A DNA stretch of 63,728 bases, filler included, from Phoronis australis (lineage: Eukaryota; Animalia; Phoronida), in assembly GCA_002633005.1 (NCBI GenBank). It is 9 parts of 9 records of this genome, joined end to end, with 100 filler letters (N's around TTAATTAATTAA, not from the genome) between each part and the next. Parts side by side here need not be neighbours in the genome. Positions count along the whole stretch, not along the records: positions 1 to 25,393 come from NMRA01001144.1; 8 more parts are not named here. One strand, given 5' to 3'. Shown in pieces: positions 1 through 63,728 of this stretch. Every line of letters starts with the position of its first letter. Positions within the stretch are counted from its first letter, which is position 1. A program made the translations under genes and the position numbers. The notes beneath the pieces were generated by a model that was not told where the DNA came from, did no database searches, and was given only the letters and a program-made list of their open reading frames with translations.

Positions 1-911
1 CCGGTATTTTTTTAGTCCGATAAAATTTGGGTACACCAGGGTCCACATCGCCAGCCCCCCCCGCAACTTCTTTTCGGGCCACCTGTGCATATGATTGCGC
101 TATGCACAATTCTCCGAGGCAACATCTTGGCCCCCTCTTATGGTATACTAGATCCGCCAATGAAAGTAACCTTTAAAAAATAATGTGGAGTTCCTGTTTG
201 TGGGCAATAGTGGTTATAAATTTAGAAAATTGAAATCGAATTTAAAGCACATTGTTCTTGGTGGCGTGCAGTTTGAATTGACATTGACGATTCGTATTGT
301 GGGTATACTCCAGTATCTTACTATTAAATAAGAATAAACTCCGGTTCAATTTTTGGGCGTTGTGCATATATGGTATACAGTGATTTAATTGTTCATAGAA
401 CACTTTGAAAGTCGGCGGCTTTTTCAAAACTGTCTATAGATTTCATAACTTGTGTAACTGAATCTTCTGCATAGAAAGTGAATATTCTACATTCGACAAC
501 TTGCACTGAAGTGTGTAGTTATGATACAAATTCCTTGATTAATTTGGGTATTTTGTAAAGAAATATTTGTATTTTGCTCATGTTGAGTCTGTATTAACGG
601 CAGGTTTAAGTACAAATCTGTGCAACATCGTGCCATCTACGTGTATGATCGGCAACACGGCGAGAAAAATGTCTGGACTAACACACGTGTTGTTGTCACG
701 TGACGTTTGTTTTTAAGTTCGTCTGCGAGTAAGCGAGCGCGTGCGTGTCACCAGAGTTCATTTGCCAAAGCAGAGACCGTCTTTTGGCCAGAGCCACGCA
801 ATCTAACTAGCTAGATGTGTCTAAAGAAATTTGCACAAGGCCTAAACCAGAGCGTGTTTCATTTAGCAAACTTTCGACATTTGTCTCGGTAAGGCCCATA
901 TAAGTCGCCGT

Positions 912-2030
912 CAATGCCAGAAATTTGTAACATTCTTGATCCGCTAGGTGACGCTTAGCGCCACGTAACTAATCAATCATAAAAACGCATAGTAAGGTTA
1001 AAGGTCAGGAATCTTGGGCACTAGTACCAGTGAGTAATGCAGTCTGCAGAGCAATACTTATCAAGTTTACAATAACAGCATTTGGAATGTCTGGGTCTAC
1101 AGCCGGTATGACAGTGCTAAGCTGGGTGATTGGGGTCACAGACACAGCTATCAACATAACCAGAACAAAATAATGTGAACTGAACACCAGCCAGCCAGCC
1201 GTGTGTGCTTGCACAGTGGCTTAAACGGGCTGCCAAAGTGCTTTTTATTAATCTAAAGTTTGTCATTACATATTTTTGTCCGGAATCCACTCCAGTGTAA
1301 CACTTACTGAATTAAGACGAAGGACAACGTACCGTGGATCACAAAAAACGAAATAACATTTTGAAGATTACTAGTATATCAATTATAGGCCTACTCACAG
1401 GCGAAACTTGCATAATGACTGTATAAAATCCGATTTCGAAAGTATTTCTAAACTCATACCGGATGAGAAAATGAAGAAATCAGTTTCTTACCGATTCTAC
1501 GCTAATCTCTCATCTACAGAGTGCGAATTCCATTGCAAAGAGTCGACAGACAGGTGATCGGCAACATTTCATCTCACTGACAGCACTTTACGTCGATCCA
1601 TTTTCTGAACACAAGAGACGAGGAAAAAATTTCGAGAAACAAAATGAAATTTGGATCAGCAACCTCTGAGTACTCCTGGTAGTCACCTAGGCTATAGGCA
1701 AATCCGGTGGCAAAATGAATTCAGCCACAAAACTTGACTTAAAAATGAGCTATGCGCTCAAATAGTGGCTTCCGGACGATCGTTAACATAGGCCTGAACC
1801 TTCAAACTTCAAGAGACGTGGAAAAATTTTCACCATTGGCGCTGATATTTGGCGGAAACATGTGTCTTAACATACACTCTATGTGACAGGCTATCGGCAA
1901 ATTGTGTAGTTATCTCCCCTAACTAACAAATTCCTAGCTGATTTTTGTCTGCTCTTGTGTATTTCGTATGGAGGCTGCTGGCAAGATTTAGCGCATGCGC
2001 AGTAGTGCATGTTACAAATTTCTGGCGTTG
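912..2030. mobile_element. Candidate non-autonomous DNA transposon bounded by 22-bp inverted repeats
   Basis: CAATGCCAGAAATTTGTAACAT (912-933) vs ATGTTACAAATTTCTGGCGTTG (2009-2030): 21/22 reverse-complement match. No coding content and no clear TSD. Confidence 0.45.
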
Positions 2031-2614
2031 GTGTAGCTGGATGCGTACGTAACTATCTGACAGTTATTTTTTGGTGTAAGGGTGTGTAAGCATTCACTGT
2101 TAGTTGTCATTTTATCGCATATTCGGCTTAAAAACACGAATTATGGTTAATCAAACAATCCATCTCAAAACTAATGCAAACATGTTTTATAGTATTAGAA
2201 ATTGTCGGAAATTAGTGCCAATATTCGTTTCTTATCGATGCTATGGTACCCGTTTCATCAATGTATATAGTTTGCCTATTGTCACAAAACGTCTGTCGCG
2301 CTCATGACACGAGCATGCGCAATTTCCTAAAATTTTGCGACCTCTTTTGGAATATGATGACTCAATTTTGCAACAGCACGATTTGTTCTGAAATTCGGTT
2401 TGCTGGTTTTAAAGTACTAAAAACTTAAGACGAAATGAAATCAGTTCTGATTTTTGTTGTGCCATGTACGCAACCTCGTAGAAGAGAAGAGCTCACTGAA
2501 GAATTGGTGAGAAAAGGAACTGGCCGATGTAAGCCAACGTAAAACAACGTATCTCTATTTTAGTAGCAGAATAACGACAGAACGACATTTTTTCCCGGCG
2601 AGCATCGATAAATA

Positions 2615-4043
2615 CAGTACAGCCACTGAATTTTTAGACTTCGTCCGAGCTACCTCACGCCAGGCCAGACCGGAGCGCAACCGAAACGCAGGCGTGACAG
2701 AAATCAGTCACGGTCGCCTCTTGCTACTCCCCGGGTAGTCCTCACGCTTACCTCCAGTTTAGTTAACGCCTTCCTCACGTCTCGTTAACGCTAACCTCAC
2801 GCTTTCTTCAGGGCCTTAATGGTAGCTGTCGTAACCATGGTCGGACACCGGGCTAACCAGTAAAAATACATGTAAGGTCTTGATTGCCTGTCTTTTCGGT
2901 GAAGTTGCAAAGACATTATAGTATGTTATAGAGTATCTTTGCAAGCAGTCATCTATCACACTTGGGTTCCGACTAACTCTGTAATTCCAGTTTATACAAA
3001 CGTCTTCCTTCAGCTCGTCTTGTGTTACACTTGCATGTACATGTTCAATTTACGACTTAAGAGCAAGTCCCATCAACGACATACATGTACAGTAACCACG
3101 GTTAGTAAATACGAATGAACGTGACGCTGTGTCCAGAGTCGTCTTTATATGGCTGTGGACTCCTTGAAACTTGTCACAGGTAGATATAGTTATTCGCCAT
3201 AAAAATAGCCTACGCATCTTGTGAAGTATTGTGTCACTCTGTAAATTTTGCACCGTACTGGCGTACAGAAAATTTCAAGAGGCCGCCCTTCTGACATACC
3301 CATCACTTACTGCAAGCAAATGTTTTGACTTAAAAGTCCTCAATTCGTAGTGCAGTTCTATTATTTGTAGCCCCTTCCCTGTAGTACATGCGTTTCGACT
3401 GAATACACAATATCCCTGGGGTAATTCTTCACTAAAATAATAATAGCGGTCATCTGTTTGACTCGTCAAATGCATGGGCACGATCAGTTTTCTCCGCATG
3501 TTGCCGGAACTTGGGACCAATGTGCTCAGAATTGACATGCTGCTATGCTCCTTCATATCGTGAAGGCAATTGAATAATTCCGCCATGTACACGCGTGTTA
3601 AGATCCTTTATTAATTTATATAAAAACAAATTATTTATACATAATTATACATAAGTGAAAAGTAAAGTCCACAGGTCTGTTTCCTGAAGTGACTTAAGAT
3701 TTGAGACGGAAATTTTGGTCTTTTACTACACGTGACGATTTCAAAAAAAATTATACCTCACATGAGCAAAAGTCTATGAGAATACACACATCACTGGTAG
3801 TTACTGATATAATTTTAATAAATTACTTTTTCATCTGCGATGCAGGTAAACTCACGCCTAGCTGGTCTGGATCACGCTTCGTTCACGCCTAACTCACGGT
3901 AAGCTCCGGATTTAGTCACGCTTAGGCTCACGCCAGCTGTCACGGTTGATTCACTCCTCACTGTCCGGGCTGTCTCCGGTTACGGTCACGGGTGGCTAGA
4001 CCGGAGAGACACCGGAGAGTCTAATAATTCAGTGGCTGTACTG
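2615..4043. mobile_element. Non-autonomous Tc1/mariner-type element (MITE), copy 1
   Basis: TA|CAGTACAGCCACTGAATT ... AATTCAGTGGCTGTACTG|TA: 18-bp TIR, TA target duplication, CTCACGC-rich subterminal repeats; full-length second copy at 11482-12907. Confidence 0.85.
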
Positions 4044-4344
4044 TAATTTAGTTTACTCAAGGAGGAGTGTCGTTATTAAAGGCGAAGACAACCTTTATCC
4101 ATGTCATTTTGAGCTAAAATAAGGTTGGTTGGTTATCCTAGACATATTTTCCACTTAATTACAGGTTTTCGTAATTTTATTAATTACTCGTCCGCTACTG
4201 CGGAAGTGAAAGTTTAGGAGGCAAGCATTTCGCGCCAATTTCTTTTCATATAGTCTGACTGTGGGAGCTGCTGAGTCAGTCATTGTTCTACCTCGGTTAT
4301 GTTAAGTTCCGTCGTCGTTTGCTTTCATTTACTAGTCAGTCAAC

Positions 4345-4832
4345 ATGCCACACTGTTGCTGCATACCGGAATGAACTATTTATCGGCTCACGCACGCTTT
4401 GGGAGTGCCTTTGCATCGCTTTCCGATGTTGACACACTTCGCCGTACTTGGCTCGTTCGTGTGAAGAATTACGCAGCGTTACCCGTCCACGCAACGTACA
4501 AAGCAGTGGAGAATTACCGTGTGTGTGGCAAGCACTTTCTGCCGTCCGATTATGAAAGGAATTTGTACGCTGAACTGATGAAGGTCCCTGCGAAACAACG
4601 CCTGAAGAAGGATGCCATTCCGTCTGTGTTGATTCCCGACAGTGCCCCGTCGCCACCCCCGAGAAGTGCGTTTTTGAAGCAAGAAGCCTCGCGAACTGTG
4701 GCCAGTACAGTGATTGGAGCCAGTGGAGGCACTTCATCTACTGTCACCCGTGCCTCCGAACGTACCCCAGAGCGTGCAATTCCTGGAACCGTGATTCGCC
4801 CTGTGCTGTTTTCTCCAGCCCAGAGCCTCTAA
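4345..4832 (+). pseudogene. THAP zinc-finger domain (transposase N-terminus), frameshifted
   Basis: ATG start MPHCC.., LHRFP in a shifted frame, then LRRTWLVRVK..RVCGKHF..LKKDAIPSV, matching THAP C2CH residues and the AVP box. Confidence 0.8.
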
Positions 4833-4959
4833 GCAGCCCTGCAGCGATATTGAGTAGTGGGAGTGATTACAGGCCCAGTTCGACACCCAGTGAAGAGGAC
4901 AGTTCGTCGTTCAGTGAACAGATCAGTGAGCCAATTTGATAAGTTTATTGTGGACTTGT

Positions 4960-5395
4960 CTATTTAGAGTGTGCCAGGTGTGTGGCGAGGGAGTCACACG
5001 ACACGATGTAAGCAGTTTGGGTGCTCAGGTCACCATCCAGTGGGAGTGTGTCGCGGGACACTCTGGCAAGTGTCCGTGGTATGCCGGAGGTCCACTTAAC
5101 CATGTCCAGTAGTGGCTTGGCCTCGTCGAACTCTGAACAGCACAGGCATTGTAGGCATAACAACGCACACAGTGCATTTGCACCAAGATGTTTTACCACG
5201 TCTGTCCTCAGTAGCCGCCCAGTTTCTCTCAACAGCTGCCTGTGCCTGTGCGTACTCTGCCTCTTTATACTCGGGCTCAAACATGTACCCACCCACTGAA
5301 TGTCCGTGAAAAAATTCCTCGTCGCCACTGCTGTAAACAAGGTCTCCGTAACTCACACTACTGTCACTGTGATACGGGTCACCGACTTCAGCCAT
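4960..5395 (-). pseudogene. P2X7 C-terminal (ballast)-like / KolX-like Cys-rich protein N-terminus, frameshifted
   Basis: Acidic leader, GYMFEPEY, then RRGKTSWCKCTVCVVMPT, frameshift, CLCCSE; matches the PYxFEP / WCxCxxCxxMPTxxECxCCxE pattern. Confidence 0.7.
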
Positions 5396-6069
5396 TTTCA
5401 GCTTACAACTAAACAATCCCTAAATCCAACGTAGTTGAGTTCTCTACTAAGCTATTATACCTCACATGAGCAAAAGTTTATGANAAACGCTTGCCTCCTA
5501 AAACGTCACTTCCGGAGTAGCGGACGAGTAATTAATAAAATTACGAAAAGCTGTAACAAAGTGGAAAATATGTCTACGATATCCAACCAACCTTATTTTA
5601 GCTCAAAATGACATGGAAAAAGGTTGCCTTCGCCTTTAACACTAATTTGGTGAAGATTTTACATGTTTACTGTTTTACGCACATCGGCGCCAAGCTGTAT
5701 ATTTAGTATACTGCTTTGCCGCACAAAGGCTAGTTATGATGATGCTTCACCCGAGAGCCAGAACGCCCATTTTTTTCTTGACTAAAATGTCAAATTGGAG
5801 GAAACGGATTTTCATTTTGTTCTAAAACAATTATGCATTGGTTATCTAGCTCAAAAGCGTGCAACGTGGTTGGTTTGTGGTTAAAACTCAAAAGCGCCGC
5901 ATGTCAATTACAATTAGCGATGTGTCCTGTGGCGTACAAAAGATTTTGTTGGATTAATCGGCACAAGACCTGCATATGCATACATATATAGCTCCATTGT
6001 ATGATCTAGATCTGTGTAGGCCTGCCAGTAATAAATCTTAGCTTGTTTGTCATTGCGGTTTCAATCCCT

Positions 6070-6225
6070 GGCGGGTCGGTCCCCGGCGGTCCTGTTTTCT
6101 AGTGAGGCGGTCATGCTTTTAGGTGCGTCAGTCCCATTTTCTGGTGCGATGGTCCCATTTGATCCCCATAGGTCCTGTTTTCGGTGAATCGGTCCAATTT
6201 AAGAGGACCGGCGGTCATGTTTCTC
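6070..6225. repeat. Degenerate ~20-bp minisatellite (GGTCCYRTTTT core, ~7 units)
   Basis: Repeated cggtcctgttttct / cggtcatgctttt / cagtcccattttct / tggtcccatttg / aggtcctgttttc / cggtccaattt. Confidence 0.6.
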
Positions 6226-7279
6226 ACCCGTGTATTTCTTTGAAAAAAGTGAGCTCAGTTCTCCCTTCAGCTGTGTGCCTAGGCTTCCTAGTAATCATTA
6301 CAATGGGTGTGTTCAAACTTGAAAGGTACCTATTGACAGTAGGCATCCAAATGATACATTGGGCGTCCGTGCCAGGGCGTCCATATTATTGCTAGGGTGT
6401 CCATTGGGACGCCCAGGACGTATGCTGCATGAAGGCCTGGTTCTTGATTGTGATGGATCAGTACTTGGTGGTTATTCAACCGATTGGACTATACTCGAAT
6501 CGAGTTACAATGAACCCAGTCCTCCATACTACAAGTTACACTTTCTCCAATGCACTATAGGTTATGCTTTCTGTACTTTGGTTTTGATGACATGGATACA
6601 ATGTTCATATGGTAATAATGTGCCAATTATATTTTTTGCAACTTTAGAGGAATCAGCGCATGCTTTTCGTGCGTGACGCTCAGGGACGTTGATTCGCTGT
6701 ACGTGGCTAGGCATCCTTTCATACAAAAATGTGGACCAAATGAAAACCTACCAGTTTATTGTAAGGACAGCATGACTCGACCTGCTTGTCGTGTATTTGC
6801 TGGAAATGTTTCGAGTATGAAACGATATGTGCTTGTGACTTGTGCAAGATTTTGCTATGAGCAGTGTGCAGCGCTGGACCATGTTAATTTTGTATTTCTA
6901 CCACTGAAAAGCCAACAGTACTCTTCTGGTATTCTAGTAGTATGTTTTTTATTTTGTCTCAAAAGTTGGTTTGCTTACTGCTGTTAACTTTTATTACAAA
7001 GAACATCTTTGATTTGTCCCATGAGGTTCATTGTAATGAAGTTCAACTGTTCTGCAGCATTTGCTGGTATTCCTTTATTGTAAGAAATAGTTTGGCAGAT
7101 TTTTTATGGGCTGTTATCATTTGTTTGTGTGGCACGCCAGCTTTTACAAACGTAGTTTGAATTTGATATTTTATTTACCGTACGTGCTATTTATTGATCA
7201 ACACTCTTGGAAGCATACCATTTGTAGAGCAGTTTTGGGTGCATTTCCACACTAAAAGCTTTGCTCTTGCTTGTTGCAG

Positions 7280-7645
7280 GTGTTGTTGATGCAGCTCTTG
7301 ATGTGAATGTTCCTGATGAGACCATTGCTATTGAAGGAGGTTCAGTTGTATTTGAAATCGGCTACACGACGAGTGACGGTGATACCTTCAACAAAGTTGA
7401 GTTGAAAAAGGGTACGCAGACTGTATTTACTGCACCTGAGGCTATCCAAGATCAGTTTTTCCCCAATGGATCGTTTTCAGGATCGTACATACCCCGTGGT
7501 TCTACTAACTACTATAAAGGCAGGACTCAGTTCACTATCACTTTAAGTAAAGTTACAACAGCAGATGAGGGAGCGTACACTGTTTATTTTACTAAAAACC
7601 TCAACGTAGCTGTTCCACCTGTTGTTGTTCAACTTGTGTTAGATG
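7280..7645 (+). CDS. Exon encoding the signal-peptide end plus an N-terminal V-type Ig-like domain
   Basis: Acceptor ttgttgcAG, donor G|GTAAGT, 366 nt, phase 1-1. Strand motifs AIEGGSVVFEI, RTQFTITLSKVTTADEGAYTV, VQLVLD. Confidence 0.8.
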
Positions 7646-8289
7646 GTAAGTACCTCTAAGGCTTTGCATAAGAAATCTCGATGTTTACCATGCGATGAAG
7701 CAATGTGCTTTGGTTGGTTTCTTTTTGAGTTTTGATCTTGTTCTTTCCAATATATATCAGACCTACGTACCGTACGCAAAAATGCTTTGTGGCACAGAAA
7801 CTTTGCTTGTAGTTCGCAAGTACTCAAAATCAGGCATAAATATGCAAATTCAAAGCAGATTATTTTCCGAGTTGTTACTCATTGGAAAGCTAATAATAGT
7901 ATTGATAGAAGAACCCATTCACATTATTCTAACTATAAAACGTGAGCTCCGAAGTCTGAAACTTTCTCCAATTCATTCTATATATAGCTAGATAATCAGC
8001 GAATCGCAAGGTTTCGTTTACGGTATTTAAAATCACCGGCCTATATTAGCTACTTATTAAATAAGTAATAAGCATCGTCTTCAGTGATTGGTGAATTTTT
8101 TATTTTGGACTATGCCCGGCGGCTAAATGCACATTGATCTGAACTATGAAGAAAATAGGTTCTGAAAGAAGAGAGTATCTGTTTTTGCCTTGTTATTCCA
8201 AGAAATGTCAGAAAGGGGACCGTCGAATTTGCGTTGCAAGTTGCATAGCGGGTTGTTCTCATTTGCATATGGTGACAGCACTGATACCC

Positions 8290-8450
8290 TGTAAAATGTA
8301 ACCATTTCGTAAAATATAACAACTGTTACATTTTATGTCATTGTTACATTGCTAGGCCTCTCCTAAAATGTAACAAGTTGTTACATTTGATGAAATTGTT
8401 ACAATTTACCTGAATGCACATGGAGAAATGTACCATTGTTACATTTAATG
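8290..8450. repeat. Cluster of inverted AAATGTAAC/GTTACATT motifs, probably a MITE remnant
   Basis: About 8 copies of the motif in both orientations within 160 bp. Confidence 0.5.
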
Positions 8451-9983
8451 AAAGGACCTCATGTTTCATGAGTTTGCAAGATATTTGTCAGACGGAGGAA
8501 GACCGTTCACACATTTAACGCCTCCTTCCTCGGATTGTGTGAATGCATTAATTCTATCAAATGTGCCGACTTTATAGACGTGTCCCTAATTATGTATTTT
8601 CCATGGTTTTTTGAACATGAGTTATTTAATGGTATAGTAAAAAGTGTACAGCGTACAGTTTCAACTCCACACGAAAGGTGTTTCAATGATCAGGTAACAA
8701 TATTTTTATCGTTAAAGCGTTGTTGCATGTTTTATTGGCGCTAATGAAGCAATTTTTATCCGACATCACACTAAACAAACTTCCCTTTTTAAGAACAACA
8801 ATGACATCGTATTTGGCTAATATTTACAGCATTTCTTCGGAAACGTACGAAAATCACAAAATTTGTCACGGAGAAATCAATTTCGGAAGCCAGTTTGATT
8901 GAAAAATCACCAGTTTTGGTCAAGGATAGTTTGGTTATTTCGGGCAGTGTTTTATTTGCCTTGAAGTCATTGCTAATACAGTAATTGCCCTGCTTCACAC
9001 AAAATGAGAAACCAAATTTCTGATGCCGACGGGCGCTGTCCATCACCTTAGTTACGAATGACGATTTCTCAAAGACATTGTGGTGAAAGGAAATAAAAGC
9101 ACGCATTTATTTGCCTGCAGGTTGACAGATTTTGCCAAAGCAACAGCAAAATATCTGCGTTGAGAAGGGCAAGCCATTAGCTCAAAAAGTGGCTCCATAT
9201 AGACCGGTATCCCAGAGGTTTTTTTGGGTATGAAAAGGTATCCAATTTTGGTGCCACAGTGCTCTGTGGGTATCCTCATGCTTGGAATTGGCGTCTGGCA
9301 GCTTCACTTTGGTGGGTATGGTCGGGGGGAGCCAAGAGAATGACACTCAAAAATTGAGCTAAATCAACTTTTCTGGTAACTACTTCAAACCGCCTTGGAT
9401 ACCTACTACGTTATCCACTGTATCAAAATTGGTCTCTGCCAGATAATTTCAGTGGTGGGAAGTATCAGCCAGGCGGTTATAAACAATGTGCAAAAATTGA
9501 GCTAGATCGATCCAAGAGGTAATCGCGTGAAACCTGAGTTTCAAAATATTCACCATGAGCCCAGGTATCGCGAATGAACACTGCCAGACAAATCTAGTGG
9601 TGGGTTAGCTTCGCCAGACATGCCCAAATACCTGAGGTGAGCTAGATCAACCCACCAGGTAACGGTTTTAAACCAATTACACGATGTTCAGCATCACTAT
9701 ACATGGCACAAGTGTTAGATGTCAGACATTTTCAGTGGTGGGTGCCCCTGCCAGACGATTAACAAAAAGGGTTAAAAATTGAGCTAGATCAACCCAAGAG
9801 GTAACCGCTTAAAACCAGTTCCAAAATATTCACCGTAAGCATAGGTATCACGAATAAACACTGCTAGACAAATCAAGTGGTGGGTTATCCCCGCCAGACA
9901 CGCCCAAAGACCTGAGTTGAGCTAGATCAACCCAAGAGGTAACCGCATGAAACCAGTTGCAAAATATTCGCCGTAAGCCCAGG

Positions 9984-12900
9984 CAGTGTTCTCCACGACC
10001 ACTTTTAACTTGTCAAAGCGTCCTGTTTGGCTGAACGCGCGTCCTGTTTAAATGTCCCGTGTCCTGTTTAAAAATCCCGCAATATAAAAATATAGGGACT
10101 ACTTTTTAAAAATGACATCGTCATTAATAAGGTCCTCACTGGTTCAAATCCTGCTTGGCAGCAACTGCAGGCCATAGCCCATTGAATCTGAAAAAAGGCC
10201 AAGTGGTCAGTTGTGGACAGCCTAATCACCGGTCTCACTCAAGCGGCAGACCGGGCCCCTAGTCTGTTTATGGTGTAACGTGGTGTGTAAATAATCTCTC
10301 AGTTATCTATTTAATTCATCTGGAACAACTAGTTATAGTCAACTGAATTTAAACAAAGGCCCAGTGGTACCTATAGGCCTCATCCACTACCTGCTCACTG
10401 GAGGTGCAGTCCCGCACAAAGTCGCTAATCCTTAGGCCTATGCTAGCCCTATGCGCTTTGAAGTCACCTTTTTGTGTTCGGTAGACAACTGATCATATTA
10501 CTGATTGAAAATAATTAAGACTTGGTGGTTAGTTCTGTGAAGTATATGTTGTCAGCGAAGTATATGTTGTCAGCAAAGACACCGCTGCTCAGCAGTTTAA
10601 ACTACGGCCATCTTCTGGGAGGCCAGAATTTTGGTTTTCGTAGCGCATTTTTCAATATTGGGTGGGCCACACGACACAGACTTTACCGCTACCTTCTCAA
10701 CAAACATTTGCATGAAACTGCTTTTGATGGTTCTCATTGGTTGTTGTTTGTGTACTTCTCACGTAGATGAATATTATTGGTTACTTTTGGTGCCACAGAC
10801 TATTGAGATTGACCGAGTTCATCTCGTTGCCTTATAAGGAGTTTCGTAGGCAACATGAACATTACACCTGTAAGGCATACTCCCTCTAAAAATCTGCCAA
10901 GCGTTCGCTAACTCAACTTCATTGGCTGGCATGACATTTGTGATTTCGAGGGAGTATTCCGAGATTTGGGACAGCGGGTGACGTCACTGAGTAAAGTTCA
11001 AATTATATGTCTCGCGCTGAGAAATTGTAGCCAAAATCACGTGCTCTCATTGAAGTCACACGGTAATATCTCGCATAATCTCACAGAGTCTTCTTTACCT
11101 CGCTTGGTCCTTACATTAGTGAATTCTATCCTGGCTTCCGTTACAGATTGACATGCGCATTCTACATACTTAGAAACGTTGTCTGCTGCGGGAAGGCAAA
11201 GGACCGCTAAGCCTCAGGATTATTTTAAAAACCGAAAGATGTTTCAGATAGTGACGTTGACTAAGATGCAGATACGACAGATAATCCAGGACCGGATGGT
11301 GGTGATGTTGCCGGGCTCGGTCAACAAATCGCAAATATCCGTGTCAAGAACGGTACGAACTGAATTTTTGTTGACAACGTCAGGCATCAGCAATGAATAA
11401 AAAGATGAATAAACACAGTTATTTGGTTGCACTACTGTGCATTACTATTAAAATGCGTGGGTAAAAATAAGGTGCACACTACAGTACAGCCACTGAATTT
11501 TTAGATTTTAATTTGTCCGGGCTACCTCACGCCTGGCCTGACCGGAGCGCAACCGGAACACAGGCGTGACAGAAATCAGTCACAGTCGCCTCACGCCTAC
11601 TCCCTGGGTGGACCTCATGCTTACCTCCGGTTTAGTTAACGCCTTCCTCACGCCTCGTTCATGCTTTCTTCGCGCCTCCGTCACGCTTACCTCACGCTTT
11701 CTTCACGCCTTCGGTAGCTGTGGTAACCATGGTAGGGCACCGGGCTAATCAGTAAAAATGCATGTAACGTCTTGATTGCCTGTCGTTTCGGTGAAGTTGC
11801 AAAGATATTACAGTGTATTATAGGGTATCTTTGCAAGCAGTCAGCTATCACACTTGGGTTTCGACTAACTCTGTAATTGCACGTGTTGTTCATACAAACG
11901 TCTCCCTTCAGCTCGTCTTGTGTTACACTTACATGTACATGTTCAATTTACGACTTAAAAGAGCCAGTCCCATTAACGACAAACATGTACTGTAACCACG
12001 ATTAGTAAATACGAATAAACGGGACCCTGTGTCCAGAGTCATCTTTACATGGCTGTAGACTCCTTGAAACTTGTCACAGGTGGATATAGTTAATTCGCCC
12101 TAAAAATAGCCTACGCATCTTGTGAAGTATTGTGTCACTCCGTAAATTTTTGCACCGCACTAGCGTACAGAAAATTTCAATAGGCCGCCCTTCTGAGATA
12201 CACATCCCTTACTGCAAGCAAATGTTTTGACTTAAAAGTCCTGAATCCGTAGTGCCCTTCAATTATTTGTAGCCCACTCCCCGTAGTACATGCATTTCGA
12301 CTGAGTACACAGTATCCCCGGGGTACTTCTCCACTAAAATAATTATAGTGGTCATCTGTTTGACTCATCAAATGCCAATTAGGCGTGATCAGTTTTCTCC
12401 GCATGATGCCGGATTTTGGGATCAATGTGCTCAAAATATAGACATGCTATGCTCCTTCATATCGTGAAGGCAATTGAATAATTCCACCGTGTACACGCGT
12501 GTTAATATTCTTTATTAGTTTATATAAAAACAAATAATTATATATAAGTGAAAAGTAAAGTCCACAGGTCTGTTTTCTGAAGTGACTTAAGATTTGAGAC
12601 AGAAATTTTGGTCTTTTACTGCACGTGACGATTTCAAAAAAAATTGAACCTCACATGAGCAAAAGTCTATGTGAATACACACATGACTGCTAGTTACTGA
12701 TGTAATTTTAATAAATTACTTTATCATCTGCGATGCAGGTAAACTCACGCCTAACTCACGGTAAGCTCCGGGTACAGTCACGCTTAGGCTCACACCAGCT
12801 GTCACGTTTGATTCACGCCTCACTCTCCGGTCTGTCTCGGGTTACAGTCACGGGTGGCTAGACCAGAGAGACACTGGAGAGAGTCTAATAATTCAGTGGT

Positions 12901-13002
12901 TGTACTGTAGCTTATGGAGAACGTTGACCGCTGTGCGGTTCCGGCACGTTACAGTTTTTACGCGTGCGACCTGTTTAGATTTTCAGATGTGGAGAACACC
13001 TG
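9984..13002. mobile_element. Non-autonomous hAT element
   Basis: TIR CAGTGTTCTCCAC / GTGGAGAACAC(C)TG; 8-bp TSD AGCCCAGG (9976-9983) / ATCCCAGG (13003-13010); subterminal GTCCTGTTT repeats. Confidence 0.8.
11482..12907. mobile_element. Tc1/mariner-type MITE, copy 2, nested in the hAT element
   Basis: Same TIRs and TA TSD as 2615-4043 and colinear with it throughout. Confidence 0.85.
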
Positions 13003-15630
13003 ATCCCAGGTATCAAGAATAAGTACTGCCAGACAAATCTAGTGGTGGGTTATCCCCACCAGACACGCCCAAGTACCTGAGTTGAACTAAATCAACCCAC
13101 CGTGTAACCATTTGAAACCAATCGACCGATGTGCAGCATCACATGCACGTGGCATAACAGTAAGATGCCCTAATCAGACAAATAAAGTCGAAACAAAATT
13201 GATTATACATGTAAGCCCATTCACAATGAATAACCATCACATTGAGGAACCAGGCACTTCGATTTTTAATAAAGCCACGGAGTCCGTACGACATAGGTTA
13301 CCACAAAAGTTGAAAGATTTTTGTCTGCAAGTTTACGTCAGGGCATGAAAACTAGAAACATCGCGCCTGGTGTCACAGCGACCTCACAAGTCTACACGAA
13401 AACAATGGAATACTCCACATGATTCACTTTTAAATAGCACATAGTGTTTGCACGAATTTCGATCTTTTGTTGTCTATTTTACCATTCTAAGCTGCGTCCC
13501 TCTATTTTCGGACGAGTCATTTGATGTTACCGTTAAAACGAATAATAACCAAAATGCGGTCTTTTACTGTCTTCTGCGTTATGTATGCGCGCCAACTACC
13601 TTCATTTCACCCAGTGATTAATGGCAAATTTGGCAAAACTTATCAGTTTTGGGCAATATCCATCTTTATGGTAAACCGAACCCACTTTTTGTCTTTATAG
13701 TAATTATAACACACGTTCGAATTAATTACTCATAGATTTTCGTTATGGTATTCAGTCACTGCGGCGACGGCCCCGGGCATCCACATTGGCGGAGGGGGTT
13801 GCAGTTGAATTAAATAAAGATTCTAGTTCATGCTTCACCTTTGACAGTCCTGTAGGTCCAGCCCCAGCATATTCGTTAAACATGTGATATGAATGGATAA
13901 TAACAACAAAATTGTTGCAGCTACTGGTGCAATTGTGCAATTACTACAATGATCCATGTAACTAAGTTAGTAATAATTTTAAATTTGCCTCTAATTCAAA
14001 GCGCTTCACGTGTTATCGGGTCGTACTCGGCAAACTTCGCCCGAGTACCAGTCTGTTTGTGTAGATGACAGGATCGTGTATATGATAAGGAGGAGGCTTT
14101 ATGTTATTCATAAACCATGTGCGTGGTGGCTACACCAAAGAGTAACAAGTGAGTCCAAATGTGAATGTCTATACCTAAGCATAAAAGTCTAACCCTATGA
14201 CCTTAGTAATTTTGTAAATAGCATTGAGAGAGTTCCCAAAAAATAGAGCGGTGTAAATGCCTTAAACTCGACCAAGAAACAAAACAGCAGAAATTTGAGA
14301 TTTGTTATTCTGCAATTTTAGTTTTCATTGAAAGCACAGTACGGTAGAGGTGTAGGCATTTTCAAATTTTGAATTGAAGGTGATCGTCAAAAATCCTGTT
14401 ATATTGTTCATCCAGTGTACTCTTTGATTGTTAATTGGTTGAGTGATATGAATGCCTTTACATGTTTGAACGTTTCTGTTGTTTTAAATGAGCATGCCAC
14501 CCAAAATCAACCTAATTTGTATCAATTTAGATCAAGTAGTTCTACTCCATAACGACACGTACGGTTGCGTTACCTGACACCTGGCGGCAGACGGAGGTGT
14601 TGAAGTTATCCAGTGACGTCATCGGTTTCACACGCAGTCTGTTCAGCAGTTCACAACATGGGTTAACTGGTTTCAGCTTATCGCTTGAAGTCATCGTTTA
14701 ACACCAATAAATCAACAAACTTCGATGTAAACCCTTAAAAATACACCGAGCTCTTATAAAAACGTGTTGTTTTATTTCGCTCTTACGGATTTATTGGTAT
14801 TTGGACACACCGTAGCCTACAAAATTCGGCAGGCCAATAAGGTCCGTAGCAGGAGTTTGGGGTCTGTTCGGAGATAATTTCGAAGTATTTTCCGTGAGAT
14901 ACAGACAGGAGAAACTATATCTGTGTTGTTTAGACTTGTGATTTTTTGAGCTCTAAACACAAAACGCTTGTTATCCTGGCCAGTGGCTCGGAACCCAATC
15001 AGGCCCGTGGTGGCCGCCCGGATTGATTCGTTATCCCAGCCAGTGGCTCGGAAACTGATCAGACATCACGAACATAAACGAGCCAAAGTTCAGTGGAAAC
15101 TAAACTTCTAGTCAAGAATATACTATACTAGTGAGCCAAAGTATTATGTGGTTGTGATTGTGTTGGTGAATTTAATCCACGAAAACTGCAAATCTACTTA
15201 CTGGTCGGGGGCCGCGAATTCACGTTCCGCTTTGGCCACAGCACCGTCTGAAGGGCAGAAGTTGTACATTGACAATCATTGTTTGAGTAATGTAAATGTA
15301 AATAAAGATTCCCCTAACACCTGGCCGTGGGATGGAAATCGAGTTGTTTCAAAACAGTTTCTGCCAGCAATTAAAACTCTAAATTAACATGAGCTCACAC
15401 GGCCTCGGACGTCCCGTCAATTAGTTTTATTGCACCTAAAGCCGGTGACACAGTGATTTATCCATTACTGGCTTTTCAAATCATTTGCACTGAGTGTCTC
15501 ATGAACACTCCAAAGACATCACAAATTGCATCTAATGAGACAGACTTTGTTTCAGATTCATATAAGTATTGGTTAGGGTGAGAATTCTATAATTCGTTTT
15601 GAAACAGAACGCTCAGTAATAAACGCCAAC

Positions 15631-15800
15631 ATGGCAACTCGCTATTCCGACTTAGGATGAGCTATAGAGCTCATCAGTCCCGACTTTGCAGGTGGATCGT
15701 TAAGTTTTACAGGCTATTGATTCGAACAGGAATATAGTGATGAAGAAATTACAGGCGCCGTGAAAAAGCTCAGACAACGGAACGTATGGAGTTGTTTTGT
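15631..15800 (+). pseudogene. Decayed KolX/P2X7-ballast-like N-terminus
   Basis: One frame reads MATRYSDLG*..GY*FEQEYSDEEI..NVWSC, resembling GYMFEPEY..SWCKC in the 4960-5395 ORF. Confidence 0.35.
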
Positions 15801-16216
15801 AAGCCTGCATTCGTCAGATAGAGTTTAGGACGGGTTTTCAGAAGATAATTTCCATTTTTCGCCATGACGTCTACTTTTTGAATTATTCGAGATTTTCTGA
15901 TAGCGCTGTTCCTTTGTTGACATGCTCTTGCTGCACTGATGTTGGTTTAGCTTCTGTTGAACAAGACCATACAGACATTGCTCATGGAGGCAGCATTTTT
16001 CGACGTGCAGGACTGAACATTCATTTGGTACGATTATTATAGCACACAAGCACTAAATTTGCACTGTAAATCTTTAACTTCCTGTCAAAGATGGTGGAAA
16101 TATCGGCAATGGCGCATGCGCACCTCGATAACCTCGAAAACGTTTTCTCCTGTAGAGGGCGCATTGGCGAACCAATCATTTTCAAACTGTTCACGTGTTT
16201 GTTGCTTTTGATCAGC

Positions 16217-18544
16217 TTTTATTATGCGCCCACATATTTATATGTGTACGCATTATGCCGTCATCTCCGTCTGTCCGTCCGTCCGGGCGGCGTCCGTCCG
16301 GCGTCCGCTGCTTTATCTCCAAAACCGTTTGATATACGTTCATGAAATTTGTCACCTATGTTCCATTCATGAATGGGACGGCATATGCGAACTTTCAGAC
16401 AGATCCGATTACCGGTGTGCCCCCTAGTGGCAATTTTAGTTTTTTACGCTTACCTTTGTATCTTCAAAAGTCCTGAATGGATTTTCATGAAATTTGGTAT
16501 GTAGGCACCTATTAATAAGATGACGCTATCATCCTGTTTTCAGATGGATTCGACATAGTTTGCGCCACCTAGTGGCCATTTTTAGTGTTTTCGAGTCTGT
16601 ATTTTTGCGTCCACCCCTGTATCGACCAAACCGCTCAAAGGATGATTGTGAAAATTGGCATGTACATGTATATGCTTACTATGTAGAGGACGGTTGACGA
16701 TGATTTTCCGACGATTTCGACTACTGTGGCGCCTCCTAGTGGCAGTTTTTTTTGCGCCTATGGCTGTATCTCCTAAACCGTTCGCAAGATCTTTACAAAA
16801 TTGTGTAAGTATATTTAGGTGATGTTAACAACGGAAGATGACGACTTCTGGATGGATCCGACTACTGGTGTGCCCCCTAGTGGCAATTTATTTTTTTTAC
16901 GCTTACCGTTGTATCTTCAAAAGACCCAGTCTCCAATCTTTTTACTCGAAATGGAACCCGAAATTAGGTTTGGCATTTTCTACTCTACTTTTGGGCGAAC
17001 TCAAGATAAGTGGCTATTATTCTATGCTCAAGTACACAATAACTTACGTAGATAATTTATTGCCCTTAGTTCACAGGTTGTAAAGCAATAAGTTTGAGTT
17101 TGAACTCGAAATTTCGAGTTTTTACTCGAGTTTGTAGCACAAATATAAGGGTCTTCAAGGGCAAACTTGAACTAGAAACTCCTTTGCATAAACTATAATG
17201 TATTCAAGCACAGTCTGATAACCAATTATCTTAAGTTCGCACAAAAGGAGCAGAGAAATTGCCAAAAATAGTTTCGAGTTCGTTTCGCGTACAAAGATTA
17301 GAGACTGGGCCCCTGAATGGATTTTCATGAAATTTGGTATATAGGCACCTATTAGTAAGATGACGCTATCCTCCTGTTTTCAGATGGATTCGACATAGTT
17401 TGCGCCACCTAGTGGCCATTTTTACTGTTTTCGAGTCTGTATTTTTGCGTCCACCCCTCTATCAACCAAACCGCTCAAAGGATGATTGTGAAAATTGATG
17501 TGTATGTGCTTACTATAAAGAGGACAGCTGTCAATGATTTTCAGACGATTTGGACTACTGTGGCGCCTCCTAGTGGTATTTTTTTGCGCTTATGGCTGTA
17601 TCTCCTTAACCGTTCTCAGGATCTTTACAAAATTTAATAAGTGTATTTATATTATGTTAACAACAGGCGATGACGACCTACCAGTGTGCCCCCTAGTGGC
17701 AATTTTAATTTTTTTATCTTTACCTCTGTATCTTCACAAGTCCTTAACGGATTTTCATGAAATTTGGTATGTAGGCACCTATTAGTGCGATGACGCTATC
17801 CTCCCGTTTTCAGATGGATTTGACCTAGTTTGCAACACCCAGTGGCCATTTTTACTGTTTTTGAGTCTGTTTTTTGGCGTCCACCCCTCTATCAACCAAA
17901 CTGCTATAAGTATGATTGTGAAAATTGGCATGTATGGTGTTACTATGAAGAGGACGGTTGACGCTGAATTTCCCATGACTTTGATTACTGTGGCGCCTCT
18001 TAGTGGCAGATTTTTTGTGCCCATGGCTGTATCTCCCAAATCGTTTGCTGGATCTTTACTAAATTTAGCAAGTGTATTTATGTGATGTTGACAACGGACG
18101 ATGACGACTTAAGTATGATTCTGACTACCGGTAAGCCTCTAGTGGCAATTTTAGTATTTTACATTGACCTCTGTATTTTCATAGGTCTTCAGGTGTATAA
18201 TTTGTGTTACTTCGTGACTATGAAGGAAAATTTCCAAGTACAAATTTGTTTCTGGCATTCTAATGCTGTGCTAATCTCGTATGTTGGTAAATTTGTTTAT
18301 AATTCTATGTTTCTGTGGTGCTTTATGCAACTGATGTATAGGATGTGCTTGTATTATGAAGATCACTCACATTTTGCCCCTAGCCTATTGAGGAGACAAT
18401 GACCATGCCTTTCCATTTTGCAAAGTACAACATACTACATATATGCCCTCTACTGGCCACTTTAAGGTACCAATAAACAACCGTAGAAGGATACCGTATA
18501 CGGTAGAATTGTGGGCGCATTTCAACACTCTGCATTGCTCTTGT
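16217..18544 (+). mobile_element. Helentron-associated (HINE/DINE-1-like) non-autonomous element with internal tandem array
   Basis: T-rich 5' end, subTIR ATGCGCCCACA (16224) / TGTGGGCGCAT (18510), (GTCC)n microsatellite at 16265-16305, internal repeats with GAAATTTGG and CCTAGTGG cores, 3' end ..GCATTGCTCTTGT. Confidence 0.75.
16923..17311. mobile_element. MITE (PIF/Harbinger-like termini) inserted in the HINE array
   Basis: ~50-bp imperfect TIR GACCCAGTCTCCAATCTTT.. / ..AAAGATTAGAGACTGGGCC; interrupts the unit sequence CTTCAAAAG^TCCTGAATGG. Confidence 0.65.
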
Positions 18545-18599
18545 AAAACCAGAAGTCACTTTCAAGATGGCGGCCTGGCGCATTTTCACCCATTTTGGT

Positions 18600-19200
18600 G
18601 TTGCTCATAATCCCCATTATCATCATGATAATCATCGTCGTCGTCATCTCCATCGTCGTCTTTTTGGTTAACTTTGCCAAGTGTCGCTCCTCCGTTGCCA
18701 GTTTACCGGGTGCGTGAACAAGACCACAGGCTATTTCTTACCGATTTGTTCGCTAGTCACATGAATGTTATCGTCTTGTTCATAATCTCCGCCGTCATCA
18801 TCGTCGTCGTCCTCCCCATCATGCTGTTTTCGCGTAATTTTGCCAAGTGTCCCTCTTCCGAGCGCTCTCGCACTGTTGTCAGTTTACCGGGTGCATGAAC
18901 AAGACTGCATACTATTTCTTACTGATTTGTTCGCTAGTCACATGAATGTTATCATGTTGTTCATCATCTCCGCTATCATCGTCGTCCTTCTCCTCCCCAT
19001 CGTCCTGTTTTCGCGTAATTTCGCAAAGTGTGGCTCCTAGCGCACGTTTTTTTGTTTGTTCGCACAATACAGGTTGCAATTTTCGTCCGATCATCACGAA
19101 ATTTACACATAACACGTAGTTTTGGAAATACTGGAAGCCTATTGTTTTTCATCATAATCAGATCCAAGATGGCGGATGTGGCGGCCATTTTGTTTTCATT
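18600..19200. repeat. ~180-bp tandem duplication with (ATC/GTC)n tracts, part of another interspersed element
   Basis: AGTTTACCGGGTGC at 18700 and 18881; TGTTTTCGCGTAATTT at 18826 and 19006. Confidence 0.7.
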
Positions 19201-19204
19201 TTAC

Positions 19205-19540
19205 CCTGTTGAAATGTTTCATGAATGTTCATTAACTATTCATGTACTGTTCATGAAGTAGTTCATGAATAAATTCATGAAAGTTCATAAATGTTCATGA
19301 AATACAAATGAGACAATTCCTGAAATGAAAACTTGGTTCATGAACTAAATTCACCAACTTAATTCATGAACTATCATGAACTAGTTCATGAACATTCCTT
19401 AATTAGTTCATGAACTAGTTCATGAACTTGTCTCATTTGTATTTCATGACCCAAAATTCATGAAAATATTTCATGAACTCCAAGTTCATGAACTAAATTC
19501 GTAATGTAAGTCCATTGAGCTGTATTTCATGAATGATCTT
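19205..19540. repeat. TTCATGAA-rich fold-back repeat
   Basis: More than a dozen TTCATGA(A) palindromes; perfect IR CATGAAATACAAATGAGACAA (19296-19316) / TTGTCTCATTTGTATTTCATG (19428-19448). Confidence 0.75.
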
Positions 19541-20188
19541 GTTCAATAAATGCCATGCTAATGTAAATTAGTGCACTCAGTGATACTGGTTAGCCAATTG
19601 CACCCATAATAACGTCAGTTATAAGTAATATCTTTACTACCATTGATTTCACTTATCATTGAACAACACTTTTTCACACTAATAATATTTGTAAAGCTAT
19701 TACGGAGTACACAATAATTTGAATAAATTCAATGTTAAGGTAGGTAAAAAATCTTTAATTTGAGACAAAATAATTTTCTAAATTGTTATGTTTCTGTTTT
19801 ACTGAAGCTTACCACATTTTTGCAAATATTTCAAAATTTTACCAAATATTGCTTAGTAATAGCCATGAAATACAAACCTTGCTAAAAGTAAAAAAATTTT
19901 TCCTGGAAATTTACTCTTGTTGAGAAATTTGTGTCCCAAGCTGAAAGTTTTTTACTACAATCTTAACAATATACCTAAACAAGTAACAAATATTTAGCAA
20001 TGAACAATGTCTGGGCTAAAGGCAAATCAATCGGACAGTCTGAAACTAAATTAGACCCAGTGGAATGGAAGATGCTTCACAAAATCTCTGAAATAGTCAC
20101 ATTTCTTCTGGTAAACTGGAGGACCAGCTTTATAGGACTAATTGCTGTCTCACTGTCCTAAAAATTGGTGTATTGAAATAAAGATTTA

Positions 20189-20762
20189 TTTGAGAACGTA
20201 GGTTTTGGGCCCATCTTGGTTCATTCGCTGGGGTAATAGCGGAGGATTTCCATGTCATGGCTACCTGTGGGCGGTGCTTGGCCGTTTTCAAACACTACCT
20301 GGTGGCTGTCACTTAAGAGCAGGCACTGGTAAATGGCAGGTAATTCGTAGCCACTGTCTTTGTACAACTGTCTTGTTACTCATGATTCCGACTGATTCTT
20401 GGATTTGCAATTTTAACAAATATTGTGTGAACTATCCACACAGTGTTCTCCCATGGCTGTAAATATACGACATGATATGTTAAATTATTTTTTAGTCTGG
20501 TGGTCCCAGTGGTATCACCAACATATTTCACTTGGCAATCTATGCACTCAATCACATATATAACCCCGCACTTCGTGTTGTCGTCTGACTTACTTTTCGG
20601 CTGGACCAATTTACTTTGTATGGTGCGCTGGTTTGTGCTACGTGTCCACCTGATAATCTCTGAAAATGTTAGTTAATTTTTCCAAGAGTCAGAACGTATG
20701 TAAGCACTATGTTAACTCTAAAAGGGTGAACGTCTTTATGTAGACACATTGAGTCTTGGATC
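20189..20762 (-). mobile_element. Decayed Penelope-like element 3' part (GIY-YIG), left arm
   Basis: LVQPKSK..KCGVIYVIECIDCQVKYVGDT, the Penelope/Poseidon-type endonuclease start. Confidence 0.75.
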
Positions 20763-20790
20763 AAACACCTAGTTGGAAGTAGTCATGCTC

Positions 20791-21440
20791 GATCCAAGAC
20801 CCAATGTGTAAGGAGGTTGAAACTTCTGGAATTTGTTGCCCTTCCATACGTTCACAATACCTCAGGAATACTGTCTAACATTTTCAGAGAACACCACGTA
20901 GGCACATACCGTAAACCATTCAACACCCTACAGAGTGTGTTGGTCCACCCGAAAGACACTTCATAAGACAACAAGAGGGGACGGGTGGGGTGATATAATA
21001 TATATTTATATCAGTATACATGATCGAGTGCCCAGATTCTCCAGGGAAATATGTTGCTTAGATCGACTCGGAATTTAGGAACCAAACTAAAACAACATTT
21101 CAACACATCATCTGGCATCCTTACAGTCGTAGAATACTGTATGGATACTTCACACATAGTTTGTAAACCCACAGTTAAAACATTATTTTGAAAGAAGCAA
21201 TATTAGAACTGCAAAATTCCAGAATCAGTTGAAATCAAGAGTAAGAAGTGTCAAGTGAGAGATGAACAGAGACAGTGTCTATGGATAACCTGCCATTTAC
21301 CAATACCTCCTCTCAAGAGATAGCCACCATGTAGTATGTCACAACTGCCAGGAACAGCCCCAGGTGGTCACGATAGAGAAATCCTCACCACTACCCCAAC
21401 TAAAGGTGCGCAGGATGCCCTGAAAACTAGGTTCTCAAAT
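20791..21440 (+). mobile_element. Decayed Penelope-like element 3' part, right arm
   Basis: VALPYVHNTSGILSNIFREHHVGTYRKPFNTLQSVLVHPKD, the typical linker before the PLE GIY-YIG; homologous to the reverse complement of the left arm. Confidence 0.8.
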
Positions 21441-22353
21441 ATAACCAGGCCTCTGATAGGAAATAATCGTTGTATGTATATAACACCGCTGGCAATGAAC
21501 ATTCATTCTACAACCTGTGTACTGTGTGATTTGTGGTAACGAACGACAAAAACTTTGCACAGCTCCAGCTGGCCCCGTTGCTCCGGCACTTAGGTCTGAC
21601 CTTTTTTCACCACTATAAATTAATTTCCATGCCTGGATCTCAGCATGTGTTTTACATATTTTATTTCTTGCACATGCATTGCAACTTATAGTTACTGAGC
21701 ATACTAGTGTCAATGGAATCCAACCAATTCACGGACAGTACGGTGATAACACCATTCTCACTGAAAAAAACACCTTTTCCAGGTTTCGTCTATGGGTATT
21801 AGTGGGAAAATTGGATCAACAACTTCTCTTGCTCTCTGTGTAGCAGATGATATAATCGTAGCCACTTGCTTGGAGGATTTGCATTTTGTGACTGTTCATA
21901 GTTGTACATGTACACGTGTCAGTTTGAGGCACGTTGATGCTCGTCAAAACAATTAACTTGAGTACGATTTCTCCCACTGGAAAATATTAGTGATGAAAGA
22001 CGACGATTGAAGCCAAACAACATGGAAATAATATCCAAGTTTCACATTTTGAAAACTTTACAGATCTGTCACAATCTCAAGCACAATATTCAAACAGGAC
22101 TTTTGAAGTTTCACCAACTTGTACCTGAGACAATTTGTCTTCCAAAATGGTCACCTCCACTCAGTTCTGTAGTAAAACCATGTCTACAAATATGTGGCCA
22201 GAAAATAGTTCTTCATATGGATCAATGATGATGACACATGTTGAGGTGCTGGTTTTTGTCTGTCAGACTAATGTCAGATTTTCTCAATTGTGCACCAAAT
22301 TTTGCTTATTAAAGATATGAATACTTAATATAAAACTTAAATGTAATTTGCAG

Positions 22354-22389
22354 ACACTATTAAGCCAACTGGAAGTGGAGAAGGTGGAG
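22354..22389 (+). CDS. 36-nt micro-exon 1, (D)TIKPTGSGEGG
   Basis: tttgcAG|...GGAG|GTATGT; open in phase 1-1. Confidence 0.7.
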
Positions 22390-23355
22390 GTATGTCAATA
22401 TTTTTCTCAAATTTAAAAACTTAACATTAGGCAGACAATACCCCACTTTCAAGCATCAACAACACCAGTTTCCTATCAATGCAATTGGAGTTGTTCTTCC
22501 AAACTGCAAATCCCCCTGTACGAACTCAGGTTTTCCTGATGAACACTGGTAGTGTTAGCTCTTCTATTGATTACATGAGGCATTAGTTTTAGGTATTGCT
22601 TTAGGCCCCGATGTCCAAACTACCATGACATTGTTGAAAACATAATTTTCCAAATGTTGCGGAAATGGCGTAAGGAATGAAGTAAACCAAATAGTACACT
22701 TTGTTGAAGGGACCTCCCAGGGAAATGCTATTACCTTCCCAAGTACAGAACTGTCTTTTTATTGATTTTACGCTAATGCATTTATAAGGTATTTCAATTA
22801 CATAATAGTGGTATAGTGACTTATTTGCAACTTGTAAAAGCATGTTCATTTTCTTATTTGGCTGTTTTTTTTTTAATTTGAATTTTCTTAGTCACACGGC
22901 TACAGTCCACTTTTCTTATGAGTTCATCCAACTTTCTCTTATTGGGGCTGACTTCTTTGTGAACATGTTTCGCACGTTTGTTAGATCATCATTTGTTGGA
23001 AAGTACTCCTGCTCCACCAGGGAATTTGTTGCAATGGGTACTTTTAGAACCTAATCCACATGGTGGCGCTATGACTATGTCAAACATGTCAGGATTCCCA
23101 GTCCTGGCTCCTCTAACTACAGATCAACAAGTGTTTTGGTACTAAGACAAAGAAATTTGTGAACGCCTTTGATGCTAAAGTTTCGTTTCATTTCTTTCAG
23201 TGTAGTATGAATAAGAAAAAGCAGACATACCTGCATGTACAACCACAATAAAATTTTGCCTCTTGCTTTTTCATTTCTTTTGAGCCTAAACTTTGAAGTA
23301 TAGATACGTACATTGTATAAGAATATTCATGGTGCAACTAAATTTTGATTTACAG

Positions 23356-23391
23356 ATACTGTTAAGCCAACAGAAAATGGAAAAAGTGGAG
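23356..23391 (+). CDS. 36-nt micro-exon 2, (D)TVKPTENGKSG
   Basis: tttacAG|...GGAG|GTATGA; open in phase 1-1. Confidence 0.7.
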
Positions 23392-24352
23392 GTATGAAAT
23401 ATTTTTCTCAATTTTAAAAACTTAACATTATTCAGACAATACCCCACTTTCAAGCATCAACAGCACCAGTTTCCTGTCAATGCAATTGGAGTTGTTCTTC
23501 CAAACTGCAAATCCCCCTGTACGAACTCAGGTTTTCCTGATGAACACTGGTAGTGTTAGCTCTTCTATTGATTACATCAGGCATTAGTGGTAGGTATTGC
23601 TTTAGGCCCCGATGTCCAAACTACCATGACATTGTTGAAAACATAATTTTCCAAATGTTGCGGAAATGGTGCAAGGAATGAAATAAACTGAATAGTACAC
23701 TTTGTTGAAGGGACCTCTTAGGGAAATGCTATTACCTTCCCAAGTATCAGAACTGTCTTTTTATTGATTTTACGCTAACTCATTTATAAGGTATTTCAAT
23801 TACATAATAGTAGTATGGTGCCTTTTATTTGCAACTTGTAAAAGCATGTTCATTTTCTAATTTGGATGTTTTTTTAATTTCAATTGCTTAGTCACGCAGC
23901 TACAGTCCACTTTTCTTATGAGTTAATCCAATTTTCTCCCATCGGGGCTGACTTCTTTGTGAACATGTTTCGCAGGTTTTGTTAGGTCATCATTTGTTGG
24001 AAGGTACTCCTGCTCCACCAGGGAATTTGTTGTGATGGGTACTTTTAGAACCTAATCCACATGGTGGCGCTATGACTATGTCAAACATGTCAGGATTCCC
24101 AGTCCTGGCTGCTCTAACTACAGATCAACAAGTTTTTTGGTGCTAAGACAGAGAAATTTGTGAACGCCTTTGGTGCTAAAGTTTAGTTTCATTTCTTTCA
24201 GTTTAGTATAAATAAGAAAAAGTAGACATAGCTGTACAACCACTATAAAATTTCGCCTCTTGCTTTTTCATTTCCTCTGTGCCTCAATTTTGAAGTATAG
24301 ATACGTACATTGTATAAGAATATTCATGGTGCAACTAAATTATGATTTACAG

Positions 24353-24388
24353 ATACCGTTAAGCCAACAGAAAATGGAAAAGGTGGAG
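24353..24388 (+). CDS. 36-nt micro-exon 3, (D)TVKPTENGKGG
   Basis: tttacAG|...GGAG|GTATGA; open in phase 1-1. Confidence 0.7.
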
Positions 24389-24895
24389 GTATGAAATATT
24401 TTTCTCTAACTCAAAATTAACTTTAATCTCTGAAGACTGATCATATAAGTAGGTAAACCACATGCCACTCTCAAAAGAGTGTTTGACCAAGTGAGAAGTA
24501 AGAAATACTGGGAAAGCAAAGAAAGCTACCTGTATGTTCAAACTTTCATACTGAGTGATATTGCAGCATTCAGGGAGTGTATATCAATAGTCTCACTTTA
24601 GTTTGGCAAAGTGATTATTACAGTATGATCGAGAACCTTAACCCTAGAAAACCCTTTTGCTGTGGGAAGATGAACTATTACGACTGGCATGAGTTTGATC
24701 TTGGCAACTCGCCTTTTGTGGCATAGACGTTCTGAACACAAGATAGATGTCAACTGTACCCTACCCTTTCTACCAACACTCAGCAGTCTATATTAAGTTT
24801 GCGTGTTTCACTGGCGCACAGTGACTATTCGTCACTTGTGTGGAGACTCCACTTTTATAAGAAAATTTAATGTAAAGCTAAATTATGGTTTACAG

Positions 24896-24931
24896 ATACC
24901 GTTAAACCAACTGGAAATGGAGAAGGTGGAG
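24896..24931 (+). CDS. 36-nt micro-exon 4, (D)TVKPTGNGEGG
   Basis: tttacAG|...GGAG|GTATGC; exon and splice flanks conserved while the surrounding intron is unrelated to the 1-kb unit. Confidence 0.7.
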
Positions 24932-25393
24932 GTATGCCAATATTTTTTTCTACATGCTATGAACATTCTCACTAAATAAGATTGGTCCTAACCCCAGTGG
25001 TTAAGGTAAACGGTGGGGTATGGAAAATTGAAGTAGACCGCAGTTATCCACCTTGGCTGAGTCGCACTCGGCTCACGATCAAAGTGATGCCGCCAAGCTG
25101 CTCTAGTCATCGAGTCACGAGCGAGGATAATTGGCTTCGCTCATGCCAATATGATCAGCTGTTTACAATCTAGCTAGCAGACTGTAGTTTTTATGGAGAG
25201 AGTTTTACGTAGTTTTTACTGTAATATTTGAAAAGACGAGCGAAAACAAATATGAGTACAACTTTGAATTTTTCAAATCGGCCCAGGATAAGAGATTTTG
25301 CAACACAGCAACACTCACGATTACTTTCATTCGGCGCGCACTAATACAAAAATATAGGACCCAAGTTATTTAGATTTTGGAACACATGCATTG

Positions 25394-25493
25394 NNNNNNN
25401 NNNNNNNNNNNNNNNNNNNNNNNNNNNNNNNNNNNNNTTAATTAATTAANNNNNNNNNNNNNNNNNNNNNNNNNNNNNNNNNNNNNNNNNNNN
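25394..25493. other. Artificial contig spacer 44N-TTAATTAATTAA-44N (also 28396-28495, 31440-31539, 40432-40531, 49512-49611, 52411-52510, 58096-58195, 62284-62383)
   Basis: The same 100-nt linker, with stops in all six frames, occurs eight times. Confidence 0.97.
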
Positions 25494-26096
25494 ATTTGTT
25501 CCTTAGTGGAGTTGGAGGTGATTCCAGGGTTTCAAAAGAACGGGTTCGACGAGTTTTCTCGTCAAGGCCACAACATTTTATGCACCAAGCATTGTCTTGA
25601 GAAATATTTATTGATATGTAAAGGCTGAACCAAAGTGAAAACACACATCACGGTCACGTGACGAGGCCAACAGGTGGCATGCAGACCAGACTTAAAAATG
25701 TTCATGATCAACTTGAGAAATAACAAATTCTCAGTTTGCATATACCTAGCAATCACTTCTCGTCTGAGTACTTGAGACCAATATCCCAGTAGCAAGGCCA
25801 AAAACCATACTCTGCACTCACTGATTACAAGAAACACTCACGCCTGCATCAACCTCAGCCCAGGAATCGTGTTTTTTGAAAAGCTGGAAAAGCACTTTAA
25901 GTAAGGGCAAGCAAGCCTGAAAATGGCATTTGCCAAACAATGAGTAAAAAATGCATCCCTTTTGCTCGTCTCGAGTAGATTTCCATTTTTTGAAAGTGAG
26001 CTTGGCATCCCTTGAAAGATGACAAATATGACAACTACAACAACAATGTCTTAGATTCTCAAATCAAGTGTAAATATTCATTACTCCACAACTCAC

Positions 26097-26140
26097 TTTT
26101 CCTGTTCAGCAACTTTGAAATTCAGGTTTTCCGTCTCTTC
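26097..26140 (-). CDS. Possible 44-nt internal exon (EETENLNFKVAEQE) of an unknown gene
   Basis: Strong polypyrimidine acceptor attttcAG and donor GTGAGT on the - strand; no recognisable homology. Confidence 0.35.
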
Positions 26141-27966
26141 CTGAAAATAAAAAAGAATGAAAAATAAACAAGAGATTCCGAAATTGCCCGCACACAACAT
26201 CCAATTTTTTGCAACATGAGATTACAAAATTCATAATTACTAAAAGCAAAATTAAAGCGCCCTGCAGAAGGGCATGATGATCCCGTCAACAAATTGAAAG
26301 TCAATTAACCGAGACATCTCTGCCATTGACAACGAGGTCGTCTAAAGTGAAGATGACGACAATGATGCCACTGCTGACAATAATCAAAATCTGAAATTAA
26401 AAATTGCCCAGGTGAAAGAATGGATAATTGTGAACATAGTCTGTGTTACGTCGCCGGCATCAGTGTTCAGCGATTGTTGCCGGGACATTTATATGCAAAT
26501 GAACTGCTTTGTTGGCCAGGTGCATTCAAATGTGCGACCTGGGTGCGGCAGTCGAGAACCAGCCGTGTCACAGTGTAGACGTGTTAGAAGCCGTTCACAG
26601 AAAGTGAAACGTTTGCGTCTACGAGAGACTTGTGACATTCAGCAGACAAAGATGATGGGGTCAGATGCTGATGACAAAAGACTGTGCACGGACTGTGTGA
26701 AATAAGATGGACTCTTGACTTAGTAATATTAGTTTGAGGTGCCACGTGGAGAGTGGTCTACCCAATGACGAAACTTATCAATTGTGTGCAAATGTTCGTC
26801 TTCATATGTTGAAGCTTCATTAAATATTATTTCTTTTAAACTTAATGTTTTCTATTAAATTGTCACGTCGAGACACCTGGACTTCATTTAAAGTTTTACG
26901 GTATGCGGAAATTTACAGTGCATATATACAACATAAGACAGCACAGGTGGTGTCATAAAACCGCTCTAAAGCACTCTGACCAAACGTTAATCACAATCAG
27001 GTGGCTTTTCACAGTGAACGATAACAACATCATTGGACAAATTTTGCAGTTCCTGGACATCTGCTAAAGCCTAATGAACAAGTTCCGGCATGAAGCTTAT
27101 GTCCATAATCAGATGCTTGTATCTAAAGATTCTTAAATGAAAAGCAAAATAATGTTGTTATCCCGCAGTAATTTTTGTCTAACTCAATTCGATGACAGCC
27201 ACTTCTTAAGTTCAGCTTCAAATAAGCCCCGCACAACCAATCATGGCATGAATAGTCTCATCAACTGTCAGGATTGGACGACGCATCCGCACGACCACAG
27301 TATTTGCTGTTCTGACAACGACACCCGCACACGAATACCATCTTGTAACCGTATAGGAATAACAGCAAAAGGGGACACCCACAGAGTTGGTGCCTCAACC
27401 GGCTCAATAACATCAAGACTCCATCATGTCCTGGGACCTGTTCCAAGAACCTGACATTTCGCCACGTAATAAAAGCAGATTAATTGCAAAGGTACACATA
27501 AATGTACAGGTAACAATTTTCTCACCTTGATGAGTATAGATGTTAGCACATGTCTGGACATTCTTTTACCCATATGGACCACCTTGCTACATTCTGTACA
27601 GAACCTTACCGGCTGGAAGTCTGAAAACAAAAATAGAACTACAGGCTGGTAGCCTGGAAAAATAAGGAAAATCATACCGGGGATTTACCAACACATAATA
27701 TTACATTCTGCAGAGATACATCCTATTTCTTGACTGTATTTTTGTTTATTTGACATGTATACGACCAGTGGATCAGGTATACAAATATGTTATTTTAGAA
27801 TTTTAAAAACACACCCATTCAAGTTTGAGGGGTGTGTCACTGCCTCATGCTTTGTGTCGAGCTTCATTGAGATCCGTCAAGTGGTCAAGTCTGGGGTAAT
27901 TGTTTCCACTATAATGACATTGACCAGCACACATGAATTTGATTTCGTTGGATTCCTCGCAATGTT

Positions 27967-28395
27967 GACGAGAGCAACGCGGAGCATTGAAATGCGCCCA
28001 CAATTGCACCGCATATGGTATCCTTCTAGGGTTGTTTATTGGTACCATAAAGTGGCCAGTAGAGGGCATACTTTGCAAAATGGAAAGGCATGGTCATTGT
28101 CTCCTCAATAGGCTAGGGGCAAAATGTGAGTAATCTTCATAATACAAGCACATCCTACACACCAGTTGCTTAAAGCACCACAGAAACATGGAATTCAAAA
28201 CAAATTTACCAACATACGAGATTAGCACAGCATTAGAATGCCAGAAACAAATTTCTACTTGGAACTTTTCCTTCACAGTCACGAAGTAACACAAAGTATA
28301 CACCTGAAGACCTATGAAAATACAGAGGTCAATGTAAAATACTAAAATTGCCACTAGAGGCAAATACTAAAATTGCCACTAGAGGCATACCGGTA
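27967..28395 (-). mobile_element. Second copy of the HINE-like element 3' end
   Basis: Reverse-complement match to ~18127-18545; truncated by the spacer. Confidence 0.85.
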
Positions 28396-28639
28396 NNNNN
28401 NNNNNNNNNNNNNNNNNNNNNNNNNNNNNNNNNNNNNNNTTAATTAATTAANNNNNNNNNNNNNNNNNNNNNNNNNNNNNNNNNNNNNNNNNNNNCATTA
28501 GTGATCATGCGCCCCAGAGTTGAACCCCAGTGACAGACATATAGTCCAGAAATGACTCAAAACCTAGACTCTCCCACCAAACACAGCAGCTGAATATGCA
28601 ATTTTTATGTACAATCACTCAACTGTAACAGAGACAGTT

Positions 28640-28730
28640 AGTGAACATCCGAGGTAGGAATCAAACCCAGGATCTCCAAAACACTAGCGGAACACTCTGA
28701 CCACTGACTGACCTATTAAGACCACGCAAG
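28640..28730 (-). mobile_element. tRNA-derived SINE head (degenerate)
   Basis: - strand reads GTCAGTCAGTGGTCAGAG (A-box-like) ... GGGTTTGATTCC (B-box-like) at tRNA-like spacing. Confidence 0.4.
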
Positions 28731-28890
28731 GAACAGGCAATAATAAAGCTGGCATGGCAGTTGAGTCCAGTCACTTAAGAATGGAAGTACAGTTAATATC
28801 TTCCAATGGGCAATTCGTTTGCAGTGCAAAAGTATCCACTGAATACGGCAAATAGTACTTCCCAGAAGAATAAGTCGTCATTGGACTCAC

Positions 28891-29001
28891 CTCAATATAG
28901 ATGTAATGCTTGGCATTCTCTATAGAGTGAATGTAGGCCTTGTGAATGGAGTCTTCCATCTTTTTTATACCCGCAGACCAGTGGCAAGCACTGCGCAAAA
29001 T
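28891..29001 (-). CDS. PLD: Phospholipase D1/2 family exon [37 protein letters not shown]
   Basis: cctcAG acceptor, GTGAGT donor, phase 0-0; conserved LRS..WSAG and HYIYIE motifs. Confidence 0.93.
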
Positions 29002-29691
29002 CTGAGGACAAAATTATATTTGTCATTGATATTTGTTTGATTTGAATTCAACTTTTGGCAAGGAAGCGTCAGCACAGGAGAGAGAATTATAGTCAACATA
29101 ACGTGTAGAACGTACTGACTGTGTGTCATACTTGCACCATTATATAAATCATACAAAAATAGTGAGCTGCATTAAATTTTGTATCTAAACAACTGAGCAT
29201 GCCTGTATTTATGAAAATGTGCAATATAATACGTTAGTTGCATGGCTTTGTGTTAATGCTTCACCTGTAGGCAGTTGTTATCTCACATATATGCGCATAT
29301 TAATTATCCCAATTTGGATGGATTAATGTGTTTTTGATCCATTCTTTGAACATTTCATTTAAAATGTCGGTATAAACACCAATAATTTTGTAAGGAATAA
29401 ATCCAACTTCACTCACAAGTAATTTCTTATACTTATTCCTTTCAGTTGGTTTTCGGTCACAAGTGATTCACATAATGAATGCATTTAATTTTGGATATAG
29501 GTGCACCTTCACAATCAGGCAAGCACATGGGCCTAAATACAGGTGTGCACAGTAAACAACAATACAGTTTACAGACGAAGTGTTGAAGAAAGATTTATAA
29601 GCGTGTGAACTGTTGCCTTACATGAACTCCTAATCACTCCTAACTCCCAACTGTAGCCGTTTGGAAGTGTTCTCGACAAGTTTCTACTTAC

Positions 29692-29802
29692 CTGTGCATC
29701 TACTATCATGGCCGTCTCTCTGAACAGTGTAGCTGGAAGGGTGTATGTGTAACACTTGGGAAGTAGTAGTGGGAACTGACCATTGGTTTTAACTTTCTTC
29801 AT
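29692..29802 (-). CDS. PLD: Phospholipase D exon MKKVKTNGQFPLLLPKCY..IVDAQ
   Basis: tAG acceptor, GTAAGT donor, phase 0-0; PxLLPK motif that lies between RWNFTK and QxLRS in PLD1/2. Confidence 0.85.
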
Positions 29803-31296
29803 CTAATCATAAACAAAATGCACTTAGCCATAGCAGGTTCAATAAGCAAGATTTAGATGATAGATTGATTTAAGATAATTGGTAAAAAAAATAATTTATC
29901 CAAACCTGGTCAACTTTGTAACAACTCATCTCAAAACTGGATTCACACAAAACTTTCAGATACTATGATTTATACGTTATATGTTCCCCTTATGCTTGAA
30001 AAGAATTCAAAAATAAGACTTCTATGGTTTTCATGGAAAAAAACTAAATTTGGATAAAAAGAAAACAAAGCACATGTAGGAAACTGATTTTACATTTATC
30101 ATTTATATCAAATGAAATTTGATCACATGTTACTGAAACTTATTTTGCTATCAATGTAATACTATTTCCTTTTTAATTTTTACAAATTTTAAAAAGATAT
30201 GGTCATGTGACCCAATTAATAACAAAATGGTAAAAAGTAATTCTACATACTTTCTACTATCAGCAAATAATTATTTTACTAAATAACTCTTTTACTGCAG
30301 AGTATGGTTTTCCAGACAGTCATACAGTCAATAAATAAGCTTAATCACTTGCTTGATTTTGCCATGATCAAAACATTGATCGGGGTAGAAATAACAATAG
30401 CTGGAGACCAGAAGTTAACTCTGTTATCATGTCAGTGAAGAAAGTGAAGGAATGCAATTCTTAGTCAAATAAGCATAACATTATTTTTGCCCTGATCTCT
30501 GTTTTAAAGCACTGAGTATTATGATCATGGCAATGCTGATAATTTGATCATCAAGCTAAAATCACGCCATTCAAATTAAACAAATTTGCATTGGCAAATG
30601 TTCCCACAATCAGACAACTCTACTTGTGGTCGGTACGCAGTTTTATCATGCATAACATTAAGCCAGGGCAGGTAACTCATTAAAACAAGAGATCCAGTCC
30701 AGAACATGAAGCAAACAGTGACCTTCAAAGATGGTGCAACATGGGAAATTTTAATTGCTTAGTTCAATATGCCCTGCTGCATTAAACAGTACCAAGCAGG
30801 GACTCAACTTAGTTTCCTAAGACGAGTGGGTATTCGTGAAAACAGTCTGATTCTCTTGATTGCTGTTTGAGTCGCATTACTAAGTCGATTTTTGGCTTTG
30901 ATACAAAGTGCGACTGATTTCTAAGTTGAATTCCCAATATTAATGAAAATAAGCAGGGATCTTCTTATGCAGCACCCCTAATTTAAAGACTAAGCCCCTA
31001 ACTAAATGACTCAATTAAGGGCTCATTTATTAGAAAATGTCATCAGTGAAACAGGAGCTCATAATCAAGATAAAATGATATATACCATCTGTGAGAAAAA
31101 AATGAAAAAATACGCATGATTTAGGAAATTTAATTGCGTCACTATTTAGGACGGTTTCAGGCAATGGACTCTAAGGTGCTATATTTTAAATTAGTTATTA
31201 TATTCAATGGTGGGTTTCAGTGTCAAAATAAACTAAATATTAGGGACATTACAGTAACGAATATCTGTTTGGATAACATCAATGGATATAAAGTAC

Positions 31297-31415
31297 CTTA
31301 GTGAAGTTCCACCTCTGTATAAAGTGTCGTGACACGTCCCTGGCTGCCTTGCCAAAGAGAACACATCCAATATCGTGCCATGGCATGCGTGGCATTGTGG
31401 TGCGGTCAATAAAAT
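31297..31415 (-). CDS. PLD: Phospholipase D exon (D)[39 protein letters not shown]
   Basis: ttcAG acceptor, AAG|GTACT donor; diagnostic PRMPWHD and RHFIQRWN motifs. This frame is not in the ORF track. Confidence 0.95.
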
Positions 31416-31859
31416 CTGAACAGATTGAAACAATACTGANNNNNNNNNNNNNNNNNNNNNNNNNNNNNNNNNNNNNNNNNNNNTTAATTAATTAANNNNN
31501 NNNNNNNNNNNNNNNNNNNNNNNNNNNNNNNNNNNNNNNTCGATATAATGTATATGCATCGCGGAGCCACATGAATTAAATGATAAATTTGCGTGATCTT
31601 AGCGGTTTCTCTTGAGAAAAACGGAAAAATAGAAAGCCCGCAGTGGATTGACAGACGTGCAGCCGCTCAGGCCACTTGAAAATCTGCCACTGGTTGCGAT
31701 TTTCTAATAGAATGATATTTTCCCTATCGACTGATTAACTCTTTAAAAAACGCATGTAAGTGCTACATCACATGTTTTAGTTTGTTTCTGGAATAGCCAC
31801 ACTCTTTGGCCTCTTTATTTGTTAGATATCGCGCGTTGAAAAGGACAATTTACCACGTT

Positions 31860-31920
31860 TGTTTACATGGCAATTAGCCGTGTCACGTGACTAGTAGCAC
31901 TCTCCAATATGACGTCATGG
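31860..31920. promoter_or_regulatory. Motif cluster: GTCACGTGAC (E-box/CLEAR), CCAAT, TGACGTCA (CRE)
   Basis: Positions 31882-31891, 31904-31908 and 31910-31917. Could equally be transposon subterminal sequence. Confidence 0.3.
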
Positions 31921-34339
31921 TCTGTGCACTAACCACCTAGCGGCACAAAGGGAACCAGCGAGTCATTCGTCCTTGCCCTTGGTTGTGCTGTCCTGTGATT
32001 TGTCCGTGGGACAGTTTCCCCGGATGGAAGCACTATAAATACATCGCCAAGCCCGGGAAATTTGCCTATCAAATCTGGACCTTCGAGAAATTCAGCCGTA
32101 CAGATTGACCGTGCATTGTAAGTACTCTCTGAGGCACAACTAGTGAACCTGTGCAGTAATACAACATTTTCCTTTCCCATAACATTTGAATCAATCACAT
32201 GAAGGTGCTCAAGCCCTGCTTGGTACATGTTTATACCTCCTTGTTGTTGGCTACGGCTATAGACTCCTACTGATGAAAATAACAAAGTAAGAATTCAACA
32301 ACGCCCTAATCTCCGCCCAGGGCCAGGACCGTAGGAAGGAAAAAATATTGGGGGGGAGGGGGCACAAACCAAATAATTTGACTACGCCAACCTACCCCCT
32401 TGCTATCGCCACCTCACCTCCCGCGTTCTCTGGATGTCACCATTTGTAGCCTANTAGCTGGGAGCTGCCTGAAGTAACTATATTTGGGTTCCAACAGGTG
32501 TCCTCTTCTCTTGTTATTATGGCCATTCTTTGAAGTAATTTTCTGGAAAGGTGAGGTCCCGAGGTGCCGGTCATGTTTGCCTTTGTGTGCGTTGCAGAAT
32601 TCCTAGATGAAACACAGTCGGTAGTGCAATTTTTGGTTGGTGGGGGAAATGTGTGTTCCATAAATGTACACACTTCAACGTCTGGAGTTCAAATTCAGTT
32701 CCCATGGGTAGCTGAGATTATACAGGTCTACAGCATGGTTACACCTTATTTTTAACGTGGGTGTGCCATGCACCCAGGGGTGGGGGGGGAGCGCGAAAGA
32801 GCCCCCCATATATGGGCAGAAAGGTCCGCCTCAAAGAAACAGAAAGTCCGAGAAAAACGAGACGAAAGTCCTCTAAGGCAGGAATTCGGCGTATGCACAA
32901 TTCATAGCCCTGAACGAGCCCCGTATTCCTTTTTTAGTGAAATCATGTCCACATCCTAAAAAATTCGAGGCCTCATATTTTAGACTGGGTGCCTGCATAT
33001 CGTGTGTGTGTGTAGTATGCGCGGGAAATGCAAGCAAACGATTCAGTTTTTAAGAACAATAATTCATTGCGTAATACTACTGGAAACTAAAAACATCAAG
33101 GGAGTGCGACCTAATTCACGCAGCGGACATTAAAATCCAAAGCGAGGCTCGCTGCGATAAACAACTTAAAAAGCGAAAGTTGACATTGCGTGAGTTAAAT
33201 GTCCGGTCTTTCGAGTCCAACCTGGAATGTGTCTACAATTAAACACAGAGACATCGAAAAATAGATTAGAAAACATTTCAATGGTCCAAGAGTTGTCTGA
33301 CTGGTTAATAATTGTTTTGGAAAACTATTTTCGAAACATGAAAAGTAAATATGACCAAATTGCGGCGATCGTAGTGTTACGGATTAGGGATTATGCTGAA
33401 CGCAGGGTTACGCATCTTCTTGTAATTAAATTGTTGATAAAATTCTTTCTACACCAACCAGGTCATCTGCTCGTATTGTTGACGAGTTGAAGATATATTC
33501 GACAGTGGTGACTCATCGCATTTTGCTGTCAAGTGCAAGTAGTCCCACCTGGTTTAATTTGTTGATCAAGAATATTAACATGACGCCGCATAGCCTGATC
33601 CTGGTGAGGTGGGGACTACTGCGACTTACAGTTGATTTGTCATTGATCTGAAAGAATACTTCATGTTATTAAATATATATTTAATTAAAATAAAAAACCA
33701 GGCTCATCAATGAAAATAAAAATTATTTGACCATCAATTCTGCTTTCTTGGTTTTAATAATTCTTACGACACTTTCATGCGTTAAGTTTCAAATATCGAG
33801 TTGAACTTTAAAATTAAATCGGCTAATTCGTCCGTCCAAAGCATAAACTTGTTTTAGAACTCGATTCAGTTAACTGAATCGAGCAATCATAGCTAAAATT
33901 TTTCCAGGCGCCTCGTTCATCCGAGGCCGCGGAAAGGTGCCTGTGCCTTCTGAGAGATTTTTTCGCTGAATGAGGGGATCACCATCAATAGCACCTCCAC
34001 CGATTGCATGCTCTCATAGGCTTTGTCTCAATTTAAAGTAGCATTTTGTGCTCTTTCAAATTGTCGCGTGTGTGGTTACAGGTGATTTGAACTTGGCGAT
34101 AGGGGAATTTTTAGGCCTCGCCGGGTAATTTCGCGTGACTTTGCATTATTTTTGAGAGAGGGAAATAGGGCCGATATTCGGCCCCAAAATCGAGGGATTG
34201 AGGGTCCTGTCAGCTTTGGAAAGAAAATTGCATCATGTTTCAACCCGTAGTCATGAGCCTGGCTGGCCGAAGATTCTCCGGCCGTTGCTATCGATGCTTG
34301 GCAACCGAGATCAGACAACTGATCTAAACTTTTCGAAAA

Positions 34340-34500
34340 CATTTATAAATTTTACACTGACACATTTTCCTTCGTCGCAGCGTATGGCAACGACCCAACG
34401 CTTCCGAATCTCAACGTCCTTAGGGACTGTAAAGCAGACAGTTGAGTGTCCGTATTTTTCTAGCCGCTCGAGTAACGCGGCCCTACACCACGTACTAAGC
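34340..34500 (-). pseudogene. Decayed THAP domain N-terminal half
   Basis: CFTVPKDVEIRKRWVVAIRCDEG matches the THAP F..PKD..RxxWxxAIRR motif. Confidence 0.65.
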
Positions 34501-34617
34501 CGATAAGCTAACACAGCTATCGTCAGTGCTGTAGTTGGGCGTAGGCGCACGTAGGCGCAGCCAACCACCTTTCTACACTATAAGGTAGCGCCTAAACGCG
34601 CCGTACGTGATGTTTAA

Positions 34618-34990
34618 AGGCGAAGTCAACCTTTCTTTATGTCATTTTTAGCAAAAAATTAGGTTCGTTGGTTATCCCAGACATATTTTCAACTTAATTA
34701 CAGCTTTTCGTAATTTAAATAAATATTCGTTCTCTGCTCCTGAAGTGACGTTTTGGGAGGCAAGCATTTCCCGCCAATTTATTTTCATGTTGTCTGACTA
34801 TGAGAGCTGTCGCGTCAGTCATTGATCTACCTCCGTTGTGATAAGTTCGGTCATCATTTGCTTTTGTTTACGAGTCAGTCAACATGCCACACTGTTGCTG
34901 CGTACCGGGATGTACTCATTATGGCCCAAAGCCTGTAAGCAGCCCTGCTGCGATGTTGAGTAGTGGGAGTGAATACAGCCTCCCGTTCAA
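34618..34990 (+). mobile_element. Left end of a second Kolobok-like copy with internal deletion
   Basis: TTAA|AGGCGAAG; colinear with 4080-4380 (MPHCCCVPGC), then jumps to sequence matching ~4818-4880. Confidence 0.8.
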
Positions 34991-36540
34991 ATTTAAGCCC
35001 ATCAAATGATAAGTGAAGCTGTCTTTTCGGGCCGTGTTGCGTCTCCGCGAGATCCTAGCTCAAACAACAAAAGATTGCATTGAATAGGGGTCTGAATAGA
35101 ACACCATTGCGTGCAGGTGTTATTCGCAACTGTTTGAATTAAAAGGTGATTCTCGCGGTGACATTCACAAAGCAAGCCAGTGCGCCTAACAGTTGCATTT
35201 CGCAATTTATGACACTAGTGGACTCAGAGCAATGCTCTAAACATACTTTTGTAACCAAATTTATAGGTGTTACCGTTGAAGATAGGCTTTAACATCCATA
35301 GCGGTGAAAGTGGTTTTGTACATAGTTACTTTGAAAGAATGTGACAGATTGAGGGGTGTTATTGTTTTATTTAATGTGTGTTTGGGAGCTAACAATGCAC
35401 ATTCATTAAATTTCTCACTATATCTTGCCTTCACATTCAATAAAATATATTAAAAACTTAGAAAAGTATAAATGCTAAGCATTACTTCTTACGACAGTTC
35501 TAATGATATGGTTTTTTTCTTATTTAAGTGTGTGTTGAAAAGTTACTGATGCACACTTGAAGAAGCTAATCACTGTTGTGACAAGTTAGTTTTGGCGTTG
35601 TATGTATAGTTTGTTTAAAATACTTGATCGTCTCTACCTTTGGCTTATTTGGCACTTCATTTGTATTTTCCAGTTTCTTATGCACCATCTGTCCTTCACA
35701 GAAAAGGAGCATGCAAGTAGAAGCAATTTTGCACATAGTAGTTGCAGGACCCGGTGTTCACAACAGCATTGTGGGTTCACCTACGGCCTACTTCCCACTG
35801 TGTCAGTAAATCCGTCATGTTCTTTTGCAGTTTCAGTTGTAAAGTGTATCCGTGACCGAGAAAGGAATATGCAAGTGTGAAAGTGACACTGTACATAGTA
35901 CTTACGTGCCAGTGGGTTTGTGACAGTATCGTGAGTTTGCACATGTGAAAGTGTGTGAACTATTAACTGCAGGGTTTTCTTCACAGCTGGGTTCATCATC
36001 TTCTTTTTACCATAAAGTACCGCTCTTTGTGGTTGGCCTGGTGGTGGACAATTATTGCGAGTTCAACACTCACAAGAACACATTCAATGTGTGGTAGTCT
36101 ACCCAACATCTTAATTGAGGTGATGATTCACACTAGCCAATGCCTTCATTGTCATATTGTAAGATACTTTACCTTTGTTTGCTCCGGGTGGCTCATGGTC
36201 ATGTGTATATTCATGACTGAATGGACTGAATGTAATTTGCATATGACCTGACCCTCATTTCAGTATAAGTGTTGTGCGCTGACTAGATTTACTTACATTG
36301 TGGCAGTGCATATTTGGCGTCAGGGAAGAGAGCCAGGGAGCGGCAGTATTGAGAACTGAAACAGAGAAGAACTGTGGAAATGTCAATGAGAAATGTTTCA
36401 TGTCTCTCAATAAAGCACTTTTAAAAAGATGTAACTCCTCTTGACTTGCCAAGCACTCACATTGGTTCTCAATATGCTCTTAACTGTGAGATGGCNTGCC
36501 AAACACTCACATTGGTTCTCAATACGCTCTTAACTGTGAG

Positions 36541-39500
36541 ATGGCTGAAGCCGAAAGAGAGAGTGTGATGGAGAGTGTGAAAAATGACCTGTTTGGGGAC
36601 GAGGAATCGTCAAAAAACATGAAGGAGGTTTACTCTAGCAAAGCACTTGCACAACTGAAATTAAAGCAAATGCAGCAGCTTCATGAAATAGAGAGAGAGC
36701 GTGAAGCACTGAAACAGATGGAGGCAGAGTCTGAATTACGTAGGCGTGAGGAAATGCTTCGCATGGAAATGCAGCTTAAAGAAGCCACGTTGGCCGCCGA
36801 TGATGAAGTCTCGCCAATGAATACTCCGTTTGCCGCCGGTGCTAAGCATACTAGCACTCCCAGACCCCGTGCAGAGCCGAATGCTGGTGCAGCGCGGCTC
36901 CCTAGTTTCCCGCAAGAGTCGCCGTGGTCGTATCCTGGTTTACCGGAAGTTATGAAGCAGCTCGCGGAAACTTTGAGGGAAGGGTTTGAAATGCCGAAAA
37001 AAGAACTGCTTACATTTGATGGCAATCCAACTGAGTATTGGTCGTTTATTCGAAATTTCGAGGCTAATACTGAATCTAGAGTTAGTGATAGTCAGTCTAA
37101 GCTAATGTATCTTTTACAACAGTGTAAAGGGAAAGCTAGACAGTGTATTGAAAACTGCTCTATTTTTGGTAACTCAGAGCTAGCCTACAGAAAAGCAAAA
37201 GCGATGTTGTATGATAATTTTGGTCATAAACATGTTATAGCTCATGCGTTTATTAAACAGGTGACCCAAGGTCCAGTCATTGATGGTTCTAACAGTGTGG
37301 CTCTCTCAAACTTAGCTGTGCTCATGAGGAGAGGCATGCTCACTCTGAAACAAATGAATTATGAGTCAGATTTGAATTGCTCAGACACTTTGATCAAAAT
37401 TGTGAAGCGTTTGCCATTTCATATGCAAGCTAAGTGGGCAGAGCATGCTAGTGGTATCATGGATAAACAAGGTGTAGAGCCAAAGTTCTCACATTTAACT
37501 GATCTCATTGAGTCAAAGGCTAGAGTAGCTAAAACTCTGTATGGACAGATTGTTGGTTCAAAATCTAAGTATAGATCTGANTAAGTGTGAAATATTGTAG
37601 TTATATATTCTCACAATAAACCTATGTATTATTCACCAACTTTTAGTTTTCAATATCAGCCTCAGTCCGCACCGGGCTCGTAAAATCGGGGCGCCTTGGT
37701 CGTAGATACCGCCCCCGTTACATAAGTATAGATCTGAAAAGCAAGTTGCTAAAACTCAGTCACGTGGTGATAAAGTGTCTTTTGCCACACAGTCGCAGGG
37801 TAATGCTGTAGATAAGAAATTCTGTTCCTTGTGTAAGACAACCGGTCATGATCTATTGACTTGCTCTAGGTTTGTTCATGACTCTCTTGAGGGTAGGAAA
37901 AAAACCATTCGTCAGGCAAGAAGATGTTTTGTTTGTCTGAAACAGGGTCACATCTCTAAGTATTGCAGAGTCAAGGTGATTTGCAGTGTTGATGGTTGCG
38001 GTAAACGACATCACTCCTTGATGCATGATCCTGGTTTCACACGGACAGAACCTCCTGCTAACGAAAGTGTTTCAAATGCTGGAAGTAAGGCTACTGAGTG
38101 TAAGGTAGATGGTAATTCTAATGCTTGTAACTCAGTTCGCAGTAGCTGTAATGTGAAACTTAAATGTTTACCAGTTGTTGTTAAGTCGAGAAAAAGTNGG
38201 TGGTTTGCAGTGTTGATGGTTGCGGTAAACGACATCACTCCTTGATGCATGATCCTGGTTTCACACGGACAGAACTTATGCTGACGAAAGTGTTTCAAAT
38301 GCTGAAAGTAAAGCTACTGAGTGTAAGGTAGATGGTAATTCTAGTGCTTGTAACTCAGTTCGCAGCAACTGTAAGGTGAAACTCAAATGTTTACCAGTTG
38401 TTGTTAAGTCGAGAAAAAGTAAAAATGAAGTTTTAACATATGCTTTGTTGGATGATGGATCAGATGTTTCATTGTGTAGTCGTAAGTTAGTAGATCAGCT
38501 AGGAGTTGATGCTGTTCCAAAAGAATACACATTAACGACGGTTAATAATACTGTTAAGCGTAAAGGGTTTGAACTTAATCTGATCGTTGGTTCAATAATT
38601 ACGGATGATAGTTTAGTGGTAAACAATGTGCTTTCGATTGATAAGTTGACCATTTCTGATTCTTGAATTCCTACTAGTGATGATGTGAAGGGCTGGAATC
38701 ATCTTCATGGTGTTGACATTCTTGAGTTGCCACAGTCTCATCGTGAAGTAGGTATTATCATTGGTTCTGATGTACCAGAGGCACACTGGATTTTCGAGGN
38801 CTGATCATTGGTTCAATAATTACTGATGATAGTTTAGTGGTAAACAATGTGCTTTCGATTGATAAGTTGACCATTTCGGATTCATGCATTCCTACTAGTG
38901 ATGATGTGAAGGGCTGGAATCATCTTCATGGTGTTGAGATTTCCGAATTGCCACAGTCTCATCGTGAAGTAGGTATTATCATTGGTTCTGATGTACCAGA
39001 GGCACACTGGATTTTCGAGGAGCGCAGAGGTAGACGTAAGCAGCCATATGCGATTCGTACTCTACTTGGTTGGACATTACTGGGACCAGTGATATCTGAG
39101 GGTAATCGCAGTGGGTTTCTCGCTAACTATCTGAGTACGCAGAAAGATGATGTTTTGCAACAGTCAGTTAATAAGATGTTTTCATATGAGTTTTGCAATT
39201 CTCATGATCCGAAGTCTGCGATGTCTATTGAACATAAATCAGCATTGCGTAAGATAGAGAATTCGATTTCTTTGGATAATACACGTCATTATTCTGTTGC
39301 GTTACCTTGGAGAGATGAGAAACCAGATTTACCTAACAATAAGGAACTTGCACAAGCAAGATTGCGTCTTTTGAAGAAAAGATCTCTTAAAGATAACTCG
39401 TTGTTTGAGATGTATAGGAAATCGATTAATGACTATGTTGATAAAGGTCATGCAAAGGTCNATAATACAGGTCATTATTCTGTTGCGTTACCTTGGAGGG

Positions 39501-40431
39501 ATGAGAAACCAGATTTACCTAACAATAAGGAACTTGCATAAGCAAAATTGCGTCTTTTGAAGAAAAGATTTCTTAAAGATAACTCGTTGTTTGAGATGTA
39601 TAGGAAATCGATTAATGACTATGTTGATAAAGGTCATGCAAAGGTCGTTTCAGAGGATGACAGTGTTAATAGTGATTCAGAGCTCAGATGGTATCTCCCC
39701 CATCATCCTGTTATGACAGCTAAGAAACCTGGAAAGGTCAGGGTCGTATTTGATTGCTCAGCTAAGTATAAGGGTGTCTGTCTGAATGATGTATTATTAC
39801 AGGTCCAGATATGACTAATGACCTTGTGGGTGTTTTGATGCGTTTTAGGCAGGATCACGTGGCTTTGGTTGCTGACATAGAGGCAATGTTTCATCAAGTT
39901 CGGGTGAGAACTGATGACAGTAATGCGTTACGCTTCTTGTGGTGGCCTAATGATGATTTGTCTCAAGATCCGGTAGACTACCAGATGTTAGTCCACATAT
40001 TTGGCGCAACGTCTTCTCCATGCGTTGCCAGCTATTGTGTTAAGCACACAGTTGAGGATTTCGGAGGCGAGTATGATGATTTGACATGCTCTACTGTTAG
40101 TAATAATTTCTATGTCGATGATTTGTTGAAATCTGTTGATTCGGAGTCTAGAGCTTTACAATTAGTTGAACAGCTGCGTGATATGATGTCGAGAGCTGGA
40201 TTTCATCTCACTAAGTGGATTAGTAACAGTCGCAATGTTCTTGCTCACATTCCTGATAGTGAGAGGGCTCCGTCAGTTGTAGATTTAAATCTTGATAAAT
40301 TGCCGATTGAATATGCTCTTGGTGTTCAGTGGAATGTTGATAGCGACACATTTAGTTTCCGTGTTGTAGAGAAGTCTATTCCTTCTACAAGAAGAGGTAT
40401 CTTGTCAGTAGTAAGCTCTATGTATGATCCC
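36541..40431 (+). mobile_element. BEL/Pao LTR retrotransposon gag-pol (fragmented, cut by spacer)
   Basis: Gag FDGNPTEYWSFIRNF..KLMYLLQQCKGKA; three Zn knuckles (CSLCKTTGHDLLTC, CFVCLKQGHISKYC, CSVDGCGKRHHSLMH); protease YALLDDGS; RT WYLPHHPV, RVVFDCSA, ADIEAMFHQV, FYVDDLL. Confidence 0.95.
37582..37722 (+). mobile_element. 3' end of an unrelated LTR inserted in BEL gag
   Basis: AATAAA signal, ends ..CCCCGTTACA, after which gag resumes at TAAGTATAGATCTG. Confidence 0.55.
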
Positions 40432-40531
40432 NNNNNNNNNNNNNNNNNNNNNNNNNNNNNNNNNNNNNNNNNNNNTTAATTAATTAANNNNNNNNNNNNN
40501 NNNNNNNNNNNNNNNNNNNNNNNNNNNNNNN

Positions 40532-40833
40532 TTTTTTTTGGAAGAAAAACTTCCATTCACGTCGACGCAAGAACATAACTTTTTCTCCCAAAGCGGATTT
40601 TGTGGTCTTCGTACACTATGGAAGCTAACGCCTCTGCATTTCGCCTGCGTAGCCGAACAACCGGCCACACAGCAACCGACCATGATTAGCAGACGACGTA
40701 CTTGCCGGAAATTACACCGGATAATTGAGCCAGGTGTCGCCAGTGAATAATGACGTAAAGGCTTGTGCGTAAGACCACAGATTTCGTCCATTGAAAGTAA
40801 ACGGAGTTGGCGGTCCATGTACTATAGTCTATG
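40532..40833 (-). mobile_element. End of a THAP-transposase (P-element-like) transposon
   Basis: - strand terminus CATAGACTATAG at 40833, then MVGCCVAGCSATQAKCRGVSFH (THAP start, ATG at 40683); the flank at 40834 matches the uninterrupted site at 45666. Confidence 0.65.
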
Positions 40834-43800
40834 GTTAAATCATTGAACGTTTCGTTTTACTTCAGACAAAAGCAGCTGTGGTCAGACGCATGCAGGGGAG
40901 AGATGGAGAACTTATTAACTGTTATTTGCGGCACAAGCATATTCAATGGGTGTTCATGCCCCTGACATCAGACGAATAGTACATGCTGGCGTTCCAAGAT
41001 GCATGGAAAGTATGTCAATACATAAGATTGTATTAATCAAACAAGACAGCAGCAATTAACATCACAGCTACTTTGTTAGTAACATTTTATAGCAAAACTG
41101 TTAATTATGGTCATCTTTTCGGCAACTTCAAAAAATAATAATTTGCCAAAATTATTTTTCCATTTTTCAAAAGCTCATTACATTGCATGCTCTAAATTTC
41201 AACCTGTTTTTCATGATGATAGCTAATAGATGGTGACATCAACACACAAAGCGATGATTTTTGACATTGACAGCAAGTTAGTGGTGACAGACGCAAACGG
41301 CCAGGCGACTGAACTTCACATATTTTCCTTATACACATTTCAGATACACCCTGTACATCTCAGATGGACATGAGGCATTCAAAACTTTGGCTCAAGAAAA
41401 CAACTGCCTCTTCAACAGCCTATTTATTTTGTTTTTCGAAAGCGACAAGAAGGCATCTTTCCTTCCCTTTGCAACTGCAATCACCAGTGCCATTCGTCTA
41501 AACAAAATGATGTACTTGGTAGGTACAATTCATATAGGGATTGTATTTAACTTTCTCAGCTGAGGCGGGTTTTGTTCTTCTTGGTGTATGAGGGCAACTG
41601 TATTGGTGTATATCTGTAACCTGAAGACATTTGAAGTTGAGAATTGCCCATTGCAACTGCTTAAAATGAACTGTTCACTTTAGCTTATGAGCAGGGACAG
41701 CAAAAGCATCAATGCACAGCCTACATTAAACTGCTCCAGGTTTTCGGATTTTGTCAAACATAAGCTAACTGCAAATCTGAAAGTGTCGCATAACAGTGCA
41801 TGCAGTGCCTGTGATTAATGATGCACACATAAATTTAATGAAGTCACACTGAGTAATATGAGATTTTTTCACACAAAAAAAATTGATTTTCGCATGTTAG
41901 CACGGTAAACGAGGCGACACAGCGCACTACGAATGTTTAGTTAAAAGGTGCCAAATTTTATAGGTGAGGGGGTTGTTAAACCTATATCTATCATACAAAC
42001 GTATATATTTGTGGAACGAAACATCATCTGGGAGATTTTTCCTTTTTTTCGTTGGTCATTCCAATACTTGTTTTTTGTACAAGTTAGCCCATGCCCAGTG
42101 TATCAACGTCCATTCTTTGCCTAAACTGGGTCATTGGATTGGAAATTTTGGAGCAAGATTTTAAGTGTTAAAAATGGAAAAGCAATAACCAGTGTAACCT
42201 ATTCTCTTGTGGTAACACATTCCTAAAGGTACTTGATAAATATCAAGAAAGAGATGAAGCAACTAGTTGTTGCTACGAAAGTACAACAGACGACATTATG
42301 AGTACCATTGAAACTGGCTCCATGTCAAGGCAAAGCCTTGTTCATAGAGTACTCCGAGAGGAGACACTCACGACTGGGGAGCTGCCACTCAGGTACTTGG
42401 ACTGCTTTGCTTTGCGCCTTTATAGAGGCATGGAACGCACAGACCGGAGGGGATGCTAAAGTGACAGTTATTCACTTTGAATAATGAAAGAATTGATTGA
42501 AAATATCGTCAGATTTACTGTTTCTAAAACATATCGTTTGCAGCACCATTATCTCAACGGATCACAGCATTTTTAAGATTGACAGCGAATGTCGAAAGCC
42601 GAAAGAGATGCCAAATTATCCATTCGCCATTATTGCTACCATAAAAAGAGGTTTGATTACAGAAATGACTGTCGTAGAGGATAACTAAACTACCAGCAAT
42701 TTGTTGTATGATATTATTTGTAGTGTTAAATAAAATGCGTTAAATGAAATGTTGACTCTTTTATCCGGGTACAGTTCCATATTATCCACCCTAAAGATAT
42801 ACATGTGCCTAACGGAGTGGTAATGGTTGCTTCTTGAAATTGCCATTGAGATATTGTTAATTACAATGAGATATTATTCCTTGCTATTTGAATTAAGTTT
42901 GGATTGTCGCAAAAAGTAATTTTGTAGGCATAAACATCCAATATGCCTACAATTCTTTCAAGGTGCAGGGGAAAAGGTCACATTTAATAAATAAAACGCT
43001 GTGTCGCTGTGGATGTGAGGATTCCCAACGTTCTAAATAATCTTCCGTTAAGTTAATTTCATATCAAAAATGCACAATGGCTATCACACTGGTATTGTCC
43101 ACAACTGTGGAGAAAGATAATACGGAGTGACAAACAGCTTGACTCTACAGTTATCAGGTAGCAACAAAATTTCATAATCGTTAGGGCTCCTTGTACCCGT
43201 TAGGTCACACCCGCTCTAGTAAGTGTTTGGATGAAGTAATAATTGTCCGTAACTTTGGGGAACAGGGGAGTGAGTGTGAATGGCGACAAAGTTTATGTAA
43301 CATTACAAACAATTTGAAGCCAGTGAAATCACGGAAAAATATAAACCATGTATAACATGTGAGCACCCAAGTGCATTCAATCATCAATGTATTTTGCAGG
43401 CTATGCCACATAGTACCTTGTATGTCACGCGGAAGAAACACTCGGAAAAACAGCTGCTAAGCCCAGTCGCTTGGTCACTGCCAGGACTGAACCCAGCGGG
43501 ATTGGATCCAATATGACGACTGTGGGATGTGGTTACACCAATACTGCCTGAGCGTGAATCCCACCGAACAATGCGAGGCTGCACACGTGCACTACGGGTG
43601 CAAGAGCGTCCACCCCTTCATGTAGCTTCAGTAAAAAAATCACGTGCTTTGGGGCAAGAAAGAAATGATTACTACAGGTGAATTGAGTAAGTGATGTGCA
43701 ATATTAAATGGGTTTTTGTAAGGGATGCTGGCTTATAACGTTACACAGAAAAAACGGACGGAAAGTTTACTTAACCGATGCATATTCATAAATATTAACC

Positions 43801-46800
43801 TTCAGGACTTTAATGAGGGTGCTGTCCTTGATGGGTTTACTTCGTGCAGCACGAAGTTATAGAGACCTGCGACGCGTGGCACGGCACCTGGAAGTCCACC
43901 TACCAAGCTGTCGCGCATTAAGAAGGTGTTCAGCGCAATTCTAGCACCTAAGCTCCTGGAATTTGGTAGCCCGTGAGCAATTTTTTTCAGGTGTATTACT
44001 AGTAAATACGATTAATTACGTTTTAAATGGTGTAAATACATGTGTTGCTGAGTGGACTTAAAGCGTTGTCGAGGTCTTTGCACACAAAGTTTTCTCTATA
44101 TAGCCTTAATAACCTCAGAAAGACCCAATACCCTTTTTTGCGGCCTGGTCAGTTTCAGAGTTTGATATCTGTAGCCAAGAAGGACACTTAAGCTGTATTG
44201 CCAACAGACTACGGCAAGTAATAAATCTTTGAATGTTTGCCACACTATCTTGACGAGATTGGGCGTGGCAATTGTTGTGTCATCCTGTTGAGTCCCCTGA
44301 CTGCTATCATTGAAGAACAGGAGCAAAGGCTGGGCGACTTGTGCGTGCGCATAGGGAAAGGTATGGGTGAAAAGTTAAAGCTGGCGAGTCCATCTTTTGT
44401 GTTAGGTCACCCTGTAGACATTTTGCATGACTCGGTCATGAGCATGTTCTTATGTGAGGTATGGCAAAACAAGGATTTGACCATTGTGGTTGAAGAAGCA
44501 CACTGCGTTGTCCAGTGGGGCGATGACTTTCGCACGGATTACGCCCGTATTAAGGACTTGCGAGCCATTTTTCCCCCAAGCAAAAGTATTGGCTCTGACT
44601 GCCACGGCTTGCAAAACCATGTACGAAGACATCCAGATTGGACTGGTTATGTATGACACTGTTGTTGTCTGCAAGTCTGTTGACAGAAACAATATCGAAC
44701 TTGTGGTTGAGAGGAGACCGCCCATGCACTAGTGGTAGAAACACGGTGCAGTCCAGCTATGACTACATTTTGTAGCCATTACCTGATGAACTCAAATTGA
44801 AAGGACACGACTTTCCCAAAACTGTTGGGTACAGTACCCTCAAATGGTGTGGGTATGGCCAGGAACTGGCTTTACGGTGAGATTTGAGGGGTCAGCCATT
44901 TCCAGTCACCTATGGTCAAGATGCCCAGTTTCATGCTCCGATGCACCACCAGGTTAGTTCAATTGAGCATTTCCGAGTATTTTTTTGTTTCCATACAGCT
45001 TGCATTTAGTTGCATACACCTATATTCAAAGCTGTGCCTATGTCCAGAATTACATGCAAGCGCCTTTACACGAAGCATTTGAGTTAACAGTTCGAAGGTG
45101 ATGCTTTAGACATAGGTGCAACCTATCCTACAACTTGTAAGGCATCTGATTACATAAAATTTCAAAAGCGAGCCTATCAGATAGACTTATTTGATTGAAG
45201 GTCCCCGAAAATGTGCGATCAGTCGAGCAAATTTGTATAAAAATGCTTTACACAGGGTCATGTGCTTATGCTGAGACATACGTGGACACCCACAAGCATA
45301 CTGCGCATGCACCTATGTCTGGCACACATGAGTAAACATTTTTGTTCAACAAAATGTATTATTTTTCATATAGGCACATGCACCTAAATGTGAGCATACA
45401 CGGCATATATTAGATCAACACTTAAATAATTAGACCCTTGAAATACTACCACCTGCCCTCAGCTACCGCCCTCAATTGTCAAACGATTTTCAATGTAAAC
45501 TGACCTTTCGGAGGTCACGACTGAAAATTTTGTGACGTGTATTAAACAACCGCCTCAGCGCTTAGACTGCAATGATTCTGTTCGAAATGTTTTTTGTAAC
45601 CTCCTAGCTGTCTAGTAATTTGCATTTATAGTCATTCCTTGCAATTACATTTTGATTGAGTGTTTGTTAAATCATTGAATGTTTCGTTTTATTTCAGACA
45701 AAAGCAGCTGTGGTCAGACGCATGCAGAGGAGAGATGGAGAACTGCTCAACTGTTGTTTGCAGCACAAGCATATTCAATGGGTGTTCATGCCCCTGACAT
45801 CAGACGAATAGTACATGCTGGCGTTCCAAGATGCATGGAAAGTATGTCAATACATAAGATTGTATTAATCAAACAAGACAGCAGCAATTAACATCACAGC
45901 TTCTTTGTTAGTAGCATTTTATAGCAAGACTGTTAATTATGGTCATCTTTTCGGCAACTTCAAAAAATAATAATTTGTCAAAATTGTTTTTCCATTTTTC
46001 AAACGCTCATTACATTGTATGCTCAAAATTTCGGCTTGTTTTTCATGATGATAGCTAATAGATGGTGACAGCAATGCACAAAGCGATGATTTTTGACATT
46101 GACAGCAAGTTTGTGGTGACAGACGTAAACGGCCAGGCGACTGAACTTCTGGCTAGGTGACTAGATTTTCTGGCTCTGGTGAGCAGGGTTTTGAAACCTG
46201 GGTACATCTCTGTAATAGACGATAGACATTAATGTTGCACTTTTATTTCCTAATGTTCACATATTTTCCTTGAACACATTTCAGATACACCCTGTACATC
46301 CCAGACGGACATGAGGCATTCAAAACTTTGGCTCAAGAAAACAACTGCCTCTTCAACAGCCTATATATTTTGTTTTTCGAAAGCGACAAGAAGGCATCTT
46401 TCTTTCCCTTTGCAACTGCAATCACCAGCGCCATTCCTCTAAACAAAATGATGCACTTGGTAGGTAGAATTCATATAGGGATTGGTTTTAACTTTTTCAG
46501 CTGAGACGGGTTTTGTTCTTCTTGGTGTATGAGGGCAACTGTATTTGTGTATATCTGTAACCTGAAGACATTTGAACTTAAGATTTGCCCAGAGCAACTG
46601 CTTAAAATGAACTGTTCACTTTAGCTTATGAGCAGGGACAGCAAAAGCATCAATGCACAGCCTACATTAAACTGCTCCAGGTTTTCGGATTTTGTCAAAC
46701 ATAAGCTAACTGCAAAACTGATGTCGCATAACAGTGCATGCAGTGCCTGTGATTAATGATGCACACATAAATTTAATGAAGTCACACTGAGTAATATGAG

Positions 46801-48578
46801 ATTTTTTCACACAGTTAAGAAAAAAAATCGATTTTCGCATGTTAGCATGGTAAATGAGGCGACATAGCGCACTACGAATGTTTAGTTAAAAGGTGCCAAA
46901 TTTTATAGGTGAGGGGGTTGTTAAACCTATATCTATCATACAAACGTATATATTTGTGGAACGAAACATCATCTGGGAGATTTTTCCTTTTTTTCGTTGG
47001 TCATTCCAATACCTGTTTTTTGTACAAGTTAGCCCGTGCCCAGTGTATCAACGTCCATTCTTTACCTAAACTGGGTCATTGGATTAGAAATTTTGGAGCA
47101 AGATTTTAAGTGTTAAAAATGGAAAAGCAATAACCAGTGTAACCTATTCTCTTGTGGTAACACATTCCTAAAGGTACTTGATAAATATCAAGAAAGAGAT
47201 GAAGCAACAAGTTGTTGCTACGAAAGTACAACAGACGACATTATGAGTACCATTGAAACTGGCTCCATGTCAAGGCAAAGCCTTGTTCATAGAGTACTCC
47301 GAGAGGAGACACTCAAGACTGGGGAGCTGCCACTCAGGTACTTGGACTGCTTTGCTTTGCGACTTTATAGAGGCATGGAACGCACAGACCGGTGGGGATG
47401 CTAAAGTGACAGTTATTCACTTTGAATAATGAAAGAATTTATTGAAAATATCGTCAGATTTACTGTTTCTAAAACATATCGTTTGCAGCACCATTATCTC
47501 AACGGATCACAGCATTTTTAAGATTGACAGCGAATGTCGAAAGCCGAAAGAGATGCCAAATTATCCATTCGCCATTATTGCTACCATAAAAAGAGGTTTG
47601 ATTACAGAAATGACTGTCGTAGAGGATAACTAAACTACCAGCAATTTGTTGTATGATATTAGTTGTAGTGTTAAATAAAATGCGTTAAATGAAATGTTGA
47701 CTCTTTCATCCGGGTACAGTTCCATATTATCCACCCTAAAGATATACATGTGCCCAACGGAGTGGTAATGGTTGCTTCTTGAAATTGCCATTGAGATATT
47801 GTTAATTACAATGAGATATTATTCCTTGCTATTTGAATTAAGTTTGGATTGTCGCAAAAAGTAATTTTGTAGGCATAAACATCCAATATGCCTACAATTC
47901 TTTCAAGGTGCAGGGGAAAAGGTCACATTTAATAAATAAAACGCTGTGTCGTTGTGGATGTGAGGATTCCCAACGTTCTAAATAATCTTCCGTTAAGTTA
48001 ATTTCATATCAAAAATGCACAATGGCTATCACACTGGTATTGTCCACAACTGTGGAGAAAGATAATACGGAGTGACAAACAGCTTGACTCTACAGTTATC
48101 AGGTAGCAACAAAATTTCATAATCGTTAGGGCTCCTTGTACCCGTTAGGTCACACCCGCTCTAGTAAGTGTTTGGATGAAGTAATAATTGTCCGTAACTT
48201 TGGGGAACAGGGGAGTGAGTGTGAATGGCGACAAAGTTTATGTAACATTACAAACAATTTGAAGCCAGTGAAATCACGGAAAAATATAAACCATGTATAA
48301 CATGTGAGCACCCAAGTGCATTCAATCATCAATGTATTTTGCAGGCTATGCCACATTGTACCTTGTATGTCACGCGGAAGAAACACTCGGAAAAACAGCT
48401 GCTAAGCCCAGTCGCTTGGTCACTGCCAGGACTGAACCCAGCGGGATTGGATCCAATATGACGACTGTGGGATGTGGTTACACCAATACTGCCTGAGCGT
48501 GAATCCCACCGAACAATGCGAGGCTGCACACGTGCACTGCGGGTGCAAGAGCGTCCACTCCTTGGTGTGGCTTCAGTA
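40834..48578 (+). repeat. ~4.9-kb-period tandem duplication (40834-43633 matches 45666-48578)
   Basis: Near-identical ORF pairs 41964/46909, 42497/47442, 43205/48150; ~110-bp indel at ~46148-46255. Confidence 0.92.
44140..45841 (+). pseudogene. RecQ-like SF2 helicase pseudogene, probably transposon-borne (Academ-type)
   Basis: RPGQ, AVLPTDYGK** (motif I), LSPLTAIIEEQ (Ia), VEEAHCVVQWGDDFR..Y (II), ALTATA (III), DRNNI; second exon 45698-45841 LLFAAQAYSMGVHAPDIRRIVHAG (V), duplicated at 40866-41009. Contains stops and frameshifts. Confidence 0.85.
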
Positions 48579-48959
48579 AGAGACTTCTCTAAGCATTAAA
48601 TGGAAAATGTCAAATGCAGTTTCATAATTGTATGTTTGATAACACTGCATACACCTTGATGCAATAGTATGTTTCATTCGAATACACGCACCCCAAAAAG
48701 TCAATGTACTCGAGTTACGCTTGGATAACTGTTGTTAAAGAAAAGCACGAACACCTTTAAGCTGAAGTTTCCTTCAGCTTGGCTTCGTCGGGATATTTGG
48801 TTGTCGATCCTATTAGGGATAAAATTTTTCTAAGCTGTTGCATCCTGTTGATATTTAATGTCTACCTTTCATCAAGTTAAATTGCGTTTTGTTGGGTTGT
48901 TTCAAGAAACCTCAGACCAAAAGGGAATTAACAAAGATACTTAACAAGAACACAAGTGG

Positions 48960-49330
48960 CATTCGAAATCACGAGATTTCAATACACAAAGGGTACCCTC
49001 CTGGAGGATGGGTGCGTATCTCTCGGGATCTTGTGCTCAGCCCCAGGTGATTAAAAGCCCTGAGTTAAACGGGATGGGGTACTTGCCTTCAAATATGGTA
49101 AGTTTACACTGCACATGTCCTCCTTCTCACCTCGCCGGACCTACCACTTTCTGGAGCGTCTCTCCCCCACAGTTCTGAGCCGCCGTTTGTCGGGTTGCTG
49201 GCTTCCCATTTGGCGGACCAATCCGAGGAACAAGCGCCACCAGTATCGGACGCTATTGCGTCCCTCGTCAACTCCCTGTGGGAGCGGGGTAAGTCCTTCG
49301 ACATAAAGTAGGCGCATGATAAACATCCCC
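48960..49330 (-). pseudogene. Possible Academ-type transposase N-terminal remnant
   Basis: TLQKVVG..GG..LTIFE / AFNHLGLS / PPGGYPLC resemble the recalled Academ motifs LQxxxG, LNxLGxxxS and GYxxxxDN. Weak. Confidence 0.3.
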
Positions 49331-49611
49331 GGCCCGACAACATCACAGTCCACAAGACTGAATTGAACGAGGAAATCGCAGACGTAGTGCAAAACCACAA
49401 AACTGTGAAATTCAAAGAGGGCCAGTTGAAGTCTGCACAATAGCGGAGTTGCAACTGAATCGATTTAACGATTGCGCATGTCCGGAAATTAGGGTGCGCA
49501 AAGGCTACTGGNNNNNNNNNNNNNNNNNNNNNNNNNNNNNNNNNNNNNNNNNNNNTTAATTAATTAANNNNNNNNNNNNNNNNNNNNNNNNNNNNNNNNN
49601 NNNNNNNNNNN

Positions 49612-50010
49612 AGCAGTTCCTAGCCACATTTTGACATTAGTACAGCTGATGTGCATTTTGGTTCCAATTTGACTACTGCAGGGACCCCTAGCAGCAATTT
49701 TGTATTGCTTTGCTTTTGTCTGGATGTTCATGAAATTTGGCAAATAGGTTACCATCATGTAGACGACAGGACAAGCCACACATGAATTTGACCTTTTCTG
49801 TGCCCCTTAGTGGATCTTCAATAGTTTTTGTGTCTGTTCCCTGTTGCCCGCCTATAAATACTTCAAACTGAATTAACAATTACGATGAAAGGCGTCAGGT
49901 GCGTTCCCATTGATTGCACCACTTAGTTTCAAACAATGATCATCCCTTGTATCTGTGCTGTATTCAGTACTCACGGTGGGCGCATATCACTGCTCCGCAT
50001 TGCTCTTGTT
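49612..50010 (+). mobile_element. HINE-family 3' fragment in a creatine kinase intron (another at ~53280-53558)
   Basis: TTCATGAAATTTGG and CCCCTTAGTGG cores; 3' end GTGGGCGCAT..GCATTGCTCTTGTT as at 18511-18544. Confidence 0.65.
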
Positions 50011-50086
50011 AAGAAAATTTTTTCAGAGGGGGATTTTGACGCAAAATTGAGGCACCGAAGGCATTGTAAATTAGCAGCTGGTTCAC

Positions 50087-50242
50087 CTTTAAGGTTGGCC
50101 GGGTTGAGGTCAGTCTTGTGCTTGGCATCCTTAGCATAGCCACCATGACGCTTGTCAATGATGGGATCAAACAGAGCGCCGAAAGTGTCGTACGATTCCT
50201 CGTCACCAGCAACCGCACCCACGGTCATGATGAAGGGGTGTC
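50087..50242 (-). CDS. CK: Creatine kinase coding exon 2, (G)[28 protein letters not shown]
   Basis: cggcAG acceptor, G|GTGAAC donor; CK-type GS loop HPFI. Confidence 0.92.
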
Positions 50243-51302
50243 CTGCCGGAAAGAAAGAGGAAACATTGAATAAACACCTGATTTCCACAATAACACAGGC
50301 AATGCTGGGAACCTAGAACATATTATGCTTGTTCCAATACAATGTGGTGTGGTGGTATAGACAAATAGTGAAGCTATGAGACCCGGAGAGAGGCAATGCA
50401 GAGAGGAAATGTACTAGGCTAGTGTAAGCAACATCACTGAAAGGTAGGAGTCAAGCACTACAAGCCAATGGGGACCAGACATGGTCTAGTGAAGCACTGG
50501 GAAGTACTGCAATCAAGCATGGGAGGCAAGGAAATGAGGTGGTTTGTTATCAACAGAGAAGTAACAGACTTCCAGTGTGAAAGTCGAGATACAGGAAAGG
50601 TGGGAGGTACAACGGCAGTAATGGAAGTCACTAATGAAGTCAGAAGTGTTAATTACGTTACATGGGAAGGAAGTGTAGGAAGCCAGAATGGGAAGCAGCA
50701 GGATTGGTATTGTCTCGGAAAGCCAGTGTTCCATTTGCCAAGGGAGTACTCAACTGGCTTAGATTTTAAGTGGGCTGTGGCACCCCATGATGTGGAAATG
50801 CCCCCGTCATTGGAAAAAGAGGGAGAGTAGTGGTCTATTTAAATAACAAAAGTTGGGTAAGGAAACATGTGAGAAAGAGAAGGCAGCATACACTTGCATC
50901 ATAAGAACAGTCTTCAGATTCACACTCTTTGAAATACAATGCACATTGCTGTCACAACTAAGAGGTCAGCATCAAAATCTAATTGTCAAAAACAAAGGAT
51001 TCCACGGCTGAGCCTCTTAATTCTAGCTACAATCCCCTAAATACCACTCCTGGACCACCAAACAACAAACCTGTCGTACCTCTAAACTCTACATGTGTCA
51101 AAAATGGCCCATACCTGGAGATGAAATTCCATAGCTGGAGTATTAAAGCAGAAGAGCTTGCCATCACTTAGTGTCCTCAACAACTGCAAACCTTAAAACG
51201 AAACTTAAACTATTCACCAATTAATCAATTCTAGTAGCTAAGATAAAGCAAAATAAAACTAAATGTTCCTATTTTTACACGCAGATTTTGGATTTGTAAT
51301 AC

Positions 51303-51486
51303 CTGGATTATCCACACCAGTTTGGATGGCGGCATCCAGAGTGAATCCAGTGGGCGTGGTCTTGTCTCTAAGTTGTGCGTAGATCTCTGGCGTGATACAC
51401 TTAGCCATCCAGTTGTTGTGCTTCGACAAGTCCGGGTAGTCCTTCTCCGGGGGGTACTTCTTCTGGTTAAAGTTAGGGCCGGGCAT
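51303..51486 (-). CDS. CK: Creatine kinase coding exon 1, [38 protein letters not shown]
   Basis: [17 protein letters not shown] and IQTGVDNPG motifs; acceptor just upstream of 51512, aaaATG context, phase-1 donor GTATT. Confidence 0.93.
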
Positions 51487-52199
51487 TTTGGTAGTTGTGC
51501 TGAGTGGGCAAACTGCAACAGTAATAATAAATTAATGATTATATGAGATAATCATACAATAACAGTGGTATTGTAATTGTCATTAGTGACTTACAAAAAC
51601 GTCTTGCTCTCTGTCAAGTATCAAATCACAGTCAAACCTTAAGGGAATTTTCTAAAACATTTGCAGTAACTGAATTGAGGTTTGGTGTAACCAAAGCAAC
51701 ATGTAAACAGCAGTCTTGGGACCTAGAGCGGAGAATGAGAGTGGACTTACACTGACCTCATTATTATAATATGATTAGACTTATATATCAGAATCTTCAC
51801 TCCCAACGTATCTTTGATTTAATGCCAGAAATTATTCCCAGGTGCTATTTTGCACCAATGGCAGATCTATGCGAGGTTCAAACCACCATCAGGAGGCACG
51901 ACAAAAAATTTTGCTGGCAAATGATAACAAAAAAAGAAGGCTTCATGAGTGTCACAAGTCGTACGATGAGAACAGGTTAAAATATGGCCTGTATTGCAAT
52001 CAACACACATAGCAATAAAGAAAAAGGAGAAAGAAACAGGGTGGAAAATTGCTCTGACCAAAGGCATGTTTCATGGAAAGTGACGGTAAAGGCCCTTTCA
52101 TATTGACTTAACTCCTGTCTGAGTGGAGCGTCGAAATATACTGCAAAGTTAACTGGAGTATTCATACTGGCTTCATTAGTTAATAAACATCGAAGTTAA

Positions 52200-52410
52200 C
52201 GGTAGGTGACACTGTCGTCATCGAAGTTATCGCAAGGTAGCGTTGCACATTAGGACTTTTTTCAATGTGACAATTTGGGAACATTTACATGTGCTAATTG
52301 ACATAAAATTTATTTTTAAATCGACAGGTGATTACTAGAGAAAAATACATGCAACTATTAGCGACGGCACTACCCTGCAATTGTTGACGATAACAGTGGT
52401 ACCTGGCGTT
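52200..52410. mobile_element. Small TTAA-flanked MITE (piggyBac-like)
   Basis: TTAA|CGGTAGGTGACACTGT.. vs ..ACAGTGGTACCTGGCG|TT(N): ~45-bp degenerate TIR. Confidence 0.4.
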
Positions 52411-52510
52411 NNNNNNNNNNNNNNNNNNNNNNNNNNNNNNNNNNNNNNNNNNNNTTAATTAATTAANNNNNNNNNNNNNNNNNNNNNNNNNNNNNNNNNN
52501 NNNNNNNNNN

Positions 52511-52578
52511 TGGTTGGTATCTGGTAGAAATTTAGGGGGGCCATGGCCCCCTTGTCCCCCCTCTAAATCCGCCACTGG
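52511..52578. mobile_element. hAT-type element terminus
   Basis: GGGGGGCCATGGCCCC..CCCCCTCTAAATCCGCCACTG; related ends at ~150-162 and ~31680-31692. Confidence 0.55.
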
Positions 52579-52879
52579 GCAGGTGGAAGCTGTCGTGTGC
52601 CCTGGGCCATTAGTGGTAAGAAGGATGAGGGGTATAGACGTAGGCTCACTGGAGAATCGGCTGCATTTCTGGGACATAGACTTGGCATCACCAGATTCCC
52701 TGAAGGTGACTGACTCGCTTCTGACTATCAGCATTTTGAGTAACACGTTGTGTCTTCTTTTAAATTACCCATTGCCCTATGTAATGGTACAACATAAAAA
52801 GTATACAAGAATACAGTTTCTCTCATTTCAGGGAGAACTCTGACTCCGTTCCTCTGGAATGCTCAAAGTCGAGGGAATT

Positions 52880-53182
52880 GCCGAGTAACTTACGTTCCAC
52901 ACTTAAGCACGAAGACGTTGGCATTTTTCCAAACGTCAGGGAGCTAATATTGATAGGATGTGTATCCCCTATTGGATCCTGTGAGCCGGAGAGATCATTT
53001 TCTGTGCTCAGGCGTGTGAAAACAAATTTGAAGGCTAATATTCTGAGAAAAGGCTTGCTGGGTTATCACTGATGGCCATGCATTACGAAACAACCAAAAG
53101 ACTACACACATCACTGGCCGCCAAGGGCTTTTTCCAGAGCAACCCAGGGCGCATGTTCTGCAAGTCTATCTTCTTTGACTGA
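52880..53182 (+). pseudogene. hAT C-terminal dimerization domain fragment (THAP12/ZMYM-like)
   Basis: FPNVRELILIGCVSPIGSCEPERSFSVLRRVKTNL, frameshift, then RLAGLSLMAMHY. Confidence 0.85.
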
Positions 53183-55049
53183 AAGTGCCCCAAGTTATGT
53201 CAATGAGTAACGGCAGGATGCATAAAATACATGTATGGGCAACAACTGGGGATCAATAAGTGTCTAGGGAGCAGTTTTCAATCTAGTGGTTTCAGACCAA
53301 TCGAACTACATTTGTGCCACCTGGTGTCAAGTGGTTTTTACATTTGCTTCAATATCATAGAAGTTGCTTGGCCTATTTTCATGACATTTGACAAAAAGTT
53401 GTGTTTTTACAGAAACGACACCATCTCTTCAATTCCGATGGGTTTGATGCATTCTGCAATATCTAATGGCAATTTTTATGATAGTGAAAACACCCATAGA
53501 AGCACACCATTTGCGGTACTAACGTGGGTGCATTTCAACGCTCCTCGTTGCTCTTGTTTGATTATAAAGACCAAGAGTGCTACAAAAATGCGAAAAAAAC
53601 AGCGAGTAATAGTACCATGTAGAAAGAAATGAGCCAGAGACTATTAGGGAAATAATTTCAGTGATTCAAAAGATCTCTACCCTATAAACACAAAAGATTT
53701 AGAATATGGATCCCTCGCACTTGCTTCGGATAATTTAGTCAGGCATTCATCCAAAATTATAATCTTTATATTACAATTATTGGACCTTTCGTGCCGTTTG
53801 ATACAGTTCCATTTGCCCTCGTTCAAATATTTTTGCATATCACGAATCTCGATATAATAACCACTGGTACTCACCTATCGGGAGTAACACGCAAGGACGA
53901 ACTGAGACGAAAATTGGTGCATTTACCGACTGTTTTTTGAGACCACTTAAAAACCTGTAGATTTTACTAATGCACTTTTTGTTCATTTTCAGATGATATT
54001 TTCGAAATTAAATTTTCTTCAAACGGAACAAAAACAACCCAGGAATTGTTTATGCAATGTATCTTTTTGTCCCAGGCACTAACCGACACCTGTTAGGCCA
54101 AAGGAAAAACGCAGCAGACAAATGCAACACGCTGGGTGCTTAACAGTTTCGGTCCAAAAATATCGTCCAGTTGTATTTTATTGCAAAACACAGCACTATG
54201 CTCAACATTTATGTTGAAATTTTTGCTTCAGGCATTTTGGATTTATGTGAAGAAAATTAAAATTGATAGAGAATGGCCACCAATAAAGTAAAACATTGAT
54301 TTTATTTCACAATATTGTATTGTCATATACAACACAGCACGACATATAAAAGAAGAGATTGAGCAATAAAATGCAAATGCAACTTGGGTATTTATTTATT
54401 TATTGATGATTGCGGAAGTCTGTTAAAAATCAAACAATATGATATTGGGTAATTTATTGGAAAATGAACTACATCGAGGTTCAATGATCAGCTTCCGCCG
54501 ACCAAGTCTCAGAGGGTTTCAGTTCTGTTTTGGCTGACAAGGTGTTAACAGAGAATGAAGAAAATTGAAAAGAAAAAGAAAGACAGCAGAGATAAGTGGT
54601 ATTAAGAACAACAAGAGCAAAAAGTCAAATAAAGAGGACACAAATAGAAAATAAGTGAGGTCTATCTGGAATAAAACAATCGCGACTTATTTTCCAGAAC
54701 TGAAATTCTGAATCAATTTAAATCGATTTAAAAATCGATATCATACCAGTAAGATTGTGGTTGAACTAGAATTGTTGTAAACTACTTTCCACTAATTTCT
54801 TGGTCTTTTTCTGTGTGGTTTTCTGTTCTTTCAAAAGGCGGAAGCATATGACGACCGTAGGAGTCATAATAAAATGGCTGCCGAAAAGCAATGCACAGTT
54901 GAAACAACTCGGTATCAATCAAAGAAAACTTTTGAATCAACGAACACTATATATTTGTGAGAGTTAAATCAAATCCTATTCAGAGCATAATTTTGAAGTG
55001 GAACAGTTAGGTGAGTACTACAACAAGCCGGTTTTATGCTTAGGCGGAC

Positions 55050-55135
55050 GACCATTGGGTTCCCGAGTATATAACCTATTTATCCTATGCGCCCCTCTGA
55101 GGATTCTTTAAAGAAGCGGGTTTACGCAGATTGCT
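55050..55135 (+). pseudogene. Highly decayed Tc1/mariner transposase C-terminal fragment
   Basis: WVP.. followed by L*GFLKKRVYA resembles WPxxSPDLNP..LWGxLKxxVY. Confidence 0.3.
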
Positions 55136-55544
55136 CCGCTTGTTTTGGTGTCGTTTGTCATCTTTTATCAATGAGGATCGCAGATCGCGTGACACGTATA
55201 CGTGCCCGCAAAATTTTTATTAATGAATTTTTGCAGCCTGCATGACACGGCAGTCAAGTTATATTTTACAGCAGCTACAGGCTTGGGGTGCATATCTGCT
55301 ATTTTCGGTATGTTCGACAGAGTTTGAGCTAAATCTATTTCTAAGTTAAAGTTTGCTTACATTTCTGACGATTTTTCTTGACTTTGTTGAGTAATATCTG
55401 TGCAGGACACCCAGACGTTGGGGCTGATGCACGTTCAGACGATTCTTAAAAATGCTCCTTGAGCGCGGTCCTTATCATTTTTAGGTAGAAAGTATTCCGA
55501 AATTTATCGTAAAACTGACAAAAATACTCTGTTTACATATGTCA

Positions 55545-55636
55545 AAAAGCGGGACATATAGATGGTGTGGCGGGATGGCGGCAAAAAGTTTAAAAACGGG
55601 ACAGTCCGACAAGAGCGAGACAGTTGGCAAATACTA
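55545..55636. mobile_element. hAT-like right end
   Basis: Repeated CGGGAC/CGGGAT motifs ending GACAGTTGGCAAATACTA. Confidence 0.35.
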
Positions 55637-57669
55637 TAAGCTGTCAGCAACACAAAGTTCTCTACTGGGTTCTTAGGTAAACTTTTCATTTTATCAACAT
55701 TTATTTCACGGGAATTAGTAAATACTACAGATAACAGTAAGGCCTAATTCTCAGAAATCGAATTAACAAAAACGGCTTCTGGGCAACGGATAAACACGCA
55801 CACACACCCGCACACACGCACGCTAACCATTCAGTTTTTAGTCCAAAACTTTTCATTTAAGCAAAACGTAACATCTTTCCGTAAAATACTTTATCGTAAT
55901 CTATTTTGCCCGGGGTACGCCACGAGCTATGTTGCAGAGTAAAACAAGAGGAGGATTGGGAATATTTGTCATTTATTATGACGTAATAGATAAAACTAAC
56001 TAAGACTCTGCAAGATGGGCATGCAGAAAACGCCCACCGGCGTGTACAATGAATAGCCCTGCAAGAGGGAACAAAACAAAAGAACTGCCTGAAGGGCTTA
56101 AAGGAAAAGTACAGAACATGAACACAAAACTTGAAAAAACCTAACAGGAAATGTATACGAGCAAAGAGAAAATGGAACCGCCACCCGGGATGGGGGGTGG
56201 GGAAAAAATGAAGAGAACGAACGTAGGTCTTGTAGACGACGAGGTAGGTGGCTGAATGAGAGACCACGTTGAACAGAACAAAGGAAATATGCATATATCA
56301 TATTTAATAGAACATGAACGCAGTCAAAAAAAACGGTGATAGTGCACGTTGTTAGCAACACAAACGCCTCCGTCGCAAGAAATAATTCATTTTACTGCCA
56401 GATACACTGTATACTTAAAGGCGGGCTTTTGCGACTCTTGGAATCCCCCAAGCCTATTCCAAGTCTTAAATAAGGCCGACTTTGTACTGGCGACCTACGA
56501 AAAGAACTAGTTGTGGGTAATGCACTAGATAAGGTTTTCTGCATGACGAAACGTAAAGCTCTATTCCAATATCCGTATCACCAAGCCATAAATATGGGTT
56601 TCCAGTGACGACATTTTATGCTAAGGCAGTCGAGAAATCATGATTTTGAAACTGAGTAAGGATGACTGTGTGGTCTTTCATGATTGAAAGTTCATTTAAT
56701 AAACATTAGGCCTTTAATTAAGTGAATTGCGCCTTATCGTATGTCAGTGCTGACAGGTAAATCTGTTTTACTAAATACCTGTAGTTCTAAGATGTTGGTT
56801 TTACTTTACACCATTAATGTCATTAGCTGAGCGTTGATTTGTGGCGTTTCTTATGCAACGCTACTTACGTTACTTGTTGTGTTTACGTTATAGGCCCACT
56901 GCAGTGTATTGAATGACTGCTTTTATTTACGCGGTTCGTTCGTAGCAAAGGTGAATGGTTTCATAAGCCGTTCATATTTTAATTCACCAATAAAAAACAG
57001 ATGCTGTTCTCCAGGCTTAAATGCTATTAGAGGCAGGACTAGGGGCTAATATAAAAAACACTTCTTGTCAATTGAGCTCATCACTCTGAATCAGACGATT
57101 TGATCGATTTGACGACAACACTGCCCAGGGTGTGGAAATAATTCCACTCAAAACAGCAGGCACCCGGCCGAGCATACGTTACAGACCGGGGCCCCTAATT
57201 ATCACTCACGTCTCAAAACTTTCCATACTCGGTGGCCAAAACACCAGTCCTGGGGACAATTCCAGTTAAGTTTTCTGTAAAAACCAGTTCGAACGACCTT
57301 ATCTTAAAGTATCACCCTACCCTTGTGAGCGAAAACGACTAGACAATATCTCGGCTTAGCCGTGATGTTGGCAGTTATATGTACAGCTGTGTCGGGTTGC
57401 TTTCTTTCGATATCTATCCATAATCGTAAGTTGACTACCTCCCCCACAAACTTTCTTGTACGGCAGAATCTTAGGTTCCAATCAACAACTGAGTTGAGGG
57501 TTTTACAAAACGTTTTAATTATATACTAGAGTCGTGTTATACCTGCGCTCTCTGTCAGAATGCAACTTTTGATTTAAAAAGGGTGCAGTTGGTATGATGC
57601 CTTTTGCGGTACATCAGGCGTGTTTAGGCCACAAGGCCGGGCTCATTACACTAATCACCTGATTATGAG

Positions 57670-58095
57670 TCATGGGGGCCCGACATCACCGGATTCCTCA
57701 TGGGTAAAATCTTTTAATCTGCCTGTTTGTTTCAGAAAGACAGAAAGACTATTAAACCTGTATGAACTAACAGTGTTAACCAGGCGGGTTATGTGACCAT
57801 CAAGTAGTAGATTACGGTATCTATTGTAGGCAGGGCAAATCTCTACTAGATGTTCAGGAGTCTCAGCCGATAAGCCACAATTGGGACAAAATGAACATGA
57901 CATGTGGCCTGCGATGTTACGGTGCCGAGCTAGGTTGCAGTGTCCAGTAATAACCTGGATCAGCTGCCTTATATCAAGTCTATCTAAACATAACAGCTTC
58001 TTTGAACCTTTTGGTTCAGTAGGACTTGGAAACAGTTGTTTGGTTTGTCAGCAGGCAGAGAGCTTTCTCCATGAATCCACGGACAGTTTGTGCAC
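57670..58095 (-). mobile_element. Non-LTR retrotransposon ORF2 C-terminus with CCHC finger (LOA/R1/I-group-like)
   Basis: LIQVITGHCNLARH..CPNCGLSAETPEHLVEICPAY..R, then stop and 3' UTR. Confidence 0.8.
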
Positions 58096-59212
58096 NNNNN
58101 NNNNNNNNNNNNNNNNNNNNNNNNNNNNNNNNNNNNNNNTTAATTAATTAANNNNNNNNNNNNNNNNNNNNNNNNNNNNNNNNNNNNNNNNNNNNTCATA
58201 GGTCTTGGGATAATATTAAATCGAAATCTGGATTAGGATTTGACATTTTCCACCAAACTCATAAAATTGGCCACTCGGGTAATTATTGCATGCTTATGAC
58301 GGTACGCGACACCAACCCCATTCATCAGCTTTTTACTAAATTGTTGTCAAACATCCAGCCCTCCCAGAATTTCTACAAAACTCAATATTACCTTGTGTCT
58401 CTAGCTGATAATCATCTCTACGTGGATTCTTGGAAAGATTGAATGATGCTTTTGAGTATCGTTTGAAAATCCGATCACACGTGCTTAATACTTTTATCAA
58501 TATTTCGAATGCGAACACTGCGACACTTTAAAATGTTTTAATGACTCAAATAAGTCTGACTCAGAATTTAGCTTAATTAATATAGTACAAAAACATTGCC
58601 AATTGACCTCATTTTCGTGTTATTCACCAAAACTCCAAGGCTAATGTAGGCGTGATTCGAGACTAGAGAAAGGATTCAGTCACAGCTTCATCTATTGAGA
58701 ATTGCCTTTGAGGCTGCACCAATAGGAGGACACAGAGCAGTTCCAACTGGGTTCTTGCAGAACACACATCAATTGTCTTGTGACCATTTCTTCACGCTAT
58801 CAAAAACCGTACGCAAAGAATGGAAAGTCATTCCACATCTAAAGCCCTAGAGACGAGCACAAAACTTCATTATGTGTTGTATTTTTGCCCATGCACTCAC
58901 AATAAAAGCAAGGTAGGCCAAGAAAAAAAGGGAAAGACTCAAAATTGCACTTTTCAACTCAAGATCACCACTTCGTTGCCGAAACACGACGTAAGCCAAC
59001 ATTAGATTTTGAAACTTACTTTCTTACAGATCAAAATGTGATCCAATGTGCTGCCAATCTTTTTTATAATTTTGGTTTGTTAATAATAGGGCAACCTGAA
59101 AACGCAGCGATTTCTCAGTCGCTATTTAGAATGCATAAATGCAACAGGGGGTCGCTATCTTGAAGAAGAGAGCATCTGCAAGTGATCACTTGGTCTTCTG
59201 TCGTTCCCAACA

Positions 59213-60915
59213 TTTTCAACATGAAGGCATAGAAGCCTGTACCAAGTTTCTTAGTCAACGTAATAATCCTAATGTACCTACATCTTTTATTCGCTCTCTT
59301 CTTGAACATGTACTTACCATGAATCATTTTACCTTTAATAATAATCACTATCTCCAAATATTAGGCACAGCCATGGGAACTAGGGTTGCTCCTACCTTTG
59401 CTAACCTCTTTATGGGAAATCTTGAAAACAGCTTCATCAAATCCTGCTCTGAAAAACCCCTTCTCTGGCTAAGATACATTGATGACATTTTTATGATATG
59501 GACCCATGGTCCACAAAAATTAGATGTATTTTTAGAAAATATTAACAAATTTCACCCTACTATAAAGTTCACTCATGACATTTCTCAAAATAAAGTCTCA
59601 TTTTTAGATGTAACTGTCACTCTTAATAATGATAAACTAGAAACTGACTTATTCTGTAAAGAAACTGACAAACACCAGTATCTGTCATATNNNNNNNNNN
59701 NNNNNNNNNNNNNNNNNNNNNNNNNNNNNNNNNNNNNNNNNNNNNNNNNNNNNNNNNNNNNNNNNNNNNNNNNNNNNNNNNNNNNNNNNNNNNNNNNNNN
59801 NNNNNNNNNNNNNNNNNNNNNNNNNNNNNNNNNNNNNNNNNNNNNNNNNNNNNNNNNNNNNNNNNNNNNNNNNNNNNNNNNNNNNNNNNNNNNNNNNNNN
59901 NNNNNNNNNNNNNNNNNNNNNNNNNNNNNNNNNNNNNNNNNNNNNNNNNNNNNNNNNNNNNNNNNNNNNNNNNNNNNNNNNNNNNNNNNNNNNNNNNNNN
60001 NNNNNNNNNNNNNNNNNNNNNNNNNNNNNNNNNNNNNNNNNNNNNNNNNNNNNNNNNNNNNNNNNNNNNNNNNNNNNNNNNNNNNNNNNNNNNNNNNNNN
60101 NNNNNNNNNNNNNNNNNNNNNNNNNNNNNNNNNNNNNNNNNNNNNNNNNNNNNNNNNNNNNNNNNNNNNNNNNNNNNNNNNNNNNNNNNNNNNNNNNNNN
60201 NNNNNNNNNNNNNNNNNNNNNNNNNNNNNNNNNNNNNNNNNNNNNNNNNNNNNNNNNNNNNNNNNNNNNNNNNNNNNNNNNNNNNNNNNNNNNNNNNNNN
60301 NNNNNNNNNNNNNNNNNNNNNNNNNNNNNNNNNNNNNNNNNNNNNNNNNNNNNNNNNNNNNNNNNNNNNNNNNNNNNNNNNNNNNNNNCAATATTATTTA
60401 CCTTATAACTTGTAAAAAATGTTCTATCCAATACGTAGGACAAACTCAACATAATCTACAAACTCGGTTTCGTAATCATAGATTTAACATAATACATAAA
60501 AACATTTCTGATACTGTAGGTAATCATTTCAATTCCAAAAACCATAATATTCAAGATCTTTCTGTACAAATAATAGAAAAACTCCAACACCCCAGTACCC
60601 CTCACAGACTTAAAAGAGAACAATATTGGATAGACAAACTGAATACAATAGAACCTCATGGATTGAACATAAAAACTTAAAATATGTCATTGAATTTTTT
60701 ACGCAAAAAGGTATCATTTTCATTACACCATATCTTATATGTCAATTGTCATTTCGTGTTTGATTTTACTTTATTTCTGTTTTTGTTGATAAAGGAAGTT
60801 GTTACCTCCGAAAATTTCAAATTTCAGTTGATCCATTCTTGTTGTTTTATTTATATTCTTCATTTCACGAAACAATAGTATCCTTGGGAGGATCTGGATC
60901 GCCTTATTTAGTTTC
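59213..60915 (+). mobile_element. 5'-truncated Penelope-like element (Neptune-type): RT + GIY-YIG + 3' UTR
   Basis: RT motifs GTAMGTRVAPTFANLFM, WLRYIDDIF, FLDV, KETDKHQYL; endonuclease NIIYLITCKKCSIQYVGQT..RFRNHR..REQYWI..GLN; stop at 60680; 698-N gap inside. Confidence 0.93.
60786..60820 (+). ncRNA. Atypical minimal hammerhead-like motif in the PLE 3' UTR
   Basis: TTGATAA-A-GGAAGT-TGTT-ACCTCC-GAAA-ATTTC: core with C3U/G8A changes, stem II, GAAA, palindromic AAATTT. Confidence 0.55.
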
Positions 60916-61460
60916 AGATATATTTTCTACAACATTTTCACAAATACAAGCAAATCCCATTCACTGTGCCTGCATGCAACGCCTACCTGAAACCTCCCCC
61001 CCCCCCCACCCCAGCCTGGCCTACCCCAGAATTTAATTTTTCGGCACTTCAAATTGGCCTCGGCTGCATCCTGACTGTTCAGTGCCACCTCCGAACGCAC
61101 TAAATCAATGCATTATACTCTAGTCTATAGTACATAAACTGCTAGCTCTGCTTATTTTCAATGCATGAGAAGTCTGAAATCGTGTGCACAGGTCCCACTT
61201 CATTCGGTGTGTATATTTTACGTCTGTTGAGTAAGGATTGTGCCTTTTGAATTTTGCATCTGCGTTTCCTGCACTGTAGCCAAAATTACCCGTCGAATGG
61301 CTATTCAAAAAATAGCGAAAAGTTTGCACAAAAATATATGAGGACTCCACTGAATTTCACAGGAAATTATAGAAGCTGTGAATCTGCAGTTTATGATCTA
61401 TAACTCCATAATTATTCGTGTTTGTGACTTACTTGAGATAGCAACGGGTAAATAAAACTA

Positions 61461-62235
61461 TGTAACGAATTGTTACAGATTTTCGTTCCATTTCCGAACC
61501 ACATGATGCTGCGTGTCGGTCATCATCCTATCGCCGGGCTAATCAGCTCTACAGATGACACAGTGACAAACCCGGTGCACGTTTGCATTGGGCGACTTGA
61601 TCTCAGCATCACACTTCCAAATAAATGGCTTCAAAATTCCTTTTTCGCTAAAAAAATTGTACCCAAAACGATATCTCTCCATCGCAATTTTCTGTTTGTA
61701 ACTAAAACCAAAGTAAGTAAAATATCATACAGCAGCTATACTTGCTTGTCCTATTTACACGTAAATATTTTTCTCTTTTAGAGAAGGGAAATAATGTGAT
61801 CAGCACCTCTGCTTTTAGAAACTTGGTTATCTTGAAATATTTATTGGAAATTTTGTTAGCAGGGCCATCAGAATGTATTGAATTTGGTTCGTGCATGTTG
61901 TCGTGTAGAAAAAGGCGATTACTGGAAAACGTCCGTCGATATCTAAGTGAAACTCTTAGCTTGCGTTGTAATTTTTATCTTACACCTGAATGAGATATGT
62001 GATCGAATACCATATGTATATTTACAAAGCAGTGTTGCTTACCGAGCTTACAGGGTTATCAATTTGCTGTGCATCCAACCTGTCTGCGTTCATCAGCTGC
62101 GTACTCAACCCAATTCGGGGATCAATCTGCAACTGACCTCATTGGAAACCTACCATGATGACTTCTGAAAACAAACCCTTGATGGAAAGTAATCCATCTG
62201 ATTCGGGGAACAATGCTTCATTTGGTTACCGTGGT
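61461..62235 (+). mobile_element. Possible 5' LTR plus primer-binding site
   Basis: TGTAAC (61461) ... CTTCA (62220), followed by TTTGGTTACCGTG, close to the tRNA-Arg-type PBS TGGCGACCGTG. The 5' boundary is uncertain. Confidence 0.3.
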
Positions 62236-63728
62236 GTTGACACCGGAGAAGACCCCTCACAGAATCGAAATGGAGTGAATACANNNNNNNNNNNNNNNNN
62301 NNNNNNNNNNNNNNNNNNNNNNNNNNNTTAATTAATTAANNNNNNNNNNNNNNNNNNNNNNNNNNNNNNNNNNNNNNNNNNNNAAGTGCTCTCTGCTTCT
62401 CATGATCAAGTAGTCGAGGGATTGATGGTGAAAGCCGCGCCAAATTAGACTTTCGGATTTAGCTCGCGAGCGTCCTTCAAAAACCCGGATGTGCGAAGAC
62501 CGTCTGCCATGACATCACGGAATCACGTCCTTGAATTTGTGATTTTGGCATTCTTTTGTCATTTTTGTCGCCAAATCACCACTCGACGGCAATTTGAAGA
62601 GATCGAATGAAAGAAAGTATTCTAAGAGTTGTCCGATGCTAGTTTCGTGGAGTTCCATGCACATTTGAGTAGAAAATTCTGAGCAAACAGATTTCGAGTG
62701 TCCAACCTTTATGTTTTCTTATATATATTATATATTATTGAATGACGTCATTTGTGATAAACCCAAGCGCCTGTGCAACCAGACTGCTCAAATGGCGTAT
62801 CACAACCTATATGTGTGTACTTGCGCGTTAGGTTGCAAGTTTTCTCTTGTAAAAGAAACAGTTTTAAAAGTAACAATTTATTTATTGAAAAGAGGTAACA
62901 AAGATGGAAACAACGGCAACTGAGCAGTGAAATTGTAACATCTCCTGGTAATAGTTAAAAAACAACATTTGATATTTTAATTTCCTAGGGATCGGCACCT
63001 GAGTTGCGGACGGTATAGTATTCAGCAATTGAAAACTGAGACATAAGTGTCTTATAATTAACAGTTTCGTTCCAGGTTTTACGTTTAGGGCCTGGTTGCA
63101 TGTCGAGTGTTAGTTACACTGCTGGAACTGTTTTACTTTAAACTATATTCTGAAAGTTTGATGATCGAGACGGCTGAAGACGTCGAGTCGACATTGACCT
63201 ACCTTTTGAACTTTCCATGTCAGAGGTCGCTGTTAAATTAGTGCGGGAGTTGAATACGGAAAAATTTATTTCATGGCCGTATTTCCCTCGACAGATTCAA
63301 CGCGCGTCAGGGATAAAGCATTTTTTACATACTAGATGTCAACCAAGCACAGTAATAATTCATTAGCCGATCAGAAGCCAGTAGCAAACAATTATACATG
63401 TTATAAATGTTTAGTAGGCCTACTGTAATTATTCCTGGCTTCTACTTGACTGAGGAATGATTACTGTATAAGATCCTGTAACAGTAATTTCAGACTACTC
63501 CTATACTTGGCCAATGATCAGCGATGATAAGCGAGTCGTGTCTGGAAGTCATCTGCGATGTCACCGGATGTTTATGAGCCGACACCTGTACCACGATGTA
63601 TTTGAAGAACGACAACAGAGCCACAACCTCGTCCCCAAGCCTCAAGATGGCGCTGATTCGTTTAGCCATTTGAGGCTTTGTTATAGACCCTAGGTGGCAC
63701 TGAATAGTTAGGCTGCGGCCGCGGGCAA

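Follow-up and report, generated by a model that had tools for sequence, protein, structure and literature searches.

The individual features of the locus described here are already known singly, namely V-set domains without the canonical pin in Hydractinia Alr, splicing that alters stalk length in Botryllus fester and in CADM1, and micro-exon repeats of approximately 1 kb in SmPoMuc. Domain 1 of Hydractinia Alr1 and Alr2 is presented as a V-set domain without the two pin cysteines and usually also without the tryptophan, and in 2022 its authors were aware of no further V- or I-set domain without both (PMC9546547). For the Botryllus fester family (FF; FcoR), a variable N-terminal V-like Ig domain is described whose position with respect to the membrane shifts when one to three extracellular exons are spliced out; the receptors form a multigene family, are spliced in a genotype-specific manner and also contain a Sushi domain and three TM helices (PMC12582321). 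In CADM1/SynCAM1, small in-frame alternative exons with Thr (exons 8-9) are reported to determine how long the stalk of this Ig adhesion protein is, and an 11-residue stalk exon switches its shedding (PMC5385562). SmPoMuc of Schistosoma mansoni carries a tiny symmetric exon of 27 nt within exon-plus-intron repeats of approximately 1 kb, of which up to 20 homogenised copies (>93% alike) are described; repeat number is thought to shift by unequal crossing-over, transcripts mix unit types and contain more repeats than the gene (exon repetition), and no Ig domain is described in the portion of the source available to us (PMC2576457). Finally, schistosome micro-exon genes (MEGs) are outlined as having symmetric micro-exons, which make up as much as 75% of the coding sequence, skipping variants, and secreted or anchored products (PMC4015677).

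The window, i.e., the entire 63,728-nt stretch of Phoronis australis DNA that we analysed, contains a V-set Ig exon followed on the same strand by an array of four micro-exons, and we consider it probable (approximately 0.6) that the micro-exons form the flexible stalk of an Ig-superfamily protein, secreted or at the surface, that carries at its tip the domain of the Cys- and Trp-less V-set exon located 14.7 kb upstream, with a variable V domain serving cell-cell or non-self recognition, or adhesion. The features are as follows.

7280-7645, + strand: V-set Ig exon of 366 nt, phase 1-1, with CAG acceptor and GTAAGT donor (sequence, Pfam, Atlas, RNA)
7646-22353, + strand: presumed repeat-rich intron of 14.7 kb (phase 1-1 exon scan)
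22354-22389, + strand: micro-exon U1, DTIKPTGSGEGG; Ser-Gly beside acidic residues; joined in RNA to U3, to U4 and, head to tail, to U1-like copies
23356-23391, + strand: micro-exon U2, DTVKPTENGKSG; hybrid, with U3-like upstream flank and exon and U1-like downstream intron
24353-24388, + strand: micro-exon U3, DTVKPTENGKGG; RNA joints U1>U3 and U3>U4
24896-24931, + strand: micro-exon U4, DTVKPTGNGEGG; RNA joints and loose ends
22334-24428, + strand: tandem duplication of approximately 1.0 kb, spanning intron and micro-exon, by which the array gained one unit (copy comparison)
25394-25493, no strand: run of N, taken as an assembly gap of unknown size, starting 462 nt past U4

This locus can be likened to Botryllus fester or CADM1 for stalk splicing, to SmPoMuc for the array and to Hydractinia Alr for the V domain, but it is a member of none of them. 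As in Alr, the V exon lacks both Cys and Trp, whereas here micro-exons come after it; no Alr-characteristic exon was found between V and U1 by the exon scan, the 3' end of the gene lying outside the window. The Alr family is further marked by a TM helix, a cytoplasmic tail and allele-specific binding, and the 3' exons that would encode the helix and tail are likewise absent from the window. A Sushi-sized or convincing TM exon, as expected for FF, was likewise absent from the window scans, which do not extend to that 3' end, and the skipped FF exons are not described, in the part of the source available, as tandemly duplicated micro-exons (PMC12582321). CADM1 differs in being a vertebrate gene with IgV and IgC2 domains and, as far as its description extends, in having stalk exons that are not copies of each other. 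The similarity to schistosome MEGs proposed in the initial annotation holds for the symmetric micro-exons, but SmPoMuc is the closer counterpart of the array, and in contrast to MEGs as outlined, the micro-exons here make up 28% of the known coding sequence (144 of 510 bases) and are near-identical copies. In common with SmPoMuc as described, a symmetric exon (36 nt) sits in a repeat of approximately 1 kb and unit types are mixed in RNA; here, however, 93% likeness is confined to one intron pair, with the remaining introns at background, and the array is preceded by a V-set exon. The likeness is one of architecture alone and no homology is claimed. No paper describing this combination in one gene was listed by searches of the open-access literature.

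The V exon encodes 121 residues with one N-glycosylation sequon (N62) and neither Cys nor Trp (0 of each), and hence lacks the Cys-Trp-Cys pin of V-set domains. Its earlier identification as a Cys-less V-set domain upstream of the units was nevertheless upheld by a borderline pass of Pfam V-set PF07686 (26.1 bits against a cut-off of 26) and by Atlas matches of 0.93-0.95 (0.95 for the first), in which all ten of the ten best with a family belonged to the V-set family or clan. Sequence comparison with solved structures, which gave matches only at E >= 0.026, aligned I26 and V101 to both Cys of CD7, while the hallmarks EGGSV (Gly turn before strand B), D95 (salt bridge) and Y99 (Tyr corner), as well as FTITL (core hydrophobic residue, strand E), aligned with CD7 and Fab chains. 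R72, a candidate salt-bridge Arg with uncertain register against the solved domains, is kept in protein P0006. A structure model built from a two-sequence alignment reached a mean pLDDT of 43, too low for a usable picture of the nine-strand V-frame fold, and had no Foldseek match at E <= 0.001.

A search of 1.84 billion protein representatives returned 13 matches to the V domain, of which four were examined: P0006, a true relative, two bacterial-looking Ig-repeat proteins and one unrelated repeat protein. P0006, the lone animal-like relative found, is 40% identical, has no Cys, has a hydrophobic N-terminus and carries PF07686; it was the single relative among 154 near-length candidate proteins, and none was present among 414 longer candidates. 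No named Alr protein matched the V domain in the protein searches, and neither V relatives nor the unit pattern turned up in metagenome scans. The V exon starts with VVDA, probably the last residues of a signal peptide, and three leader exon candidates (2435, 3776 and 6942) were all weak and unconvincing.

All four 36-nt units were present at 22354, 23356, 24353 and 24896 in the arrangement AG|exon|GTATG, with phase 1-1 frames that are open and encode DT(I/V)KPT(G/E)(S/N)G(E/K)(G/S)G as first read; a fifth unit was not found on either strand of the window, where the next best match shared 25 of 41 letters. That the units are spliced exons of the + strand, as previously proposed, was confirmed by GT..AG joints in raw-read RNA runs X1, X2 and X3 of the same species but from other individuals, of which approximately 18-19 of every 100 reads were covered. 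Six unit joints, each flagged 'between: not known', were among the best 15 of 466 joints. They comprised 776, 625 and 9 reads (X1, X2, X3), mostly from two of the three runs, with the first mate on '-' as against 4, 0 and 0 on '+', so that the direction of the RNA fits the + strand. U1>U3 was represented by 154, 130 and 3 reads, the anticipated 24388>24896 junction (U3>U4) by 166, 165 and 1 reads, and U1>U4 by 96 and 58 reads. Head-to-tail joints of U1-like copies (236 and 137 reads) and U4-like copies (67 and 63) were also seen in the RNA of these other individuals, in agreement with the view that transcripts vary in unit make-up. Since the RNA is from other individuals, skipping is indistinguishable from alleles or paralogs. 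Neither 22389>23356 nor 23391>24353 was among the best 15 of 466 joints, nor was any other joint of U2, to which some reads nevertheless fit best. Estimated depth was 454, 344 and 0 (X1, X2, X3) for U1 and approximately 269, 264 and 0 for U3, but only 58 and 27 for U2. At U4, 438 and 405 reads had loose ends (agreement 0.64 and 0.62) that continued in frame into sequence absent from the window, with the mixed consensus ESAG(P/R)NDIPN. Additional units probably exist in RNA. X4 contigs, which cannot show absence, gave no depth in the bins covering U1-U3 and the 5' V exon.

The V exon and the four units translate without a stop, their shared strand and the phase 1 donor of the V exon having been noted in the initial annotation, and the stretch joining them is spacer-free, with zero N in 5485-25393. 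No other convincing exon had been noticed between V and U1, and a phase 1-1 exon scan, with a filter chosen to retain each of the five known exons, yielded one further candidate (18185-18286), which lies inside a repeat; U1 was the first credible in-frame acceptor past the V donor. RNA cover of the V exon was strand-specific and on the same strand as the units, with approximately 17-42 reads per listed site in X1 and approximately 30, 29 and 3 reads (X1, X2, X3) on its 3' part. Both V exon and units were far scarcer in X3 than in X1 and X2, three runs being a weak test of co-expression.

The units could instead be part of a different gene, for example that of a mucin or small proteoglycan, with 5' exons elsewhere or missed, the V exon being a separate or decaying neighbour. 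Stalk depth (approximately 270-450) exceeded that of V (approximately 16-30 on average, 42 at most) roughly ten to one, at 88% likeness, and a different upstream exon would give the same excess. Moreover, the V>U1 junction (7645>22354) was absent from the best 15 of 466 joints, the V exon and units are 14.7 kb apart, and in X3 the 5' part of V drew 15 reads but each unit joint three or fewer. On the other hand, the agreement in strand and phase, the lack of a second credible exon between V and units, the drop of both in X3, and a V exon that is intact with strong splice sites all argue for one gene, and we regard a separate origin of the units as unlikely. If the V-unit link is true, the locus would offer a tractable candidate family of recognition receptors in a poorly studied animal group, of a type overlooked by gene finders. 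Provided that the animal is a bilaterian, for which a weak creatine kinase tree speaks, V domains lacking Cys as well as Trp would then no longer be limited to cnidarians.

Nearly all mapped V reads differed from the window at the 10 best-supported sites (among the best 40 of 2785 rows), and eight of these ten letters alter a residue (six codons). X3 contained at least two V variants, with 6 of 15 reads having the X1/X2 letters at 7316. Given the ten-fold stalk excess and the mapped V reads that differ from the window, divergent variants of V probably have the stalk in common.

With one gene accepted, the product might still be a structural or matrix glycoprotein, its RNA variants arising only from several fixed paralogs, without regulated skipping or recognition. 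Ser-Gly with nearby acidic residues occurs in U1, GSGEGG(D), and U2, SG(D), matching the glycosaminoglycan-site definition as given in PMC2063922 and recalling proteoglycan core proteins; extra genomic copies would account for the head-to-tail joints. The search for the expected downstream TM or GPI exon also failed to yield a convincing one in the window: 36 downstream acceptors gave one weak candidate, and TM-like frames at 10644, 17667 and 35610 were weak or in repeats. As the exon following the array, 20494 was rejected, being upstream of U1, without a right-phase acceptor and with almost no reads. The missing 3' exons may lie in the N run at 25394-25493 or beyond. However, Ser-Gly is absent from U3 and U4 and thus present in only two of four units, and most of the listed V differences alter a residue. 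Binding receptors typically have one N-terminal V-set domain atop a spacer, as would this protein, and a purely structural role appears quite unlikely to us.

For the favoured recognition or adhesion protein, the following mechanism can be envisaged. With a length of 36 nt and phase 1-1 throughout, units could come or go without a frameshift. The likeness of approximately 95 nt around each unit would let copies mispair, and unequal crossing-over would then alter unit number in the DNA, while exon skipping may alter it in the RNA. Alleles or paralogs could combine a conserved stalk with V exons that diverge, the V tip setting binding specificity and the stalk setting reach in steps of 12 residues, and the Ser-Gly sites of U1 and U2 could, judging from their sequence context, carry glycosaminoglycan chains. 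The most likely job would be recognition (cell-cell or non-self) or adhesion. A bolder and doubtful extension is that the locus represents a bilaterian-invertebrate family of its own, consisting of hypervariable Alr-like pinless V-set receptors for self/non-self, in which the V tip changes fast and the recombining stalk array of 12-residue micro-exons varies in unit number and glycosaminoglycan load among alleles and, through skipping or exon repetition, among transcripts of a single allele.

Comparison of the duplicated copies (22334-23433 and 23336-24428; 91.8% over 1104 columns, with introns 93% alike and indels present) partly revised the proposal that units 1-3 arose by duplication of approximately 1 kb: one event, not two, gave the U2/U3 pair and two intron copies, and the upstream flank of U1 lies outside it. 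We consider it very unlikely that this duplication is an assembly artefact of two alleles in tandem, leaving three units with U1>U3 as an ordinary junction under either gene reading, because, despite the low depth of U2 (58 and 27 against 269 and 264 for U3) and other tandem duplicates in the window that centre on single Ns (36496, 38198, 38800 and 39461), there is no N in or near it, the copies diverge by 7-8% with indels and U2 is the best fit of some RNA reads. The concern that the 1-kb unit is a dispersed transposon was also checked, and no further copy was found anywhere in the window.

U2 shares 34 of 36 letters with U3, and its upstream flank is 0.89 alike to U3 and its downstream flank 0.94 to U1, with the crossover placed in a donor-flank stretch common to U1 and U3. 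Sequence of U3 and of U1 has recombined in U2, in the pattern expected of unequal crossing-over, and the micro-exon array has been caught growing through recombination between its own exons. The observation that only the exon and splice flanks are conserved around U4 was reproduced and applies likewise to U1 and U3 (approximately 40 nt of acceptor and 20 nt of donor flank, 79-84%), the outer flanks of the three scoring 0.42-0.57, where the background is 0.45 +/- 0.04 and reaches 0.55 at most. Over very few sites, and in pairs that are not independent of each other, pS exceeded pN in all six unit pairs.

The gene fragment at this locus is genuine, is expressed and is unusual; the locus holds a V-set Ig exon (V exon) and four micro-exons (U1-U4, the proposed stalk) in sequence that is N-free from 5485 to 25393 and followed by a 100-base gap (25394-25493).

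7280-7645, plus strand: V exon, 366 nt, CAG acceptor, GTAAGT donor, phase 1-1
Starts 22354, 23356, 24353 and 24896, plus strand: U1, U2, U3 and U4, each 36 nt between AG and GTATG, phase 1-1
Starts 25394, 28396, 31440, 40432, 49512, 52411, 58096 and 62284: eight 100-base pads, each an all-frame stop linker of 12 bases set in Ns, read as gaps of unknown size

All four 36-nt AG/GTATG units of the initial annotation were found in place and open in phase 1-1, and the five exons read through stop-free, the peptides after the V domain being DTIKPTGSGEGG, DTVKPTENGKSG, DTVKPTENGKGG and DTVKPTGNGEGG in unit order. No fifth unit was detected on either strand (best match 25/41). Four RNA runs of the same species label, three of raw reads (X1, X2 and X3; 18-19 in 100 of each used) and one contig set, were mapped onto 5500-25390 at 88% likeness. 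Six of the 15 joints listed (best 15 of 466) were unit-to-unit, all flagged 'between: not known', so that letters unseen may separate the pieces. Reads in X1, X2 and X3, respectively, numbered 154, 130 and 3 for U1>U3, 96, 58 and 0 for U1>U4, and 166, 165 and 1 for U3>U4, each with GT..AG borders; head-to-tail joints comprised a U1-like class (236, 137 and 3), a U4-like class (67, 63 and 2) and another U4>U4 class (61, 72 and 0). First mates of unit-joint reads lay on the minus strand in 776/780, 625/625 and 9/9 cases, indicating plus-strand RNA given the usual stranded library (library type unrecorded). Moreover, 438 and 405 reads left U4 into sequence absent from the window, with a mixed consensus (agreement 0.62-0.64) reading ESAG(P/R)NDIPN in frame. 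These joints and reads bear out the annotation of the units as spliced exons, whose make-up varies by transcript; the head-to-tail joints show that some transcripts have more U1-like and U4-like units than the assembly, and the reads past U4 that the gene extends beyond the assembled part. Since the RNA came from other individuals, skipping, alleles and paralogs are indistinguishable as the source of this variation. U2 had low depth (58 and 27): few alleles may contain it, splicing may skip it, or it may be an artefact of assembly.

The V exon and the units quite probably form one mRNA. At 88% likeness, stalk depth was ~10x V depth, a ratio that a different upstream exon on the units would explain equally well, and 7645>22354 was absent among the joints listed (best 15 of 466). 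We nevertheless regard such an exon as unlikely, since the V exon and the units share strand and phase, U1 was the first credible in-frame exon past the V donor in a phase scan, and both dropped in X3 (rough depths from bin means in X1, X2 and X3: 3' V ~30, 29 and 3; U1 ~454, 344 and 0; U3 ~269, 264 and 0). In agreement with the claim that no convincing exon lies between them, a scan filtered so that the five known exons pass gave one further candidate, within a repeat. With V exon and units on one mRNA, most stalk-bearing transcripts would have V exons too divergent for 88% mapping. At 10 listed sites, seven of which fall within 32 bases (best 40 of 2785 difference rows), nearly all V-mapped reads carried other letters than the window; 8/10 carried residue-changing letters (D12S, T14I, I17V, E18K, V22A, K79Y), and X3 held at least two V variants.

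The proposed ~1-kb duplication of units 1-3 was recovered as a single tandem event rather than several (22334-23433 against 23336-24428, 91.8%; introns 93%). Within the window, a dispersed-transposon origin of the repeat is rejected, its intron having no further copies there. U2 resembles U3 in its upstream flank (0.89) and exon (34/36 letters) and U1 in its downstream intron (0.94), the switch falling inside a donor-flank stretch common to U1 and U3; this hybrid would be the expected remnant of unequal crossing-over with U3 mispaired to U1. In older copies, likeness (79-84%) is confined to ~95 nt comprising the exon and its splice flanks; the outer flanks score 0.42-0.57, at or close to the background of 0.45 +/- 0.04, as had been noted around unit 4. 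From sequence comparison, pS > pN in 6/6 unit pairs (~9 synonymous, ~27 other sites) is at most suggestive.

The description of a Cys-less IgV exon was supported: the V exon matched Pfam V-set at 26.1 bits (cut-off 26) and contains neither Cys nor Trp. In alignment with CD7, I26 and V101 occupy the two Cys positions; the Gly turn is conserved, as are D95 and Y99. The protein look-up Atlas returned small eukaryotic clusters at 0.93-0.95, most commonly V-set; the top three were unnamed, and their few labelled members were mostly cnidarian. Cys is likewise absent from P0006 (146 aa, 40% identical, on a 1139-base contig), the sole animal-like relative found. Neither the fold model (pLDDT 43) nor the fold search was informative, and scans of the window found neither a leader nor a membrane-anchor exon. 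U1 and U2, and not U3 and U4, contain Ser-Gly with acidic neighbours, fitting the definition of putative glycosaminoglycan sites in PMC2063922.

In the Botryllus fester family, splicing removes one to three extracellular exons in 26/38 genes (PMC12582321), and the proposed gene might work likewise; shedding of CADM1 is governed by an 11-residue stalk exon (PMC5385562), a stalk change by small exons such as may occur here. Schistosoma mansoni polymorphic mucins share the array architecture, with a 27-nt exon in ~1-kb repeats and transcripts with more repeats than DNA (PMC2576457). Domain 1 of Hydractinia Alr likewise lacks disulfide Cys and Trp, its authors knowing no other V- or I-set domains without both (PMC9546547). 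The suggested likeness to schistosome micro-exon genes holds for the symmetry of the exons and fails on a defining feature (PMC4015677); one defining feature each of Alr, the fester family and the mucins is also missing, and the locus is assigned to none of the four. Sponge GranRep and Ciona YYD genes contain polymorphic secreted repeats, those of GranRep within one exon (bioRxiv 10.1101/2024.12.24.630263). Searches of open-access text listed no paper that describes a V domain without Cys and Trp, stalk-length splicing and ~1-kb micro-exon repeats together in one gene.

Spliced symmetric units, several RNA combinations, a recombinant unit and V variants among samples form the observed base of the mechanism we propose. 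The V exon and units would be transcribed into one mRNA and the product exported, as the signal-peptide-like V exon start, a sequon and the hydrophobic P0006 N-terminus suggest; the Gly/Pro/Thr-rich units would be a flexible spacer altered in 12-residue steps, and the V tip the binding part, serving recognition or adhesion. We give this overall reading a probability of about 0.6.

The window contains further elements:

2821-3863 and 11713-12756: ~1-kb element, two copies 8.9 kb apart, 90-95%
4275-4832, plus strand: THAP-domain fragment, above cut-off
5096-5419, minus strand: P2RX7_C-like frame facing the THAP fragment, weak (E 0.096)
20187-21441: degenerate fold-back element, 63% self-complementary
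36490-40479, plus strand: LTR retrotransposon remains (DUF1759)
40834-42174 and 45666-47119: direct duplicate ~4.9 kb apart, 95-97%, longer by eye
44225-44656: DEAD-box helicase fragment, below cut-off (E 0.00035)
50085-51486, minus strand: creatine kinase gene, coding exons 1 and 2 (Pfam ATP-gua_PtransN)
59139-60680, plus strand: reverse-transcriptase-like frame, 698-base gap, GIY-YIG-like frame

The post-U4 consensus had no good match in the window, the best (21/30, reached by 7/200 shuffles) being 20494-20586 on the plus strand, which encodes ESGGPSGITN followed by a moderately hydrophobic run that ends at a stop. Possibly this is a decayed terminal-exon copy, but almost no reads cover it, and it falls within the fold-back element and upstream of U1. 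The internally repeated element at 16124-18779 (depth 560-1250 across the three raw-read runs, with most reads from a single strand), of which 18135-18427 has an inverted copy at 28069-28361 (96%), is probably a dispersed repeat that many transcripts carry. The THAP and P2RX7_C-like frames, flanked by inverted arms (4076-4249 and 5466-5639), are likely a DNA transposon remnant. We take the LTR remains to be BEL/Pao-like; the tandem duplicates breaking them (50-223 nt, centred on single Ns) are probably gap-closing artefacts. The frames at 59139-60680 presumably represent a Penelope-type element. The creatine kinase, which places the animal no more closely than as a marine invertebrate and possible lophotrochozoan, is 71-81% identical over ~110 residues to annelid, brachiopod, hemichordate, sponge and cnidarian cytoplasmic enzymes, and in a tree of 28 rows (27 hand-chosen of the 120 hits listed) it groups with Lingula at 87/89, under the support threshold.
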